From Cyanobacteria bacterium P01_A01_bin.123 (GTDB taxonomy: Bacteria > Cyanobacteriota > Cyanobacteriia > Phormidesmidales > Phormidesmidaceae), in contig JBCBZT010000003.1 of assembly GCA_039815185.1 (NCBI GenBank), forward strand, positions 186,010 through 250,009: a stretch of 64,000 nucleotides of DNA. The letters are read 5' to 3'. This document shows positions 1-64,000 of this stretch, in pieces (the first letter of the stretch is position 1; each line of letters opens with the position of its first letter). The position numbers and the translations under genes are program-made. The notes under the pieces are model-generated. The model had not been told where the DNA came from, did no database searches, and saw only the letters and a program-made list of their open reading frames with translations.

Positions 1-324
1 TACCCTAAAGTTGGCTTCAAAAGTGGGGCCATGTAATACGTTTAGTGCTAAGCTGATGCCCGCTTCCTGGGAACCTCTGGCACTACATATGTTAGAAAGC
101 TGCTGGGTTGGTTAAAATCATGCCTGACTAAAGTTAAGGTATAAATGCGCCTTGTCAAACAGCTCCCTGGGTAGGTTTATGTCTATCTTGGTGCCTACCA
201 GCTAAAATCAAGCCACTTTGCTTGATTTGATTTGTTTGAGGGAAGTGTTGAGCTTTCCCTATTCACCCAGCGCAAAGGATATCGTGTCATCCACGACCCT
301 GATTAGGAGTGAATTGGCAGCCCC

Positions 325-1005
325 ATGTTTATTTTGAAACGACAGGATGTGGACATTAAAAATGTTCAGCATCCTTCTAAAGATCAAAAAATCCCAATCC
401 TCGCTTACCAGGAGCAGACTTTTCGCCTGCTGAGTGTGTTTAATGCCGCACAGCATGAAGAGGCCATGGCACTTTGGCGTGATCTGACTGACAACAAAGG
501 GAAAGCCTGCGTATTGCTCGAGGAACCCGAACGGTTTAGCGTTTGGGGCAAGGTTCGACTTGATCAAATTGGGGCTGCTGGAGAGGGCGACGATCATGCC
601 CCCACCGGGCCTACTGCATCTCAAGCATTTGTGAAGGCGTGCTTGCTGTTGTTACAAGCACTGTATATTGACGTCGAAGATTTACTCGGTGATAAGCAAG
701 CCAGCTTATTTGCCAAAGACATTTCGGGGACGTTTGAACAGTGGCAGTTTCCTCAGACTAAAACCCCCAAGGCTGTGGAGACCCTGTTGACAGTTGATCC
801 CCTGGCGATGGCTCATATTCCAGCTTGGCAAGAACGCCATCTGACGATCCTGCTGCAAGAGCTGCACCGCCTAGGTAAAAACTATTTTGGCAACGCCAAT
901 TTTGCAGAGCGGGCGTTAGATGCACTGGAAGATTTGCCAGAAGGCGATCGCCAACAGTTTGTCGTCTGGCTAGGGCAAACCCCTAGTGGTCAGCTGTGGC
1001 AATAG
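325..1005 (+). CDS. Conserved cyanobacterial protein, Npun_F0813-like family
   Basis: 226 aa ORF; N-terminus MFILKRQDVDI...PILAYQEQTFRLLSVF...WRDLTDNKGKACVLLEEPERFSVWGK recognised as typical of this family. Confidence 0.75.
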   Translation: MFILKRQDVDIKNVQHPSKDQKIPILAYQEQTFRLLSVFNAAQHEEAMALWRDLTDNKGKACVLLEEPERFSVWGKVRLDQIGAAGEGDDHAPTGPTASQAFVKACLLLLQALYIDVEDLLGDKQASLFAKDISGTFEQWQFPQTKTPKAVETLLTVDPLAMAHIPAWQERHLTILLQELHRLGKNYFGNANFAERALDALEDLPEGDRQQFVVWLGQTPSGQLWQ

Positions 1006-1269
1006 ATCTGCAAAGCCTTGACCTGGATTGCCAGGCGTGAATCCACCGTTGATTCATCGCGTTAAGGCGCGATCGCGGCGCCATAGCTTTAAGATTTTTT
1101 GATATTTTGTCCTCACCCGTTATCTTGCTCGGTTCCTGGCGCACAATAGACTCGCTAAAAGCGTGTGTTAACAAAGCCTTAACAAAGGCGTATTCTTAAT
1201 AAACGCCCTTGGTTAACTGTCATTGATTGATGTGGCCAGCTTTGTCAGGTTGCATGTTGTTCTCTCAAC

Positions 1270-2304
1270 GTGAGGTGTATTGCCTTGAGTAGTTCGTCCT
1301 CAGGGAAGTCGATCCTTTCTACCCGAAAACTCATTTTATTTTGCATCGCCTGGGCAGTATTCTCCCTGGTCTTTTTCTTGCTCTTTAGTGTGCCGTCGCC
1401 AGGGCAGAGCCTACCTGATTGGTACTTTCTGGGGATTACCTTCCTCGAAACGGGAGCCTTTGCAATCGCCTGTGCACTTTGTCTGCGTAACTGGAAAAGC
1501 GCACAGATTGTCAGTGGTCGTGGTGTTTGGCTGGCCATCGGGCTAGGGCTGTTGTCCTATACCTTGGGCAATGTGCTCTTTTTCTTCTGGGGTAATGTTT
1601 GGGGACTTGACCCAGCGGTTTCCCTGGGGGATTTCTTTTACATCATCAGCTACCTATTTCTGGCATGGGGGATGTTGCAGGCAGTCCTGCCCCGTCGGCT
1701 TAACCTTGAGATTAGCCAATGGTTCATCATTGCTGGCGTGGGGCTTGGGGGGGTTGCCTTGGCGGTCTTCTTAACCTATTTTGCCTCCGTTGAAACGGCA
1801 ATGATACCGGGGATCAATCAGCCAGCCTATGCTCAAGAATCGGTTCCCGTGGACTCGGTTCCGTTGGAAACAGAGGAGGTTCCCATATCACCGCCTGAGG
1901 TTGTGCCTGGAATTGCGGATGAGGAGATTGTGGATGAGGAAGACGCCAGTAATGCTCCTGGTGTGATCGTTTTTCTAGATCAGGTTCTCAGCCCATTGGA
2001 AGATGTGGCTGGTATTCTTTATCTGATTGGAGACTGTGTGCTGGTGATTATTGCCACAACCCTGCTGGTGGCATTTTGGGGGGGGCGATTCTCCCAGTCA
2101 TGGAAGTTGATCGCGATCGCGGCGTTTTGCCTTTACATTGCCGATATGTTTTTTGCCTACAATGTCGGTCTAGATACCTACGAAGAAGGTCGGCTTTGGG
2201 AGGTCTTTTGGACTTTCTCTGCAATTTTCTTTGCCCTTGGGGCGGCAGTCGAATACGAAATTTCTACCAAATCACGCCGCACATCCCGTCGCAGAAGGAG
2301 TTAG
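1270..2304 (+). CDS. Multi-pass membrane protein of unknown function
   Basis: About 8 hydrophobic segments, an acidic Pro/Glu-rich loop and a basic C-terminal tail; GTG start uncertain. Confidence 0.75.
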   Translation: MRCIALSSSSSGKSILSTRKLILFCIAWAVFSLVFFLLFSVPSPGQSLPDWYFLGITFLETGAFAIACALCLRNWKSAQIVSGRGVWLAIGLGLLSYTLGNVLFFFWGNVWGLDPAVSLGDFFYIISYLFLAWGMLQAVLPRRLNLEISQWFIIAGVGLGGVALAVFLTYFASVETAMIPGINQPAYAQESVPVDSVPLETEEVPISPPEVVPGIADEEIVDEEDASNAPGVIVFLDQVLSPLEDVAGILYLIGDCVLVIIATTLLVAFWGGRFSQSWKLIAIAAFCLYIADMFFAYNVGLDTYEEGRLWEVFWTFSAIFFALGAAVEYEISTKSRRTSRRRRS

Positions 2305-2380
2305 GTTAGAGGGGAGGGTTCTGGCGCGGCAAGGCTGCTTGAAATACTCCAGTTCATATCGTTTTCGGGTTCCCGGTAGC

Positions 2381-3547
2381 ATGGCTCCAAGTAAACTTTC
2401 TGATGCAGATAAGCAGGACATCATTGTCTTGTACAAAAATCCGGGGGAAACCACATCGACCCTGGCTGAGCGCTATGGCGTCAGTAACAGCACCATTAGT
2501 CGATTGCTCAAAAGTTCTTTGCCAGAATCCGAGTACAGCGCGCTGATTCAGCAAAAGCGTTCAGCGTCTGATTCAGCCCCGGCTTCAACCCCCTCAACTG
2601 CGCCGTCGGCGCCCAAGCTGCGCCAAACCGCTGCAAAGACGAGTTCGTCTACTACAGCGGGGGAAGAATCGGCAAAAGATGAGCAATCCCAGAAAATGCC
2701 CCGCCGTCGGACGCGATCGAAGGCCACTCAAGATAAGTCAGATCAGGCTAATGGGGAAGCGATCGGAACAGCTCTGGTAATGGCCAATCCGGGGGCTCCC
2801 TCCCCAAAGCTACAAACTGACAATGCGTCGTCCGTGTCAGACCCCATAGGGGATGTGCCCCCCTCTAAGGTGACCAAACCCACTCGACGAAAGCGATCGC
2901 GGCAGCCATCCCAAGCTGCCACGGAGACTGCAGAACAAATTAACCTGCTCGATCAATCTGAGCCCTCTGAGACGGTGACGGAACCCATCCAGGAGTCGAA
3001 GCGACCTCAGCTTAAACTACGCAATCGCGAGCCGGTTGAAGCTGAACCGCCCATGGATGAATCTTTGGATGAGCCCTTGGACGAGATCAATGTCCTTGAT
3101 GATGACGATGCTGCGTTGCCTACCCAGGATGACGACTATGGCGACGATGAAGACGACTGGGATGACGGTGATGATGAGGATGATCCCGAAGAGGGAGATG
3201 ATTCGGCATCCTCGACTCAGTTCCCCAGAGAAGCGATTGTGCAGATTATTCCGCTAACCCAGGATGTACTGCCCAAACCTTGTTACTTGGTAGTCGATCG
3301 CATGGCAGAACTAGTTACCCAGCCGTTGAAGTCCTTTGGCGATTTGGGCCCGCTTCCTGAGGCCAAGACGACTGCTAGAACCCTGCCTGTGTTTGATAAT
3401 CATCGAGTTGCTCGACGCTTTACCCAGCGTAACCAGCGAGTCGTCAAAGTCCCCGATGGCGGACTGTTGCACAAGACAAGCGTTTACCTCCAAGCGAAGG
3501 GCATTACCCACCTACTGATTGATGGCCGGGTGTATTCGCTGACGTAA
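2381..3547 (+). CDS. Conserved cyanobacterial helix-turn-helix protein with long disordered acidic linker
   Basis: N-terminal HTH (ETTSTLAERYGVSNSTISRLLK), Ser/Pro/Asp-rich middle, globular C-terminal domain (YLVVDRMAELVT...LPVFDNHRVARRF); start taken at ATG 2381. Confidence 0.75.
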   Translation: MAPSKLSDADKQDIIVLYKNPGETTSTLAERYGVSNSTISRLLKSSLPESEYSALIQQKRSASDSAPASTPSTAPSAPKLRQTAAKTSSSTTAGEESAKDEQSQKMPRRRTRSKATQDKSDQANGEAIGTALVMANPGAPSPKLQTDNASSVSDPIGDVPPSKVTKPTRRKRSRQPSQAATETAEQINLLDQSEPSETVTEPIQESKRPQLKLRNREPVEAEPPMDESLDEPLDEINVLDDDDAALPTQDDDYGDDEDDWDDGDDEDDPEEGDDSASSTQFPREAIVQIIPLTQDVLPKPCYLVVDRMAELVTQPLKSFGDLGPLPEAKTTARTLPVFDNHRVARRFTQRNQRVVKVPDGGLLHKTSVYLQAKGITHLLIDGRVYSLT

Positions 3548-3570
3548 GGATCAAGTGCGGCTTGCATGGT

Positions 3571-3745
3571 TCAAAACAGGGTATCGAGGATTGTGATTAA
3601 GCGATCGCACGCTTCTAAGGTGTTGTAGTGCAGCATACTGACCCGCACCATACCGTTTTGTGTTGTTTGCCCCAAATCTTTAATCAGGCGTTTGGCATAG
3701 AAGTGGCCATGGCGGATACTAATGTTGTGGCCATAAACGTGAATG
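3571..3745 (-). pseudogene. Remnant of the 3' end of a class-V aminotransferase / cysteine desulfurase-like gene
   Basis: Manual translation IHVYGHNISIRHGHFYAKRLIKDLGQTTQNGMVRVSMLHYNTLEACDRLITILDTLF*; RVSxxHYNTxEExDRL is the class-V C-terminal motif; in-frame stop shortly upstream and no full-length gene. Confidence 0.7.
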
Positions 3746-3956
3746 TTTGGGTGGGTAAATGATGTTTTGGTGAGTAAATGATGCGATAGTTGTCAATTCC
3801 AACTAAATACTGATACCATTTTTTACATTACTCTAGACTTCATTGCTTATGACTTCAGACAACGTCATAAGCTAATGTTAATTGACGGGTGCTACACCGT
3901 TCGAAGCCACGTGCAATAGAACCCAGAACACCGTCCTAAATTAATTATTGGGTGCA

Positions 3957-5087
3957 ATGGAGAGCATTTTAGAGACTCAGGAATCTTTTGACACTCTGGA
4001 AAGAGAGTTGCTGATCTACGAGCGTGTGCTTGAGGCTCAGCCTAATAATCATGAGGCTTGGCGACATCGCAGTTATTTGCTGGGCCATTTGGGGCGTTAT
4101 CAGGCGGCGATCGCCAGCTATGAGAAAACTCTAGCGCTCAATTCTAGTCATTCCGATGATTGGTTTAACTACGGCGTTGCATTAGCCCAGGCTGGGTGCT
4201 ATGAAGCAGCGCTATCCAGCTATGATGAAGCACTTAATCGGTCTCCTCAATCTGCTAAAACCCTGCATCGTAAAGCATTTAGCCTCCATCGTTTGGAACG
4301 ACATGAGGAAGCTTGTCAGTGCTATAAAGCTGCGCTCGCGTTAGATCCAAACTATGCTTCGGCTTGGTACCATTTGGGCAAAGTGCAGTATGGATTGGGG
4401 CGCTATGAGGACAGTCTAGAGAGCTTTCAACAAGCTGTTGTGCTCGAACCCAATTCTTTCAAGGCGCAACAATGTTTGGGATATTTACAGATGCGTTTTG
4501 GTTATTACACTGAGGCGCTCAAGCATTTTGTGATTGCCAGTCGGCTTCAGCCCGATAACCCCCAACCCCTGGTCCTTCAGAGCTATTTGTTACGTCAACT
4601 CGGCAAGACTCAAGCCGCCCTTAAATGTCTCGAAGAGGCGATCGCGCTTGAGCCAGACGACCATTACTTTTGGTATCAGCGGGGGCTGACGTTAGTCAAT
4701 ATGGGGGCATATCCTGCTGCCCAGTCTTCTTTGGTGAAGTCACTCAAAGCAGAAGCCTATCAATATCAGGCTTGGTTGGCCTTGGGGTTAACATTACAAA
4801 AGCTAGGCGGCTATCAAGATGCGATTGAAGCTTACAACAAAGCGTTATCCATTGAGCCAGATTTAGCCTTTGCGTTTTATCACCAAGCCTGCTGCTATGC
4901 CTATCAAGATCGGCCTGACTGGGCCATTGAACATCTGCGTCGCGCCATTGCCCTAGCCCCCCAAACCTACTTAGGCCGCGCTAAGCAAGAGCCGGTGTTG
5001 GCAAGTTTGCAGCAGGATGAACGTTTTCAAGCATTGTTAGAGGAAGATCCGACTTTAGAGACGTATTGTTTGCTCAAGGGATCATAA
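3957..5087 (+). CDS. Tetratricopeptide repeat protein
   Basis: Successive 34-aa TPR units (AW...G..L..LGRY..A...Y..AL...P) and C-terminal YHQACCYA TPR-end motif. Confidence 0.9.
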   Translation: MESILETQESFDTLERELLIYERVLEAQPNNHEAWRHRSYLLGHLGRYQAAIASYEKTLALNSSHSDDWFNYGVALAQAGCYEAALSSYDEALNRSPQSAKTLHRKAFSLHRLERHEEACQCYKAALALDPNYASAWYHLGKVQYGLGRYEDSLESFQQAVVLEPNSFKAQQCLGYLQMRFGYYTEALKHFVIASRLQPDNPQPLVLQSYLLRQLGKTQAALKCLEEAIALEPDDHYFWYQRGLTLVNMGAYPAAQSSLVKSLKAEAYQYQAWLALGLTLQKLGGYQDAIEAYNKALSIEPDLAFAFYHQACCYAYQDRPDWAIEHLRRAIALAPQTYLGRAKQEPVLASLQQDERFQALLEEDPTLETYCLLKGS

Positions 5088-5226
5088 GGACTAGAGAGGC
5101 TAGGTCGATGAGTTTTCAGTGTGGCATTCTGAGTTGAATGCAACGGAATATTACGCGATCGTGCTTAAAGTTCAAGCATTCCTAAGCGATGTCCTCAATT
5201 GGGTCAGTGCTTTATTAGGATAAAGA

Positions 5227-5300
5227 TAAGCCCCATCTGATTTGCAAACTTGAGGGTTTACCTCAAAGAAAAGCTGTGGATCTGGATGTTGACGCGGTTT
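5227..5300 (+). repeat. Degenerate MITE-like repeat copy
   Basis: CCCCATCTGATTTGCAAACTTGAG...GTGGATCTGGATGT. Confidence 0.65.
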
Positions 5301-5333
5301 CGATGCCCTTCACACCCAAAATCGGAGACCATC

Positions 5334-5513
5334 ATGGACAAAACACTGCTTGGCCTCTTCATCCTAAGCTTGGTTCTGGTATTAGCTTGGGCAACTCATG
5401 CGGTAATGATGCTAACAATCATTATTGGGTTGGCATATTTAGTGATTTGGGGATCTTGGAATTTGTTGCAGGTTTTGAATAATGCCAGCAACCCTAGGCG
5501 GGTTTTGGATTGA
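5334..5513 (+). CDS. Small two-helix membrane protein (59 aa), hypothetical
   Basis: GGAG RBS before ATG 5334; two hydrophobic stretches. Confidence 0.5.
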   Translation: MDKTLLGLFILSLVLVLAWATHAVMMLTIIIGLAYLVIWGSWNLLQVLNNASNPRRVLD

Positions 5514-5522
5514 GCCACTGCG

Positions 5523-6428
5523 CTAGCCAAATTCTTGCAGGCTGAATTTTTGTAGGGCTAGCTTTGCTGCGCCAACGGTTCCAGCTTGGTTGCCTAATTC
5601 TGCTAATAAAACCTGTAGCCCCTCCCGAGAACTAGGGATGACTCGACGTTCAATTTCAGCTAGGGTGGTGGGCAAAAATAACTCGGCTCCGGCGCTGATG
5701 CCGCCCCCCAAGACAACAACTTCTGGGGTCAGCACGTAGATCAAGCTGGTAATCCCTGCCCCTAGATGACGACCGTACTGTTGCCAAAATGCGATCGCCT
5801 CTGAATCGCCAGCTTTAGCTTTGGCGGCCAGTTCTCCAGGTTCGCACCCCGTTTCACGCCGAACTGCTTGTACGGAGCAATGCTGTTCTAAGGAGCCTTG
5901 GTTGCCGCTATTACAGGGTGGCCCATTAGGGTTAAGTGTAATCAGACCCAGTTCTCCCGCGGCGCCCGTGCGCCCGACAAAAAGTTGGCCATTGAGAATC
6001 ACAGCGCCACCGACACCTGTGCCCAGAGTCAACAAAATTAAGTTGTTGTAATGGCGTCCAGCCCCGAGCCACGCTTCCCCTAAGCCGGCACAGTTAGCAT
6101 CATTGGCCAACACCGTTGAGCGCTGGGTTTTAGCTTCTAGCCATTCGGCTAGGGGCACATTATGCCACCCAGTTAAGTTAATGGCGACCCGGGCAATGCG
6201 TCCATTGGCGTCAGCAGGGCCAGGTGTACCAACGCCAATGGCCTGGACTTCATGGTTGGGATCTATAGTTGCGATCGCGTCAATCATGGCTGCTGTCACG
6301 GCTTCAGGGGTAGCGGGTTGGGGGGTAGCAACGTTCAATGATTGCAGGCATTTGCCTGTGGTAGTAAAGCGACCGAGTTTGATTGCGGTTCCGCCTAAAT
6401 CAATACCGATGACTTGGGGCTGTGCCAT
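5523..6428 (-). CDS. ROK family sugar kinase (glucokinase-like)
   Basis: GIDLGGT, NDANCAGLGE, LTLGTGVGG, AGELG, CNSGNQGSLE motifs. Confidence 0.92.
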   Translation of the reverse strand: MAQPQVIGIDLGGTAIKLGRFTTTGKCLQSLNVATPQPATPEAVTAAMIDAIATIDPNHEVQAIGVGTPGPADANGRIARVAINLTGWHNVPLAEWLEAKTQRSTVLANDANCAGLGEAWLGAGRHYNNLILLTLGTGVGGAVILNGQLFVGRTGAAGELGLITLNPNGPPCNSGNQGSLEQHCSVQAVRRETGCEPGELAAKAKAGDSEAIAFWQQYGRHLGAGITSLIYVLTPEVVVLGGGISAGAELFLPTTLAEIERRVIPSSREGLQVLLAELGNQAGTVGAAKLALQKFSLQEFG

Positions 6429-6686
6429 AGAAATCTGGCCAAAATGCTTGAAAATCTAACCCAAAGATTGTCTCAGATTTTGCCTAGAGATGCGATGTGT
6501 TCCGCTGCTAGGGGGGATGGCAGGCAATTGTATGACTGCACCTAATATTTGTCTGCTCAACCTGCCCCTCTCAAGATGGTTCGGATATGCCTGATTGCTC
6601 CTAGAGATCTTCCCATCCCGCTATCTCCCTCCTCTCCATTCTTCCCGTAAGATAATTCGAGCAGCACTACAGCAAGGGAGCAACCT

Positions 6687-7664
6687 ATGCAGCCAAAGTT
6701 AATCATCCACGGTGGGGCGGGCAGTTCGCTTAAGGGTGGGCGAGCGGCGGTGCGCCAAGATCTCTATGACATTGTTGAGGCGATATATGCCAGGTTGATG
6801 GCTGGGGCGTCAGCGAAAGCGGCGGTTGTTTATGGCTGTCAATTGCTAGAGGCAAATCCTCGGTTTAATGCAGGCAAGGGATCGGTGTTGCAATCTGATG
6901 GGCAGGTTCGCATGAGTGCGGCGTTGATGGATGGGGTAACCCAGCGGTTTAGTGGGGTGATTAATGTGTCCCGGGTTGAGCATCCGATTGAACTGGCAGA
7001 ATTTTTGCAAGCTGCTGACGATCGGGTGCTGTCGGATCATGGCGCTGCGGATTTGGCGCGGGAGCTGCAGTTACCGATTTACGACCCGCTGACAGATTTG
7101 CGGATTCAAGAGTGGATTCAGGAAAGGGCTGGTAATTTTCAAAAAGCAATGGCTGGCGTGGTGGCTGAGAATGGGTCACCTGAAGGTGGGTCGCCTGACA
7201 ATGGTTTGCCTGAGCGTGACGGTGCCCGTTCTAACGCTCGGCGAGGCACAATTGGCGTGGTTGCCTTAGATCAAACAGGTCAAATTGTTGCGGGAACCTC
7301 AACTGGCGGCAAAGGGCTGGAACGAATTGGCCGGGTGAGCGATTCGGCTATGCCTGCGGGTAACTATGCTATGGCTGAAGCAGGGGTGAGCTGTACGGGA
7401 GTTGGGGAAGATATTATCGATGAATGTTTGGCGGCAAAAATTGTGATTCGTGTGGTGGATGGCGCATCCCTAGGGCAGTCCATGGAAAAGTCGTTTACTG
7501 AGGCGAGCCAGCATCAACGAGATTTGGGCGCGATCGCGATTGATAAAACGGGTGCGATCGCCTGGGGGAAAACCAGCGAAGTGTTGCTCGCGGCTTACCA
7601 CGATGGTTACCAAATGGGCGACAGCCTAGATGCTGACGTGGCGCCACAGACAGTCGTAATCTAA
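6687..7664 (+). CDS. iaaA: Isoaspartyl peptidase / plant-type L-asparaginase
   Basis: IIHGGAG N-terminus, FNAGKGS, GTIGVVA nucleophile Thr, STGG, GRVSDS, SCTGVGE. Confidence 0.88.
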   Translation: MQPKLIIHGGAGSSLKGGRAAVRQDLYDIVEAIYARLMAGASAKAAVVYGCQLLEANPRFNAGKGSVLQSDGQVRMSAALMDGVTQRFSGVINVSRVEHPIELAEFLQAADDRVLSDHGAADLARELQLPIYDPLTDLRIQEWIQERAGNFQKAMAGVVAENGSPEGGSPDNGLPERDGARSNARRGTIGVVALDQTGQIVAGTSTGGKGLERIGRVSDSAMPAGNYAMAEAGVSCTGVGEDIIDECLAAKIVIRVVDGASLGQSMEKSFTEASQHQRDLGAIAIDKTGAIAWGKTSEVLLAAYHDGYQMGDSLDADVAPQTVVI

Positions 7665-7767
7665 ACCCATTCATTTTCGGAAATTTGCTGGGACTCGTGC
7701 CGACTAGCCAGAATCTGAGTACTATTTGACCCAGTGCCGCTCCTTGAATTTTGCAGTTCTACCTGTG

Positions 7768-8664
7768 ATGAAGCGTTTTTTTAGTCCGTTAGCAAGTTTG
7801 TTGGCTTTTCCAGGTTGGGCCTTACTGTCTCTGGCGATGAACGGTGTCTTGTTTGTCACGGTGCTGGTGTTGCTGCGGCAACCCCCCAACAGTGTCTCGA
7901 CTTCGACTGGTGCTGGCGCGTTTGCCGCTGATAGAGCGGGGGGAAATGCAACTGAGTCAAAGTCTTCGATGTTGCCTCAGGCCCAAGCTTCAGCCGCTCA
8001 ATCTGATTTAGCCAACCTGCAAATTTCGTCACAGTTGGGCGATCGCCATCGGTTGAGCTATCAACAATGGGTGGCACTGCTCCAGCAGGAAGCCGACGCG
8101 ATCGCTCAGCAGAAGCCTAAGAATCTTAGCGTATTGCTAGGGGATTCTATCAGCCTGTGGTTTCCCCCAGAACAGTTGCCTGCTGCCCAAACCTGGCTAA
8201 ATCAAGGTATATCTGGGGAAACGACTGCCGGATTGCTCGATCGCCTGAGCCTGCTTGATGATGTCCAGGCCCAGACTATTTTTTTGATGATCGGCATCAA
8301 TGATTTGATTTGGGGCAAACAAGACGCCGATATCATTGCTAACTACCGCCGAATTGTACGCGATTTGAAGGCGACCCACCCCGAGACGACCCTCGTTGTG
8401 CAGTCCATTTTGCCCCATGCGGCTGAACAGGCGACTTGGGAAGGGCGCGATCGCCTCTTAGTCTTGCCCAACCGCCGGATTAGCGCCCTGAATGAATCGC
8501 TCAAGATCATCGCCTTTGAGGAAGGGGTCGAATACCTTGATCTCTATCTGCTGTTTGCCGATTCCGAAGGGCGTCTGCGATCAGACCTGACCACCGATGG
8601 TCTCCACCTTAATCTCCAAGGTTATGTGGTTTGGCAAACGGCGATCGCCCTTTATTCCCGATAA
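7768..8664 (+). CDS. SGNH/GDSL hydrolase with N-terminal membrane anchor
   Basis: LLGDSI, NQGISGETT, MIGINDL, DGLHL blocks. Confidence 0.9.
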   Translation: MKRFFSPLASLLAFPGWALLSLAMNGVLFVTVLVLLRQPPNSVSTSTGAGAFAADRAGGNATESKSSMLPQAQASAAQSDLANLQISSQLGDRHRLSYQQWVALLQQEADAIAQQKPKNLSVLLGDSISLWFPPEQLPAAQTWLNQGISGETTAGLLDRLSLLDDVQAQTIFLMIGINDLIWGKQDADIIANYRRIVRDLKATHPETTLVVQSILPHAAEQATWEGRDRLLVLPNRRISALNESLKIIAFEEGVEYLDLYLLFADSEGRLRSDLTTDGLHLNLQGYVVWQTAIALYSR

Positions 8665-8758
8665 TGGTTTTCATTAAGACTCAGATCGGTAGCTGTACCC
8701 CCAATCCCGTTATCCTAGGTAACAACTCGCAACTTGTGGGGAACCTACGAGAAAGTTT

Positions 8759-9964
8759 ATGGATACTAAAGCGTTTAAGCGATCGCTACAAAAGTCAGAG
8801 CACTATCACCGCAAGGGATTTGGCCATGAAGTCGCAGTGGCCGAACAGTTGCAAACCGAATATCAAAGTAGTCTGATTCAGAAAATTCGCGATCATAACT
8901 ACAAACTTACCCAAGGCCGCGTGACCATTCGCCTCGCCGAATCCTTTGGCTTTTGCTGGGGCGTAGAGCGGGCCGTGGCTATGGCCTACGAAGCGCGGCA
9001 GCATTTCCCCCAAGAACGCATCTGGATCACCAACGAAATTATTCATAATCCAGAAGTTAATCAAAAGCTCAAAACGATGGCCGTAGGCTTTATTGAGGTG
9101 ATTGACGGAGCCAAAGATTTCTCTGTGGTTGATGCCGGAGACGTTGTGATTTTGCCCGCTTTTGGGGCCAGTGTTCAAGAAATGCAGTTGCTCAGCGATC
9201 GTGGCACCACCATTGTCGATACGACCTGCCCCTGGGTTTCAAAAGTGTGGAACACCGTCGAAAAACATAAAAAGAAAGATTGCACTTCTATCATTCACGG
9301 TAAATACAAACACGAAGAAACCGTCGCGACCAGTTCCTTTGCAGGTAAATATTTGGTTGTGCTCAATTTGGCCGAAGCTGAATACGTTGCCGACTACATT
9401 CTCAACGGTGGTGAACGCGATGTGTTTATGGCAAAGTTTGCCCAAGCGGCCTCGATCGGGTTTGACCCTGATCGTGACCTCGATCGCGTTGGTATTGCCA
9501 ACCAAACCACCATGCTCAAAGGTGAAACCGAAGCCATCGGTAAATTGTTTGAGCACACGATGTTGAAGAAGTACGGCCCCCTCAACCTCAACGACCATTT
9601 TCAGAGCTTCAATACCATCTGCGATGCTACCCAAGAGCGGCAAGATGCCATGTTTGATCTGGTTGATGAACCCCTTGACTTGATGGTGGTGATTGGCGGC
9701 TACAACTCCTCCAACACGACCCATCTGCAAGAAATTGCCATTGAACGAGAGATTCCTTCCTATCACATTGACAGCGCTGCTCGCATTGGCCCTGGTAACC
9801 AGATTGAGCATAAACCGCTCCACGGTGATCTGATCGTCACTAGTCCCTGGCTCCCCGATGGTTCTATCACGGTAGGCGTGACCTCTGGTGCATCCACCCC
9901 CGATCGCGCCGTTGAAGAAACTATCGAAAAGATTTTTGAGCTCAAGGCAGCAGTGCTCGGTTAG
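8759..9964 (+). CDS. ispH: 4-hydroxy-3-methylbut-2-enyl diphosphate reductase
   Basis: [47 protein letters not shown]. Confidence 0.97.
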
Positions 9965-10926
9965 GTGCTCATCTCGAGCATCCGCTGAATCGGGCGTAAG
10001 GCTCTCGCCCGAATGTCTTCGGGTAGGGTGATTTCTGGACTCCGATGCTCCATCGCGAGGTAGAGTTTCTCTAAAGTGTTTAACCGCATGTGAGGACATT
10101 CATTGCAGGCACAGTTGTTCATCGGTGGGGCAGGGATGAACAACTTATGAGACACTTGCTTTTCCATCTGATGGATAATGCCCGGTTCAGTCACGACTAT
10201 AAACTGGTCGCGATCGCTGGTCTGGACATATTTCAGTAATGCCGTTGTTGAGCCAATGTATTGGGCATGGCGCAGCACGGATTCTTCGCATTCTGGGTGG
10301 GCCACTACTTCAGCATCAGGATATTCCATCTGAAGCTGCACAATTTTTTTCTCTGAGAAGGTTTCGTGAACAATGCAGCTCCCTTGCCAGAGCACCAAAT
10401 CCCGTCCGGTTTGGTTGGTCACATAACGGCCTAAGTTGCGGTCAGGGGCAAAAATAATGGGCTGATCCGCAGGAATTTGATTGATGATGTGCACTGCGTT
10501 GGAGCTGGTGCAAATGATATCGCTCATGGCCTTAATCTCAGCGGTGCAGTTGATGTAGGACACCACCCAATGATCAGGGTGATCCGCTTTAAACTTGGCA
10601 AACTCAGCTGGTGGGCAGCTATCGGCCAGGGAGCATCCGGCAGCTAAATCGGGCAGCAGGACTAGCTTGTTAGGGTTGAGGATTTTTGCAGTCTCCGCCA
10701 TAAAGTGAACCCCGGCAAAGACAATTACATCGGCATCTGTGCTAGCCGCCTTTTGAGAGAGACCCAGGGAATCGCCAATGTAGTCTGCCACATCTTGAAT
10801 GTCTGGCTCTTGGTAGTAGTGGGCCAGAACGATTGCATTTAAGTCTTTTTTTAGAGTTGCGATCGCCTCGAACAGATCAACCGCAGCGGTATTGGGTGGG
10901 GTAGTTTTCAGGGCAGTGGTGAACAC
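9961..10926 (-). CDS. nadA: Quinolinate synthase A
   Basis: [51 protein letters not shown]. Confidence 0.97.
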
Positions 10927-11073
10927 AGCGTTACCTTTCTTTTTGTGATTAATGACAATATAGTGAGATATTAATTATAGTTGTTTTTACCAAAAATTGA
11001 ATAGGGATAACCGATTGCTTGGGATCGCCTCTGCCGGATATATTACGAGAGGTTACAAATAGAGCCTCCCGTT

Positions 11074-11955
11074 ATGAAAATCCGCCGTCGCCAACCGAAC
11101 CCGCCGGTCAATGTCAGCGGGCTTGAGTATCAGGTCAATGTGCCTGATGCTGGCCCCCGTAATATCCTAGAAAAAATTGTGTGGCAAAAGGAGAAAGAAG
11201 TTGCCCAACTCCGGGAACGGTTGTCCTTAGCTGATTTGCAAAAACAGGTGTTGGCAGCGCCGCCGCCTCGAAATTTTTTTGAGGCTTTAAGACGAGGGAA
11301 AACTCAACCTGCGCTGATTGCGGAGGTTAAGAAGGCCTCTCCTAGTCGAGGGGTAATTCGAGCCGATTTTGATCCAGTGGCGATCGCTCAGACCTATGCC
11401 AACGCAGGGGCAACTTGTCTGTCAGTGCTCACCGACGAACAATTTTTTCAAGGCAGCTTTGACTATCTGACCCAAGTGCGCCAGACTGTTGATTTGCCGC
11501 TTCTGTGCAAGGAGTTTTTGATTTATCCTTATCAGATGTACCTGGCTCGGGTGCATGGGGCTGATGCAGTGTTATTGATTGCAGCGATCCTGTCCGATGA
11601 AGACCTGCGCTACTTTGTGCGCATTGCCAAGGCCTTAGGTATGGCGGCCCTCGTAGAAGTGCATACCTTGGCGGAACTTGACCGGGTGCTAGCAATTGAG
11701 GCTGTACAAATAATTGGCATCAACAACCGCAACTTAGAAGATTTCACCACCGATTTAGTGACGACTGAAACTCTAATTGCCCAGCGTCAAGCTGAGCTTC
11801 AAGCTCGCGAGGGGGTGATTGTGAGTGAATCTGGGTTGTTGACCTCGGTTGATGTGCAGCGTGTTGCTGCCGCTGGCGCACAGGCAGTGCTGATTGGTGA
11901 ATCCCTAATGCGGCAACCTAACCCGGCAGATGCGATCGCGACCTTGTTTGTCTGA
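11074..11955 (+). CDS. trpC: Indole-3-glycerol phosphate synthase
   Basis: [35 protein letters not shown]. Confidence 0.97.
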
Positions 11956-12040
11956 GGTTCCACCCTCTCCCTAACCCTGTAGATTAGACCTTTAGATTTG
12001 ATTGGCCATCACGCTCAACCACCCTTTACACTTAGTACCT

Positions 12041-12301
12041 ATGGATCGCCCCGTTCCACTGCCTTCGCACATCCACTATGAATTATTGTTGCAGCTGTTG
12101 GAGCGCGAAACGATATTCTCTCTTCAGCAAAACTCTTATCAGCAACAACAGGTTCATGAGCTAATTATTACCTTGCGAAAAGCCCTCTCTCAGCAGCGGC
12201 AGTTAGAGGAGAGCTGTCAGAATGCGGCTATCCCTGTAGAGTATTACTGGTCACTAAACAACATGAAGGCTGAGGAAGACACCAATTCTTCAAAGGGCTA
12301 G
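12041..12301 (+). CDS. DUF5340-like small cyanobacterial protein
   Basis: PLPSHIHYELLLQLLER...ELIITLRKALSQQRQLEESC motif recognised. Confidence 0.75.
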   Translation: MDRPVPLPSHIHYELLLQLLERETIFSLQQNSYQQQQVHELIITLRKALSQQRQLEESCQNAAIPVEYYWSLNNMKAEEDTNSSKG

Positions 12302-12487
12302 GGCTGACTCGTGTGGGGTGCTTTAAAGTTCAAATCTAGGGTTGAGCTGATTGCTGACGCTTGATCTTATTTACATTTACTGACGCTTAATCTAAAGCTT
12401 GGAACCCGGGGCTATGGGTTTATACTAGGTTTAAGCCAAAAATATTTGGCTTTGGTCTGACGCGACTTGGCCATATTAAAGGGTGCA

Positions 12488-12560
12488 TAGCCACATTCGA
12501 TTTGAAAGCCTGAGTGTTTTGCTTAGGTCAAGCTACGCATTCGCATGTGGAAAGAGTTTA
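12488..12560 (+). repeat. Degenerate MITE-like repeat copy
   Basis: CCACATTCGATTTGAAAGCCTGAGT...ATGTGG...TTTA. Confidence 0.55.
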
Positions 12561-12625
12561 GTATCTGAACTGCAAAGTTCGGGCCAAATTTAAGGTTGCT
12601 GGTACAGCAGAATTCTATTTGTTAT

Positions 12626-12991
12626 ATGGCAAAAGCTGCAGCTCAAACAAGCTACGACCCCTATATAGCCAAGCTGATTGAGTTCAGCAATAGACGAGCT
12701 AAGGAAGATAGCGCGCGATCGCGCCACTCGACTAATCGCAACTTGGTCAGCGCGCAGACAGCACCCATGATGCCTGCGATCACGCTACGTCCCCTGAATC
12801 GCGCTGGCTCGAAAGTTCATGCAGATCCGATCTCACCTTTGAGGACGCAAGACTGGGTTGCCCTGGACGATTTATTCGCCCATGATCAGATGACGGTTGC
12901 CGAACCAGATATCCTCCAAAATTTAGATAAACTATGCCCCGAACCTTGTTGGGAAGAAGATCCTTACGAGTTTTTGCACGGATATCTCTAA
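12626..12991 (+). CDS. Hypothetical protein
   Basis: 121 aa ORF filling the gap before convergent galE; no recognised motif. Confidence 0.55.
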   Translation: MAKAAAQTSYDPYIAKLIEFSNRRAKEDSARSRHSTNRNLVSAQTAPMMPAITLRPLNRAGSKVHADPISPLRTQDWVALDDLFAHDQMTVAEPDILQNLDKLCPEPCWEEDPYEFLHGYL

Positions 12992-12993
12992 GG

Positions 12994-13998
12994 CTAATGA
13001 CTTGGCTGATGGCGGTGGCAATGCCACTGCCAAGCGTGGGCAATGATAGTTTCTAAGTCTGCATATTGGGGTTGCCAACCCAAGATCTGTCGAGCCTTGT
13101 CGCTGCTGCCCACAAGCATAGGTGGATCGCCAACTCTGCGATCGCAGGGAATCGCCTGAATGGTTTTGCCCGTCACTTGCCGAGCGGTTTCAATCACCTG
13201 TTTGACAGAAAAACCGTTACCGTTACCCAGGTTAAAGAACGCCGTTTGCCCTCCCTGTAATAGATACTGAAGCCCCAATACGTGGGCGTCAGCTAAATCG
13301 GCAACGTGAATATAATCACGCACGCAGGTGCCATCAGGGGTGTTATAATCGGTGCCAAAAATTGAAACCGACTCGCGTTTGCCCAATGCAGCAAACAACA
13401 CGAGCGGAATCAAATGGGTTTCTGGCGTGTGATCTTCCCCTAGCCGCCCTTGGGGATCTGCCCCAGCAGCATTGAAATAACGGAAATAGACTGATTGCAA
13501 CCCATAGGCACTGCTAAAATCATTCAGCATTTTTTCCACCATGAGTTTGCTCGTGGCGTAAGGGCTGATGGGATTTTGCGGATGATCTTCAGGAATCGGT
13601 ACTGTTTTAGGCGGGCCGTAAATGGCACAGGTTGAAGAGAAGACAAAGCGTTTAACGCCAGCGGCAAGCATGGCCTCGAGTAGCGTTAACGTTCCAACTA
13701 CATTGTTGGCATAATACTTGGCTGGCGCTTGCACAGACTCGCCCACCGCAATGTAAGCGGCAAAATGCATCACCGCAGCGACGTCATAGTCTGCAAAGAT
13801 TTGATCGAGCAAGGGACGATCGGTTGTGTGTCCTTTGATTAACTTCGCTTTGAGCGATCGCTCGACTAAGTCCTGGTGGCCATATTCAAGGCTGTCTAAA
13901 ATCACAACCTGATACCCGGCATTCTCGAGCGCTAAGACCGTATGGGAACCAATGTAACCTGCGCCCCCGGTGACTAGGATAGTGGGTTGTTGTGACAC
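12994..13998 (-). CDS. galE: UDP-glucose 4-epimerase
   Basis: VTGGAGYIGSH, HFAA, FSSTCA, YxxxK (PYATSK), RYFNAAGA, DGTCVRDYIHV. Confidence 0.96.
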   Translation of the reverse strand: MSQQPTILVTGGAGYIGSHTVLALENAGYQVVILDSLEYGHQDLVERSLKAKLIKGHTTDRPLLDQIFADYDVAAVMHFAAYIAVGESVQAPAKYYANNVVGTLTLLEAMLAAGVKRFVFSSTCAIYGPPKTVPIPEDHPQNPISPYATSKLMVEKMLNDFSSAYGLQSVYFRYFNAAGADPQGRLGEDHTPETHLIPLVLFAALGKRESVSIFGTDYNTPDGTCVRDYIHVADLADAHVLGLQYLLQGGQTAFFNLGNGNGFSVKQVIETARQVTGKTIQAIPCDRRVGDPPMLVGSSDKARQILGWQPQYADLETIIAHAWQWHCHRHQPSH

Positions 13999-14307
13999 TT
14001 GACTCTCTTTAGATTAGTAAGATGAATAACTGCTCAAGACCATGGCAATACTGCGTAGTCTTACACCCTCGGATTTATACGCCTACTCTGTCACAAGAAC
14101 ACGCGGTTTAACCATAAACATCTTGTAAACCTGGCAAATTTCAACACAGCCGATTTGAACTCTCGAATTTTAATTTAAGCAAAACTGTGCTGCTGAATGG
14201 GGGCAAAGGTTTCCTTGAACGAGCTGAAATCATATTCCCCCGAGCCAGGAGTACCACTATGACCGCCAATCATTTAGTATTGATGCTTGATATCTCACGA
14301 TTAGGTA

Positions 14308-14398
14308 TAAACCACATCCGATTTGAAAACTTGAGTAGGGGCACAAAGCCATAGGTCTTTACAAGAGAAATAATGGATCTAGATGTGGCCCAGGTTTA
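14308..14398 (+). repeat. MITE-like repeat copy with internal insertion
   Basis: TAAACCACATCCGATTTGAAAACTTGAGT + AGGGGCACAAAGCC... + ATGGATCTAGATGTGG..TTTA. Confidence 0.75.
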
Positions 14399-14426
14399 AA
14401 CCGCACATTTTTCTTAAAATATAGAC

Positions 14427-15059
14427 ATGGAATGGCACGTGACTGATGCCCAAAGTTTAAGAATCATCGATCGCGAAATGGGGGAACATAGCTTTTCCCC
14501 TTCTGAATATGAGATTATTCGCCGGGTAGTCTACACGACTGCTGATTTTGAATACCCGTCCCTGATTCGATTTTCAGAGCAGGCGCTACAATCGGGTGCG
14601 GCAGCATTGGCTGCGCGGACGACCCTGATTGTAGATGTACCGATGGTGCAGGTGGGCATCACCCCCAGCATTCAAGATACCTTTGCTAACCCCGTGTACT
14701 GCAGCATGGATGCCCTGACTCGGCCTCAAAAGGGTAAAACTCGCGCCTCTTGGGGCATAGAAACCTTGGCTAAACGATACCCCGAGGGCATTTTTGTAAT
14801 TGGTGAATCGCAGACTGCCCTGGAGTCTTTAGTAGAACTGATTGAATCAGAAGAAGTTAGACCTGCTTTGGTCGTGGGCACACCTGCAGGCTTTCGGGAT
14901 GTGGATGTGCTAAAAGATCGCCTCCAAGATTGCTTAATTCCCCACATTCGGATCCAAGGGCGCAAGGGGAGTGCGGTTGTCGCTGCTGCCATCATCAATG
15001 GTTTGGTTGACTTGGCGTGGCAGGCCTATGGTCGTGACATGAAACGGAAATTGGGATAA
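14427..15059 (+). CDS. cobH: Precorrin-8X methylmutase
   Basis: SLRIIDRE, RRVVYTTADF, DVPMVQVGI, LVVGTPAGF, GRKGSAVVAAAIING. Confidence 0.85.
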   Translation: MEWHVTDAQSLRIIDREMGEHSFSPSEYEIIRRVVYTTADFEYPSLIRFSEQALQSGAAALAARTTLIVDVPMVQVGITPSIQDTFANPVYCSMDALTRPQKGKTRASWGIETLAKRYPEGIFVIGESQTALESLVELIESEEVRPALVVGTPAGFRDVDVLKDRLQDCLIPHIRIQGRKGSAVVAAAIINGLVDLAWQAYGRDMKRKLG

Positions 15060-15119
15060 GGCAGATTTCCCGAAGCGAGTCCGGGTAGGCTAATAGGAAA
15101 GCGGTCAGGGAGTTAAGTC

Positions 15120-15398
15120 ATGAACGCAACCGAGGGTGTCTTTTCTAGAGCTAATTATTTACTCCGCAAAAAGACTTATGTGCAGTGGCACCAACTGCAA
15201 CGGAATACTCAAATTCTGCGATCGCAGGTTGGCTTTACCGACACCTCTGCCACTCGTCCCAAAGCCTGTGCAGGCTGCGCCAACTACCATGGCATCAGCT
15301 ACGGTACCCATCGCGGCACCCGCATACTGCTAGTCTGTGCAATGCATCCCTACGGCTGGCACTCAGACAAGCCCTGCCCCGACTGGTGTAACAGCTAG
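15120..15398 (+). CDS. Small Cys/His-rich hypothetical protein
   Basis: GGAG RBS; CxxCxxYHG...CAMHP...CPDW pattern. Confidence 0.65.
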   Translation: MNATEGVFSRANYLLRKKTYVQWHQLQRNTQILRSQVGFTDTSATRPKACAGCANYHGISYGTHRGTRILLVCAMHPYGWHSDKPCPDWCNS

Positions 15399-15460
15399 CC
15401 CCTCTCTCGATGGCGTGGATCAAGGTTTGTGACCCACAGATAAGCTTAGTCAGGATAAAC

Positions 15461-18130
15461 TTAGTCAACAGCGGTGACGAAACGCACTAAACCGAGTTCG
15501 TCGACACCCACTGTCCCCACATCGACAAAGGCCGCCCCTAAAGTGCCAGCATTCCCACTAGGGCAAGCGCCATTGGCGGTTAGTGCCGCTAGAAATGCAC
15601 CTTCATCACCATCCGATGCATTGGTCTGGTTAACAGCTGCACCTAAAGCCGCCGCAGGGCTGGCATAAGCAACCCCTTGTCCAGCGGCAAACCCATCGGT
15701 CACAAACGAGGAATTGGCAGGCACCGGGTCACAAATGGAAACATCAGTAAACGCAGCGGCGGTACGATTAATGAAGTAGATTGTGTACTCGACCTGGTCT
15801 CCACTGGTGAGTTCATTCAGGGGTGCGGTAGGTGTTGTCACCCCCACAAAGGCATTATCCGGTGGGCTACCTGTAGGGGCAGCAAAGTTTGTTGTTACCC
15901 CACCGCGTACAATCCGCGTGATTCGCTTGATCAGCTCTAGACCAAAGGTGATGGGGGTAGGGGTGTCGTTGTTGGGGCTGGTTGGGTCTTCGTTGGCATT
16001 GTCAACCACATTGCCACCATCGTTAGAGTTATCGGTTAATGGAATGCCTGTATTGCCAATTTCACCTCCCCCCACTGCAATATTTTCATAGTTCAGTAAG
16101 TTGCCTGGGGTAACCCGAATGGTGAATTGAACTGTGATAAATGAACGAGTAACACTCCCGGTTGTTAAAATTGCTGGGCCTAGGGTTGCAGCACCCAGTA
16201 AATTAGTATCTCCGGTACCATCAAAGCCAGCATTCGCGACGGCGGTCGTTTGTGTCAATCCCGATGCAGCAGTAGGGCCACTTGTAGCCGTCACTGTTGG
16301 GGCAACTTGAACATTAAAGGCCGTTGCTCCAGCAAAGGTTGTGGCTACATTATCGGTCAGCGTCACATTGGTGAGGGCAATCGTGCTGAGATTTTCAATG
16401 GTGACTTCAAAGAGAACATCAAATTGAGTGGCCCCCACTGGTGTGATTGAAATAACTTGTTTGGCGACCCCCAGCCCAGCGGTAGTCGTTATAAGGCCGC
16501 TGAGCTCCGAGGTTGACAGCGTCGCTGGGTTTGTTGCGGTTGATGTGACAACATCCCCCAAAGTTAAGGCTCCTGGTCTCGTATTGGTGAAGGTAAAGCG
16601 ATTGGTTGTGTCTTCGCCTTGAGCAGATTGATAGGCGGGCGGAATCCCGGGGCCGTAGCTACCTGTACCTGCTGTGACATCGTTGCCGCCGCCTTCAGTT
16701 TCTGTTAGCAAGAAAGTTTCTGCTTCACCGAAGTTGTTGGGATCAGGTGTCGTAACGGTAAACAGCTCAATAATTGCGCCAGGGCGGGCAAAGCCCGTGA
16801 GAATGAGTTGGCTATTGTCATTTGTGATGATAGCTGCCTCATAGACGGGGAAATTAAAGCGTTCGTTAGGGTCACCGTCAGCATCACCATTGTCGTTTAG
16901 GGTGATGCCGTCGCCGGTATTGCCACCATTCAAATCGATAGCCAACCTACCCGCTGCATTGACCGTGGCCCCTGTCGCTGCGTTACGGCCATTTTCAAAA
17001 ATGCTGTTTTGGGTAATGCGATTACCAGTGCCCTGGCTCACAACGATGCCGTCGTTGACGTTTGCCGTAATCGTGTTGTTAGAAATCAAATTATTATTGC
17101 CGTTGCGGATACCAATACCCGCGTCTTGATCCGCTCCTGGCCCCAAGCCATTGGCTCGAATTGTGTTACCAGAAATCGTATTGTTATCGTTGGCAAAAGT
17201 ACGGAGGTCAATGCCGTAAGCCGCATTGCACTCAATCAGGTTATTGGTAATCGTGATATTGTTAGCCGCTACTAACTCAATGCCATCTGCTAGTTGATCG
17301 GCAGCGCCCCCCCTATTGGTGCCGTTTGCACCACACATAAAGCTTGCCATTGTATTAGTCGGCACACCACCCGCGTTGACGCGAACTATATTGTTGTCAA
17401 TCGTGACGCCAGACGCCCCAAAACGGACACTAATACCGCCGTTATCATTGTTTTGAACGATACTGTTGCGAACGACAGAGCCTGCAACGCTTTGGTTGCC
17501 GAAATTAGCCTGAGCAGGTGTAGGACTGTTGTCAGTGGTGCCATTGAAGAAAATCCCAGAACCGTTTCTATCAGCGCCGATACTGTCTTGAACAATTAAG
17601 GTATCGAGGGTTGTATTTGGTGCTTCTACCCGGATAATGGCACCACTGCCAACCCCGCCGCCTTGCCCCACGCTTTCAATCGTCAAATTTTGAATGGTGG
17701 AACCAGCCGCTGTTGCTGCGATCAGAAAACCAGGGCCACCATTGCCTTGATAGTCGATGATGGTGGTCGTCTGGCTGCCACCGACAATCGTCATCGGCGT
17801 GCTGATGGTGGGGAGTGGGGTTCCCCCCACGTTAATCGTGGTTGCGGCAGGGATATTGATTGTATCTAGGCCAGCATCACCGGCGATACATTCATTGACT
17901 GCTGTATCGGTGTTGGCTGCTTGCATTGCTTCTCGTAGCGTACATTGACCATCAGCAGCAACGGTATCTCCAGCCCCTGTCACAGTAATCGTTGCTGCTA
18001 GAGAAGGCGTGGCACAACCCAAAATGCTTACTAGCGCAGTGCTGAAAAGCAACCCAGTTTTTATGGCTAGGGGTGACCAACAGGATTGAAACGTTGAGGT
18101 CATATCATTGAGTGATCGCAGAGGTTTCAC
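15461..18130 (-). CDS. Secreted CSLREA / right-handed beta-helix surface protein with DUF11 domains (paralog 2)
   Basis: Signal peptide (..TPSLA|AT), DGQCTLREAMQAAN (CSLREA-type), Asn/Gly beta-helix repeats, AIDL..DG.TLND..D.D..PN..FNFP motif, two DUF11-like domains; GTG start inferred by alignment with the paralog. Confidence 0.85.
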   Translation of the reverse strand: MKPLRSLNDMTSTFQSCWSPLAIKTGLLFSTALVSILGCATPSLAATITVTGAGDTVAADGQCTLREAMQAANTDTAVNECIAGDAGLDTINIPAATTINVGGTPLPTISTPMTIVGGSQTTTIIDYQGNGGPGFLIAATAAGSTIQNLTIESVGQGGGVGSGAIIRVEAPNTTLDTLIVQDSIGADRNGSGIFFNGTTDNSPTPAQANFGNQSVAGSVVRNSIVQNNDNGGISVRFGASGVTIDNNIVRVNAGGVPTNTMASFMCGANGTNRGGAADQLADGIELVAANNITITNNLIECNAAYGIDLRTFANDNNTISGNTIRANGLGPGADQDAGIGIRNGNNNLISNNTITANVNDGIVVSQGTGNRITQNSIFENGRNAATGATVNAAGRLAIDLNGGNTGDGITLNDNGDADGDPNERFNFPVYEAAIITNDNSQLILTGFARPGAIIELFTVTTPDPNNFGEAETFLLTETEGGGNDVTAGTGSYGPGIPPAYQSAQGEDTTNRFTFTNTRPGALTLGDVVTSTATNPATLSTSELSGLITTTAGLGVAKQVISITPVGATQFDVLFEVTIENLSTIALTNVTLTDNVATTFAGATAFNVQVAPTVTATSGPTAASGLTQTTAVANAGFDGTGDTNLLGAATLGPAILTTGSVTRSFITVQFTIRVTPGNLLNYENIAVGGGEIGNTGIPLTDNSNDGGNVVDNANEDPTSPNNDTPTPITFGLELIKRITRIVRGGVTTNFAAPTGSPPDNAFVGVTTPTAPLNELTSGDQVEYTIYFINRTAAAFTDVSICDPVPANSSFVTDGFAAGQGVAYASPAAALGAAVNQTNASDGDEGAFLAALTANGACPSGNAGTLGAAFVDVGTVGVDELGLVRFVTAVD

Positions 18131-18275
18131 ATCACACCGAAACAAGGTACAGGTTACTCCAGTTAGAAAACGGTTACTTAACTGCAAGCATGATACCAAG
18201 GTTACGGACTGCTCCAGAGATGATTCTCCTACGGCGATCGCAGGCCAAATCTATTGCAGACCGAACATGATCAGC

Positions 18276-20936
18276 TTAATCAACCGTGGTAACAAACCGC
18301 ACAAAACCCCGTTCATCGACGTCTACCGTACCGACATCGACGAATGCAGCCCCTAAAGCCCCGGCATTGCTGTTAGGACAAGCCCCATTAGCCACTAGGG
18401 CCGCCAGAAACTCACCAGCATCAGCATCAGCGGCATTGCTTTGATTGATGCCTGCCCCCAAAGCTGCCGCCGGAACCGCATAGGAAATGCCCTCACCTTC
18501 GGCAAACCCATTCGGCGCAAAGGAGCTATTCTCAGGCACTGGATCACAAATGGAAACATCAGTAATAGCAGCGCCTGTGCGGTTGATGAAATAGATTGTG
18601 TACTCTACCTGATTACCACTGACGAGCGAGTCTAAGGGGGCAGGCGGCGTTTCTACCCCAACAAAACTATCGTCAGGGGGATTGCCCGTCACCGTGGTGA
18701 AGTTTGTCTCTATGCCATCTTGAACCACCCGTGTAATCCGTTTGATCAACTCTAGTCCAAAGGTAATGGGGGTAGGGGTGTTGTTATTAGGACTGGTTGG
18801 ATCTTCATTCGGATTATCAACGACAGTGCCGCCATCATTAGATTCATCTCTCAACGGAACGTCGGTATCGCCGATATTACCTGTCCCTACGGCAATATTT
18901 TCGTAATTCAGTAAAGTTCCTGGCGTGACTCGAACGACATATTCAACTTCGATAAACGAGGGCGTATCCGATCTTAAAATCCGGGGCCCCAGAGTTGCCC
19001 CAGCTGCGAGCAGATTGACATCACCACCGGGGTTTACGCCGTCAAAGTTTGTATTTTCTGCCGCGGCTGTACCATCTCCGTTTGTGTCTGTGATATCAAT
19101 GGCTGAGGCTGGTGGTGTGGTTAACACTTGGAAGCTGTCCGCACCAGCGAAGGTTGTGGATAGGTCATCCGTGATTTGAACATTGGTTAGGGTAACTGAG
19201 CTCAAGTTCTCAACTCTGAGCCTAAACCTTACATCAAACACACCTGCCGACACTGGGGTCACAGACACAACTTGTTTTGCGACGCCAATCCCAGCGGTGG
19301 TAGTAATCAGACCGCTGAGCTCAGAGGTTGAGAGTGTGACAGGGTTAGTGGCCGTTGACGTCACCACATCACCGATGGCCAAGGCGCCTGGTCTGGTGTT
19401 GGTAGAGGTAAAGCGATTCGTCGTATCTTGTCCTTGAGCGGTTTGGTATCCAGGCGGAATGTCTGGACCATAACTCCCTGTCCCCGGTGTGACATCGTTT
19501 GCACCGCCTTCAGTTTCTGTCAACAAGAAGGTTTGCGCTTCCCCAAAATTGTTGGGGTCAGGGTTAGCAACCGTAAATAGCTCAATAATGGCGCCTGGGC
19601 GGGTAAAGCCAGTAAGAATGAGTTGGCTATTGTCATCGGTGATAATGGCCGCTTCAAAAACCGGGAAGTTGAAGCGTTCGTTGGGGCCACCATCGGCATC
19701 ACCATTGTCATTCAACGTGACGCCATCCCCAGTATCGCCAACGCCTAAATCGATGGCTAACCTATCAGCTGCATTGACAATGCCCCCTGTGGTTGGGTTA
19801 CGACCATTCTCAAAAATGCTGTTTTGGGTAATGCGATTCCCGATACCTTGGCTGACTACGATACCGTCGTTGACGTTTGCAGTAATGGTGTTGGTCGAGA
19901 TCGTATTATCATTACCGTTTCGCACACCAATACCCGCGTCTTGGTCCGTTGACACCCCGAGACCATTGGCTCGAATTGTGTTGTTGGAAATCGTATTATT
20001 ATCGTTGGCAAAAGTCCGAAGATCGATGCCGTAGCTGGCGTTACACTCAATTGTGTTGTTTGTAACTGTGATGTTGTTGGCCCCGACTAGCTCAATACCA
20101 TCCGCCCGTGGATCGGCGCTGCCCCCCCGATTGGTCCCGTTTACGGCACATCCAAAGGTCCCTATTGTGTTGGTCGGTACGGTGCCTCCGTTGACGCGAA
20201 CCAGGTTGTTGTCAATGGTGACCCCAGACGCACCGAAGCGGACAGTAATCCCCCCGTTGTCGTTGTTTTGAACAATGCTGTTGCGAATGACAGACCCTGA
20301 AACATCTCTGCTTCCAAATGTTGCTGCAGGGGGCGTGGGATCGGTGCTAGTCGTGCCATTGAAAAAGACTCCGGAGCCATTTCTATCGGGGCCAAAGCTG
20401 TCCTGAACAATTAAGGTGTCCAGAGTTGTGTTTGGTGCTTCTACCCGAATAATGGCACCCGAACCGGCAACAGCGTCTGGGCCAACGCTTTGAATCGTTA
20501 GATTTTGAACGGTGGAGTTTGCTGCTGTGATTAGTAAGCCAGGCCCCCCATTGCCGTTGTAGTCGATGATGGTGGTGTCGCGACTGCCCCCATTAATGGT
20601 CATCTGCGTACTGATGGTGGGTAGGGGTGTGCCGCCTACATTAATCGTGGTTGCGGCGGGGATATTGATGGTGTCAAATCCGTCACCAGCCGTACACTCA
20701 TTCACGGCTGCATCAGTATTGGCTGCCTGAATGGCTTCTCGCAGCGTGCAAATACCATCAGCGGCAACGGTGTCTCCAGCCCCTGTCACATTAATGGTTG
20801 CCGCGAAGGCAGGTGCAGCGTGTCCCAAAACGCCCAATAGCGCAGTGCCAAAAACTAAACCAGTTCGGTTAGCTAAGGGTAACGAGCAGGATTGAACCGT
20901 TGAGACGATATCGTTGAGCGATTTCAGGGATTTCAT
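18276..20936 (-). CDS. Secreted CSLREA / right-handed beta-helix surface protein with DUF11 domains (paralog 1)
   Basis: Signal peptide (..APAFA|AT), DGICTLREAIQAAN; collinear and highly similar to 15461-18130 over its whole length. Confidence 0.85.
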   Translation of the reverse strand: MKSLKSLNDIVSTVQSCSLPLANRTGLVFGTALLGVLGHAAPAFAATINVTGAGDTVAADGICTLREAIQAANTDAAVNECTAGDGFDTINIPAATTINVGGTPLPTISTQMTINGGSRDTTIIDYNGNGGPGLLITAANSTVQNLTIQSVGPDAVAGSGAIIRVEAPNTTLDTLIVQDSFGPDRNGSGVFFNGTTSTDPTPPAATFGSRDVSGSVIRNSIVQNNDNGGITVRFGASGVTIDNNLVRVNGGTVPTNTIGTFGCAVNGTNRGGSADPRADGIELVGANNITVTNNTIECNASYGIDLRTFANDNNTISNNTIRANGLGVSTDQDAGIGVRNGNDNTISTNTITANVNDGIVVSQGIGNRITQNSIFENGRNPTTGGIVNAADRLAIDLGVGDTGDGVTLNDNGDADGGPNERFNFPVFEAAIITDDNSQLILTGFTRPGAIIELFTVANPDPNNFGEAQTFLLTETEGGANDVTPGTGSYGPDIPPGYQTAQGQDTTNRFTSTNTRPGALAIGDVVTSTATNPVTLSTSELSGLITTTAGIGVAKQVVSVTPVSAGVFDVRFRLRVENLSSVTLTNVQITDDLSTTFAGADSFQVLTTPPASAIDITDTNGDGTAAAENTNFDGVNPGGDVNLLAAGATLGPRILRSDTPSFIEVEYVVRVTPGTLLNYENIAVGTGNIGDTDVPLRDESNDGGTVVDNPNEDPTSPNNNTPTPITFGLELIKRITRVVQDGIETNFTTVTGNPPDDSFVGVETPPAPLDSLVSGNQVEYTIYFINRTGAAITDVSICDPVPENSSFAPNGFAEGEGISYAVPAAALGAGINQSNAADADAGEFLAALVANGACPNSNAGALGAAFVDVGTVDVDERGFVRFVTTVD

Positions 20937-20960
20937 AGCACGCTGAGACACAAGACAGAG

Positions 20961-23033
20961 TTATTCCAGTTGCAGATCGGTTTCTTGACGTTCAAAGATA
21001 ATGTCGAGGCCACGGGTGTCTTCAAAGATGACTTCCACGCGGCGATCGCGGGCGTAATCGAGCCGAGTGCTGCCAGTGGTTGCCCGTTGGCTTTCGCCGA
21101 AGGGCCGAATCCGCATTCGTTCAGGTTCAATGCCCTGCTGCAGTAGATAGTTACGGGCAGACAGAGCCCGGCGCTCACTCAAGGCTTGGTTGTACGCATC
21201 GCTGGCACGGGGATCGGTGTGGCCTTGCAGTTCGATCACAATAAAGGGATATTCCAACAGAACCGCTGCAATCTGATCGAGCACATTGGCACTCTCTGGG
21301 CTGATGTTGGAGCGATCGAGGGCGAAGTGAATATTGCGCGGCACTTGCAGTTGCAATGGCTCCGGGGGGGGCGCTTCCGAGGGCGGTTCCGGGGGGGGAT
21401 CAGCTGCAAAGCAGCTGGGAGGCGAGATTGGTTCGAGCGCCAAGTCAGGAATCGGTTCGCCCATAACCCGAACGGTTGTCACCGGGGCGGGTTCGGAGGT
21501 GCCATATTGGGGATCAGTGGCGATCGCACTGAGGCGAGTCCCTGCCGGTACGGACAATGTGGTCGCAAACTGGCCAGCATCATCGGCAGTAACCGTCGCG
21601 AGGAATTTTGCCAGGGGACTGTAAACCCTCTGATCTTCCACCACCTGGTAGATGTCTACCTCTGATCCTGGATCCGCAGTGCCTTGTAAGGTAACTTCAC
21701 CCTGTTCTAAGGGAAATTCATAGGCCATAAATTGGGGGGCATTGATTGCCCCATTGCCCGTGTCCGTGCGGCGGTTGTGAGAATTGCGCGGTGGATTGGG
21801 ACCATCGGCCTCTTGATAAGCCCTGACCTCGCTAGCGTCAGCCGCATTCAAGTCAATGCTGAGTCCATCGAGCTGCAAAAACTGATTGTTGCGGATAATG
21901 TTGCGATCGCTGCGGGGAAAAGCCGTTACCGTCACCCCAGGTCCAGGCTGATAGCCGATCAGATTATTCAAAACCTGATGGTCATTGCCCATGAGGTAAA
22001 CGGCTGCCCGTTCGAATCGTCGCCCGTTGAACTTGATCGAATTGTCTTGAATCAGAACTGCGCCTTCGGGTTTGAACAGATAAATGCCGCTACCGTCGTT
22101 GCCACACAGCAGGTTATTCTCCAGAACCGCATCGGTCACGATTCCTTCTAACCGAATTGCATCGGGCATCCCGGCTATGCCATTGCCAATAATGGTATTG
22201 CCAGTCACCATTAACTCCTCAGCCCGCACCCCCGTGATAATGGCGCTACCATCGTGGTGCCGAATCTGGTTTTGACGGATGGTAACCCCAGTGGCATTAA
22301 AGACGGATACTCCAAAGGTTGAAGTCTCCTCGGGAAAGCGATTTTCTGGCGGTAATCCCAGCCAATTTTGTTCAATCACCACATCTTTCGTTGCGGCCTC
22401 AGACGTGCCGAAATCAAAAAAGCTGAGCGGGGGCGACAATGGGCTAGCGTCCGCTGGGTGTGGAGCATTACTAATGAAGATGTCGCTGGGGGGAGTGGTT
22501 TGTGTCGATCGCGGCGCTGCTCGAAACCCATAGATACTCAATCCGCGCACGGTTACCCCATCACCAATGATGGTCAGCCCACGAAAGACTTCCTGTCCAG
22601 CTGCTGGGGTCAACGCCACTACAGGTACGGGTACGGGCACTTGGGCCTGGGGTGGTTCAGCATTGCCGTATCCCGGCTGAGTTGTGCCGTCAATTAGGGT
22701 ATTGGGCGTTTCAATTGCGGGCAGTAAGGTTTCAACTGCAATCGTGGTTTGAGCTAAGGGTAGATTGAACTGGATCTGCGGTGCTCCAGTCGGGGAAGGG
22801 GCAATCAGGGCTTGCTCCGCTGGGCTCAGCGCCGCCGGCGTTAGAGTCCCATTAGCCAGCTCAATCGCTTCTCGTAGGGTGAGGATCCCATCGGCAGTTA
22901 CTGGGCCATCTAGATCACTGTTGACCGTCACGATATACGGTTCAAAAGTTTGCTCGTTAGGGGTTTGGGCGATCGCTGGGAGAGCGAGTAAATAAATAAA
23001 AGGTGCTGACAGTATCGATATCTGACGAATCAT
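20961..23033 (-). CDS. Beta-helix protein with C-terminal OmpA-like peptidoglycan-binding domain
   Basis: Signal peptide, LTLREAIELANG, beta-helix repeats, Pro-rich linker, IHFALDRS..GHTD..YNQALSERRA..DRRVE OmpA signature. Confidence 0.9.
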   Translation of the reverse strand: MIRQISILSAPFIYLLALPAIAQTPNEQTFEPYIVTVNSDLDGPVTADGILTLREAIELANGTLTPAALSPAEQALIAPSPTGAPQIQFNLPLAQTTIAVETLLPAIETPNTLIDGTTQPGYGNAEPPQAQVPVPVPVVALTPAAGQEVFRGLTIIGDGVTVRGLSIYGFRAAPRSTQTTPPSDIFISNAPHPADASPLSPPLSFFDFGTSEAATKDVVIEQNWLGLPPENRFPEETSTFGVSVFNATGVTIRQNQIRHHDGSAIITGVRAEELMVTGNTIIGNGIAGMPDAIRLEGIVTDAVLENNLLCGNDGSGIYLFKPEGAVLIQDNSIKFNGRRFERAAVYLMGNDHQVLNNLIGYQPGPGVTVTAFPRSDRNIIRNNQFLQLDGLSIDLNAADASEVRAYQEADGPNPPRNSHNRRTDTGNGAINAPQFMAYEFPLEQGEVTLQGTADPGSEVDIYQVVEDQRVYSPLAKFLATVTADDAGQFATTLSVPAGTRLSAIATDPQYGTSEPAPVTTVRVMGEPIPDLALEPISPPSCFAADPPPEPPSEAPPPEPLQLQVPRNIHFALDRSNISPESANVLDQIAAVLLEYPFIVIELQGHTDPRASDAYNQALSERRALSARNYLLQQGIEPERMRIRPFGESQRATTGSTRLDYARDRRVEVIFEDTRGLDIIFERQETDLQLE

Positions 23034-26000
23034 TAGACCTCACCCCCTGTTTCGATGTCGTTTGGTGCCGCGTTAGCAGGTTGATCGGGTTCAACATAGG
23101 AGTCTTGCTGCTGCTGCGGTGACACCATCTGCAATCCAAATCCATTCAATAGTTCATTTACCTTGAAGGTGACGCCCAAATAAACCCCGCTACCCGAGCG
23201 ATACGCGTTGTCACCTACAAAGCTGCCTTCATTTGCGCCGCCAAAGCTGTAACCTACCCCTAATCGCAGATCAGGCGTCAAGTAATATCCCGCTTCTAGG
23301 GCAAATCCAGTTTCGCTATAGCCAACGGTGGGTTGACCAATCCAGCGGGCTCCTGCTGTGACATCCCAACGGTAGGCAAAGCGATAGGTTGCCCGCATTT
23401 GGGCAAAATGAATGGAATTGGAAAATCCAAAGTCGTCAGCTAGATTGACATTGCTGTAACGCAAGGCATACTTGCCATAAAGTTCCCACTGCCAGCTGGG
23501 GGATAAGATGCCCTCTAATGCCAACGTATGATCTACGGCGTCGTTGCTGGAGCCAATCAGAATGCTATCGGGTGTGGTGCTGGGATTATTGCGATACTCG
23601 TAGCTCAATAATCCGTTGAAAATATCGCTGCTTGGATCGCGGTAGGCCAGCCCCAACCTGAGATTAATCGAATTACCAAGGTTGCCCGTGATGGTCTGGT
23701 TTGCAAAGTTAGCCTGCTCGTAGCGAAACAGGGTCGTCAACGACCGGGTAATGCGGCCCCCAGCGGCAGCCGTAAACACGGTGTTGTCGCCACTATCAGA
23801 ATCTCGATGTTCAAATCGTGCACTGGCCTGAAAATCTGGGTTGTCTGTATACTCCAAGCCAATACTATAAGCGGTGCTGGACTGGAGTCCCAACGCAGAA
23901 GCGTTTTGACCCACAGCAAAGGGTTGGGCAAACTGCTCTCCCCCCCCGGTTAGGTTGAACGCGTCGCCAAAGATGCGTTCTAGGCCAAAGTTCGCTCGCA
24001 ACCCAGGTGCTAACACCATGCGGTGATTCAACCCAATGGCTCCCTGCCCCGTGATGCCGTTAAATCCTCCCAACAGGGAATACCGATTTGTCAACGTTGT
24101 GTTGTCGTCTAAGGCGTAATCGATCAGGCTATCCAGGCGAGTGACTGAGCCTGGGTTAGCCCCGCCGGTAAACTGTTGTGCCAGCCGCAGGGTCATACCG
24201 GGTTGTACGGCCCATTCTAGGCCTACGGTTTGGCGATCGGGATAAAGTGAATCGCCGGTGCCCAGGTTTAACTCACTCTGGGCCAAAAAACTCAAATCTC
24301 CTGTGATTGGCAGATTCAGCCGAGAGACTACTTGATTAGAGTCAGTATTGAGATTGGTGATGCGATCATCGCGACCGCGAAAGATCCAATCAACGCCTAG
24401 GGTAGTGGCACCGAACCGTTGCTGAATGCCAATCTGGCCTGTGGTTAAGGTGTTATCGACTGAACTCCCCTGAATGGCCTGTTGCCCGGGCGATAGCAAG
24501 GCTCCGGCAGAGGTCAATACTGCTGGGGATGAGCCAACGTTTGTTTCTTGGTCGATTAAACCTCGAAGCAGGGTGCTGGGGCCAATGCGAGCCGCGATCT
24601 CGGCTCCCCAGCGCGTTTGTCCGGGACGAAAGCTAGAGGTGTAGTCGTTTTGAAACTCAGGTGCGGCAGATTGCAGATAGGCGCGACCAAATACATTAGG
24701 CAGAACGTTGCCATTAAAGGCCAATCGAAAGGCATTTCCTGAAGTCGTGGCCCCCCCGCTAAACGAATCTGATCGGGCCCATTCCCCAACGAACGTCCCA
24801 ATGCTGCCAATCGGCAACTGGAGATCAACGCCGTATAGATTGGAGTCAAAATCTCCCTGGTCTGCGTGGAGAAACGTAGCCCCAACCCAGCTATTGAGAT
24901 CGGGGGTGAAGGCATACTGCAATCGCCCTGCATACAATTCACCGCCAAATTCACCGCCGTCTAGTTGGTAGGTGACAACAATCCGACGCACCAGCGTCTC
25001 GCCGAAGGGATCGATCTCTGTGGCATAAATCGGTTGACGAAATAGCAGCGTGCCTCGGTCATAATCAATGTCATAGTCAGCTCCCCGATAAAGCTCTGTA
25101 CGCTCAACTACCGTCCCGGGGCGATTAATCTCCTCAGTCTCGATAAAAACATTTTCACTCCCGCGCAGCACTGCCCGCCGAGATAAGAAATAAAAGCCAC
25201 TGGTGCCGTCGGGTGCAATCGTATCGCGCTGCAACTGCTGTAAGTTGTTGCCGTACATGGCCGTGACTTGCAACCCATTGGCAAAACTATAGTTGCCCTT
25301 AAAGCCGTGGAGTTGCAGTGTAGTCGCGGTAAAGGTTTGAGAAGACCGAGCAAATTCTGGAGTGCTGTAATCGCCCCACATCAGGTAGTCAGGTTCAGCC
25401 CCTGGCAAGATAGAGTCTCTCTGGAGGCGCAAATAAAGACTGTCGGCAGACGGGGTCAAAAATTCTGAGGTCGAGCTGTCGCCATAAACCGGATAGGTTT
25501 GGTCACAAGCTTGGAGATCATTGAGGATACCGTTATCCCCTCCACAACGCTCGTTTAAGTTTCGCTCGCTCGTGTATGCTCCGGTAATTTGCCAATCTCC
25601 CAGGGTGCCAATGCCAAACAGGGAAATATCAGGGTCAAACTCCGTTCCGTTGTCAAGTAGATCCGGATTGAGAAAGTCTCCAAAGCTCCCCCAAAAATCA
25701 GTTCCGGCTTGCCCCAACCGCAAATGCACCACACCCGAAACTAGAGATGGCCTCAAATCCGTGACAAATTGAACCTCGGTGTAGGCTGCGACCTCTGGAT
25801 AAGGGTCGGGATCGATCGCTGGATCAAGTCCGCGCACTTGATGGCCATTAACGGCTGCCCGAATCTGAACGGTCTGAGCGTCTAGATCAGAACGCAGCAG
25901 CGTCTCAAACTCCCCACGACGGGCCAGAATTTGAAATCCTGCGAGATCGTTGTCATAGTCTGTCTGGACAAATACTCCAGCACTACTGGTTAGCGTGACA

Positions 26001-26782
26001 ATGATATCTCGATCAAGTACGACGCCATCGACATCGAGCACTTGTCCGCTCAGTCTGACCACGGCTCGTCCATTGGCTGGAATAATGCCGTTACCAATGG
26101 GCTCAATTTGGAGTGTTGGCCCTTGATTTTCCTCCAGCAAGTCCTCTTCTGACAGACGCTCTAAGGGATCTTCGGGAGCATCGGGGCGTAAGGCAGGGGG
26201 CGGCACAAATTCGTCCATGGGGGTACCCCCATCTCCATCAAACTGAGCCATCAGTTCAGCTTGATGGGGGGATATTGGAGCGGCTTGAAAATCAAGGGTT
26301 GACGCTTCTAGGACGCCGGAAAAAGCTAGGTTATTTCCCTCAAGCGCCAATGTTTCAGAGTCAGTTGAGTGCGATCGCGCCGGGGAAACATGAGCATCTG
26401 AGTTGCTGACTGGGTCATTAACTGGATCGTTAACGAGGGTATTTGCCTCAATTAAGTCTCCAGTCTGTAAGACAGCGGCGTCAGTGGCCAAGCCGTCAGC
26501 TGTTTCCCTTATTCTGGGGAGATTAAGTGCAGGTGAAACATGGGTCGTCGATCCAACATTCTCATCGGCTGACGGGCTCGCCTCAGGGGAAACTGATTGG
26601 GGTTGCAGGTCCTGATTGACCATTGGCTGCTGATCATCGCTTGGCAGCGGCGCAGCGTCATCAACCGCCACGGACAGGTTCGATGCAGCCGCTTCCCCAT
26701 ATGCAGGAAATGCTGCACTTAAAACTCCAGCGATAACGGCCAGTGCCTTAATTGCCAGTAAAGTTTGCTGTGAGCTTGCCAT
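23033..26782 (-). CDS. Large outer-membrane beta-barrel protein (putative usher/translocon; often auto-labelled TonB-dependent receptor)
   Basis: Signal peptide after M at 26782, acidic disordered N-terminus, Ig-like IPANG domain, YPVYGDSS and DYDIDYDRGTLLF motifs, long run of amphipathic beta strands ending GVYLGVTFK. Confidence 0.8.
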   Translation of the reverse strand: MASSQQTLLAIKALAVIAGVLSAAFPAYGEAAASNLSVAVDDAAPLPSDDQQPMVNQDLQPQSVSPEASPSADENVGSTTHVSPALNLPRIRETADGLATDAAVLQTGDLIEANTLVNDPVNDPVSNSDAHVSPARSHSTDSETLALEGNNLAFSGVLEASTLDFQAAPISPHQAELMAQFDGDGGTPMDEFVPPPALRPDAPEDPLERLSEEDLLEENQGPTLQIEPIGNGIIPANGRAVVRLSGQVLDVDGVVLDRDIIVTLTSSAGVFVQTDYDNDLAGFQILARRGEFETLLRSDLDAQTVQIRAAVNGHQVRGLDPAIDPDPYPEVAAYTEVQFVTDLRPSLVSGVVHLRLGQAGTDFWGSFGDFLNPDLLDNGTEFDPDISLFGIGTLGDWQITGAYTSERNLNERCGGDNGILNDLQACDQTYPVYGDSSTSEFLTPSADSLYLRLQRDSILPGAEPDYLMWGDYSTPEFARSSQTFTATTLQLHGFKGNYSFANGLQVTAMYGNNLQQLQRDTIAPDGTSGFYFLSRRAVLRGSENVFIETEEINRPGTVVERTELYRGADYDIDYDRGTLLFRQPIYATEIDPFGETLVRRIVVTYQLDGGEFGGELYAGRLQYAFTPDLNSWVGATFLHADQGDFDSNLYGVDLQLPIGSIGTFVGEWARSDSFSGGATTSGNAFRLAFNGNVLPNVFGRAYLQSAAPEFQNDYTSSFRPGQTRWGAEIAARIGPSTLLRGLIDQETNVGSSPAVLTSAGALLSPGQQAIQGSSVDNTLTTGQIGIQQRFGATTLGVDWIFRGRDDRITNLNTDSNQVVSRLNLPITGDLSFLAQSELNLGTGDSLYPDRQTVGLEWAVQPGMTLRLAQQFTGGANPGSVTRLDSLIDYALDDNTTLTNRYSLLGGFNGITGQGAIGLNHRMVLAPGLRANFGLERIFGDAFNLTGGGEQFAQPFAVGQNASALGLQSSTAYSIGLEYTDNPDFQASARFEHRDSDSGDNTVFTAAAGGRITRSLTTLFRYEQANFANQTITGNLGNSINLRLGLAYRDPSSDIFNGLLSYEYRNNPSTTPDSILIGSSNDAVDHTLALEGILSPSWQWELYGKYALRYSNVNLADDFGFSNSIHFAQMRATYRFAYRWDVTAGARWIGQPTVGYSETGFALEAGYYLTPDLRLGVGYSFGGANEGSFVGDNAYRSGSGVYLGVTFKVNELLNGFGLQMVSPQQQQDSYVEPDQPANAAPNDIETGGEV

Positions 26783-26837
26783 AGTGCGTCTGTTTCTTAA
26801 CTTCCCTGATTGTTTGGTCGATACTTCCCTGCGAACA

Positions 26838-27869
26838 CTATTGACCTGGCCCAACAACCTGGCCCTCACCAAAGGTAGGGGTCACTCCAAAGTTCATACG
26901 TACCAATCCACCTGGCTCAAGCTGAACCAGGCGCGACTGGCTGTTTTGGTCAAGACGATACAAGTTAGGCGCTAGGGTATAACCCGGCAAGCTGGTTAAA
27001 TCCAACGTGCCGACTCGATACCCGCGATAGACATTTGCTACGGAAAATAAGCCCTCGGGGTCGGTAATGATGCGATTGCCATCATCCATAAAGACAACAG
27101 CATTGGGGACTCCTTCTTCTCCAGGTTGCTGTTCACCATCGAAATTTTTATCAACAAAGACCCGTCCGACAACCGTGCCACAATCGGCAACGATCCCCGG
27201 ACGAATCAGCAGTTGAAACTGAGAAGTAACGGTTGCAAATCCCGGAGCGGAGGCCTGGGCAGTGTTCTCCCCTGACCCCCGAACTGAATCAGGAGTGAGC
27301 AATACAGCATAGACAATATTGATCGATTCACCCGCGGCCAAGGTTGGAAACTCAAGGGTAATCTGACTGTTATCGAAGCTTACTGAAGTCGGTGCGGTAG
27401 GCGTTGCCTGGACTGAATCAGGCACATACAGCAGACCTAGGGGTAACTGATCAACAATGGTCAGCGGTGTAGCCGCAGTAGTCGTGCTGTTGTTGGTTAC
27501 CAGCAGTCTGTACAGCACCACATCCCCAGGCTCTGCAGCAGCTCGATCTGCGGTCTTAACAATCGATAATCCTTGCTCCTGGGCAGCTGTCCCCGATACC
27601 TGATAAGAGGTGGTGTTTGAGGTGCCAGTTTGCACATTACCACCAGAGGTGAATTGAGCCGATGCTTGGTTAGTCACCGTTACCTGTGCCTGGGAGGCAG
27701 TCGGCAAAATCAGCCCACCATGAAGTGCAAGGCTGGTAAACAAAGCCAACAAAAAAATCATCCAGCGTCTAAGAAGACGCCTACCTGTAGCGAATATCGG
27801 TTTCAACACCCACAACTCCCACACACTCGGTAGATAACGTAATATCACCGAAAAATCAGATAAAGTCAA
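26838..27869 (-). CDS. Exported DUF11 + SdrD-B-like domain protein, first gene of the operon
   Basis: Signal peptide (..TASQA|Q), LSIVKTADRAAAEPGDVVLYRLLVTN DUF11 motif, GRVFVDKNFDGEQQPGEEGVPNA SdrD-B-like motif; true start probably near 27809. Confidence 0.85.
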   Translation of the reverse strand: MTLSDFSVILRYLPSVWELWVLKPIFATGRRLLRRWMIFLLALFTSLALHGGLILPTASQAQVTVTNQASAQFTSGGNVQTGTSNTTSYQVSGTAAQEQGLSIVKTADRAAAEPGDVVLYRLLVTNNSTTTAATPLTIVDQLPLGLLYVPDSVQATPTAPTSVSFDNSQITLEFPTLAAGESINIVYAVLLTPDSVRGSGENTAQASAPGFATVTSQFQLLIRPGIVADCGTVVGRVFVDKNFDGEQQPGEEGVPNAVVFMDDGNRIITDPEGLFSVANVYRGYRVGTLDLTSLPGYTLAPNLYRLDQNSQSRLVQLEPGGLVRMNFGVTPTFGEGQVVGPGQ

Positions 27870-28387
27870 GTATCAAAAAAACAGAAATGTACGTAATTAC
27901 GCATAATTACGCATTCTCACGCGATGATACTCTGCTGAAATTCACCTAGGTACTTTATCAGAAGATGGCGTGGATGATTGCCGTCACTACTCAGAAAGGA
28001 AAGATTAGCCAAATTGCAACACGCCTAAGAGCAGTGTGCTTGTCGTCACAGCGCAAGATTCTGATAGCCTTATAAGGGGTCTTACCCCCCCTATAGAGGG
28101 GCTGTTACAGGACTAATGCAGGAACGTCTACTGTCAGATAGAGGCGAAATGGCATCAGTGCTTATACTTGATTAAGAATTGTTGAAAGTTCCTCAAAAAA
28201 CGTACTTTTACGGAAGGTATTCAACTCGTTTTGGCGATTTGCACCTACTTATGTCAGGAAAACCTGACATAAGTAGGTGCTTCTACTTGTTCCCTATCCA
28301 CATTCACCGCAGGCGTTTTCTCCAGGCTAAAACTCAAATTTTCAAATCGGATTACGGTTAGCTTCAATGATGAGTGACCGTTAAGCT

Positions 28388-29182
28388 TCAGCGAATTGCA
28401 GATTTGAGCGCCTGACAGAAGTCTGCGATTTTCTCCAATCCCTCCGCTGGGGGATGGTCGGCTAGGCGGTTGACAAAGGCGCTGCCCACGATGACTGCAT
28501 CAGCGCCCCATTGCTTAAGCTGTGCAGCTTGTTGAGGTTGGGAAACACCGAACCCGACTCCCACGGGTTTATGGGTTAGTCCCCGCAAATCCTCTAGTAG
28601 CCTGTTGACTCGGCTTTGAATTTGGGTTCTCATGCCGGTGACGCCGGTGACGCTAACGAGATAAATGAACCCTTCGGACTGTTGCGCGATCGCTTCAATT
28701 CTTGCTTTTGGAGAGGTTGGGGCGACCAGTAGCGTCACTTCAATACCCGCTGATAGGGCTGGCTGCCTTAGGGTTTCAACCTCCTCTAAGGGGAGATCGG
28801 GAACCACTAACCCTTTGACGCCAGCCGCCACGAGGGTTTCTAAAAAAGCTTCGATCCCCCGATTCAAAATCGGGTTGTAGTAAGTGAAAAGAATAATCGG
28901 TGCTGTCAATGTTGGGCTGACTTGCTGCACGACTGCTAAAACTTGCTCAAGTTTGACCCCGCGTTTGAGGGCCCGCGTGGCGGCGGCTTGAATAACGGGG
29001 CCATCTGCCAATGGGTCAGAATAAGGAACGCCTAATTCAATCAAGTCGGCCCCGCTTTGATCTAGGATTTGCAGCGCTTTGGCCGTGGTTTCCAAGTCTG
29101 GATCGCCAGCGGTAATGAAGGGAATTAAGGCACACTCCTGGCGATCGCGGAGGATTTGAAACTGCTCAGAAACCGATGTCAT
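28388..29182 (-). CDS. trpA: Tryptophan synthase alpha chain
   Basis: [46 protein letters not shown]. Confidence 0.98.
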
Positions 29183-29258
29183 CCCAACCTCTACTTAATC
29201 TTGGCAAACTCCCCCATTAAACCACTTTGCAGTGTGTCATCAGTACCCACTCCATACC

Positions 29259-29585
29259 CTAGGAAGATTTAGCAGACGGGGTTACGTTTGCCTCCTCAGA
29301 CAGTTCGGCTTGTAGGGCTGCCAGTTCTTCCGGGCTCATTTCGTCTAACCGTTTTTGCAGCACAGCGTCTTCATAATCTTTAAGCTGTTGGTTGTAGGTC
29401 ATCGTTTGAGTCAGGGCTCTAAAAAGGTATGTGAGCAACCAGCCCACAATGCCCCCTACAAAGATGACCTGGCTCCAAATGCCAGCTGAAAGGTGATCTA
29501 ATCCAGTCCTCAAAAATATCAAGTAGAGTCCGCCGCCTGCGGCAAAGATCCCTAACCCGATGCCTAAAACATCGATTCGACGCAT
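29259..29585 (-). CDS. DUF3007 family protein
   Basis: MRRID..., SAGIWSQ, MTYNQQLKDYE..LQKRL; usual position between ndhL and trpA. Confidence 0.88.
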   Translation of the reverse strand: MRRIDVLGIGLGIFAAGGGLYLIFLRTGLDHLSAGIWSQVIFVGGIVGWLLTYLFRALTQTMTYNQQLKDYEDAVLQKRLDEMSPEELAALQAELSEEANVTPSAKSS

Positions 29586-29630
29586 TGCACTGTCATCTCC
29601 TGACTCAACCGTTAATTAGGGCAAGGGGCC

Positions 29631-29870
29631 CTAGCTTTCTACCTGGCGGGGATTGGGTCGGAAGTTGAGAAATGGGCTCAGCAACAACATGCCTGGGAAG
29701 AAGAAAAAGACGAAAAAGTAAGCTACAGTACGCTCTACAGACCCCATGACGGCCCAGCGCGTCTTTAGGTAGAACATCAAAATGCCCGGTACCACCAGTA
29801 AATATGTGCCCCCCAACCCCAGGTAGAGCACCGCAACCAAAATGTAGGGTGTATCAATTGGCATCGGCAC
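29631..29870 (-). CDS. ndhL: NAD(P)H-quinone oxidoreductase subunit L
   Basis: YLLVVP...YLKTRW...ER...[22 protein letters not shown]. Confidence 0.93.
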
Positions 29871-30107
29871 GGTTATGACCTTTTAACGAGTGTTGTTAAC
29901 ATCTTAAGCGTTTTGTGGCGTCTTGTTGGAGGGCAGCTGATGAATGAGCCCTCCGCCTGCCAAGCAGCCGCTGTCAAAACTGGGTTTAAACTAGAGAATT
30001 GTGAATTCTGAATTACAGTGAGTTGCATCGAACTCCACTTGGTGGTGCAATGGAAAACAGTCAAATTGGCTAACATTGCAGAACCCATCTCAAAGGTGGG
30101 TTTTTGC

Positions 30108-30556
30108 GGGGGCGTGGCGGAATGGTAGACGCTACGGACTTAGAAAACTGAGCCTTGGCGGAGAAATCTGTCAAGTGTAAGCTCTCAAACTCAGGGAAAC
30201 CTAAGCCTAAGAAAATTTAAGCGATCGCGACAGGGACTGCCCTTGGCCTCTTCCCTGCGACTGAGTCTGTCGATAGTGATGCTTGCTTTCTAGGTATGGC
30301 AATCCTGAGCCAAGCCAAGAGCAATTTTAGATTGGCGAGTTTAGATTGTAGATAGTGATCTAAACTCCAAAATCCAAAATTCTCTCTGGAAGGTGCAGAG
30401 GCCCGACGGGAGCTACCCTAACGTCAAGTCGAGGGTAAAGGGAGGGTCCAATTCTCAAAGCCGGAGGCGGTATCGCTGAAGGCAGCAGCGAAAGCTGCGG
30501 GAGAATGAAAATCCGTTGACCGCAAGGTCGTGAGGGTTCAAGTCCCTCCGCCCCCA
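30108..30556 (+). tRNA. trnL: tRNA-Leu(UAA) split by a group I intron (exons 30108-30141 and 30508-30556)
   Basis: 5' exon GGGGGCGTGGCGGAATGGTAGACGCTACGGACTT; 3' exon AAAATCCGTTGACCGCAAGGTCGTGAGGGTTCAAGTCCCTCCGCCCCCA; spliced anticodon UAA. Confidence 0.96.
30142..30507 (+). ncRNA. Group I self-splicing intron of trnL(UAA), 366 nt
   Basis: Conserved core CTCAAACTCAGGGAAACC, GGCAATCCTGAGCC, GGTGCAGAG, CCCTAACG, GTCCAATTCTC and terminal GAGAATG. Confidence 0.95.
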
Positions 30557-30901
30557 TACCAAATTTTATGGCCGAATCTTATGGAATGTACGTCATCCCC
30601 TTTGTAGGGAGATGAGTGTTGCCGTGAAAACTAAAATCACGCTTAGGCAATTTGTGGAATGTACGTAACCCCTTGTGTAGGTAAGGAGGAGCTATTGCAC
30701 GTATTTTCGGGTTGCCTGCGATCGCAGGCAATCAGCCCCAAACCTGATAAGCTTGATGTCTCCTTGGACTATAATCCCAAGTCACAGGTTCCCAGGGTTC
30801 TAAACCGCTAAATGCTCTGTAGGTTATTGTGTATATAAAGGCACACCTAACCTGCGACTGTGTTTCTGCCTTGCTGCTGTCGCTTAGCTTAGCTTAGGAA
30901 A

Positions 30902-32287
30902 GTGATTGATAGGTTTAGCCACGTAGATGGGGTTAGCAATAAAGATCGGGGGACATCACTGAATCGCTCTGAAAGTACTTCAAGAGATATTCAAGTCGCC
31001 CAGCAGACGATCTACGATTTTCTACTCGTTAGCGTCAAGACCCTATCTCCCTCAGAGGTCTTGGCAGAATTCAAGCAGCTTTTCATTCACCATAGTGAGA
31101 CCCTTAATTCCGAAACGTTGCCGGCGCTATACATCATCGTGTTCGCCAATCAAGAACACGAATTTCACAACACGCTCAAACGAGCATGTTACATCCTGAT
31201 TAATAACTGGGAGCTCAAGCGAGAGCATGGAGCAATTAAAAGCTTAATTGAGGTTTTCTCTGACCCAGTTTTACAGCGCAAAACTTATTCTCCAACCCTC
31301 AAGCGATTGCGGCAGTGGCTCAAGCGCTTTATCGAAGGCGAAGACTTTAACGCGATTAAGCTATTTGCCGCTCGATTTACTGAAAAGCAAGAAGAAGAAC
31401 CTTGGACAAGGCGGTACACCTCTTACTTGCTAGTGCCGCAATATATCGATCCTCAAAATCCTGCTGAGCAGCGTGAAGCTGCCCGCAATCTCTCAAGGCG
31501 TCTGAAGGATCAGTTTAAGTTTGATTTGGCCATGTATACGGCCCATTCCCAGGCTCCAAGTGCGCTGAGAAGTAGCCAGCGCTACACCAATCCTACCCAG
31601 CTAGGGGAGGAAGCGCTACGGATGGTCAAGATGATTGTGGCTAAACGGGGTCGATTTAGTCACAGAAATCTTGCCCGTCTGTTCTTACAGCAAACTCGAG
31701 ATCTGCCCTATCGAAAATTCAAGCAGAGTTTAATTGCGTATCTGCTTTTTTCGACCAATCAAAAGGTTTTTGCCCACACTTTGAAGGCTCGCTTGCTTGA
31801 GCATTTGGCTAAGACTTACCGTGAGGAAGATGACCTCGCGCGGAATCCTTCATTGATTCTCAAGACTTGTAATCGTGTCATTGATTTGTTGACGACTGAA
31901 AATAAGCAAAAGCCCTCTGAGTTATTTACATTATTGCTCTCCCAAGAGACACCGCTAACCCTGGCTATTGTCTTGTTGAAGCTGATTTTAATTTCGCCCA
32001 AATCATTGGTTTACCTAGAAGCTAGGCTGGCGGATTTGTTGCGCTATTATGATCAGTTTCCCCGGGCTGAATGTAACTGGGTGATCAACTTCTTAGAGGT
32101 CTTTGGTGTTACCTTTGCAATCTATGCCCAGAATGTAGAATATAATTTGGTTAAGGCGAATGGTGCCGATCCTGATCATGTTTTCGTAGCCGATGGCGAG
32201 ACATTGAGTGAGGCAGAACTTGAAGCTTGCCGAATCTTTTCGCAAGCCATTCGCAACCCTCGTTTCTCTGAGACAGCCGATCCTTAA
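30902..32287 (+). CDS. Conserved cyanobacterial hypothetical alpha-helical protein
   Basis: 461 aa ORF; LKRACYILINNW, RRYTSYLL, FKFDLAMY, NPTQLG blocks; function unknown. Confidence 0.75.
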   Translation: MIDRFSHVDGVSNKDRGTSLNRSESTSRDIQVAQQTIYDFLLVSVKTLSPSEVLAEFKQLFIHHSETLNSETLPALYIIVFANQEHEFHNTLKRACYILINNWELKREHGAIKSLIEVFSDPVLQRKTYSPTLKRLRQWLKRFIEGEDFNAIKLFAARFTEKQEEEPWTRRYTSYLLVPQYIDPQNPAEQREAARNLSRRLKDQFKFDLAMYTAHSQAPSALRSSQRYTNPTQLGEEALRMVKMIVAKRGRFSHRNLARLFLQQTRDLPYRKFKQSLIAYLLFSTNQKVFAHTLKARLLEHLAKTYREEDDLARNPSLILKTCNRVIDLLTTENKQKPSELFTLLLSQETPLTLAIVLLKLILISPKSLVYLEARLADLLRYYDQFPRAECNWVINFLEVFGVTFAIYAQNVEYNLVKANGADPDHVFVADGETLSEAELEACRIFSQAIRNPRFSETADP

Positions 32288-32533
32288 ACCCTATCTGGGT
32301 TGAAAACTTGAGTGGGGCGTTAGCGTGGCCATGCCCAGAGAGAGGGTTATGAGGTCTTTCACCTCTGCAAGGAAATCCCCTTGAGATCTTATAGCGCTGG
32401 CCAGATTGCTTAATGCACCGAGTCTCGCTGGGATGCTCAGTATACAAGCAATCTGACTCGCCGTAGCGTACAAAGCTTTGTGGCTACGGCTACAGCTCAG
32501 CGAGATTGTGGATCTAGATGTGGATGTAGTTTA
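32285..32533 (+). repeat. MITE-like repeat ends flanking ~190 bp of extra sequence
   Basis: TAAACCCTATCTGGGTTGAAAACTTGAGT at left, GTGGATCTAGATGTGG..TTTA at right; begins at the stop codon of the upstream gene. Confidence 0.55.
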
Positions 32534-32551
32534 GATCTCAGGTGATTTGGC

Positions 32552-33943
32552 CTAAAGGGGCTGACTTGTTGAAGGACACTGGTCTTGATCAGCCTGGGGG
32601 TGATGCTTATACCAGCAGTGCAGGGCTAGGCGATGAATTTCGCGCCAGGGGAGTTGATGTTGTCGTGCTAGCTGGGCACAGTCTTCATACTCAGGTTGGA
32701 CGTTGAGCAGGGTATTGGTTTTCGGCTGCCGCCCCAGCTTGAGCCGAACTTTGCCATAGGGCGTGTCAACGGTTTGAAAGTCGCGTTTGAGAATTTGGCG
32801 GTGCTGGACGGTGTGTCGAATGCCTAAGGTAGTGGTTTCTTGAAACAGGATGGTTTGGCAAGAGAGCACTTGCTCGGCAAAGCAGAGAACGGTAATCAAA
32901 TGGCCTGGTCGCGATTTCTTCATACCAATGGGTTGGGTAAACACATCCCGAGCACCGACGGTCAACAATCGATCAAAGAGATAGCCAATAGCTTGGGGGT
33001 TGAGATCATCAACTTGGGTTTGGAGTTCAATGATGGTTTCTGATTCTCCCTGAATTGGGCTGTAGGTCTGCGGTGTCGATATCGAGTCAGAGACACCCTG
33101 ATCTGGCTCAGGTCTAGATTCAGGGGCATGGCTGTGGGGAGTTCGAGTTGCTTGCCCAAAGCTGTCCTGCTCAGTCAAGGCGACATGGCCAATCCACAAT
33201 CGTAGAATATTAGGGATAGGTAAATCACGGCTCCCTGCCCCTAACCCGACGGCCGTCAGAGTCATGGTTGGGGCAGGGCCAAATTGCTGGACTAGGGTGG
33301 TCGCGATCGCAGCCCCAGTCGGCGTCACCAATTCTTTCTGAATACCGTTGCTGTAAATTGGCACTTGCCCCATAACCATCAATCGCAGCACTGCTGGTGC
33401 CGGCACCGGGAGTTGGCCGTGGGCCGCCCGCACCAGTCCGCCTCCAGTGGGTAGGGGGGAGCAGTAGAGAGTCTCAATTCCTAACCAATCAAATCCCAAA
33501 CAGGTGCCCACAATATCCACAATGGCATCCGCCGCGCCGACTTCATGGAAATGCACTTGATCGACAGGAATGCCGTGGACATCGGCTTCTGCCCGGGCCA
33601 GTTGGCGAAAGATGGCTAAACTCCAATGGGTGACTCGGGGTGGGAGTTGGGCTTGCTGAATGCGTTGTTCAATCTCTGGGAGGTGGCGTCCACTGTGGGT
33701 GGGGTGGTGGTGGCCCTGCGCCAGTTGATCATCGTGCTGTTGCTGTAAAGCTACGACGACGTGGGTTGCTTGCTGCCCATTACGCTGTACGGTGCCAGCC
33801 GATAATGTATAGTCGTTGCTCAACCCTAATTGACTCAATTGACGCTCTAGGTAGTCCAACGGCACGCCAGCATCTACCAGCGCCCCCAAACACATATCCC
33901 CAGAAATCCCAGTGGGGCAGTCCAAATAGGCTAACTTTTTCAT
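32552..33943 (-). CDS. larC: Nickel pincer cofactor nickel-insertion protein LarC
   Basis: YLDCPTGISGDMCLGAL, His-rich loop, VHFHEVGA.DAIVDI, ELVTPTGAA, MKKSRPG, ETTTLGIR, PEYEDC. Confidence 0.93.
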   Translation of the reverse strand: MKKLAYLDCPTGISGDMCLGALVDAGVPLDYLERQLSQLGLSNDYTLSAGTVQRNGQQATHVVVALQQQHDDQLAQGHHHPTHSGRHLPEIEQRIQQAQLPPRVTHWSLAIFRQLARAEADVHGIPVDQVHFHEVGAADAIVDIVGTCLGFDWLGIETLYCSPLPTGGGLVRAAHGQLPVPAPAVLRLMVMGQVPIYSNGIQKELVTPTGAAIATTLVQQFGPAPTMTLTAVGLGAGSRDLPIPNILRLWIGHVALTEQDSFGQATRTPHSHAPESRPEPDQGVSDSISTPQTYSPIQGESETIIELQTQVDDLNPQAIGYLFDRLLTVGARDVFTQPIGMKKSRPGHLITVLCFAEQVLSCQTILFQETTTLGIRHTVQHRQILKRDFQTVDTPYGKVRLKLGRQPKTNTLLNVQPEYEDCAQLARQHQLPWREIHRLALHCWYKHHPQADQDQCPSTSQPL

Positions 33944-34011
33944 ACAACTCGGAAGATGACTACGGTAATGGCTGATGATGGAACGCAGATAACAGCAGTG
34001 GTCTTCAGCCC

Positions 34012-34671
34012 ATGGCCAAGCGATACAATATTCACCCTGACAATCCCCAAACTAGAGATATTGAGGCGGTCACAACGGCCCTAAAGCAAGGTGCACTGAT
34101 TCTTTATCCTACTGATACGGTCTACGCTATTGGCTGCGATTTGAAGGCTAAAGCGGCCATTCAGCGGGTTAGGGCACTCAAGCAGTTGGCCAACGATAAA
34201 CCGCTGACATTTTTGTGTGCGTCGCTGTCTAACATTGCTGACTATGCCCATGTTAGTGATATGGCCTACCGCATCATTCGCCGGCTGATTCCTGGCCCTT
34301 ACACGTTTTTGTTGCCTGCAACCAAAGCTGTGCCCCGCTTGGTTATGAGTCCTAAACGACGAACAACGGGGATTCGAGTCCCAGACTCGGCAATTTGCTT
34401 AGCCTTAATTGGTGCCCTGAGAAATCCCATTATTTCAACCTCGGCCCTTTCCATTGTCGATCGCTATGGCTCACCTGTAGATCCAGCCCATTTGTCGAAG
34501 GCAGAGTTATTTGACCGGATGGACGGATTAATTGACGTAATAGTAGATAGCGATAGGGATCTGAGCTATCAGGTCTCCAGTATTCTGGATTTGACCGCCG
34601 ATCAGCCTAGGATGACACGCCGGGGGCTAGGTTCAGATGTTGCGATCGCGTGGGGCGTTGTGCCCCAATAA
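34012..34671 (+). CDS. Sua5/YciO/YrdC family protein (threonylcarbamoyl-AMP synthase family)
   Basis: IHPDNPQ, YPTDTVYAIGC, PGPYTFLL, GIRVPD, STSA. Confidence 0.9.
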   Translation: MAKRYNIHPDNPQTRDIEAVTTALKQGALILYPTDTVYAIGCDLKAKAAIQRVRALKQLANDKPLTFLCASLSNIADYAHVSDMAYRIIRRLIPGPYTFLLPATKAVPRLVMSPKRRTTGIRVPDSAICLALIGALRNPIISTSALSIVDRYGSPVDPAHLSKAELFDRMDGLIDVIVDSDRDLSYQVSSILDLTADQPRMTRRGLGSDVAIAWGVVPQ

Positions 34672-35037
34672 CCAGGCTAGGTTGAGACAGTCTCTACAGT
34701 CAGTCGTCCAATTGTGTAGACTGTCCACTCAACTGGCACACCAAAAAATAAATGTAAAGTTTTGTAACGAAGATACGTAATCTCTCTTCTTTTTGCGTTC
34801 CCGCTCGTCTGCGCTCCACCCACCTGCGATATCCAGTCGCTTTTGTTAGGGATGTGATGGCGATGGTATAGGTGCTTGGGATAGTGACACACCCTAGAAC
34901 CTGACGCGGGGACTTCATTTCTAGAGTAAGGATAGCGATGGGCGATATGCCCCATCTGTTGTTTTACAACAGCACCGTGCTTTTCACTGAGAAGCGATCG
35001 CCGCTCCTTAACGTTTGATTGTGCATCCCCAACTGTT

Positions 35038-36387
35038 ATGAACCTCCAATCTGCATCGCATTCTACCCACGATCAATCTACGATCGCGGCTTCCGTTGCA
35101 CCTACTGCAACTGCTTACAAGGACACAACGCCCCTAACGGTCAACTCGGGTGCAACTGTTTCAGCCAAAGAACCGGCTAAAGAACCTGGCCAAATTTGCC
35201 CAGAACCAGCTGCCGATTCTACTTGTAAAACGTCAGGGGCAGCCTATCCCTGGCTTTACGGCTACGTTTTGCAAGAACTATTCAAAGCGGATTTAGGCAG
35301 CCGTCGATCAGTTGAAGGCGTCGCCTACCGCATCAGCGTTGAAGTCGAACGGGTTTGCCAAAAAAGTCAACGAATTCAACAGTCTGGTCAGGTGGAAGAC
35401 TGGCTCAAGTCATTAGCGCAACATCGCCTGCAAAAGTGTTTAGACTACTACCGCTTGGGGTCTCGCCAGGGACGGGTTGAACTCCACGGTCGGCTGAGTG
35501 CCATTGCCTACCGATACATTGCGCCCAACCATACCCCATTAGGTTTTCAAGGTCGCTACACCCTGCTCGAAGACTTTCTGCAGAGCTTCTATGTGGAATC
35601 TTTAAAGGCCTTTCGGCGAGAAAACCCCTGCGAGGCAGACTACACCCCCCGAACTCGACTTGAACTAGCTGAATATATGGCCTTTAGCGAACACTACGCC
35701 AAGCGCCGGATTGCCCTACCGGGGTGTAACAACCAGCAGTTGCTGATTTTACGCGCTCAGTCCTTTGCCAAACGCCAGCCCACAGAAGCTTATGTGGACA
35801 TTGAGTTGGCCATGGAATCTCCTCGGGATGAAGAGTCCGACGGTTATCTGCGAACGGCACCGATGCAGCAAATCCGAGAGCACATGGTGGCTGAAGCGAT
35901 CGATCCGGTGGAGTCGGTGGTGCGCGATCGGATTGTGCACACCCTAATGGATTATTTGCGCGATCAAGATCAAGACGATTGCGTTGATTACCTTAGCTTG
36001 CGCCTGCAAGATCTCTCTGCTTCAGAAATTGACGAGGTTTTGGGACTTAGCCCCCGCCAGCGAGATTATTTACAGCAACGCTTTAAGTATCATGTGGAAA
36101 AATTTGCCCAAGTGCACCAGTGGGAACTGGTGCATCAATGGCTTGGTATCGACTTGGAACGCAATCTGGGACTTTCCCCCAGCCAGTGGCAGGCCTTTTT
36201 AGCAGATCTCCCCAACGACCAATGCCAATTGCTCCAACTCAAGCAACAGCAATTGCTAGACGATGAGGGCCAGGCGCTCTCTGACCAAGTCATCGCCCAG
36301 CAACTCAACTGTACTGTCAAACAGGTTCAACGGCGCTGGGGCAAAATCATCAGTGCTGCCTGGAAATTCCGTAATCAGGCCAGCTAA
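35038..36387 (+). CDS. HetZ-related protein
   Basis: EVERVCQKSQRIQ, YYRLGSRQGRVELH, LIEDFLQxFYxE-like block, ELAEYMAF, RQRDYLQQRFKYH, WELVHQWL recognised as the HetZ family. Confidence 0.8.
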   Translation: MNLQSASHSTHDQSTIAASVAPTATAYKDTTPLTVNSGATVSAKEPAKEPGQICPEPAADSTCKTSGAAYPWLYGYVLQELFKADLGSRRSVEGVAYRISVEVERVCQKSQRIQQSGQVEDWLKSLAQHRLQKCLDYYRLGSRQGRVELHGRLSAIAYRYIAPNHTPLGFQGRYTLLEDFLQSFYVESLKAFRRENPCEADYTPRTRLELAEYMAFSEHYAKRRIALPGCNNQQLLILRAQSFAKRQPTEAYVDIELAMESPRDEESDGYLRTAPMQQIREHMVAEAIDPVESVVRDRIVHTLMDYLRDQDQDDCVDYLSLRLQDLSASEIDEVLGLSPRQRDYLQQRFKYHVEKFAQVHQWELVHQWLGIDLERNLGLSPSQWQAFLADLPNDQCQLLQLKQQQLLDDEGQALSDQVIAQQLNCTVKQVQRRWGKIISAAWKFRNQAS

Positions 36388-36401
36388 GTGCTTAGCATCG
36401 T

Positions 36402-37118
36402 TTATCCGTTAGCCACGTCTGCCATATCTTCGGGTGGCTCAAACTTATAGCCGACGCCACGTACGGTTTGAATCAAAGCTGGCTGAGTTGTATCGATTTC
36501 AATTTTTTTACGAATTTGACCAATGTGCACATCGACAACCCGTTGATCCCCAACATACTCGTAATCCCAAACCTTTTGAATGAGTTCAGCCCGCCGCCAA
36601 ACGCGACCGGGGTGGCTTGCCAAAAAGTGCAGCAGATCAAACTCCAACGCGGTCAATGGCACCATCTCATTGTTTAAGGTGACTTCGCGGCGCACCGGAT
36701 CGATAGCCAGTTTACTGAAGGTGAGTCGCTGCTGTTCGGCAGCGGTAACCGGCCGTTGACGCTTGAGAATAGCACCCACTCGAACCTCAAGTTCACCCAA
36801 GCTAAACGGTTTGGTCAAGTAATCGTCAGCACCTTGATTAAACCCCCGGATTTTATCAGCCTCGTCGGTTCGACTCGTGAGCATCAACACAAACACGCCA
36901 GTGCGAGTCTGCATCTCCTTACACAGATCGTAGCCGTTAGCATCGGGTAGGTTAACATCCAATACCACTAAATCGGGATTGGACTGCTCAAACACCGCAA
37001 GGGCGCCCTTACCGTCTTCCGCTGATTCCATTTGGTAACCCTGCTTGGAAAGAAACCGATAAATCAGATTGCGGATTGCGGGATCATCATCAACGACAAG
37101 AATTTTGGCAGCAGCCAT
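36402..37118 (-). CDS. OmpR-family response regulator
   Basis: ILVVDDD, LVVLDV, GADDYLTKPF receiver; LTALEFDLL, VDVHIGQIRKKIE, TVRGVGY winged helix. Confidence 0.95.
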   Translation of the reverse strand: MAAAKILVVDDDPAIRNLIYRFLSKQGYQMESAEDGKGALAVFEQSNPDLVVLDVNLPDANGYDLCKEMQTRTGVFVLMLTSRTDEADKIRGFNQGADDYLTKPFSLGELEVRVGAILKRQRPVTAAEQQRLTFSKLAIDPVRREVTLNNEMVPLTALEFDLLHFLASHPGRVWRRAELIQKVWDYEYVGDQRVVDVHIGQIRKKIEIDTTQPALIQTVRGVGYKFEPPEDMADVANG

Positions 37119-37571
37119 GGTAACTAACCTTAGCAATGAGATAGTAGACATCATAGGGGCAAGTACAAAACCTGAGCGAGGATTTGTTTACCCTTTAGCA
37201 ATCATGCTTTAAACGTACTTCATGAACCCTAGAGCTTATCAGCGGAAAAATAAATCCGCGAACGACATCTCCCCAAACAATTTACCCAAAAAACCTAACT
37301 AGTATTCATTACAAGCACAGGAACAACCCCACTCGCGACGAATGGCAGGGCAAAATAGGGGCTAGAACCCAATGATTAAATAAAAGCTTTATCACAGCTA
37401 GCTTCCCGATCCGTCGGGTACATAGTTACACTGAGGACTAGGATTTATCAAACCATAATCGATACTGGCAATCATCGATAGGGCAGTTTCAATCTGCTTA
37501 ATGTCTACTCGGCACCAGTTATGAAAATTAACAAATCTTTATGAGCCGGGAGGTTCTCCGGAGGGTTCTGA

Positions 37572-38180
37572 ATGAGTGATCAAAGTTATTACGAAACACT
37601 GGGATTGGATGAGTCGTCCTCATTTGAAGACATTCAAGCGGCACGCGATCGTCTGTTGACCCAGCATGGGGAAGATAGCCCGCGACGACAGGCAATTGAG
37701 TCAGCCTACGATGCAATTTTGATGGAGCGTTTGAGGCTGCGTCAAGAAGGCAAAATCAAGGTTCCTGATCGGATTCGGTTTGCTGAAAAGGTGGCTGAAA
37801 CCTCTGCATCTCCCAAACCTGCCCCCCTGGCTTCGAGTCCGAGTTGGTTAGGTCAGCTGTTCGATAGCCCAGATCGTCAAGATGTGATTCAGCCTGCTAT
37901 TGCGTTTTCTGTCTTGGCGCTGCTCGGAGTTTACTATCCCCCTTTGGCGTTGGCCTTTGGTACAGGAAGCACCATCTATTTTCTAAACCGCAAAGAGCAT
38001 AAGCTTTGGCGAGCGATTTTGCTGACTATAGCTGCCCTAGTGATTGGTTTAACTTTGGGTTTAACGATGGGACAGTTGCTGATTCCTCAGGGCGTTGAGC
38101 TGGAATGGGCGACCCCTGAAGCGATCGCGTCACTGATTGCCTTCTTTGTGTTTTGGTTGGTGAGCTGCTTTCTGCGATAA
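37572..38180 (+). CDS. CPP1-like (DUF3353) J-like membrane protein
   Basis: YETLGL...SFEDIQAAR, IESAYDAILMERLRLRQEGKIKVPDRIRF, C-terminal TM helices. Confidence 0.88.
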   Translation: MSDQSYYETLGLDESSSFEDIQAARDRLLTQHGEDSPRRQAIESAYDAILMERLRLRQEGKIKVPDRIRFAEKVAETSASPKPAPLASSPSWLGQLFDSPDRQDVIQPAIAFSVLALLGVYYPPLALAFGTGSTIYFLNRKEHKLWRAILLTIAALVIGLTLGLTMGQLLIPQGVELEWATPEAIASLIAFFVFWLVSCFLR

Positions 38181-38234
38181 GGCGATCGTGCGCTAACAAC
38201 GTCCTAGTCGATCACGGTGGGCAGGTCGCTAGGG

Positions 38235-39332
38235 CTATAAACTGCCCCGCTGTCGCTGTTCCCGTTCCATGGCTTCGAATAAGGCTTGAAAGTTGCCTTC
38301 TCCAAATCCTTGAGCTGTCAGGATTCGATCATTGATCTCGTACTGATAACGCTCGATGATTTCAAAGAAAAAAGTGGGTTTACCAAAAATTGGCTGAGTG
38401 AAGGTCTGGAGCAAAATCGCCTGGGGCATATCTGGAGGCCAATCTACTAAAATCTGTTGGGTTGCGATCCCCTCCCAGTCCACCCCTTGCTCCCTAAAGC
38501 CAGGTCGTTGGTGTAATTGCTCGTAATAGGTTTGGGGTACAGAGAGGAACTCTAAATGGCGCGATCGTAAGGCTTTTAGGGTTGTCACAAGGTCTTGGGT
38601 GGCCAAGGCCACATGCTGCACGCCAGCCCCCTGGTTGTAATCAAGAAACTCTTGAATTTGGGAATTGGTAGAGGTTGGTTCATTGATCGGAAGCTGTGCT
38701 GTCCCTGTGGGATGTCGCAAAACCTGGCTAGCCAAACCTGAATATTGAGTATTAATCGTAAAGCTTTGTTGCTGCTGAAACCCCAGCCCCTCTTCGTACC
38801 AGGCGATCGCCCGCTGGAGCTCGCCCCGAGCAACATTGATGACCGCGTGATCAATGCCCAAAAAGTAGACGTCTCCACTAGGGGAATCGGCCCCAGTCAG
38901 ACTTTGCTCGTTCTGCCCTATCCCGGGTACCTGGGGGGCCTGACCACAGCGTTCTACCAGGGTATGGCAGATAGTTCCCCAACCCTGGACTTGACACCAG
39001 CGCAGCAGTCCACGTGGATGTTGCTCTGTTTGGATGGGTTCGAGCAGCGGCATTCCCGCTGCAAGTGCAGCAGCAACCGTGGCCTCTAGATGAGAGACCT
39101 CAAATGCCACATTGACTAATCCTGGAGGGTGATGATTGAGGTAGTTAGCGATGGCACAATCGTCGTGCTGAGGAGATGACAGTACGATTGTGGCCCCCCC
39201 TTGGGTCAATATAATGGTGTGTTGGTCGTCCGTCTTGGTGTCGGCAACGGGCTGAAAGTAGAACTGTTTGACAAACCAAGTTCGCCAGTAGGTTGCATCT
39301 TTAACGTAGAACTGGAGATAGCAAATATCCAT
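38235..39332 (-). CDS. hppD: 4-hydroxyphenylpyruvate dioxygenase
   Basis: IDHAVINV, PINEP, SQIQEFL, GVQHVAL, LLQTFT, FFFEIIER, GFGEGNFQALFEA. Confidence 0.95.
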   Translation of the reverse strand: MDICYLQFYVKDATYWRTWFVKQFYFQPVADTKTDDQHTIILTQGGATIVLSSPQHDDCAIANYLNHHPPGLVNVAFEVSHLEATVAAALAAGMPLLEPIQTEQHPRGLLRWCQVQGWGTICHTLVERCGQAPQVPGIGQNEQSLTGADSPSGDVYFLGIDHAVINVARGELQRAIAWYEEGLGFQQQQSFTINTQYSGLASQVLRHPTGTAQLPINEPTSTNSQIQEFLDYNQGAGVQHVALATQDLVTTLKALRSRHLEFLSVPQTYYEQLHQRPGFREQGVDWEGIATQQILVDWPPDMPQAILLQTFTQPIFGKPTFFFEIIERYQYEINDRILTAQGFGEGNFQALFEAMEREQRQRGSL

Positions 39333-39373
39333 AATTGACTCAAGGCCAGATGCCTTGATAACCGTAACCTACT

Positions 39374-39441
39374 TAAACCCCATCCGCTTTGAAAACTTGA
39401 GTTTTAGCCCAGGGAAAAACCATGAATCTGGATGTGGTTTA
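39374..39441 (+). repeat. Best-conserved copy of a dispersed ~70 bp MITE-like repeat
   Basis: TAAACCCCATCC...TTGAAAACTTGAGT...GGGAAAAACCATGAATCTGGATGTGGTTTA; 12 bp terminal inverted repeat with one mismatch. Confidence 0.8.
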
Positions 39442-39475
39442 TTAACCCCCAAGGGTTGCCATTGGGAAGATAGGG

Positions 39476-40279
39476 TTAAGTTCCGGTGCTCGCAATCACC
39501 CGGTCAGCGGCTTGAGGCTGATATTGCTGTGGGGAATATTGGTCAACGTGGCGAAAGATGCCAATGGGCGGGGTCACGCGACAGGTGAAAAACTCTACGG
39601 CGACCTGCTGGTTCGGTAGGGTTTTAACCTTAGGCGAAAAATCCTTAGGTGGAGAGGTTCTCCACTGCCATTGCCGTTGGGGTGGGATCTGATTAATCAA
39701 GCGATGGTGGGCCCATCGGGTAAATTTGCCCGTGCGACCAAGTTCTTGCAATTCCCGGGAAAGAATGGAGGCCGCTAAAAAAGAGGTCGGGGAACCATCA
39801 CCGTCAATTGCCGCCATCATTGACTCAAAAGCGCCCTCGGGATGAGGTGGAATGTCATAGCCTTTAGCCTGGGTGATGGCCTGTTCTAAGCAGGCGGTTG
39901 TGCTGAGATGCTCGGGTAATGCCCAAGTGATTCCTGTGCCTAAGCTGCCCTTGCGAAAAAGATAGGTGACTAATTGGGTTTCAGGCTTCAAAAATAAGCC
40001 AGGTAACTTAGCAATGACTGCTGCCGGATCAATGGTGCTAATGAACCAGCGCCCTTCTGTATTAGGGGCAGGAACATCGTCTTCAGGCAAACTGCCCAAC
40101 CGAAATAGATCCCCCAATTCACCGAGCGAACTTGGCTCAGGAATCTCTTCGGAACTATCCTCATCCACTGTTTGGGCAGGCGATTTAGGAAACTGTTCTG
40201 AAACAGGTAACGCCAAGTGGGTTTTGATATAGACGCTGACTTTTTGAGCAGCAGTAACTGGAAACTTTTGAAGCGGCAT
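39476..40279 (-). CDS. Hypothetical protein
   Basis: 267 aa ORF with normal composition; no recognised family. Confidence 0.7.
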   Translation of the reverse strand: MPLQKFPVTAAQKVSVYIKTHLALPVSEQFPKSPAQTVDEDSSEEIPEPSSLGELGDLFRLGSLPEDDVPAPNTEGRWFISTIDPAAVIAKLPGLFLKPETQLVTYLFRKGSLGTGITWALPEHLSTTACLEQAITQAKGYDIPPHPEGAFESMMAAIDGDGSPTSFLAASILSRELQELGRTGKFTRWAHHRLINQIPPQRQWQWRTSPPKDFSPKVKTLPNQQVAVEFFTCRVTPPIGIFRHVDQYSPQQYQPQAADRVIASTGT

Positions 40280-40520
40280 GAACCCACAATTAGACGAGAT
40301 GACATCCTCTCAACGGTCAATCAGAACTCAGCATAAGTGTGTCCTATCCCCGTGTCCTCAGTATTCCCGCTGAAGCCTGGACAATCAAGATCGCGACCTT
40401 TATACCTAGCTATCACCTGCATTTGCTTAACTGATAGTTTCGGACAGTTTGCTGGAGAACTTGAACAGCGAATACTGAAATGCTTGTATAAGAAGGCACA
40501 ATATATTTTTCGCAGATCTG

Positions 40521-41615
40521 CTACCCATCGACAGTGACCCAAGCGCCTGTTTGGTGGGACTGGTGTGTCAAATCCATTAGCCGCTGAGACCTTACGCCTG
40601 ATTTAATGCTAGGAGCGGCTATCGTGCCATGATCAATGCAGTCAACCCAGTGATTCACCACGCGAATGAAGGGGGCTAGGCGGCCATCTTTGTAAGTCGT
40701 GGGAAAGGCTAACCGATCGGGAATGGCTAACGCTTCTAGGGGGGTTCCAGTTTTTGCTCCGTGCAGCTCAAAGCCGTGGATGTAGTCTTTTTGATTGGGA
40801 TTGCCCAAGATCAGCGTACCGCGATCGCCGTAAATTTCGACCCAGTGGCCCCGGCCACCATCGGTCACCGCACTGAGATTGACTTGACAAGGGGTACCGT
40901 CGGCTAGCTCGATCAAAATATTGCAGGTGTCATCAGAATCAACGGGCTTGAGTGCTCCGCTGGTCGGATCAGGGCGCTCCGAAATCGTGGTGCTAAGGCG
41001 GGCACAAAGGCGCGCCACCGGGCCAAACAACCAGTCAATGTAGTCAAAAGTATGGGATCCGATAGATCCCAGGGTGCCGCCGCCTTTGGATTTTTGGGCG
41101 TACCAACTCCAAGCTCGTTGGGGGTTGGCGCGGCTAGCCCCTAACCAATCAATATTGATCAGCCGCTTGCGGCCCACATAGTCTTCCGCCAGCAGTTCGG
41201 CTAGCCGCTGCCAGGCGGGAATAAAGCGAAACTCAAAATCCATCACGGCTATGCAGCCCTGGGCCTGGGCCAAATCTTGAATCTGTTCGGCCTCGGCCAC
41301 TGAGAGGGCGGTAGGTTTTTCCAGCAGCAAATGTTTGCCTGCTTGTAAAACCGTTTCAGCCATGGCAGCGTGCAAAAACGGCGGCGTGGCTAGGCTAACG
41401 CCATCAACCTCTGGCAGGAAAACAATATCTTCAACGCGATCGCAAGCATGAGGTATCTCATGGGTTGCTGCGATTGCCTTAGCCCTATCTAAATCCCGGT
41501 GATAAACCGCAACCACTTGGGTGCGGTGATGGGCTTGCAGTCCCGGAATATGAATTTTTTGGCCAAACCCGGTGCCAACAACGGCGATGCCAAGTTCAGA
41601 CTGAGAAGATGCCAT
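40521..41615 (-). CDS. Gfo/Idh/MocA family oxidoreductase
   Basis: VVGTGFG, ATPPFLH, HLLLEKP, FEFRF, GGGTLGSIGSH. Confidence 0.92.
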   Translation of the reverse strand: MASSQSELGIAVVGTGFGQKIHIPGLQAHHRTQVVAVYHRDLDRAKAIAATHEIPHACDRVEDIVFLPEVDGVSLATPPFLHAAMAETVLQAGKHLLLEKPTALSVAEAEQIQDLAQAQGCIAVMDFEFRFIPAWQRLAELLAEDYVGRKRLINIDWLGASRANPQRAWSWYAQKSKGGGTLGSIGSHTFDYIDWLFGPVARLCARLSTTISERPDPTSGALKPVDSDDTCNILIELADGTPCQVNLSAVTDGGRGHWVEIYGDRGTLILGNPNQKDYIHGFELHGAKTGTPLEALAIPDRLAFPTTYKDGRLAPFIRVVNHWVDCIDHGTIAAPSIKSGVRSQRLMDLTHQSHQTGAWVTVDG

Positions 41616-41943
41616 AGCACTGAGAGTGGGGTGATTGCGATTGAAGGGTATGTTCTATTGGGTCATGAGTTGGGAATGGATGCAAGGGGGGATGGGGAGA
41701 GCGGGGGATGGGGAGATAGGGGGAGCCGAATATTGGGTTTAGAAGAAGCAATTCTATTGAGGCTTCTAAACCTATGGCTGTTAAGGAATGATTGGATTAA
41801 CTGCCATCAACGGCTACAAACTTTAGGCTGAATTTAGGTTGTCTGGGAAATAGTACGCAGTTACCATAATTAAGACCGATTACGATACTCAAAGCGTTAG
41901 CACCTAAATGAGTTCTCTCTAGAGTTGCCCCATCTTGATCACC

Positions 41944-42435
41944 ATGAGTTCCTTAACCCGCCGTTTGTCGGTTTCAGAATTGCGCGATCGCATTTTGACG
42001 ATGGCGATCACTGGGGTTTATCGACAGTCTTTGTTTGAAGCTTTTCAGCCTGTGGCCACCCAGCAACAAATCCGCAGCGCGATTACTCAGGCCAAAGGAT
42101 TGGGGTTGAAATCGGTAGCAGCCCTGCGAGACTCAGAACTCGGCACCTATTATCAACTTGATAAAGCTCGCTATGAGATGCTTCAAAGTGTCTCTAAGGC
42201 AAGCTTTCATCCTTCAAAAGGGGATGATGGGGTTCAGCAGGCGATCGCCGCCAGTCAGGCTATCCAAACGATGTTGAGCTTGGCTGGGGGGATGACCCTA
42301 ATTTTGGCGATCGCGGCAGGGTACAACTGTCTGGCTGGCCATAGTACAGCCAGTTCAGTGACAGCAATGACGGCTCTATTCACAGGTGTGCTGTGGCGAC
42401 TTCAACATTGGGTTGCCCATCGTCACGCCCCCTAG
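41944..42435 (+). CDS. Hypothetical protein with two C-terminal TM helices
   Basis: 163 aa ORF; MAxTGVYRQS and D.ELGTYYQ blocks followed by hydrophobic segments. Confidence 0.65.
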   Translation: MSSLTRRLSVSELRDRILTMAITGVYRQSLFEAFQPVATQQQIRSAITQAKGLGLKSVAALRDSELGTYYQLDKARYEMLQSVSKASFHPSKGDDGVQQAIAASQAIQTMLSLAGGMTLILAIAAGYNCLAGHSTASSVTAMTALFTGVLWRLQHWVAHRHAP

Positions 42436-42459
42436 CGCTAACCAGTCAGATAGCGATTG

Positions 42460-45297
42460 TTAACGCCCATCTCTGCGCGAAAAAGGGCTGCTAGCCGGGC
42501 CATCGGTGTTGATGCGGTTGATGGGAGTGTTGCTGGCGATGGGTACTAACACCCGGCTGAGTAGTCGGTCATCATCTAGTTTGAACAGATTAAATTCTCC
42601 GCCCATTTGCTGCATCAGCGTCTGACAAATGGTGAAATGTAGCCCTGGCGGATCATCTAAAGTTGAGGGGGCTAATACATCTTCAGGACGTCCTTCATGC
42701 AGCTCTTCGATCAGCTGGATGTCTAAAGTGCCGCTATCAGTAATCGAAATTTCTACCCAGGTGCGATCGAGAGGACGACACCAGATATCGATGCGTCCGC
42801 CTGTGGGGGTACGATGACAGGCAGCCACCAGCAATTCATAGAGGACGAATTCAATTTTTTGAATATCGCCGCCGATGTTGAGATTGGCTTCGTTATGGAC
42901 TTTAGTCCAAAGCTGCTGCCGTTGAATCAGGCTATTGGCACGCTCCATTAATCGGTTTAGCAAGCTGACAATTGGCGTTGTTTCATACTCGGCATGGAGT
43001 CGCCATTCTTCGTGTTCGAGCAGGGGTGACAGGTTGGTCAACAAGTTGCTGAGTTGGCGTACCACCTGCTGATAGCGCTGACTTGAGAGGACATCTTTAC
43101 GAAAACTCAGCTCGTTAAGCCGTCGGATGTTGTTGTCTAAGATGCGGTGGAGTTCTGTAAACCGCTTTTGCTTATACCAGTTTAGGGTTTCAAGGGATTC
43201 TCGCTGGGTCAGCAGCATCTCCACTAGATTGAGGTGTCGTCTTGACCAAGCCAGTTGGTTAGCCATCAGAGTGAGTAAATTGAACTGATAGTCTGTCCAG
43301 CGGCGATCGCCCCGATCGATCGTGACTAACAATCCGTTGGGATAATGCTCTGGGGCCGTGCGTAAGATGATTGCCATGACCTTGCTATCGTTGGGGGCAA
43401 TCAGCCATTGACGGGCAGCATCGGGTAAATCATGCAGTTCAATGGACAGTAAGCCGTCTGTTTGCAGAGCCCAGTTGATCACCGCATCAGTGCTAAGCGG
43501 AATGGGGAAATTGGCTTTGAAGTCAAAATCGCGATCGCGCACCAGCGATACCGATATCTTGGCATGTTGATCGTCGGCTTTCCAGGTCACTAACCCAACT
43601 GCAGGTAGCCGCAGCAACTTTGCCAGATGTTCTAGGGTAATCTGCTCTAGCTGGTCGAGTTGGAAGGTGGATTGCAGGTTGTGTAGGCCCCACTGCATGG
43701 TTTCGTAGAGCTGGGCTTGCTGATTAGTTTGGCGCTGCAACTGCCACTGGTGCAAAATTAACCCCACCTGTTGGCTGACCACACGCAACAGAGAGCTTTC
43801 GAGCTGACTCCAACGACGACTGCGCTTATCGGCCAGCACCAATACCCCTTCGGGAGCATGGCCAATGGAAACGTTGCATACCAACAGCGATCGTACGCCC
43901 ATCTCTGACAAGACAGGGTGCCAGTTCATCAATTTCAAATCATCTTGGATATCTTCGATGGCGATGGGTTCCTGGCTGCGCTCTAACATTTGCCAATCCA
44001 CGTCGCTTAACGACAGCCAAGTCTGGCGAGTTTTGCGGGCGTTGGTGGGGCGGCTTTGATAGCACAGTTCAAATCCCCCTTCTTCCAAGTTGTAGAGCAA
44101 GACAAACAGTTGATCGGCATCTAGCTGTTGGCACAGTTCCTGAGAGCATAGATCTAGCGTCTTGCGCCAGTCTTCATCGCCGTGGATACTGCGGGAAATG
44201 GCCGCAGTCAGCATTTGATCAGCTTTGACTGTTTGGACAATGGCTTCCGTTTCAGAGGTCGGCATTGATAACCCAATCATCTGGGCAGCCCCTTGTAAAT
44301 AGGCTTTTTCGGGTTCTGCCCAGATGCGAGCCTCACTGCCTTGGACAGACAAAAAACCTAATAGTTCGCCCTGGTGAAAGATCGGGGCTGCCATGAGCGA
44401 TCGTGCCCGCACCACATCCATCAGTCGTCCGGTAAGGCTAGCTGCCAGAGAACTTTGGGCCTCGCCAATGACCACCAGTTGCCCCCCGCTTAAGGACTGG
44501 TAAAACCCTTTGACATCGCTTGCGACAATGGGTTCCGATGGATTGACAGTAGATTGCTTACTCTCTCGACTGCCATAGCGATTGCCCAAACGATGCCAAA
44601 AATATCGATCTTGGGGATTAAACCAGTAGATGTTGGTTCGATCGGGGGCAACAAATCTTTGCGTTTCTTCGACCACGGCCAGTAAGCGTGCGTCTAGGGT
44701 GGTCAAATTTCCCAGCTGTCCCAACAGCTTGAACAGCGGTTGTTCGGGGCGTTTGGCTGTTTGACGCTGGTGTTCCTGTTCTCGATCTTGCAGCGCCTCG
44801 GCCAAAGCCCCTAAAACCAGAGATAGGGTCGCTCGTTCTGCAGAACTGGGAGAAACTCCCCAGCGATCAGACCCTAAAACCATTACCCCAAAGCAGAGGT
44901 CACGCCGTCGAATGGGGAAAATTAGCGTTCCTTGAATATCCAAGGTTTCTGCCAGCTTGCTCCACTCTCCGGCACGGCTTTCGGCTCGTAAATCTGGTAC
45001 GGCCAAAGGGCGCTGCTGAATCACCACCTGTTCCATCAAATCCCCAGGCAAAAGGGGGATGGTCTGCCGTAGGCGGCGCAAATCTTGCTCGCAGCGATAC
45101 CCTTTGCCTTGCAGGCGATGATTAATCCGATCGTAAAATCCGATCCAAAGCAGGGGATACGAATACTCGTCGTTAACAAAGTCAAGGGTCTCCGCAACCA
45201 ATTCGTCCAACGCCTCTGTTTCCCGCAGCGTTTGGAGAATTCGCCCGATTGCCACCATCCTTTTTTCATGGGGGGTTGGTGTCTTCGGCTGACCCAT
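42460..45297 (-). CDS. Multi-GAF sensor with degenerate histidine-kinase/HATPase C-terminus
   Basis: Four GAF-like units each ending ..R.W...E...L...A..(L/I)G-like; HATPase-like tail (GDIQKIEFVL, ISITDSG, QQMGG); AGGAG RBS before ATG 45297. Confidence 0.85.
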   Translation of the reverse strand: MGQPKTPTPHEKRMVAIGRILQTLRETEALDELVAETLDFVNDEYSYPLLWIGFYDRINHRLQGKGYRCEQDLRRLRQTIPLLPGDLMEQVVIQQRPLAVPDLRAESRAGEWSKLAETLDIQGTLIFPIRRRDLCFGVMVLGSDRWGVSPSSAERATLSLVLGALAEALQDREQEHQRQTAKRPEQPLFKLLGQLGNLTTLDARLLAVVEETQRFVAPDRTNIYWFNPQDRYFWHRLGNRYGSRESKQSTVNPSEPIVASDVKGFYQSLSGGQLVVIGEAQSSLAASLTGRLMDVVRARSLMAAPIFHQGELLGFLSVQGSEARIWAEPEKAYLQGAAQMIGLSMPTSETEAIVQTVKADQMLTAAISRSIHGDEDWRKTLDLCSQELCQQLDADQLFVLLYNLEEGGFELCYQSRPTNARKTRQTWLSLSDVDWQMLERSQEPIAIEDIQDDLKLMNWHPVLSEMGVRSLLVCNVSIGHAPEGVLVLADKRSRRWSQLESSLLRVVSQQVGLILHQWQLQRQTNQQAQLYETMQWGLHNLQSTFQLDQLEQITLEHLAKLLRLPAVGLVTWKADDQHAKISVSLVRDRDFDFKANFPIPLSTDAVINWALQTDGLLSIELHDLPDAARQWLIAPNDSKVMAIILRTAPEHYPNGLLVTIDRGDRRWTDYQFNLLTLMANQLAWSRRHLNLVEMLLTQRESLETLNWYKQKRFTELHRILDNNIRRLNELSFRKDVLSSQRYQQVVRQLSNLLTNLSPLLEHEEWRLHAEYETTPIVSLLNRLMERANSLIQRQQLWTKVHNEANLNIGGDIQKIEFVLYELLVAACHRTPTGGRIDIWCRPLDRTWVEISITDSGTLDIQLIEELHEGRPEDVLAPSTLDDPPGLHFTICQTLMQQMGGEFNLFKLDDDRLLSRVLVPIASNTPINRINTDGPASSPFSRRDGR

Positions 45298-45418
45298 ACC
45301 ACGCAGACTCCTTACCTGCAAAGCAAATAACCTATGACGCCCATATAACACCTTGGCCAGTGACCAGATTATTCATCTCCTATGAGCGGCGTCTTGAGAT
45401 ATTTAAAGAATCGAAAAG

Positions 45419-45493
45419 TAAACTTCGTCCACACCCAAATTTATGATTTTTCCTTAAGCTAAGCACTCAAGTTTTCAAATTGGATGGGGTTTA
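45419..45493 (-). repeat. MITE-like repeat copy (reverse)
   Basis: ACTCAAGTTTTCAAATTGGATGGGGTTTA on the + strand. Confidence 0.75.
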
Positions 45494-45688
45494 TCACTGA
45501 CTCATGTTTTGCCTACTGTAATGCACCTGCTCCCCGTGGTAACTTTTTTTAGGCTGATTTGCCTATGTATTCCTTAACGTTTCATTCTGGGCGACAGCTC
45601 AGCAATGCCTCGAAAGCTAGGTTGCATCAAGGTGATTAGACAATATGGCGTAAGAACTTATCCACATTTTGCCCAAATTGACCATAAT

Positions 45689-45764
45689 TAAACCTTATCC
45701 AAATCCGGATCTACCAGTTTCCCTTAAAATCAAAAACTCAAGTTTGCCAATTGGATGGGGGTTA
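45689..45764 (-). repeat. MITE-like repeat copy (reverse)
   Basis: ACTCAAGTTTGCCAATTGGATGGGGGTTA on the + strand. Confidence 0.7.
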
Positions 45765-45795
45765 ACCCAGGGTCAGTAACCCCAATTAAGCTCCC

Positions 45796-47001
45796 ATGGA
45801 GGTGAGTGCAGTGGTGTTGGATCTCTATAAAACCTGCCTTCGACCCTTGATGTTCTCGACCCTCAAGGCTGATCCGGAATGGCTGCATCAGCAAACTATC
45901 AAAAGTTTGGCTTGGTTTGCTCAGCCATTGTTACATCCTCCTGTGCCAACTGCCGCAGGCATAACCGCCCCTTACCAGCGCTGGCTGGGCCAAACCTGGA
46001 CTTATCAGGATCCGAGGCTTAACCAACAGCTATGGTCTCTAGCCTTTCCAAACCCAGTAGGCATCGCTGCAGGATTTGATAAAGACGGCATCGCAGCTCG
46101 GGCTTGGCCTTTGATGGGGTTTGGCTTAGCCGAATTGGGTACGGTGACCTGGCATGGGCAACCGGGTAATTCTCGACCCCGCCTGTTTCGATTGCCTGAT
46201 GATCAGGCTGCACTCAATCGTATGGGGTTTAACAATAATGGAGCAGCTGCTTTGGCAAGTCAGTTACAGGTTTTGGGGCTCGATCACGATCGCCCGATTC
46301 CCCTCGGCATCAACCTCGGTAAATCAAAGGTGACGCCGCTGGATCAGGCTGCAGGGGATTATCTGGCTAGCTTTCGCTGCCTTAAGTCCTGGGGTGATTA
46401 TTTTGTGGTGAATGTATCGTCCCCCAACACACCTGGACTGCGATCGCTGCAAGCCAAAGACCAGTTAGATAAAATTCTCTCGACGCTACAACAAGATAAC
46501 CAGGGGGAAAAGCCGCTACTGGTGAAAATTGCCCCTGATTTAACCTGGGAGGCGATCGCAGAAATTATCGATTTAGCCCAAATCCATCGCCTCGCGGGCA
46601 TCATCGCTACCAATACCACTGTCCGCCGAGACCATCTCAAAACCCAGCATCTACCGGCCACGGGTCAGGCAATTACCGCAGAAGCGGGGGGCATTAGCGG
46701 TGCTCCCCTGCGCCAACGGGCGACCGAGGTGATTCGGTTTATTTGGCAGCAAACCCAGGGTCAATTGCCAATTGTTGGTGTCGGCGGCATTTTTACCGCT
46801 GGGGATGCCTGGGAGAAAATCACTGCCGGAGCCTGCTTGCTCCAAGTGTATACCGGTTGGGTCTATGAAGGTCCGTGGATGGTGCGTCGAATATTGCAGG
46901 GGCTCTGTGATCAGCTTGAGGCCCATCATTTAAACCACATTTCAGAAGCGGTTGGTTTAGCTCATCGGGATCTCTCTGATCAGCAAAAAGTAGTGCGATA
47001 G
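45796..47001 (+). CDS. pyrD: Dihydroorotate dehydrogenase (quinone)
   Basis: [59 protein letters not shown]. Confidence 0.96.
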
Positions 47002-47059
47002 GAGCATTGCACTGTTACGCTGCTATCGAATACGCATACGCCTCCATCAAAACCCGCTG

Positions 47060-47500
47060 CTAGGGTAGACCATAGCTCGCGACCCGAATCAGCAGTTCTC
47101 CTGCTTGAGGGTTGTGGGTAAACACAAAGCTACCCCGTTTTTGCTCGTTACCCGATAGAAAATCGATTTGCTGTTCCCCTGTTTCGCTGGGTTCGTTTTC
47201 GATAGCCAGTTCTGCCGTGACTTGGACGGTGCGGGCAATACGACCGCCCGTATTTTTGATGATGAAGGGCACATAGTAGTGGCCATCTGTGACTCTTGCC
47301 GACTCGGTCACTGCGATCGCAAAGGCGGGGGGACGCGTCTGGTTGATCTGCCAGTCGTAAATAATTAACCCAATTAAGCCCAGCAAAATCGTCGTTGCTG
47401 CGAGCAGGGTAATCCATTCTGCCAGCGATCGCTGCCCATCTTCTAGCTCAGTTGGAATTGCCTGGGTTTGGACTTCAACGGGGGAATCAGAATCGTTCAT
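47060..47500 (-). CDS. TIGR02588-family protein
   Basis: SLAEWITL TM anchor, YVPF..KNTGG..A..VQV.AEL, GEQQIDFL, GSFVF; adjacent to a TIGR02587 gene. Confidence 0.85.
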   Translation of the reverse strand: MNDSDSPVEVQTQAIPTELEDGQRSLAEWITLLAATTILLGLIGLIIYDWQINQTRPPAFAIAVTESARVTDGHYYVPFIIKNTGGRIARTVQVTAELAIENEPSETGEQQIDFLSGNEQKRGSFVFTHNPQAGELLIRVASYGLP

Positions 47501-47502
47501 AT

Positions 47503-47592
47503 TTAATCTCGTCCACATTCAAAGTCATCGCCTTTTTGGGTCGGTTGCCAGCCTTATGCCCCGACAAACGTTTTCAAATCGGATGGGGGTTA
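47503..47592 (-). repeat. MITE-like repeat copy (reverse) filling the TIGR02587-TIGR02588 gap
   Basis: GTTTTCAAATCGGATGGGGGTTA on the + strand; its end coincides with the TAA stop at 47590-47592. Confidence 0.65.
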
Positions 47593-48447
47593 AATTAACA
47601 ATCGTCCAGCGGCACCGCCAATGGCTGCTGGAAACCCTAGCACAATCGTATCGCTTAACCATTCCTGCCAGGGATCTTGGGGGCTAAGCTGCTGAAAAAA
47701 TACCAGCATGATCACTGATGCTGCCAAAGCCACTAGGTAAGCTGCTAAGGTTTCGGTGACTGGACTGAGTAACCGTCCCTGCTGACGCCGCAGGGCACGA
47801 TCGCTAAAGCCAGAGGCAAACACAATGGCGTAGGACACTAGCAGAGATGCTGCCATAATCAGCAGCAGCCACAGGGCAGGAATTGCTGCTGCTAGCAGCG
47901 GAATTTCTTCAGTGGGGGCGATGCTAAAGGCGGTAATGACTGCCCCTAACAAAGTGGCGTCAAAATCGGCTAAGGCGTCACGGAGGGTTGCCAGGGTAGG
48001 AGAATCCAGTCGTTCGGGGCGCGGGATGATCCGACGGGTTGGCGTGGCGCTGCGATCGCGGCTTAACGTCGAACGGGCTAGGGCCACCCCCAAGGCAAAG
48101 GGCACTGCTTCAAAAGTCAGCTTGCCCAAGGTTTCTGACAGCGGCGTTTCCAGGGTAATACGCTGCAACAAAACCAGGGCAATCGCAGCACAAACGATCC
48201 CCAATCCTAGCGCTTCAATGCTCTCCAACACTGCATCTAAGGGATTCAGGGTCAACGTCCGGCGAAACCCTTGGGTCTGGGTCAACACCAGCACCACGCC
48301 AAAGGTGGCCGCCAATACCGTCAGTAGCAGCGATGACTGAGCCAATGAGCCAATCGACCACAGTTCAACCGTATACAGCAGCGGAATACCAAACAAAAAA
48401 CCGCCAGATGCCCCCCGCAGTAAGTCCCGCAGTTCAGCAAACCACAT
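47590..48447 (-). CDS. TIGR02587-family integral membrane protein
   Basis: RGASGGFLFGIPLLYT.E.W, IAPTEE, VLGFPAAIGGAAGRL. Confidence 0.88.
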   Translation of the reverse strand: MWFAELRDLLRGASGGFLFGIPLLYTVELWSIGSLAQSSLLLTVLAATFGVVLVLTQTQGFRRTLTLNPLDAVLESIEALGLGIVCAAIALVLLQRITLETPLSETLGKLTFEAVPFALGVALARSTLSRDRSATPTRRIIPRPERLDSPTLATLRDALADFDATLLGAVITAFSIAPTEEIPLLAAAIPALWLLLIMAASLLVSYAIVFASGFSDRALRRQQGRLLSPVTETLAAYLVALAASVIMLVFFQQLSPQDPWQEWLSDTIVLGFPAAIGGAAGRLLI

Positions 48448-48455
48448 ATTTGAGC

Positions 48456-49892
48456 TTAAGATGACTGCACAACTGCCCGCTTGAAGGCTTCATCGAGTAC
48501 TTCAGACAGGGTGGGATGGGTATGCACCATAAAGGATAAATCTTCGACAGATAACTTTTGGGCAATGGCGTTGGCGGCTTCTTGAATCAAATCTGAGGCG
48601 TGCAGGCCGATAATGTGGGCACCCAAAATTTCACCCGTGTCTTTTCGATAAATCACCTTAGCTAACCCATCCACTTCGCCTTCGGCCAAAGCCTTCGAGT
48701 TGCCCTTGAAGTAGGTGCGAACCGTGCCAATGGCAAAGCCTGCTTGATCGGCAAATTCCTGTGCTGCCGGTTCGGTCAGCCCCACAAAGCTCACTTCGGG
48801 GTGGGTAAATGCCGCCGCTGGAATGCTGCGATAGTTGATGGTGCGCGATCGCCCACAAATATTTTCCACCGCTACAACCCCTTGGGCTGAGGCTGCGTGG
48901 GCCAGCATCATCTTGCCCATGCCGTCACCAATTGCCCAGAGGTGGGGCACGGGTTCCCCATCGCGCAGCACCGCTAGGAAATCATCAGTGGGAACAAAAC
49001 CTCGACGATTCGTTTCAATACCCACAGTTTCAAGCCCTAGGTTTTTGGTTGCAGGGATACGCCCCGTCGCTACGAGACAGGCATCTACTTCCAAAACCTC
49101 TTTGACTTCCTTCGTCTGCATGTCAGCCAGTTCAATCACGACAGGGTTACCCGGTGTGACGGTTTTGGCAATCAGCCCGACCCGCGTATCAATGTCGCGG
49201 GGCTGAATCAAGACCCGCTGGGCAATTTTGGCAATGTCTGGGTCAAAAGTTGGCATCAGCCGATCGAGAGCTTCAATAATCGTGACTTCACACCCCAAAG
49301 CTGTATACACATCAGAAAACTCTAGGCCGATGTAGCCACTGCCAATAATGGCAATCCAGTCTGGCAGCCAGTCAAGCTTGATCGCTTCGTCACTCGTAAA
49401 CACGGTTTTGCCGTCAGTTTCAATACCAGGGGGCACAAAGGGAATCGACCCTGGTGCCAGAATAATGTCGCGGGCCGTTAAAGCTTGGTCGCCTGCTTCG
49501 CTACTGACGACGACTTTTTGTTCCCCTGCCAGCTTGCCCCAACCGCGAATCACCTCCACTTTTAGACGGGTCAAGCTATTGGTCAGATCGCCCTGAATTT
49601 TATTGACCAGGGTTTTGGCATGATCTGCGATCGCTTGCCGTTCAAAGGACACCCCACCCACGTGAATTCCCAGAGCATCTAGGTGATGGCTATCTTGCAG
49701 TTCACGCACGCGTCCAGATGCTGCTAACAATGCCTTAGACGGAATACAACCCCGATTGACGCAGGTTCCACCCATGTCGCCTGCTTCAATAATGGCGGTC
49801 TTTAAGCCGCACTTGACAGCGTGAAGTGCAGCCCCATGCCCCCCGACGCCAGCACCAATAATGATTAAATCGTAATCAAACGTTTGACTCAC
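48456..49892 (-). CDS. lpdA: Dihydrolipoamide dehydrogenase
   Basis: [46 protein letters not shown] start with AGGAG RBS. Confidence 0.96.
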
Positions 49893-50366
49893 TTGACTCT
49901 CCTGAAGCAAAGCTAGTTCTCGACATGACCGTGGGCATCCTAACAAGAGTTAGGGCAGGCTATCCTCCATTGTCACCAGTGCATGCGCATAAGACAACAT
50001 CCCGCGAAGCGGAGCTAGTGATTGATCTAAGACCGTTGGCTCTAGGCAGTCATCCGCTAACCCAGTTCCGGCAAAGTCCCCAAGCCCTTATAAGCCCCAT
50101 GTTAAGCCTTCAGGGTAACGTTTAGTTACAGTTCACGTTGGATACAGGTATTGTATAGGTTGAGTAGATCTAGCCAAATCAAGGCCTTTAAATCCCAAGC
50201 TGGCTCTAGCCCCTTCAGCACGAAACTGGTATTAGCCCCTGCCCCAGATTCAAATCACCTAGATCAAGTTACTCAGATTGAAGTGATTGAGGTTTACCTT
50301 ATCCAGTCCTAGGGTGGTTGTTATCGCCGCTAACCGCCCTCTGTTGTTTCAGGCACTAGAACTCTA

Positions 50367-50567
50367 ATGAAGCATACTGATCAAAAACAGGTTCGTCGGG
50401 CAGCTGCAGAGGAGTTTGAGCAGTCTTTAGGAGAGCTAGAGGCTGTCTTCGACACTGATGCTCCGTTCCATGACACTGCAGAACCGGAGCCGAGCAACCC
50501 CCTAGATGCAGCTCGTCGTCTCCCCCCTGATGCGAGTCGAGATTCCGCATCGAATGGAAAACCTTAG
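50367..50567 (+). CDS. Small hypothetical protein
   Basis: 66 aa ATG-initiated ORF with helical N-terminus (RRAAAEEFEQSL..LE). Confidence 0.45.
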   Translation: MKHTDQKQVRRAAAEEFEQSLGELEAVFDTDAPFHDTAEPEPSNPLDAARRLPPDASRDSASNGKP

Positions 50568-50620
50568 ATCTAAAAAGTAGATTTTTCAAACTGTTGGCGT
50601 CAAGCAGGGCAACCCAAGCT

Positions 50621-51451
50621 TCACCTCAAGGTTGCCGAAACTTCAGCTGACTGAAATCCGCGTTGCCGTTGGGCTTCGTATAAAATCAACGCCGCTGCGA
50701 TCGAGACATTGAGCGATTCCACCGCCGCCGCCATCGGAATTTTTACCCGATGGGTAGCTAGCGTCGTCAGTTCAGGCGATAACCCTGCCCCTTCATTACC
50801 TAGGAGAATTACCGTGGGCGATCGCAGGTCGAGTTGCCAATAACTTAGGCTTGCCGCCGACGTTGTCGCCACCAGCTGAATTCCCGCTTGTTGCCACTGG
50901 TACCCTTGCTCAACCAAATTAGGACAAACCTGCATCGGTAACTGAAACCACTGCCCTGCTGATGCTCGCAGCACTTTAGGATGCTCCAAATCGACGCTGT
51001 CTTGGCTAATCCACAAGCCATCTGCCGCCGCCGCCGCCGCTGTGCGAATCAGCGTACCTAAATTTCCTGGATCTTGGAGCGTTTCAACGGCTAGCCCTAA
51101 ACTGGGTCTGCGGCTGGTTTGGAGGATAGAGTGATCTAGCATGCTATCTCGATGAACCCCAGTGGCGACCACCCCATCTGGATTGACCGTGGTTGCCATC
51201 GACTGAAGTACCGCTGGGGTCACGAGCACCATCTCTGCCTTCGAGTGAGACAAGCTTTGCCACAGCTCTACATGCTCTGCCTGCCATTGCACCGTGGCAC
51301 AAACCGTTTGCAATGGGTAACCTACGCGACAAGCTGCTTCGACTTGGTGGGTGCCCTCAATTATAAAAAGCTGCTGGGCGCGTCGTCCCTTCCTTTGAGC
51401 GAGCTTCCGGACGTCCTTGACTAACGGATTTTGCAAACTGCTCAGCACCAT
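50621..51451 (-). CDS. TrmH/SpoU family RNA methyltransferase
   Basis: SSLQNPLVK, QDPGNLGTLIRTA, LGNEGAGLS, IPM...VESLNVS. Confidence 0.93.
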   Translation of the reverse strand: MVLSSLQNPLVKDVRKLAQRKGRRAQQLFIIEGTHQVEAACRVGYPLQTVCATVQWQAEHVELWQSLSHSKAEMVLVTPAVLQSMATTVNPDGVVATGVHRDSMLDHSILQTSRRPSLGLAVETLQDPGNLGTLIRTAAAAAADGLWISQDSVDLEHPKVLRASAGQWFQLPMQVCPNLVEQGYQWQQAGIQLVATTSAASLSYWQLDLRSPTVILLGNEGAGLSPELTTLATHRVKIPMAAAVESLNVSIAAALILYEAQRQRGFQSAEVSATLR

Positions 51452-51487
51452 ATCCTAATCCGAGTGGTCAACATGGGGTAACCAACC

Positions 51488-51562
51488 TAAACCCCATCCG
51501 ATTTGAAAACTTGCGTTTTTATCTTAGGGAAAAACCATCGATCTGGATGTGGGCGAGATTTA
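51488..51562 (+). repeat. MITE-like repeat copy
   Basis: TAAACCCCATCCGATTTGAAAACTTGCG...GGGAAAAACCATCGATCTGGATGTGG...TTTA. Confidence 0.8.
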
Positions 51563-51801
51563 AATAGCCAACCTAACTGGAGAGAACAATCGAGTCATCA
51601 CTCAGCAAAATCACCTAAAGTCATCTCTTTCAACCAAAATTAATCAAATTTATACATTTGAAAATTATCTTGAAACCAGCCTCATTCATAAGAATGTTTG
51701 AGACTTCGGTTGAACCCCTTGTCGGGAGGCAGTTTTCTTCAAAAGAAGCAGCCCTTGCTGATCGAGGTAATCTCATAATCAGCCAAAGTATGTCTTAACG
51801 A

Positions 51802-51885
51802 TGCGGAACCCGGGACTTGAACCCGGAAGTCCTTGCGAACACTAGAACCTGAATCTAGCGCGTCTACCAATTCCGCCAGTTCCGC
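51802..51885 (-). tRNA. trnL: tRNA-Leu(CAG)
   Basis: Reverse complement GCGGAACTGGCGGAATTGGTAGACGCGCTAGATTCAGGTTCTAG...GGTTCAAGTCCCGGGTTCCGCA; anticodon CAG, long variable arm. Confidence 0.96.
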
Positions 51886-52081
51886 TGACAGCAGGCGTTT
51901 ACCTGCGATTCATAATCATGCGGTAGATGGGTTGATTCGTCAACCTCTCTACCCTACCTACTCAACCTTTAGCTGGCAAATCTCAGTGCTCCCTCACAAA
52001 TCGTACGGATTTGGGTATTTTCAAACTGATAGTTTCATGTAGAATCGAGACCAAAATTCCATGTAACCTATTGTTGCAAGC

Positions 52082-53473
52082 TTGGAGGGCATGTCCATTT
52101 CTGTTCCATTTAGCATAAACAACTCCTCGGCTTCCCCTGAAGACGAGACTTCCGTTCTAGAAATTCGGGGTCGGTCCTCGCTGAGTGGGCATGTCAAAGT
52201 CAGTGGCGCTAAGAATTCAGCGCTGGTGGTGATGGCAGGGGCACTGCTGTGCTCTCAAGACTGTCGAATTCGTAACATTCCATCCTTAGTGGATGTCGCT
52301 CGCATGGCCGAGGTGTTGCTGGCCCTGGGCGTTGAGCTGAAGCATACAGGCGACACCTTAGAGGTCAATGCCAGTCAGCTGAGCCACTCCCGTGCGCCTT
52401 ATGACTTGGTTAGCAAGCTGCGCGCCAGCTTCTTTGTGATTGGCCCCCTGTTGGCCCGCTTAGGGGTGGCTCGAGTCCCCTTGCCGGGGGGATGCGCCAT
52501 TGGCGCTCGCCCAGTTGAGCTCCATGTCCGTGGCTTGCAGGCATTGGGCGCTGATGTTTACATCGACCACGGGACCGTTCATGCCTGTGTCCGTGGTAGC
52601 CGGGGACGGTTGAAGGGAGCCAAAATCTATCTGGACTATCCCAGTGTTGGGGCGACAGAAACGTTGATGATGGCAGCGACCCTCGCTGAGGGGGAAACGG
52701 TGATTGAAAACGCCGCCCAGGAGCCTGAAGTAGTCGATCTGGCTAATTTCTGCCGCGCCATGGGGGCTCGGATTCGGGGAGCAGGCACCAACACGATTAC
52801 GATTTCTGGGGTGCCTAGCCTGCACTCAACTGACTACAGCGTTGTGCCTGACCGAATTGAAGCGGGTACCTTCTTGGTTGCTGGAGCGATCACGCGGTCT
52901 GAAATTACTCTAGGGCCGGTTATTCCTGAGCATCTAACGGCGGTGATTGCCAAGCTGAAGGCAGCCGGATCAGAGATCATTGGCGAATCTGCTAGCCGAC
53001 TGCGAATTAAGCCGGGGGGCCAGATTTCGGCTACAGATATCCAAACCCTTCCCTATCCAGGCTTCCCGACGGATATGCAGGCTCAATTTATGGCGCTGAT
53101 GACTTTGAGTGACGGGAACAGCATGATCACTGAAACAGTGTTTGAGAATCGATTGCGTCATGTGGCCGAATTTGTCCGCATGGGAGCCGATATTAAGCTC
53201 AAGGGGAACTGTGCCATTGTCCGAGGGGTGTCTTCGCTATCAGGTGCTCCGGTATCGGCCACCGACTTACGGGCTTCTGCAGCACTGGTGTTGGCAGGCT
53301 TAGCGGCTGATGGTAAGACGGTGGTTCAGGGGCTCCACCATCTGGATCGGGGCTATGAAAATCTGGAAACCAAGCTGATGGATTTAGGTGCCGATATCCA
53401 GCGTGTTAAAGTTTATGAGACTGATGACGCGATCGCTGGAGTTGCAACCGTATCCCCTACTTTGGCGGTATGA
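52082..53473 (+). CDS. murA: UDP-N-acetylglucosamine 1-carboxyvinyltransferase
   Basis: [57 protein letters not shown]. Confidence 0.97.
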
Positions 53474-53598
53474 GGGCTTAATGGGCCAACTTCTGGGGGC
53501 GTTGGGTTGACTACGGAGGCTGAACGGCTTTTCTGACTAACCGCAGGTGATCTCGCTATACTAGCCGTTGAAACAAACGTTTACTTAAGTCCCTGCGG

Positions 53599-54471
53599 AT
53601 GGATTCTTCTAAATTATTTTTGGTGGGGCTCAAGGCCAATCACTTTCGGCATCCCCTTGATTTGGCAGCTACCGAGGCGCTCAAACAATTGACTGGCCTA
53701 GATGTGCTGATTCGTACGCTGCTTGGCCCACTTGCCGAACAGCTGATGTATTTGGACAACATTGCCTCTAGTGTCTTAGTAGGCGATCGCCAATTGCCAG
53801 ATCTCCACAAATCTTTGTTAGAAGCTTGCCGGGTACTTGACCTAGAGCCCCCCCAACTCTATATTCGGCAGCATCCTGTGCCTAATGCCTACACCTTTGC
53901 CATGCGGGGCCGACGCCCCTTCATCGTGGTTCACACGTCACTGATTGATCTGCTGACGCCCGCTGAAATTCAGGCCGTGATTGGGCATGAACTGGGCCAT
54001 CTCAAATGTGATCACAGCGTTTATCTAACGCTGGCTAATATCATTACGTTGTTTGCCAGTCAGTTGCCCTTCGGTGGGATACTGGTGCAAGATCTCCAAA
54101 ATCAGATGATGGAGTGGGTGCGATGTGCTGAATTTACTTGCGATCGCGCGGCTTTATTAGTTGCTCAAGACCCCAAAGTAGTGGCTTCGGTGTTGATGAA
54201 GCTCTCAGGTGGTTCGCCAACGTTAGCCCCCCAACTTAACGTTGATGCGTTTTTAGAACAGGCTCGGGCCTACGATGCAATTAGCCAAAATCAGTTGGGT
54301 GAAGCCTTAAAGGAAGTCCGCAATCGTGAACTGACTCACCCGGTTCCAGTGCTGCGGGCTCGGGAAATTGATCGGTGGGCTAGCAGCAAAGATTATCAAA
54401 AGCTGTTACAAGCTGACGCGATTCAGTATAATGGTGAGGCTAATTCCAAGGGCGGATGGCGAAATTGGTAG
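53599..54471 (+). CDS. M48 family zinc metallopeptidase
   Basis: FRHPLD, PNAYT, HELGH, AEFTCDRAAL, THP motifs. Confidence 0.92.
   Translation: MDSSKLFLVGLKANHFRHPLDLAATEALKQLTGLDVLIRTLLGPLAEQLMYLDNIASSVLVGDRQLPDLHKSLLEACRVLDLEPPQLYIRQHPVPNAYTFAMRGRRPFIVVHTSLIDLLTPAEIQAVIGHELGHLKCDHSVYLTLANIITLFASQLPFGGILVQDLQNQMMEWVRCAEFTCDRAALLVAQDPKVVASVLMKLSGGSPTLAPQLNVDAFLEQARAYDAISQNQLGEALKEVRNRELTHPVPVLRAREIDRWASSKDYQKLLQADAIQYNGEANSKGGWRNW
54427..54432 (+). promoter_or_regulatory. Probable -10 box of tRNA-Leu(CAA), inside the M48 coding sequence
   Basis: Perfect TATAAT 17 nt upstream of the mature tRNA 5' end. Confidence 0.55.
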
Positions 54472-54531
54472 ACGCACCACACTCAAAATGTGGCGGCTTC
54501 GGTCGTGAGAGTTCGAGTCTCTCTCTGCCCA
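54450..54531 (+). tRNA. trnL: tRNA-Leu(CAA), overlapping the M48 peptidase 3' end
   Basis: GGGCGGATGGCGAAATTGGTAGACGCACCACACTCAAAATGTGG...GTTCGAGTCTCTCTCTGCCCA; anticodon CAA. Confidence 0.95.
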
Positions 54532-54696
54532 TTAACAAAAACTTACGGAACGACTGCGCTGCGCACGGTCATTCGGTTACTGCTATTTGAGCCATTCTGG
54601 TTTCTCTTTGGAGAAGGATGGCACGATAGGTGGTAAAAGGCCATTGTGGTTGAACACCGTTCTTGACAACAGCCTTGCGCCTATCTATGCAAACTA

Positions 54697-57345
54697 CTAC
54701 TTGCCTAAAGCCTTGCTTAGCTCCTCCTGAGCAGCCTTGAGCGCTTCGGGCAGCTTTGCAGGATCGCGTCCTCCAGCTTGAGCCAAATTGGGTCGACCGC
54801 CACCGCCGCCGCCAGTTAGCTTGGCGATCGCGCCGATGAACTTACCCGCCTGTAATCCTGCCTTATTTACCCCAGGGCTAAAGGCTGCCACCAGGCTTAC
54901 TTTGCTGCCAGTAGGCACTGAACCCAGTACCACAGCTCCCTCCCCCAGCTTTTGGAGGAGTCGTTCAGCAGCAGTCTTGAGGGCGTCGGCATCGCTGTTT
55001 CCCAAATCGGCCACCAGGATCTTAAAGTTACCCACAGCCTCAGCGTCGCTGAGCAGGCTGTCGCTCTTAGCGATCGCCAGTTCCGATTGCAGCCCAGCCA
55101 ATTGTTTTTGGATTGCTTTGAGTTCCTCTTGGAGGGCTGTGACGCGGGGTAGAACCTCTTCTGGTTTAGTCTTGAAGCGATCGCTCAACTCGCGCACCAC
55201 CTGATCGCGTAGGTTGAGGTAGTCCAACACGGCAGGGCCAGCCACCGCTTCAATCCGTCGCACCCCTGCAGAAATTCCCGATTCCGATACGATTTTGAAC
55301 AGGCCAATTTCGGCGGTGTTGGTCACATGGGTACCCCCACACAGCTCCATCGACACGCCGGAGAAGTCAATCACCCGCACCTCGGCACCATACTTTTCGC
55401 CAAACATTGCCGTGGCCCCTTTGGCCTTGGCTTCATCAATGGGCATGATATTGACATCAGCGCTGTGGGCTTCAGCAATCCAAGTGTTGACTTGGGCCTC
55501 AACTTGCTGCACTTCCTCTGGGGTCAAAGCTCGATGACAGTTGAAATCAAACCGCAGTTTATCAAACGCCACTAATGAACCCGCCTGGGAAATGTCGGGA
55601 TCGACGAGTTTTTGTAAGGCTGCCTGTAACAGATGGGTGGCGGTGTGATTCGCCATAGCCCGCCGCCGACAAGCCCGATCGATTTGGGCCGTGACGCGAT
55701 CGCCTACGGTCAGCATGCCCCGCTCTACCCGACCAAAGTGAACAAAAAGCGCCCCTTCTTTTTTCACATCGTCTATCTGTACGACAACAGCATCACCAGA
55801 TAGATAGCCGCGATCGCCAATTTGCCCTCCAGACTCGGCGTAGAAGGGCGTTGTTTCGAGCACTACCTGCACAGGGCTGCCTGCTTCAGCCTGGTCAACG
55901 GCTTTACCCGCCACCAGTAACGCTACGACAGCAGATGGGCTACTACTGTTGCTGTAACCCAAAAATTCCGTGGCGTCCAAAGTTTCAGCCAATTTTGCTA
56001 AGCTGCCCTGCACCGTGAGGTCGATGGTTTCGTGGGCATCTTTAGAACGCTGGCGTTGCTTCTCCATTTCGGCTTCAAAGCCTTGGGTATCCACCTTAAG
56101 GCCATTTTCTTCTGCAATTTCTTGGGTTAGCTCTAGCGGGAAGCCGTAGGTGTCATAGAGCACGAAGGCGTCTTCGCCAGAAATCCGTTGCGTTTCCTGG
56201 GCTAGGATCTCTGCCAATAGCTTCTCGCCCCGCTCCAGCGTTTCTAGAAAGCGGGCTTCTTCGCGGCCTAGTTCTGCTTTAACGCTGGCTGCTCGCTCCC
56301 GCACCGCTGGATAGGCTGACTCTGATAGGGCGATCGCAGTTTCAGCGACTGGCTCAATAAATGCCCCGTCAATGCCAATCAACCGACCGTGGCGCACCAC
56401 CCGCCGAATCAATCGTCGCAAAATATAGCCGCGCCCCACATTGGCAGCCGTAATGCCGTCAGTGATCATGTGTACGACAGCCCGCACATGGTCGCCAATT
56501 ACCTTGAGCGACACTTTGGTTTGCTCGTCGGCTTTAGCGTAATCAATCCCTGCCAGTTGTGCCGCTGTCTGGATAATCGGCAGAATCAGATCGGTTTCGT
56601 AGTTGTTGGGCACCCGCTGCAAAATTTGGGCCATGCGTTCTAGCCCCATGCCTGTATCGATGTTTTGCTTAGCCAGAGGCGTCAGGTTGCCCGCCGCATC
56701 CCGATTAGACTGCATAAACACCAAGTTGTAAAACTCAATGAAGCGGCTATCATCTTCAAGGTCAATGGTGTCGTCGCCTTGCTCTGGGTGGAAGTCATAA
56801 TAAATCTCAGAGCAGGGCCCACAAGGCCCTGTCGGGCCAGATGCCCAAAAGTTGTCGTCTGTGCCCATGCGAATAATTCGATTGGGAGGTACCCCAATTT
56901 GATCGCGCCAGATCGCAAAGGCTTCGTCATCCTCTTCAAACACGCTGACCACCAGATGGTCTGGAGGTAGCTTGAAAACTTTAGTGGAGAGTTCCCAAGC
57001 CCAGGCGATCGCTTGTTCTTTGAAATAGTCGCCAAAGCTAAAGTTGCCAAGCATTTCAAAGAAGGTATGATGTCGCGCCGTGCGGCCCACATTTTCAATG
57101 TCGTTAGTCCGAATGCATTTTTGGGAGGTAGTTGCCCGATCATAGGGCGCAGGTTGTTGACCCAAAAAGATAGGCTTAAACGGCAACATCCCAGCAATGG
57201 TCAATAGCACCGTAGGATCTTCGGGTACTAAGGAGGCACTGGGTAACGGTTGGTGCTTCCGTTGAGCGTAGAAGTCCAAAAAGGTTTGTCGAATCTCAGG
57301 GCCGCTAAGCTTGGCGAGTTGGGGTTGTGACGAGGAAACAGACAT
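54697..57345 (-). CDS. alaS: Alanine--tRNA ligase
   Basis: [67 protein letters not shown]. Confidence 0.98.
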
Positions 57346-57425
57346 CGGCGATCCTACGGATGAATGCAAGCATCAGACTCTAGTCTAGACGCTATCTTGG
57401 GCAGCGTTGAGGCAAATATTGGGTC

Positions 57426-57505
57426 TAATTCAGATCCATAGTTTTCCTATGTCGGGGCACGAGGCTTTGCATGCCCAATCAAGTCTTTAAGTCGAATGTG
57501 GTTTA
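57426..57505 (-). repeat. Degenerate MITE-like repeat copy (reverse) with internal GGGCA..TGCCC hairpin
   Basis: CAGATCCATAGTTTTCC...TCAAGTCTTTAAGTCGAATGTGGTTTA on the + strand. Confidence 0.55.
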
Positions 57506-58359
57506 ACCAAGAAATTAGCGTGTCTAGACTTGGCCCAGAGGGAATGCTAATTTTCCCTATGTGTAGTGAAAAATAATAATCTTTCCGGATTCAAATTCAT
57601 CGCCCCTGAAATACTGATAACGTTGTTCGTTTTACTGACTAACGGTCGACCTGTCAGCCGAACTGCAAGACTTCCATCAAGTTCTGCAGTTTCCCTGCAA
57701 TCCCTTCACCATCAGCAGCATCCACAAACCATTTTGGCCAAAAACGCACGCAGGACGACAGTTTATCGGCCTAATTAGCCTCAGCCCAGCCCCTTTAAAC
57801 GCTAATACTTTTCCTGAAAAACTGACTGTGGCTTCGGACTTAGATCCGCATGATTTGCTTCAGCACAGGGTTATAGATTATTTCCACGTCCAGACGACCT
57901 GGAGTTTTGCCCACAGGAAAACTCCCACATCCGGAGCTGGACGTGATTTAATCCCAGGATTCTAAAAAGTTGGCATTTGGGTCCAAGTGGTCATAAAACG
58001 AGTTTGCCTATGAGGCCAGCGTTGCCTCGCCAAGGTCAGTTACTAACGCTAGATAGACGTTACGTCTGCTTACGGTGATCGCTGCCTGTTTATGTCCCTT
58101 AGGATAAGACAACAGGCTGGCTGGGTCGCCAAGTTTACACTGGCACTATCAGGGAGCGATCGATCGCCCATCGTGAGCCCTGTTAATAAGGCAAACTGAC
58201 CCACGGCGTACATATCTCAATCTGCCCCTGTGCTGATGGTGGCTTTGCCTTAAGGTTTAAACTTGTGTTTTCGGTTTGCCCACCTGCAAAATCGCATGCC
58301 CCTTGAGTTGAACGATCATTCGCGCTCTGCCTTCTACCCTTTAATTGCTTGTTGTTCCT

Positions 58360-59316
58360 ATGGAAGCGCTGCTGCTGCTAGTCGGGGATAGTCAATTCAC
58401 CACCGGCCTAGTGACTCGAATTCAACATCACTCAGATGTGCAAATTATCACGGCAGAAACCCAAGATGAAACCGAGGATATTTTCAAAGACTACTCACCT
58501 AGCGTGTTGGTGCTTCAGGCCGACTATCCGCTGACCCAAGAACTCTGCCTGTATCTCAAGCAAACGCGTGATTTAGCTTGGATCTATTGCCTTGTGATTG
58601 AACTGCGGGATCCCATAAACTCAACCAACTGGGAAAAGCAGGCGATGGGGGCGACTAAAGCCCTGAAGATGGGGGCAGATGTCTATCTCACCCTGTCGCC
58701 GCAGGCACGGCCTAGTGATGAACAATTGCTGCAAGCCCAATTGGCGGCTGCCCTTAGGCATGCCAAACTTTACCAAACCCTCACGCGAACCAATAATTTA
58801 CTTTCGGCGATTGCGTTGTCAGATGCCCTTACCCAAATCAACAATCGTCGTGCCTTTGATTGGGAACTGCCGCGTCAGATTAGAGCTGCTCAGGAAAAAA
58901 ACTTTGCTTTGAGTTTAATGGTGATTGACATCGATCACTTCAAAATCATTAACGATACCTACGGTCATCTGATCGGGGATAAAGCCTTGAAAATCCTAGC
59001 TGAACGCTTGCAATACAACATGCGGGATTACGATACGCCCTATCGCTATGGGGGCGAAGAGTTTGTGGTGGTGCTCAACCACACGAGTCCAGAGGAAGCC
59101 AAAGCCATTAGTCAACGGATGCGCCAGACGGTAAGTGATCATCCCTTGGTGATTAATGACACCGTCGAGATCAATCTGACCGTGAGCATTGGTGTTGCCA
59201 GCCTTACCCCAGAAGATGACAGTAAGGGGATGAGTCTCCTGAACCGTGCCGATCAAGGCTTATTAGCGGCGAAGAGTGCTGGACGCAATCAAGTCAGGTT
59301 TGAGAGTGGGTTGTAA
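58360..59316 (+). CDS. Diguanylate cyclase with degenerate N-terminal receiver domain
   Basis: DALTQINNRR, DIDHFKIINDTYGH, RDYD I-site, RYGGEEF, SIGVA, AKSAGRN. Confidence 0.93.
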   Translation: MEALLLLVGDSQFTTGLVTRIQHHSDVQIITAETQDETEDIFKDYSPSVLVLQADYPLTQELCLYLKQTRDLAWIYCLVIELRDPINSTNWEKQAMGATKALKMGADVYLTLSPQARPSDEQLLQAQLAAALRHAKLYQTLTRTNNLLSAIALSDALTQINNRRAFDWELPRQIRAAQEKNFALSLMVIDIDHFKIINDTYGHLIGDKALKILAERLQYNMRDYDTPYRYGGEEFVVVLNHTSPEEAKAISQRMRQTVSDHPLVINDTVEINLTVSIGVASLTPEDDSKGMSLLNRADQGLLAAKSAGRNQVRFESGL

Positions 59317-59977
59317 TGATTTGACAACACTCAGCGACAGGGGTGCGCTCGGCCATAGCGGTCACTAAGGCTTCGTAGGCAGACCAGTGTTTTTCCAACA
59401 GGGTACGAGCCTGCAAGATTGACCAACGCTCTTTGATTTGGGCTTCTTGGGGTGGACGTTGGATTTGGTAGTAAATGGCCCGAATCTTTTGTCGATCGTC
59501 CGTGCCCCCCCGTTCGGCTTTGAACACTAACGCTTCTGCCGCAATGCCCGCCATCCATACCATGCAGTAGCGATTGAGCAGTTGAGCCGACAATTGCCCC
59601 TGGTTGACTTCCTGTTCGATTGCTTGACTGTCGAACACTACCCCGCCTTGCCCTGGCACCCCCCGTCGCCAAGCTTCCCAAGGGGATAGAGTGTAATCGA
59701 CCACGGGAATATCCAGTAGCTGGGCGACTAAGAAGTGGCCTGCCTCGTGGTGCAAAATGCGATCGCGCTCGGCCTCAGATGTCCGATCCAGACTGTCGAT
59801 CAGCAGAGTACCCAGCTTGCCGTCGAAGCCAAATCGATCGAGGCTAGCAATTCCAAAAATAATAGCAATAACCAAAGCGGGCACCGTAGGCGGCAACTGC
59901 ACCATCGGCCCCACCAAACTGGCCATCGTGACCAGAAAAATAAAAACTGCGATCAGATTTAAGGTGGTTTGTTTCAA
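59294..59977 (-). CDS. M41-like zinc protease-domain membrane protein without AAA domain
   Basis: Two TM helices, HHEAGHFLVA, MAGIAAE, GG.DD. Confidence 0.82.
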   Translation of the reverse strand: MKQTTLNLIAVFIFLVTMASLVGPMVQLPPTVPALVIAIIFGIASLDRFGFDGKLGTLLIDSLDRTSEAERDRILHHEAGHFLVAQLLDIPVVDYTLSPWEAWRRGVPGQGGVVFDSQAIEQEVNQGQLSAQLLNRYCMVWMAGIAAEALVFKAERGGTDDRQKIRAIYYQIQRPPQEAQIKERWSILQARTLLEKHWSAYEALVTAMAERTPVAECCQIITTHSQT

Positions 59978-60006
59978 ACTAGCTGAGTCAAGCTGAGAAG
60001 CTTAAG

Positions 60007-60831
60007 TTATGGATCTTGATAGAACGTTTCTAAACTATCGCGATCGCCTATAAAGCGCCAATGCCAAGGTTCGTAGGATAGCCCCTGGGGATTATCTTTA
60101 GGAAACGACAGTTCAAAGCCATAGCGAGCTGCATTGGCTTGCAGCCAACGGAAAGCGGGAGTATTCTCGAACCCCACTTCTAGGTCAGTATCTGGGTAAA
60201 AGTCATCGGTAAAATCGACTGCGTAACCCGTGTGGTGTTCACTGTAGCCGGGAGGCGCACTGACTTCGGCTCGTTTGGTTGGCGACTCACCCCGATGGGC
60301 TGACATCTCAAAAAACAAGTATCGCTGATCGGCCTCAGACCGAAAGCCCGAAACCGCCTGCAGCGGTATGCCCTCTGCCCGCGCCTGGGCCAGCATCGTT
60401 TGCACTTTGGCGGCGGCGGCAGGACGTAACTTGAGGCTACCGTCGGCGTTCAAAGAGACAAGAGACTGAGGGGAGGCTTCGGGGTAGTAGCGATGGCCCA
60501 AAAGGGAGAGTTGGTTTGCTGATGTTGGAGCGACGTCTCCACCCACGGGGAAAAAGAAGCGACGGATGCTGGCGATCGCGCTCGGGCCAGACTCAGATTT
60601 AAAGGCAACCGGGTCTATCACTTCGGCTGTGGTCGTAGATGGGTCGGGTCGGGCAGCGATCGCGACCCAAACACCCCCTAGACCAATGACAACAAGGCTT
60701 AAAATACCAGTGAACCATCGCCATCCAGGCAACGATAAACCCGCCTTGGCCGGAGGCATTAGCGGGTCTCGCAGCGCTTCAGGGATATCGTCTAAAGGTG
60801 TTGGGGGGCCTTGATTTAGAGGAGTCGCCAA
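60007..60831 (-). CDS. D-alanyl-D-alanine carboxypeptidase, VanY/M15B family
   Basis: TM anchor, SGFRS, SAPPGYSEHHTGYAVD, YEPWHWRF. Confidence 0.92.
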   Translation of the reverse strand: MATPLNQGPPTPLDDIPEALRDPLMPPAKAGLSLPGWRWFTGILSLVVIGLGGVWVAIAARPDPSTTTAEVIDPVAFKSESGPSAIASIRRFFFPVGGDVAPTSANQLSLLGHRYYPEASPQSLVSLNADGSLKLRPAAAAKVQTMLAQARAEGIPLQAVSGFRSEADQRYLFFEMSAHRGESPTKRAEVSAPPGYSEHHTGYAVDFTDDFYPDTDLEVGFENTPAFRWLQANAARYGFELSFPKDNPQGLSYEPWHWRFIGDRDSLETFYQDP

Positions 60832-60988
60832 AATAACTGTGCCTGCACAGGCAAACGTACTAATCCGTAGTAGATTCTAAACTGCCTTGCGCAAACTGGA
60901 ACATTTTTTGACCTTTTCCAGCTTGAATCATCCTCAAATTCAGCCCCATCGTTAGATTGACGCCCACTAATGACGTGATAAGTTTAGT

Positions 60989-63900
60989 TTATTCTTCGTC
61001 TAGGGCTTCTGGATTACATAGAGTATCAAGCCAATCTGTTCTAGGTTCTGAACCATCTCCTAAATCGAGTACGTAGTAATACGTTCCCACAGGCAACTGC
61101 TGACCTTTCTGTACCGTGGCACGGCCGTTGGAAGTACCATCCCAATCATTGTTATAGGAACGTTGTTCAAATACAATATTTCCCCATCGGTTGAACACCT
61201 TGAGAACATTGTTAGGGTATCTGGAAATACAATCAATGGTAAAGGTCTCGTTAACCCCATCGCCATTTGGCGAAAATTCATTGTATACTGTTAAGCATGA
61301 AGGTTCTACCGCTGCTTGAGCGGTATTGTTGGAATCATTGGTGTCCAGCTGGTCTACAAATGCCAGACTTGCGGTATTGACATAATCATTGATGTCCAGT
61401 ACCTCAGCAGTAATAATTAAGCTAGTGGAGGACAAACCACTTAGGCTTTCAATATCCAAAAAGCCAGAAGCCTCATCGTAACTACCAGAATCAGTTTGTG
61501 AGCTTGTCAATCGATACCCTGAAGGTAGAAGCTCTTCAATACCAATGTTGGTTGCGTCCTGAGACCCTTGGTTAGAAACCGTAATGGTGAAAACCACATC
61601 ATCGCCTATTTGAGGACTTTCATTATCCACCGTTTTGGCAATGGAAATGTCAGTAGTTTGCGGAATCACTTGAGCAGTTGCCTCGTCATCATCTGCTAAA
61701 CCGTCACTTAAATCATCTTGTGACAAACTACTAAGTGGTGAACTATCTGGGTCCGCAAAATCACTTCTAGAAATCTCAGCAACATTTAAGTACTCATCCA
61801 TCGTACCCGTGGGTGCATTTACTGTTGCAAGAATATTCAAGGTCTCGGTACTTCCACTGAACACGGACCCATTTAAAGCCCATAATCCTGTTTGTTCATT
61901 GTAAGCGCCTGCAGTTGCGACATGAGATTGATAAGTGTATCCCGTTGGAAGTAAGTCAATCACTTCAACCCCAGTAGCATCATTAGGTCCTTCATTCCTT
62001 AAATTCAATGAAAACTCAACGATATCTCCCACATTTGGGGTTTGATTGTCCACTATCTTAGTCAGAGATAAATCAGCTAAACCGTTTGGCACTAAGATTA
62101 TCGTATCCTGATCATCTTCAGCATCCAAATTGTTGTTTGGGGAAGAGTCTGGGTCAAAAGTATCTGAAGCAACCAACTCAGCCGTGTTACTGTAAATACC
62201 TGAGGGGAGTACTTCAACGGTTATCTGTAAAGTTTCAGTTGCTCCACTAGCAAGACTGCTCAATGACCAAGCTCCGGTTGCATCATTATAATTCCCAGTA
62301 GAAGCGTTGGCAGATACAAAAAGAAAACCTGAAGCCAAGACATCTTCAACCACCAAATTGGCAGCCTCGTTTGGTCCAGCATTGTTTACTGTTATCGTGA
62401 AAACCACCTGGTCTCCTACCGACGGGGTCAAATCACTTGCAGTTTTTGATATTGATATATCAGCCAATACCCTTGGAGTAACGGACTGCTCATCCTGATC
62501 ATCTTCTGAGAGGATATTGTTCCCAGGTGTAGAATCTGGATCTCTTTCTATGGAAGCAATGACTTCTGCCACATTACTATAATCTCCTGTTGAATTAACT
62601 TGAACGGTAAGGTTCAAAACAGCATTAGCACCACCCAATATGGTTCCTATGTTCCAAAGACCAGTTGCAGAAGAGTATGTGCCCCCAGAATCATCAGCAA
62701 TATACGTGTAGCCGGATGGTAAAACGTCGGAAACAACCACCCCAGTAGCATCACTTAAACCATCATTAGTAACGGTAAGAGTGAATGTTACGTTATCCAG
62801 TACATCAGGAAATTTGTTATCTACACTTTTTTCTAGGGATAAATCAGCAGATGGCAAAGGTGTAGTACCTGCACTATCTTGATCGTTCTCTGTAATAACG
62901 TTATTGTTCGGAGTGGAATTAGGGTCAAAATTGCTTGAAGAAAGCACTTCGGTCACATTAAAATAGTCTCCAGCAGGATTTACCGTAGCCACTATGTTTA
63001 AGGTCTCTGTAGTTCCATTCGGAATCACCCCATTTAATTGCCATATCCCAGTTGTAGGATTATAAACTCCAGCGGTTCTATTGTTTGAAGCGTAGGTATA
63101 TCCTGAAGGTAGTAAATCAAGAACTTGTACCCCAGTTACATCGCTTGGGCCTGTATTCGAAATACTAATGTTGAATATTACTTCATCACCCACAAAAGGA
63201 GAAAGCACATCAACAGATTTCCTGAGAATTAAATCCGAAACTAAAACTGGAACAGGTTCAATGGTCTGCTGATCATCTTCAGTGTCATCATTATTTGCAG
63301 GTTCAGAATCTATATCTTGTTCTGCAACATCGGTTAATTCAGCAATATTCGTATAGTCTCCGGTTGCCAATACATTGGCCGTTATGACAAGTGTTTCTGT
63401 TATTCCATTGGCTAAGTTTCCAAGGGTCCAAGATCCATTCAAAGGTTCGTATACTCCATTGGTTGGTACGGCACTCACAAATGCGTAACCCGATGCCAAG
63501 AAATCAGTAACCACAATATTTGTTGCATCACTAGGTCCATCATTCGTCACCGTAACTGTAAATACTATAGGGTCACCAACATTTGGAGTAAAATCGTCTG
63601 CTGTTTTAGTTACTGAAATATCTACCAATTGTATTGGATTGAGGACAACCTCATCTTGATCATCTTCAGATAAAACTCCATTATTTGGAGTAGAATCTGA
63701 ATCAACCTGATCCTGATCAGTTACTTCCGCAACATTGGTATAAATCCCTGTTGTATTAACTGAAGCGGTAATATTCAATGTGGTCGATGTACCACTGGTC
63801 ACTGTTCCTACATTCCATAGACCCGTACCATTATTATATGTTCCAGCCCCATCATCAGAATCATAGGTGAATCCAGAAGGGAGTATATCGGTAACCTGAA

Positions 63901-64000
63901 CATTTGTGGCATCATTGGGGCCATCATTGGTCACTGTTAAAGTGAAGACCACATTCGTATTCACATCTGGATTTAAATTATCCACGGTTTTCGTAAGTGA
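60989..64000 (-). CDS. Bacteroidetes-type DUF11-repeat protein with T9SS type B (gliding-motility-associated) C-terminal domain; 5'-partial, with an aberrant last 12 aa
   Basis: Seven visible DUF11 repeats (D(L/I)SxxKxVD..P.VGD.V.FTxTVxN.GP..AT...D.LPSG); C-terminal VYNEFSPNGDGVNETF...VFNRWGNIVF...YNNDWDG...LPVGTYYYVL; frame open to the window edge. Confidence 0.9.
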   Translation of the reverse strand, partial: SLTKTVDNLNPDVNTNVVFTLTVTNDGPNDATNVQVTDILPSGFTYDSDDGAGTYNNGTGLWNVGTVTSGTSTTLNITASVNTTGIYTNVAEVTDQDQVDSDSTPNNGVLSEDDQDEVVLNPIQLVDISVTKTADDFTPNVGDPIVFTVTVTNDGPSDATNIVVTDFLASGYAFVSAVPTNGVYEPLNGSWTLGNLANGITETLVITANVLATGDYTNIAELTDVAEQDIDSEPANNDDTEDDQQTIEPVPVLVSDLILRKSVDVLSPFVGDEVIFNISISNTGPSDVTGVQVLDLLPSGYTYASNNRTAGVYNPTTGIWQLNGVIPNGTTETLNIVATVNPAGDYFNVTEVLSSSNFDPNSTPNNNVITENDQDSAGTTPLPSADLSLEKSVDNKFPDVLDNVTFTLTVTNDGLSDATGVVVSDVLPSGYTYIADDSGGTYSSATGLWNIGTILGGANAVLNLTVQVNSTGDYSNVAEVIASIERDPDSTPGNNILSEDDQDEQSVTPRVLADISISKTASDLTPSVGDQVVFTITVNNAGPNEAANLVVEDVLASGFLFVSANASTGNYNDATGAWSLSSLASGATETLQITVEVLPSGIYSNTAELVASDTFDPDSSPNNNLDAEDDQDTIILVPNGLADLSLTKIVDNQTPNVGDIVEFSLNLRNEGPNDATGVEVIDLLPTGYTYQSHVATAGAYNEQTGLWALNGSVFSGSTETLNILATVNAPTGTMDEYLNVAEISRSDFADPDSSPLSSLSQDDLSDGLADDDEATAQVIPQTTDISIAKTVDNESPQIGDDVVFTITVSNQGSQDATNIGIEELLPSGYRLTSSQTDSGSYDEASGFLDIESLSGLSSTSLIITAEVLDINDYVNTASLAFVDQLDTNDSNNTAQAAVEPSCLTVYNEFSPNGDGVNETFTIDCISRYPNNVLKVFNRWGNIVFEQRSYNNDWDGTSNGRATVQKGQQLPVGTYYYVLDLGDGSEPRTDWLDTLCNPEALDEE

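Follow-up and report, generated by a model that had tools for sequence, protein, structure and literature searches.

Background

Tag/Catcher pairs are engineered tools for which adhesin domains were split. The DUF11 or CLIPPER domain (PF01345; PDB 9IFR) is classed as CnaA-like, and its bond is described solely as intramolecular, within the repeats of stalks (PMC12617251); the terms 'donor strand', 'truncated', 'cyanobacteri' and 'SpyTag' are all absent from that text. A natural autocatalytic intermolecular Asn-Lys bond is described for BsaA of Clostridium perfringens, where the Asn lies on an N-terminal donor segment and the acceptor supplies both Lys and acid (10.1101/2024.11.04.621531). In chaperone-usher pili, incomplete Ig folds are filled by the N-terminal extension of the next subunit, and there is a tip adhesin and an outer-membrane barrel (PMC13721041).

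At the locus analysed here, which lies in a window of 64,000 nucleotides (the whole stretch of DNA analysed), two passenger proteins have a terminal domain from which the last two strands are missing. The adaptor of the same operon starts with those strands, so that passengers and adaptor probably snap together, and a covalent link is likely. The terminal domain is read as a probable catcher, one half of a DUF11/CLIPPER (CnaA-like) isopeptide domain whose two parts lie in separate genes; this would provide enzyme-free, probably covalent attachment to a barrel-bound root.

Organisation of the operon

The operon contained five protein-coding genes, all on the minus strand. The first was the adaptor, or root (343 aa, 26838..27869), which is fused to the barrel protein in some genomes. 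It showed, in order, a signal peptide (judged by eye), an orphan Asn-x-Ala hairpin, a complete DUF11 domain (Lys105, Asp140, Asn202) and an SdrD_B-like C-terminal domain. The tag is the two-strand hairpin at the N-terminus of the mature adaptor (residues 62-91, 27597..27686), with Asn67 encoded at 27669-27671 and a second conserved Asn, Asn85, at 27615-27617. A PDB sequence search with the adaptor gave nothing meaningful.

The second gene encoded a large predicted outer-membrane barrel protein of up to 1279 aa (23033..26872), the barrel being predicted from the sequence and from the annotation of distant homologs. It matched no Pfam and no NCBIfam family at E 0.1, and it is a candidate export and anchoring channel. 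All3289 of Anabaena PCC 7120, a possible counterpart of the barrel, is cited only as a 1289-aa protein and possible outer-membrane anchor (PMC9705863); DR_B0037, which is not used as evidence here, is among the entries of a proteomics table (PMC5382914).

The third gene encoded a 690-aa protein with a beta-helix, Big_6 and an OmpA-family peptidoglycan-binding domain (20961..23033); it is missing from several related operons. Its head was distantly similar to the passenger heads (26%, E 7e-5), so a head of this kind does not have to lie on the cell surface. The last two genes encoded passenger 2 (891 aa, 18276..20951) and its paralog passenger 1 (15461..18199), the latter with 912 aa if counted from the first TTG, with the true start probably later. 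Passenger 1 consisted of a signal peptide (by eye), a CSLREA domain, a beta-helix, an Ig-like part, a complete DUF11-like domain and the catcher. The complete DUF11/DUF7507-like domain (Lys580, Asp616, Asn706) was placed by sequence motifs at approximately 15944..16480; it holds the comparator LGVAKQ..TDNV..YENIA that the sequence-only reading had located within this protein. Pfam DUF7507 gave only a weak match, below the cut-off, in the paralog, passenger 2. Scans for promoters and terminators were at chance or below, and the passenger genes had no listed RNA holder.

The last ORF of the window had been offered as a further comparator. It does hold a complete DUF11 domain (ISVTKT..TDFL..ITANV..YTNIA) and is valid as such an example, but it is a foreign fragment outside the system of this organism: a Bacteroidota-type T9SS gene, with a misassembly junction near 61029. 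As misassembled foreign DNA it was ruled out as a member of the system. Among the window proteins searched, the CHU_C/Por secretion tail occurred only in this ORF (CHU_C), and the passengers did not carry this mark of T9SS cargo.

Truncation and conservation of the catcher domain

Translations of both passenger C-termini (15461-15940 and 18276-18755, minus strand) read LELIKR..VEYTIYFIN..ICDPVP..VRFVT(A/T)VD and then stop. Catcher 1 (residues 754-912, 15461..15940, minus strand) is the C-terminal DUF11/CLIPPER domain of passenger 1 without the Asn strand and the final strand, with Lys758 encoded at 15926-15928, Cys823 at 15731-15733, Asp824 at 15728-15730 and Cys879 at 15563-15565. Catcher 2 (18276..18755, minus strand; Lys737 at 18741-18743, Asp803 at 18543-18545) is 73% identical to it. 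Both catchers scored above the cut-off of TIGR01451, the DUF11 repeat (30.7 and 24.1 bits against 24), and below the gathering score of Pfam DUF11, PF01345 (21.9 and 14.8 against 24.6).

The chain ended at the same point, within one residue, in 19 of the 21 aligned catcher proteins, while the remaining two had 8 extra residues without Asn-x-Ala. In two profile searches, for which a stop codon was not among the selection criteria, the stop lay 0-2 residues past the profile end in all non-redundant matches that reached it (35/35 and 85/85). A search of 1.84 billion representatives was dominated by long DUF11 repeat proteins, so that its totals (13005, 5411 and 1554) are not catcher counts, and only its full-profile terminal matches were used. 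Lys6, Cys71, Asp72, Cys127, Arg154 and Phe155 (catcher numbering) were present in 106 of 106 aligned catchers. The sequence-only reading, that the passengers end in a DUF11 domain with the Lys/Asp pair and without the Asn strand, is therefore borne out by the translations and the conserved stop, and its expectation that the truncation point (85 of 85 matches) and the Lys/Asp pair (all aligned catchers) would be conserved among homologous C-termini held. Judged from these alignments, the end of the catcher is neither chance nor decay.

Fold and register of the catcher

When modelled alone, the catcher gave a pLDDT of 91 and a pTM of 0.87, which suggests that an unpaired catcher may be stable. 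The model aligned to residues 22-109 of 9IFR, within 18-140 (86 residues, Z 6.3, rmsd 2.2), and the last two strands of this solved CLIPPER domain were absent from it, as had been anticipated. The complete domain of the adaptor, for which 9IFR was the best structural match, aligned over residues 18-140 (121 residues, Z 15.2, rmsd 2.6). The 31 residues of 9IFR that the catcher leaves uncovered correspond approximately to the 30-residue tag, so the register fits.

Against the four solved CnaA domains 2X9Z, 4HSS, 7LGR and 3TXA, the catcher alignment began five residues before the published isopeptide Lys (the catcher Lys is residue 6) and ended 9-12 residues before the published Asn, the positions being those of Table 1 of PMC12617251; the catcher thus has no intramolecular Asn strand or final strand. 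Among the top fold matches, all with Z below 8, were numerous pilin domains of the CnaA type as well as 9IFR, in the correct register. Foldseek with the catcher model returned no match at E 0.001 or better, and the catcher profile matched 9IFR alone among PDB sequences (E 0.14). TTHA1873 (7WRK) resembled the complete domain and not the split one.

The domain had been called CnaB-type, which proved wrong: DUF11 is classed as CnaA-like in PMC12617251, and the low-scoring fold matches of the catcher model point the same way. The CnaB label was dropped because a Glu catalyst and a reactive Asn/Asp on the last strand, as in CnaB domains, were not found; the conserved acid is an Asp, about 33-66 residues past the Lys, and the Asn sits on the penultimate strand.

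Probable pairing of the catcher with the adaptor hairpin

The sequence-only reading had taken the domain for an unfinished isopeptide domain that is filled up in trans and serves in sorting or attachment, and had named no partner; the candidate partner is the N-terminal Asn hairpin of the adaptor. Catcher and hairpin together gave a complex score of 0.63, against 0.01 for the best of three controls, a score that speaks to binding only and says nothing of which tag a catcher prefers, to which likeness to solved complete CLIPPER/CnaA domains may contribute, and which the halves of split domains tend to pass. The mark set for this score is reached by 116 of 157 solved pairs and 2 of 215 mismatched pairs. 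Contacts agreed in at least 97% between runs, and the pLDDT of the partner was at least 75. Catcher strand 66-72 paired with tag residues 8-13, and tag Ala8 was touched by both Lys6 and Asp72. The Lys6-Asn6 pair was absent among the 25 best contacts listed, while Asn6 fell inside the listed interface range (4-15); the catcher Lys and Asp and the tag Asn would lie close together in three dimensions. Completion of the Ig fold by the N-terminal extension of a partner was found in the model only, with two strands and not one. In the model of the adaptor itself (pTM 0.53), the pLDDT of the hairpin was about 81-90 and the linker was weak; these scores do not tell whether the hairpin is free.

The tag motif was found near the N-terminus of 106 of 119 long adaptors, none of which had been used in defining it. 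Elsewhere it occurred in 10/48 passengers, 1/20 barrels, 0/8 OmpA proteins and 113/547 background ORFs, the expression being loose (21% of background). The tag profile reached at least 8 bits in only 34 of 120 long adaptors, and tag Asn6 and Asn24 were invariant in the short adaptors (28/28). Pairing of the adaptor hairpin with the catcher is very probable. The conserved stop, Lys and Asp and the strand-lacking model support completion in trans, and attachment is better supported than sorting as the role of the module.

Distribution and operon variants

All 47 genomes with a catcher (of 401) fell among the 52 genomes with an adaptor, the lists being matched by eye and the counts not being independent, as the genomes are related. 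Of the five further adaptor genomes, two had a catcher by profile and two had DUF11 proteins ending at a like point; the fifth (G128) had no catcher match, and its adaptor was barrel-fused and without a recognisable tag. The genome of the window itself had three clear tag matches and three full-length catcher matches, all inside two operons.

The operon in the window is of the short type: it has one root and two alternative adhesin tips and lacks an extending subunit. Cyanobacteria, Deinococcus and Acinetobacter also have long operons with two additions, a subunit that bears both tag and catcher and a catcher in which the catalytic pair is missing. The grammar of the cyanobacterial operons recurs in Deinococcus ficus and Acinetobacter. 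The small catcher-only protein of the long operons matched a single family, DUF11, weakly. Its catalytic pair was broken in 17 of 17 cases (Gln at the catalytic position in 15, Asp without the Lys in the other two), so that the triad persists only in proteins whose link should be permanent. A single chain of 3362 aa adjoining the barrel unites a DUF6923 head, a stalk and the adaptor C-terminus in Sinorhizobium meliloti, while cyanobacterial DUF6923 proteins carry the catcher at their end. Passenger heads varied (36 proteins in 12 groups), with lengths reaching more than 2000 aa and up to three copies per operon.

Catcher subtype tracked operon type over 21 loci, in a comparison whose search pattern missed two major subunits; the pattern is not taken as co-evolution, since shared descent would account for it just as well.

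Proposed mechanism and alternative explanations

In the proposed mechanism, Sec would carry passengers and adaptor to the periplasm for folding, as their N-terminal sequences suggest, and the invariant Cys pair of the catcher would probably form a disulfide beside the groove. The adaptor hairpin would then enter the catcher as its last two strands, as the models and comparative data indicate, and the catcher Lys and tag Asn would form an isopeptide bond with the catcher Asp as catalyst and no enzyme, as the 9IFR structure and the unvarying triad suggest. Formation of this covalent bond is probable, at a lower grade than the pairing. The C-terminal part of the adaptor would keep the complex on the large outer-membrane barrel, to which gene coupling and fusions point, and the barrel would probably also export it. 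Surface display of the passengers through the barrel is slightly favoured. In long operons, the subunit with tag and catcher would polymerise the fibre, and the catcher without the catalytic pair would serve as a reversible chaperone or cap.

The same pairing may be non-covalent, the hairpin completing the fold as in chaperone-usher pili and Lys, Asp and Asn serving for packing or hydrogen bonding. The complex model, which addresses binding only, is consistent with this, as are the existence of some DUF11 domains without the isopeptide bond (PMC12617251) and the SDS resistance of BsaA oligomers even without their bond (10.1101/2024.11.04.621531). It is nevertheless unlikely, for the triad is invariant across the split and specifically broken in the small catcher-only protein, and the solved relative does form the bond.

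Rather less probable is a real pairing with periplasmic, inward assembly, as an envelope strut from barrel to peptidoglycan without a surface adhesin. The OmpA protein, with its related CSLREA-like/beta-helix head and peptidoglycan-binding domain, would suit such a strut; the variable, very long and multi-copy passenger heads are as expected of adhesins, and several operons do without the OmpA gene.

It is quite improbable that the truncated domain suffices by itself as a C-terminal secretion signal for the barrel, similar to the T9SS C-terminal domain, with the adaptor hairpin otherwise employed. Such a signal would explain a domain that is always C-terminal, on unrelated heads, with a fixed end point and a good model when alone, but it leaves the complementary orphan hairpin, the complex score, the two-half subunits and the fused Sinorhizobium form unexplained. 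A secretion-signal role and a pairing role are compatible with each other.

Decay of the last repeat, or an error of assembly or annotation, to which the scores under the Pfam DUF11 cut-off and the misassembly elsewhere on the contig might point, is contradicted by the identical stop point in many genomes and the invariant residues, and has a negligible probability.

Significance and comparison with known systems

Literature searches, which covered mainly openly accessible main texts, found no description of this system. It is an evenly balanced proposal that two-membrane bacteria (Cyanobacteriota, Deinococcota and Pseudomonadota) use split-domain assembly as an export and assembly route not described so far, in which half an isopeptide domain at each subunit end would allow covalent locking without sortase or other enzyme, with interchangeable adhesin tips, an optional extending subunit, a catalytically dead catcher as chaperone and a root on a barrel of no known family. 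Evolution appears to have split the domain in the same way as the engineered pairs and to use the split to fix interchangeable adhesins on the outer membrane. If this holds, the system would add a covalent, enzyme-free class to the surface assemblies of Gram-negative bacteria, and it would supply natural Tag/Catcher pairs as a library, possibly orthogonal ligation pairs. It would also give a function to a large barrel family without a Pfam entry and explain why many 'DUF11 hypothetical' proteins have conserved ends.

With CLIPPER/DUF11 (PMC12617251), the system shares a probable CnaA-like fold and the Lys-Asp-Asn triad, while here the domain would be split over two genes. Chaperone-usher pili share the filling of incomplete folds, the tip adhesin, the barrel and, with the long operons, a chaperone-like component, and differ in that a single strand binds non-covalently, the usher has 24 strands and the chaperone has two domains (PMC13721041). 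Searches of the five operon proteins against Pfam and NCBIfam gave no usher, chaperone or pilin family, the barrel protein did not match PapC/FimD-family ushers by sequence comparison, and no PapD-family chaperone was among the five. DogTag/DogCatcher (RrgA domain 4) likewise joins an Asn beta-hairpin tag to a catcher with a reactive Lys and a catalytic acid, but it is man-made, Glu-catalysed and from a different domain, whereas the present pair would have a natural origin and an Asp catalyst (PMC8878318).

The archaeal thread Saci_0406 is a donor-strand filament with a proposed intermolecular isopeptide, but of the TasA superfamily and with the bond from Asn to the N-terminal amine two subunits along (PMC9715654). 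AbpX is also a donor-strand filament of the TasA superfamily, non-covalent and calcium-driven (10.64898/2026.01.04.697558). No TasA family or SipW signal peptidase was found on the operon proteins with Pfam and NCBIfam. BsaA resembles the proposed pair in its bond and in the placement of its residues, and differs as a SipW-dependent, Glu-catalysed TasA-family homopolymer of a Gram-positive bacterium, described in a text with 0 occurrences of DUF11 (10.1101/2024.11.04.621531); in the system described here the partners are dissimilar, a two-strand hairpin would enter a probable CLIPPER fold, and an outer-membrane barrel is predicted.

Operon of the window

The window is the end of its contig, in an 8.09 Mb genome whose relatives are cyanobacterial. 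It contained an operon of five genes, all on the minus strand, in the order adaptor (26838-27869), predicted barrel protein (23033-26872), beta-helix/OmpA protein (20961-23033), passenger 2 (18276-20951) and passenger 1 (15461-18199). Pfam and NCBIfam searches gave DUF11 and a weak SdrD_B match for the adaptor, no family for the barrel protein, and a CSLREA domain, beta-helix and DUF11-type repeats for both passengers. Signal peptides were assigned by eye, without a predictor. The CSLREA-like/beta-helix N-terminal part of the OmpA protein is a distant paralog of the passenger head (26% over 477 columns, E 7e-5). Elsewhere in the window, 42460-45351 encodes an ordinary 963-aa multi-GAF histidine-kinase-like protein unrelated to the operon.

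The last ORF (60989-64000; seven DUF11 domains and CHU_C (T9SS)), a Bacteroidota-type gene used as a comparator in the sequence-only reading, was rejected as a native gene. Its GC3 was 0.31 against 0.47-0.57 in seven other genes, contigs from two runs carried other sequence onward from the junction near 61029, and read depth there fell from about 30 to 5 in one run and from 22 to 0 in another. None of the listed contig pieces spans the junction either; the ORF became attached to the end of the cyanobacterial contig through misassembly.

Conservation and fold of the truncated domain

The motifs and stops on which the sequence-only reading had built were present in the translations, and alignments indicate that the terminal truncated domain (catcher; 15461..15940 and 18276..18755, minus strand) is a real, conserved feature. 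Among non-redundant matches at fetched loci that reach the profile end, the stop fell 0-2 residues past it in 35/35 and 85/85, so the proposed truncation point is conserved. An alignment of 21 proteins (the two window proteins and 19 of 20 search matches, leaving out the window's own cluster) showed 19 ending within one residue of a common point and two carrying 8 extra residues. Truncation is a family trait. The Lys/Asp pair is conserved as well, since Lys6, Cys71, Asp72, Cys127, Arg154 and Phe155 (domain numbering) were all present in 106/106 aligned catchers; the pattern that retrieved one locus set did not include the Lys or the catalytic Asp. The passenger heads were diverse (12 similarity groups among 36 passengers).

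The CnaB label given earlier was wrong because DUF11, renamed CLIPPER, is classed as CnaA-like in PMC12617251, where the 9IFR triad is Lys715, Asp748 and Asn806; the chemistry is analogous. The catcher model (pLDDT 91, pTM 0.87), with its final strand at the very end of the chain, aligned only to 9IFR residues 22-109 (Z 6.3, rmsd 2.2, 86 aligned), and the complete domain of the adaptor aligned to 18-140 (Z 15.2, rmsd 2.6, 121 aligned). On 2X9Z, 4HSS, 7LGR and 3TXA, with Lys and Asn positions as listed in PMC12617251, the catcher alignment began five residues ahead of the Lys and stopped 9-12 residues short of the Asn. All catcher Z values on these five structures were below 8 and Foldseek returned no match at E 0.001 or better, so the weight rests on the consistent register and not on the score.

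The adaptor tag as probable partner

The mature adaptor starts with about 30 residues (27597..27686, minus strand) in which an Asn-x-Ala strand is followed by a turn, a Ser-Asn motif and one more strand, all before the adaptor's own complete DUF11 domain. In the AlphaFold model this tag is a hairpin of two strands with a weak linker. The tag Asn was invariant in 50/50 tags selected by motif. A loose tag pattern lay near the N-terminus of 106/119 long adaptors, a less circular count as these were retrieved via their C-terminal part; it occurred in 10/48 passengers, 1/20 barrels, 0/8 OmpA proteins and 113/547 background ORFs. The tag profile reached at least 8 bits in only 34/120 long adaptors, thus the tags are divergent. 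The second tag Asn was invariant in 28/28 short adaptors.

The complex model of catcher and tag scored 0.63 (runs 0.68, 0.59 and 0.63) against 0.01 for the best of three controls, with at least 97% of contacts in agreement between runs and partner pLDDT of at least 75; 116/157 solved complexes and 2/215 mismatched pairs reach the score mark. Because the two halves of a split domain may pass through resemblance to whole domains already solved, the score supports complementarity of catcher and tag, not binding in vivo. In the model, catcher strand 66-72 pairs with tag 8-13, which supports insertion of the hairpin, and Lys6 and Asp72 both contact tag Ala8, two residues past the tag Asn. The Lys-Asn pair itself is absent from the 25 best contacts listed. 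An isopeptide bond would probably form between these residues; non-covalent pairing is a rather unlikely alternative.

Distribution and operon types

Catchers were found in 47 and adaptors in 52 of 401 genomes of the phylum, these counts including related, non-independent genomes, and comparison of the lists showed that every catcher genome is also an adaptor genome. The remaining five adaptor genomes comprise two in which a profile does detect a catcher, two from other classes of the phylum whose DUF11 proteins have a similar end point, and G128, which lacks a catcher match and whose adaptor is fused to the barrel without a recognisable tag. This fusion (L169:8656-12561), with a shortened barrel, is a stripped-down form.

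Two operon types occurred among 20 fetched regions and the second locus of the same genome. Short operons, the window's type, consist of an adaptor of about 310-360 aa, a barrel, one to three passengers and, in some cases, an OmpA protein. Long operons also have a subunit of 570-970 aa, tagged at its N-terminus and ending in a truncated domain (DUF7925 lies within the one subunit scanned), as well as a catcher-only protein of about 185 aa (~160-200 aa), seen at L040-L050, L158, L175, L176 and L180. In 17/17 cyanobacterial cases this small protein never combined Lys with the catalytic Asp (Gln at that position in 15/17, Asp without Lys in two); it is a candidate chaperone or cap. The three clear tag matches and three full-length catcher matches of the genome all lay inside the window operon, whose tag and catchers belonged to the training sets, and a second, long-type operon (contig C49, about 45200-61500) with major subunit, small catcher-only protein, adaptor, barrel, OmpA protein and 1660-aa passenger. 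Cross-talk of the latter with the window's passengers is possible.

Several variants were observed. L050:1963-6996 and P0161 carry a passenger-type catcher and an N-terminal tag on one protein, which could sit mid-fibre or self-polymerise. In adaptors P0177-P0180 (818-1161 aa) the tag and the C-terminal domain are separated by several DUF11 repeats in tandem, so stalk length can be set within the root (adaptor) too. L174:10202-10651 (G290) encodes an exported stand-alone protein of 149 aa made up solely of the SdrD_B-like C-terminal domain of the adaptor, with no barrel match nearby in that region. An OmpA gene broken into two frames (L031:13315-15365, G346) and an adaptor with an in-frame TGA (L066, G268) reflect decay or sequencing error.

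Plasmid searches detected homologs of the barrel in 7 records and of the adaptor in 30 (16/30 Deinococcus). Deinococcus ficus, judged by eye, shows every element of the grammar: a small catcher lacking Asp, a subunit with both tag and catcher, a tagged adaptor, a barrel and a catcher-only passenger. An Acinetobacter haemolyticus plasmid has the same grammar; there, tag, adaptor and barrel form a single 2008-aa protein, and the annotation breaks the extending subunit into pieces. In Sinorhizobium meliloti, a DUF6923 head, DUF7507 stalk and adaptor C-terminal part form one 3362-aa protein adjoining the barrel, and the flanks carry no other annotated DUF11 gene; cyanobacterial DUF6923 proteins end in a catcher instead, so the split junction takes the place of a peptide bond in other genomes.

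Proposed assembly

At the level of sequence, the conserved incomplete domain, two-gene triad, complementary lengths, co-occurrence and fusions are established. The adaptor would bind the barrel, export would run through it, the catcher Cys pair would form a disulfide, and the small catcher-only protein would act as a chaperone. The window's product would be a short stalk of one root and either of two adhesin tips. A periplasmic strut, favoured by the OmpA protein's head being distantly related to those of the passengers, is improbable. The earlier proposal of an attachment module completed in trans is supported by the conserved triad and the complex model and is completed by the adaptor tag as the probable partner; that the truncated domain is purely a secretion signal is quite improbable. 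An artefact is hardly credible.

Comparison with known systems

Pfam and NCBIfam scans of operon proteins gave no match to an usher, PapD, TasA or SipW family, which places the catcher/tag system outside each compared class, and no description of it was found in the literature searched. The system resembles chaperone-usher pili in donor-strand complementation (PMC13721041) and Clostridium perfringens BsaA in the isopeptide lock, here a predicted one (10.1101/2024.11.04.621531), and the engineered split of DogTag/DogCatcher (PMC8878318) is mirrored by catcher and tag. The donor-plus-isopeptide principle is already known from BsaA.

Follow-up and report, generated by a model that had tools for sequence, protein, structure and literature searches.

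The window, by which we mean the whole 64,000-nucleotide stretch analysed, carries five co-oriented ORFs in the order adaptor, barrel, beta-helix/OmpA-like protein, passenger 1 and passenger 2. This short-adaptor operon includes no pilin, no long adaptor and no accessory protein of the small truncated kind described below. The genes and the features recognised within them are as follows.

26838..27809 (-): short adaptor gene, 323 aa from GTG, overlapping the barrel ORF (from sequence)
27687..27809 (-): predicted Sec signal peptide of the adaptor, with the start placed at GTG 27809 (GGAG upstream, basic n-region) and the database call at ATG 27761 (from sequence and conservation of the Ala-Gln junction)
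27597..27686 (-): predicted donor hairpin at the N-terminus of the mature adaptor, made up of the final two strands of a CnaA/CLIPPER-type domain without the rest of that domain (from sequence, profiles and complex model)
27669..27671 (-): Asn31 (in TNQA; numbering from ATG 27761), the predicted isopeptide-forming Asn (81/81; aligned with Asn166 of the adaptor's own domain)
27615..27617 (-): Asn49 (SN motif, opening the second hairpin strand), probably structural (81/81)
27201..27572 (-): the adaptor's own complete DUF11/CLIPPER domain, with Lys69, Asp104 and Asn166 (from Pfam, alignment and structure match)
26859..27200 (-): conserved SdrD-B-like C-terminal domain of the adaptor, probably the barrel-binding part (weak PF17210 match below the cut-off)
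23033..26872 (-): 1279-aa ORF for a large predicted outer-membrane beta-barrel protein, first ATG at 26782 (from sequence pattern and relatives)
20961..23033 (-): accessory protein with beta-helix, Ig and OmpA-like peptidoglycan-binding parts (from family matches)
18276..20951 (-): passenger 1, 891 aa, whose CSLREA and beta-helix head is followed by a complete stalk domain (Lys559, Asp595, Asn685) and, last, by an acceptor domain that is truncated
18279..18767 (-): acceptor domain of passenger 1, with Lys737 at 18741-18743 and Asp803 at 18543-18545, ending before the Asn strand
15461..18199 (-): passenger 2, 912 aa, first ATG at 18103, arranged in tandem with its paralogue passenger 1, to which it is 75% identical
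15464..15952 (-): acceptor domain of passenger 2, with Lys758 at 15926-15928 and Asp824 at 15728-15730 (from sequence and profile)

To judge from its sequence, the adaptor probably starts at GTG 27809 rather than at ATG 27761. At the predicted cleavage site, which was read from sequence and conservation, Ala is found in 110/120 and the next residue, Gln, in 115/120 of the best 120 of 2005 homologues. The RR-rich leader raised the possibility of a Tat signal, which we rejected, as homologous leaders inspected by eye lack the Tat consensus. The SdrD-B-like C-terminal domain is the most conserved part of the adaptor and is fused to the barrel in two loci (L091 and L101). Relatives are cyanobacterial.

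The window barrel matched no Pfam or NCBIfam family, and a sequence-profile search of solved structures returned just one designed barrel (E 0.018). DUF2490 was found in 13/18 of its relatives, and its look-alikes in the Atlas are named outer membrane protein. At the sequence level, the FimD/PapC usher was detected neither by Pfam or NCBIfam in the window barrel and 18 aligned barrels nor in the solved-structure profile search, and type V secretion families (autotransporter, Omp85/TpsB barrel, TPS domain) matched neither the barrel nor the passengers. The ORF is predicted to encode an outer-membrane barrel of no named secretion family. We take All3289 of Anabaena PCC 7120 to be a possible counterpart of this barrel. 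All3289 is described as a 1289-aa protein with a possible outer-membrane anchor (PMC9705863).

The gene for the OmpA-like protein is missing in loci L060, L065, L085 and L089. A homologous CSLREA/beta-helix region is common to this protein and the passengers (25% over 471 aligned columns, E 3e-7), and the passenger heads may therefore derive from the family of the accessory gene. Upstream of the adaptor, trpA is present both in the window (28388-29182, minus strand) and in the relative G315 (L104:2323-3174), and the position of the operon is thus conserved in the family. We also noted a terminator-like inverted repeat of 18 pairs (28241-28280) between trpA and the adaptor gene; in a promoter/terminator scan of the locus, sites were no more numerous than in shuffles.

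A CnaA triad divided between two genes

Translation of 27597-27686 (minus strand) gives QVTVTNQASAQFTSGGNVQTGTSNTTSYQV, which is preceded by a hydrophobic leader (...LILPTASQA) and followed by a DUF11 domain (PF01345, E 4.9e-10). Translation and domain match confirm the original prediction of a hairpin of ~30 aa between a cleavage site separating TASQA from Q and the first DUF11 domain. With a hairpin profile built without the window sequence, the segment was the top match among the genome's 39,789 ORFs (E 6.7e-5), followed by the pilin of a sister system (E 0.0016) and a third match at E 0.63. A motif pattern written from the adaptors matched 15 of 50,883 40-residue windows of the genome. By these searches the hairpin is no chance likeness. 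Searched against the rest of the adaptor, the hairpin profile found its best, weak match (E 0.025, probability 2%) in the last two strands of the adaptor's own domain, Asn on Asn.

Conservation of the Asn in homologues, which the original prediction presupposed, was borne out for both residues: Asn31 and Asn49 are each invariant in the 81 aligned adaptors (80 genome loci and the window), and each is kept in 115/120 of the best 120 of 2005 protein homologues. An S-N motif of the Asn49 type is also present in the last strand of complete domains. Since Asn49 is equally invariant without a catalytic role, Asn invariance by itself is no proof of bond chemistry. The bond-forming residue should be the first Asn (Asn31, in TNQA on the penultimate strand) and not the Asn of the SN motif.

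The adaptor's own domain has Lys69, Asp104 and Asn166 in 81/81 aligned adaptors. Its model aligns end-to-end with the CLIPPER crystal structure 9IFR (Z 15.2, rmsd 2.3, 120/123 residues aligned). In another alignment, Asn166 falls within one residue of Asn806 of 9IFR. Given its Lys, Asp and Asn and the full-length 9IFR match, this domain is complete and leaves no gap for the hairpin; this speaks against the hairpin packing onto its own adaptor, although the monomer model gives no contacts and bears on self-packing only indirectly. All three triad residues lie in one chain in this domain, as they do in the passenger stalk domain.

For the passenger side, the sample comprised 62 ORFs from 81 loci, each 400 aa or longer and lying downstream of a barrel or OmpA gene. 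Left out were 16 ORFs running off the locus and 4 not acceptor-ended, namely two unrelated genes, one piece from a broken-barrel locus and L057, a downstream gene that stops mid-domain. In the aligned acceptors (42 ORFs from the loci and the window's two), Lys and Asp are kept in 44/44, and all 44 end 7-9 residues from a conserved Arg column. Together with the donor Asn (81/81), Lys, Asp and Asn are thus found at the CnaA triad positions across the pair; they are not found within one chain, the Asn strand being encoded by another gene. Median pairwise identity in the hairpin and acceptor sets that hold these invariant residues is 33% and 39%. The acceptor profile matches the adaptor's own domain (probability 93%, E 2.6e-7), and the stalk domain preceding the acceptor in each passenger is complete, with an N-x-A strand.

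The point of truncation was also seen in structure alignments. The model of the passenger-1 acceptor aligns with residues 187-307 of RrgB 2X9Z (Z 7.1, rmsd 3.3, 109 aligned) and so stops short of the isopeptide Asn of that domain, given as Asn318 (PMC12617251). On shared targets (8beg, 7wrk, 4u4j, 3fcs and 1ayo), the acceptor ends 30-35 residues before the adaptor's complete domain. As the Z-scores of the acceptor model are below 8, possibly reflecting a common arrangement, only the end points of these alignments were used. 9IFR was absent from the best 50 matches of the acceptor model, and the acceptor gave no match up to E 10 when solved structures were searched by sequence profile. Collectively, the 44 aligned acceptors and the alignment end points uphold the claim that the passenger C-termini lack their last two strands. 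The companion claim, that the TNxA and SN strands are patterned as the final two strands of a DUF11-type domain, finds support in an unsplit homologue (see below) that carries both inside a complete domain.

A complex model of the hairpin with the passenger-1 acceptor scored 0.70, compared with 0.02 for the best of three controls. The mark for such scores was reached by 116/157 solved complexes and 2/215 mismatched pairs, figures that apply approximately, our own alignments having been used. Runs agreed in at least 87% of contacts, with a partner pLDDT of at least 72. In the model, the strand bearing Asp803 pairs with hairpin residues 33-37, Lys737 contacts hairpin residues Ala33, Ser48 and Thr51, Asp803 also contacts Ala33, two residues from Asn31, and Asn31 itself lies in the interface. 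The modelling proposed with the original prediction, run here with passenger 1, thus docks the hairpin in the acceptor. As the hairpin and the acceptor together make up one divided domain, their resemblance to solved CnaA domains may account for the pass; the model shows a fit of the hairpin with the acceptor, not binding in the cell. Model and sequence agree on donor-strand complementation of an incomplete Ig fold, with two strands rather than one, and it is through these alignments and models that the complementary truncation and the division of the triad over two genes are shown.

Proposed mechanism, relatives and rival readings

We propose that a naturally split CnaA/CLIPPER domain, whose donor half is supplied by the hairpin, serves docking, covalent locking and barrel-anchored display, and give this reading as a whole a probability of about two in three. 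After Sec export, the hairpin would insert into the last domain of a passenger and complete its fold. The completed Lys-Asp-Asn triad would then form a spontaneous intermolecular isopeptide bond from passenger Lys737 or Lys758 to adaptor Asn31, with loss of NH3. The C-terminal domain of the adaptor would hold the neighbouring outer-membrane barrel, so that one passenger would be fixed per adaptor on the cell surface, and the product would be the equivalent of a one-chain adhesin found unsplit in some alphaproteobacteria. In the pilin-less form, any protein with a matching terminal acceptor domain, encoded in the operon or elsewhere in the genome, could be the displayed head. Docking of the passengers on the adaptor hairpin is very probable. 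Given docking, analogy with CLIPPER and BsaA makes a spontaneous Lys-Asn bond quite likely, and the covalent bond taken by itself is, by the same analogy, probable. Gene order and fusions give moderate confidence that the adaptor is anchored on the barrel and that display is at the surface.

The same docking could occur without a covalent bond, with completion as in chaperone-usher pili, either stable or for export only, and with Lys, Asp and Asn kept for structure. All of the complementation evidence would fit this equally well, and the 25 best-confidence contacts listed for the complex model do not include Lys737-Asn31. Some DUF11 domains are described as lacking the isopeptide bond (PMC12617251), and an Asn mutant of Clostridium BsaA is reported still to have given oligomers that survived SDS until heated (bioRxiv 2024.11.04.621531). 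Against a non-covalent pair, Lys, Asp and Asn are all invariant across proteins of about 35-40% median identity, and in two cyanobacterial pilin operons the small accessory protein carries Gln in place of the Asp, which indicates that the fold does not need the Asp. The burial of unpaired Lys and Asp would also be energetically costly. We therefore consider docking without a bond unlikely and retain the covalent lock as the preferred reading.

A second, pilin-bearing system is encoded in the same genome on contig C49 (C49:45232-61505; L081:1233-17506). It resembles the window operon in the C-terminal domains of its adaptor, in its barrel and OmpA-like protein, and in a passenger that ends in an acceptor (here a 1668-codon ORF). 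Three components are absent from the window operon: a DUF7925 pilin that has both donor and acceptor, a longer adaptor and an accessory protein that is small and truncated. The DUF7925 protein has a donor hairpin at its start and a truncated last domain and is, by sequence, a candidate self-polymerising pilin. The small accessory protein (L081:3905-4591, L090:3255-3845) is a truncated acceptor that keeps its Lys and has Gln at the catalytic Asp position; its counterpart in L092 keeps an Asp, and among the loci opened it was seen only in pilin-bearing ones. It may cap donor hairpins reversibly.

Pilin subunits from C49 might insert between the window's adaptor and its passengers, making the hairpin the base of a shared fibre. 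The genome does encode a pilin of the right build, whose hairpin is the E 0.0016 match to the short-adaptor profile, the C49 passenger matches the acceptor profile (E 1.4e-19), and 8/15 short-adaptor genomes also carry the pilin family. However, DUF7925 and a long adaptor are both absent in 7/15, including a single-contig genome; the adaptor was the sole donor found in the five tested; and the divergent acceptor of the pilin is not matched by the passenger-acceptor profile in this genome. A shared fibre is accordingly improbable in our estimate, compared with direct capture of passengers by the adaptor.

These numbers come from 301 sampled genomes of the phylum, counts in which kin are not independent: the adaptor profile matched in 45/301, DUF7925 in 33/301, all 33 having a long adaptor, and a short adaptor like the window's was found in 15/301. 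Because DUF7925 can miss a pilin (G299), five of the seven genomes without DUF7925 and long adaptor were searched with the donor profile; each gave one donor match at E<0.1, always the adaptor, next to 1, 1, 2, 3 and 3 full acceptors. Two of the acceptor genes in these five genomes (L094, L097) lie away from any adaptor or barrel gene within the fetched region. Across the 80 short-adaptor loci, of which 62 extend at least 4.5 kb upstream, this profile, built from 40 of these loci, found no donor in any other same-strand ORF. The divergent hairpin on this genome's long adaptor escapes the profile, and further donors could therefore go unseen.

Among 31 relatives screened for counter-examples, 18 had both parts and 10 neither. 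Acceptors were present without an adaptor in G319, where a transposase-like ORF adjoins a shortened barrel ORF, and an adaptor without an acceptor in G315, where the passenger runs off the contig; the remaining candidate, G314, is a genome 69% complete. The rearranged G319 locus (L102:8054-19998) has the shortened barrel ORF fused to an OmpA-like domain, and an 825-aa protein there bears a donor hairpin and apparently ends in a hydrophobic segment and basic tail, a sequence that suggests another kind of anchor.

System members were also found on plasmids of Deinococcus, Thermus and proteobacteria. On an alphaproteobacterial plasmid (Nitratireductor), the adaptor profile runs continuously over positions 3-273 into the end of a 1859-aa repeat protein, in which the hairpin position is occupied by the last two strands of a complete Lys/Asp/Asn domain; the adjoining gene is homologous to the barrel (E 8e-18). 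An Acinetobacter plasmid encodes one 2008-aa chain comprising an N-terminal hairpin-like stretch, the adaptor domains and the barrel; the hairpin-like stretch was read by eye and received no score from the donor profile. In G115 (L091), adaptor and barrel are fused, with no donor-profile match and no passenger nearby. A related cluster lies on plasmid MP1 of the model organism Deinococcus radiodurans (L099:8016-16225), where the adaptor appears split and the donor hairpin is on a 101-aa ORF.

The one-chain homologue bears on a further alternative, in which the pairing is real and the adaptor acts as a periplasmic or barrel-lumen sorting or hand-over factor, with the passengers released or held otherwise. 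Consistent with such a role, neither a lipobox nor a membrane segment could be read from the adaptor sequence, and the operon carries the peptidoglycan-binding OmpA-like protein. Head, stalk and adaptor domains are nevertheless one chain in the unsplit protein, implying a permanent link, and the heads are lectin-like, beta-helix or repeat stalks of the sort usual in surface adhesins, leaving a transient role for the adaptor very improbable next to permanent display. A last alternative, that the hairpin is merely left over or folds back on its own adaptor, the passenger C-termini being a shorter fold or a barrel-recognition signal, is extremely improbable: the hairpin is fairly confident in the adaptor monomer model (pLDDT 76-87) and the passenger last strand is conserved and amphipathic, but the adaptor's own domain is complete, the linker after the hairpin is of low confidence, and complex model, matching truncation and unsplit homologue all favour pairing.

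The adhesin heads had been described as interchangeable. Variety in the heads is seen across genomes and not within the window, whose two passengers are 75% identical paralogues. The heads and stalks of 29 scanned passengers included five that were lectin-like (below the family cut-off), four with DUF6923, seven with SdrD-B repeats and four with no match.

Relation to known systems

Donor insertion with isopeptide chemistry is already known from BsaA and archaeal threads, as far as these are described in the two reports cited here. In Clostridium perfringens BsaA (bioRxiv 2024.11.04.621531), an N-terminal Asn-bearing donor enters the following protein, where a Lys-Asn bond forms spontaneously between the two molecules, much as proposed for the window pair. 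BsaA is described as TasA-like, with an Asn-Glu-Lys triad, and as a monoderm homopolymer without a barrel, whereas the window pair has a CnaA fold with Asp, a two-strand donor and two different proteins in a diderm. The operon proteins showed no TasA or SipW match, their domains being DUF11/CnaA with Asp. The archaeal thread filament Saci_0406 (PMC9715654) likewise combines donor-strand complementation with an apparent intermolecular isopeptide bond, but this bond is presented as non-canonical, from an N-terminal amine to an Asn two subunits away, within an archaeal homopolymer.

In CnaA domains the bond links the first and penultimate strands, and CLIPPER is reported to form an isopeptide bond in a Gram-negative protein (PMC12617251). 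CLIPPER/DUF11 (PF01345; 9IFR; PMC12617251) shares with the window pair a CnaA fold with Lys on the first strand, an Asp and an Asn on the penultimate strand. Its bond is described within one chain, whereas in the window the domain is cut before the Asn strand and divided between two genes. As described in that paper, CLIPPER bonds are intramolecular, and its main text has 0 occurrences of 'donor', 'split' or 'truncated'.

Chaperone-usher pili (Fim, Pap; PMC13721041) are described as having an incomplete Ig-like last domain completed by an N-terminal donor, an acceptor-only tip adhesin and a base subunit at an outer-membrane barrel, all of which recall the window. They differ in using one strand, non-covalently, with a PapD-type chaperone and a 24-stranded usher; this locus has no polymerising subunit, and no PapD/FimC chaperone match was found among the five operon proteins. 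By sequence-level family tests the system belongs neither with chaperone-usher pili nor with BsaA, and its working would resemble that of the two ends of a chaperone-usher pilus, tip and base, locked in the manner of BsaA. Two other systems proved to be different ones: in the text of the Tat-fimbriae report (PMC11821415) the DUF11 matches listed are to DUF1102 and 'isopeptide' occurs 0 times, and the Litorilinea DUF11 hook (bioRxiv 2025.08.19.671072) is described as one long chain.

SpyTag/SpyCatcher has the CnaB fold, and SnoopTag uses a Lys-Asn pair. The likeness to SpyTag/SpyCatcher drawn by the original prediction stands insofar as both are split isopeptide domains, a peptide tag and a catcher; it does not extend to fold or residues, since SpyTag/SpyCatcher is described as engineered from Gram-positive adhesins with a Lys-Asp pair for SpyTag, and the window pair would be natural, CnaA-type, with a Lys-Asn-Asp triad and a 30-residue N-terminal tag.

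Among the papers listed by a literature search with few subscription journals, often the best 20-40 of more matches, none described a split DUF11/CLIPPER pair, this operon, or a naturally split CnaA domain that couples two different proteins at a barrel of its own. We lean slightly towards regarding the system as an undescribed diderm display system built on a naturally split CnaA domain. Its minimal form would be one barrel-bound adaptor whose single 30-residue tag covalently captures several adhesins, some encoded elsewhere, with no enzyme and no pilin; the pilus and one-chain forms would be the same machine with subunits added or fused. New in this locus is the minimal form, with one donor, no pilin and several possible heads, and this is the simplest case, a 30-residue peptide and a 163-residue domain. 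If the reading is correct, it would amount to sortase-free covalent surface display in two-membrane bacteria and to a swappable adhesin repertoire for cyanobacteria, relevant to mats, biofilms and host attachment. A pair that cross-links would also be a natural tag and catcher with a fold unlike that of SpyTag and many sequence-diverse natural variants.

By the family tests run, the system is not of the type V, type IX or sortase kind: the operon has no sortase, and the passengers have no T9SS C-terminal domain or LPxTG signal and end in a beta-strand of the acceptor domain. Elsewhere in the window (60989-63985, minus strand), a 998-aa ORF running to the contig end combines seven DUF11 repeats with a CHU_C domain (E 3.6e-28), which is a type IX secretion signal of Bacteroidota type on a cyanobacterial contig; this signal domain seems cut short at its end. 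GC drops to 0.41 in the last 2 kb, and the assembly lists 5.99% contamination. The ORF is possibly a chimeric join or an insertion.
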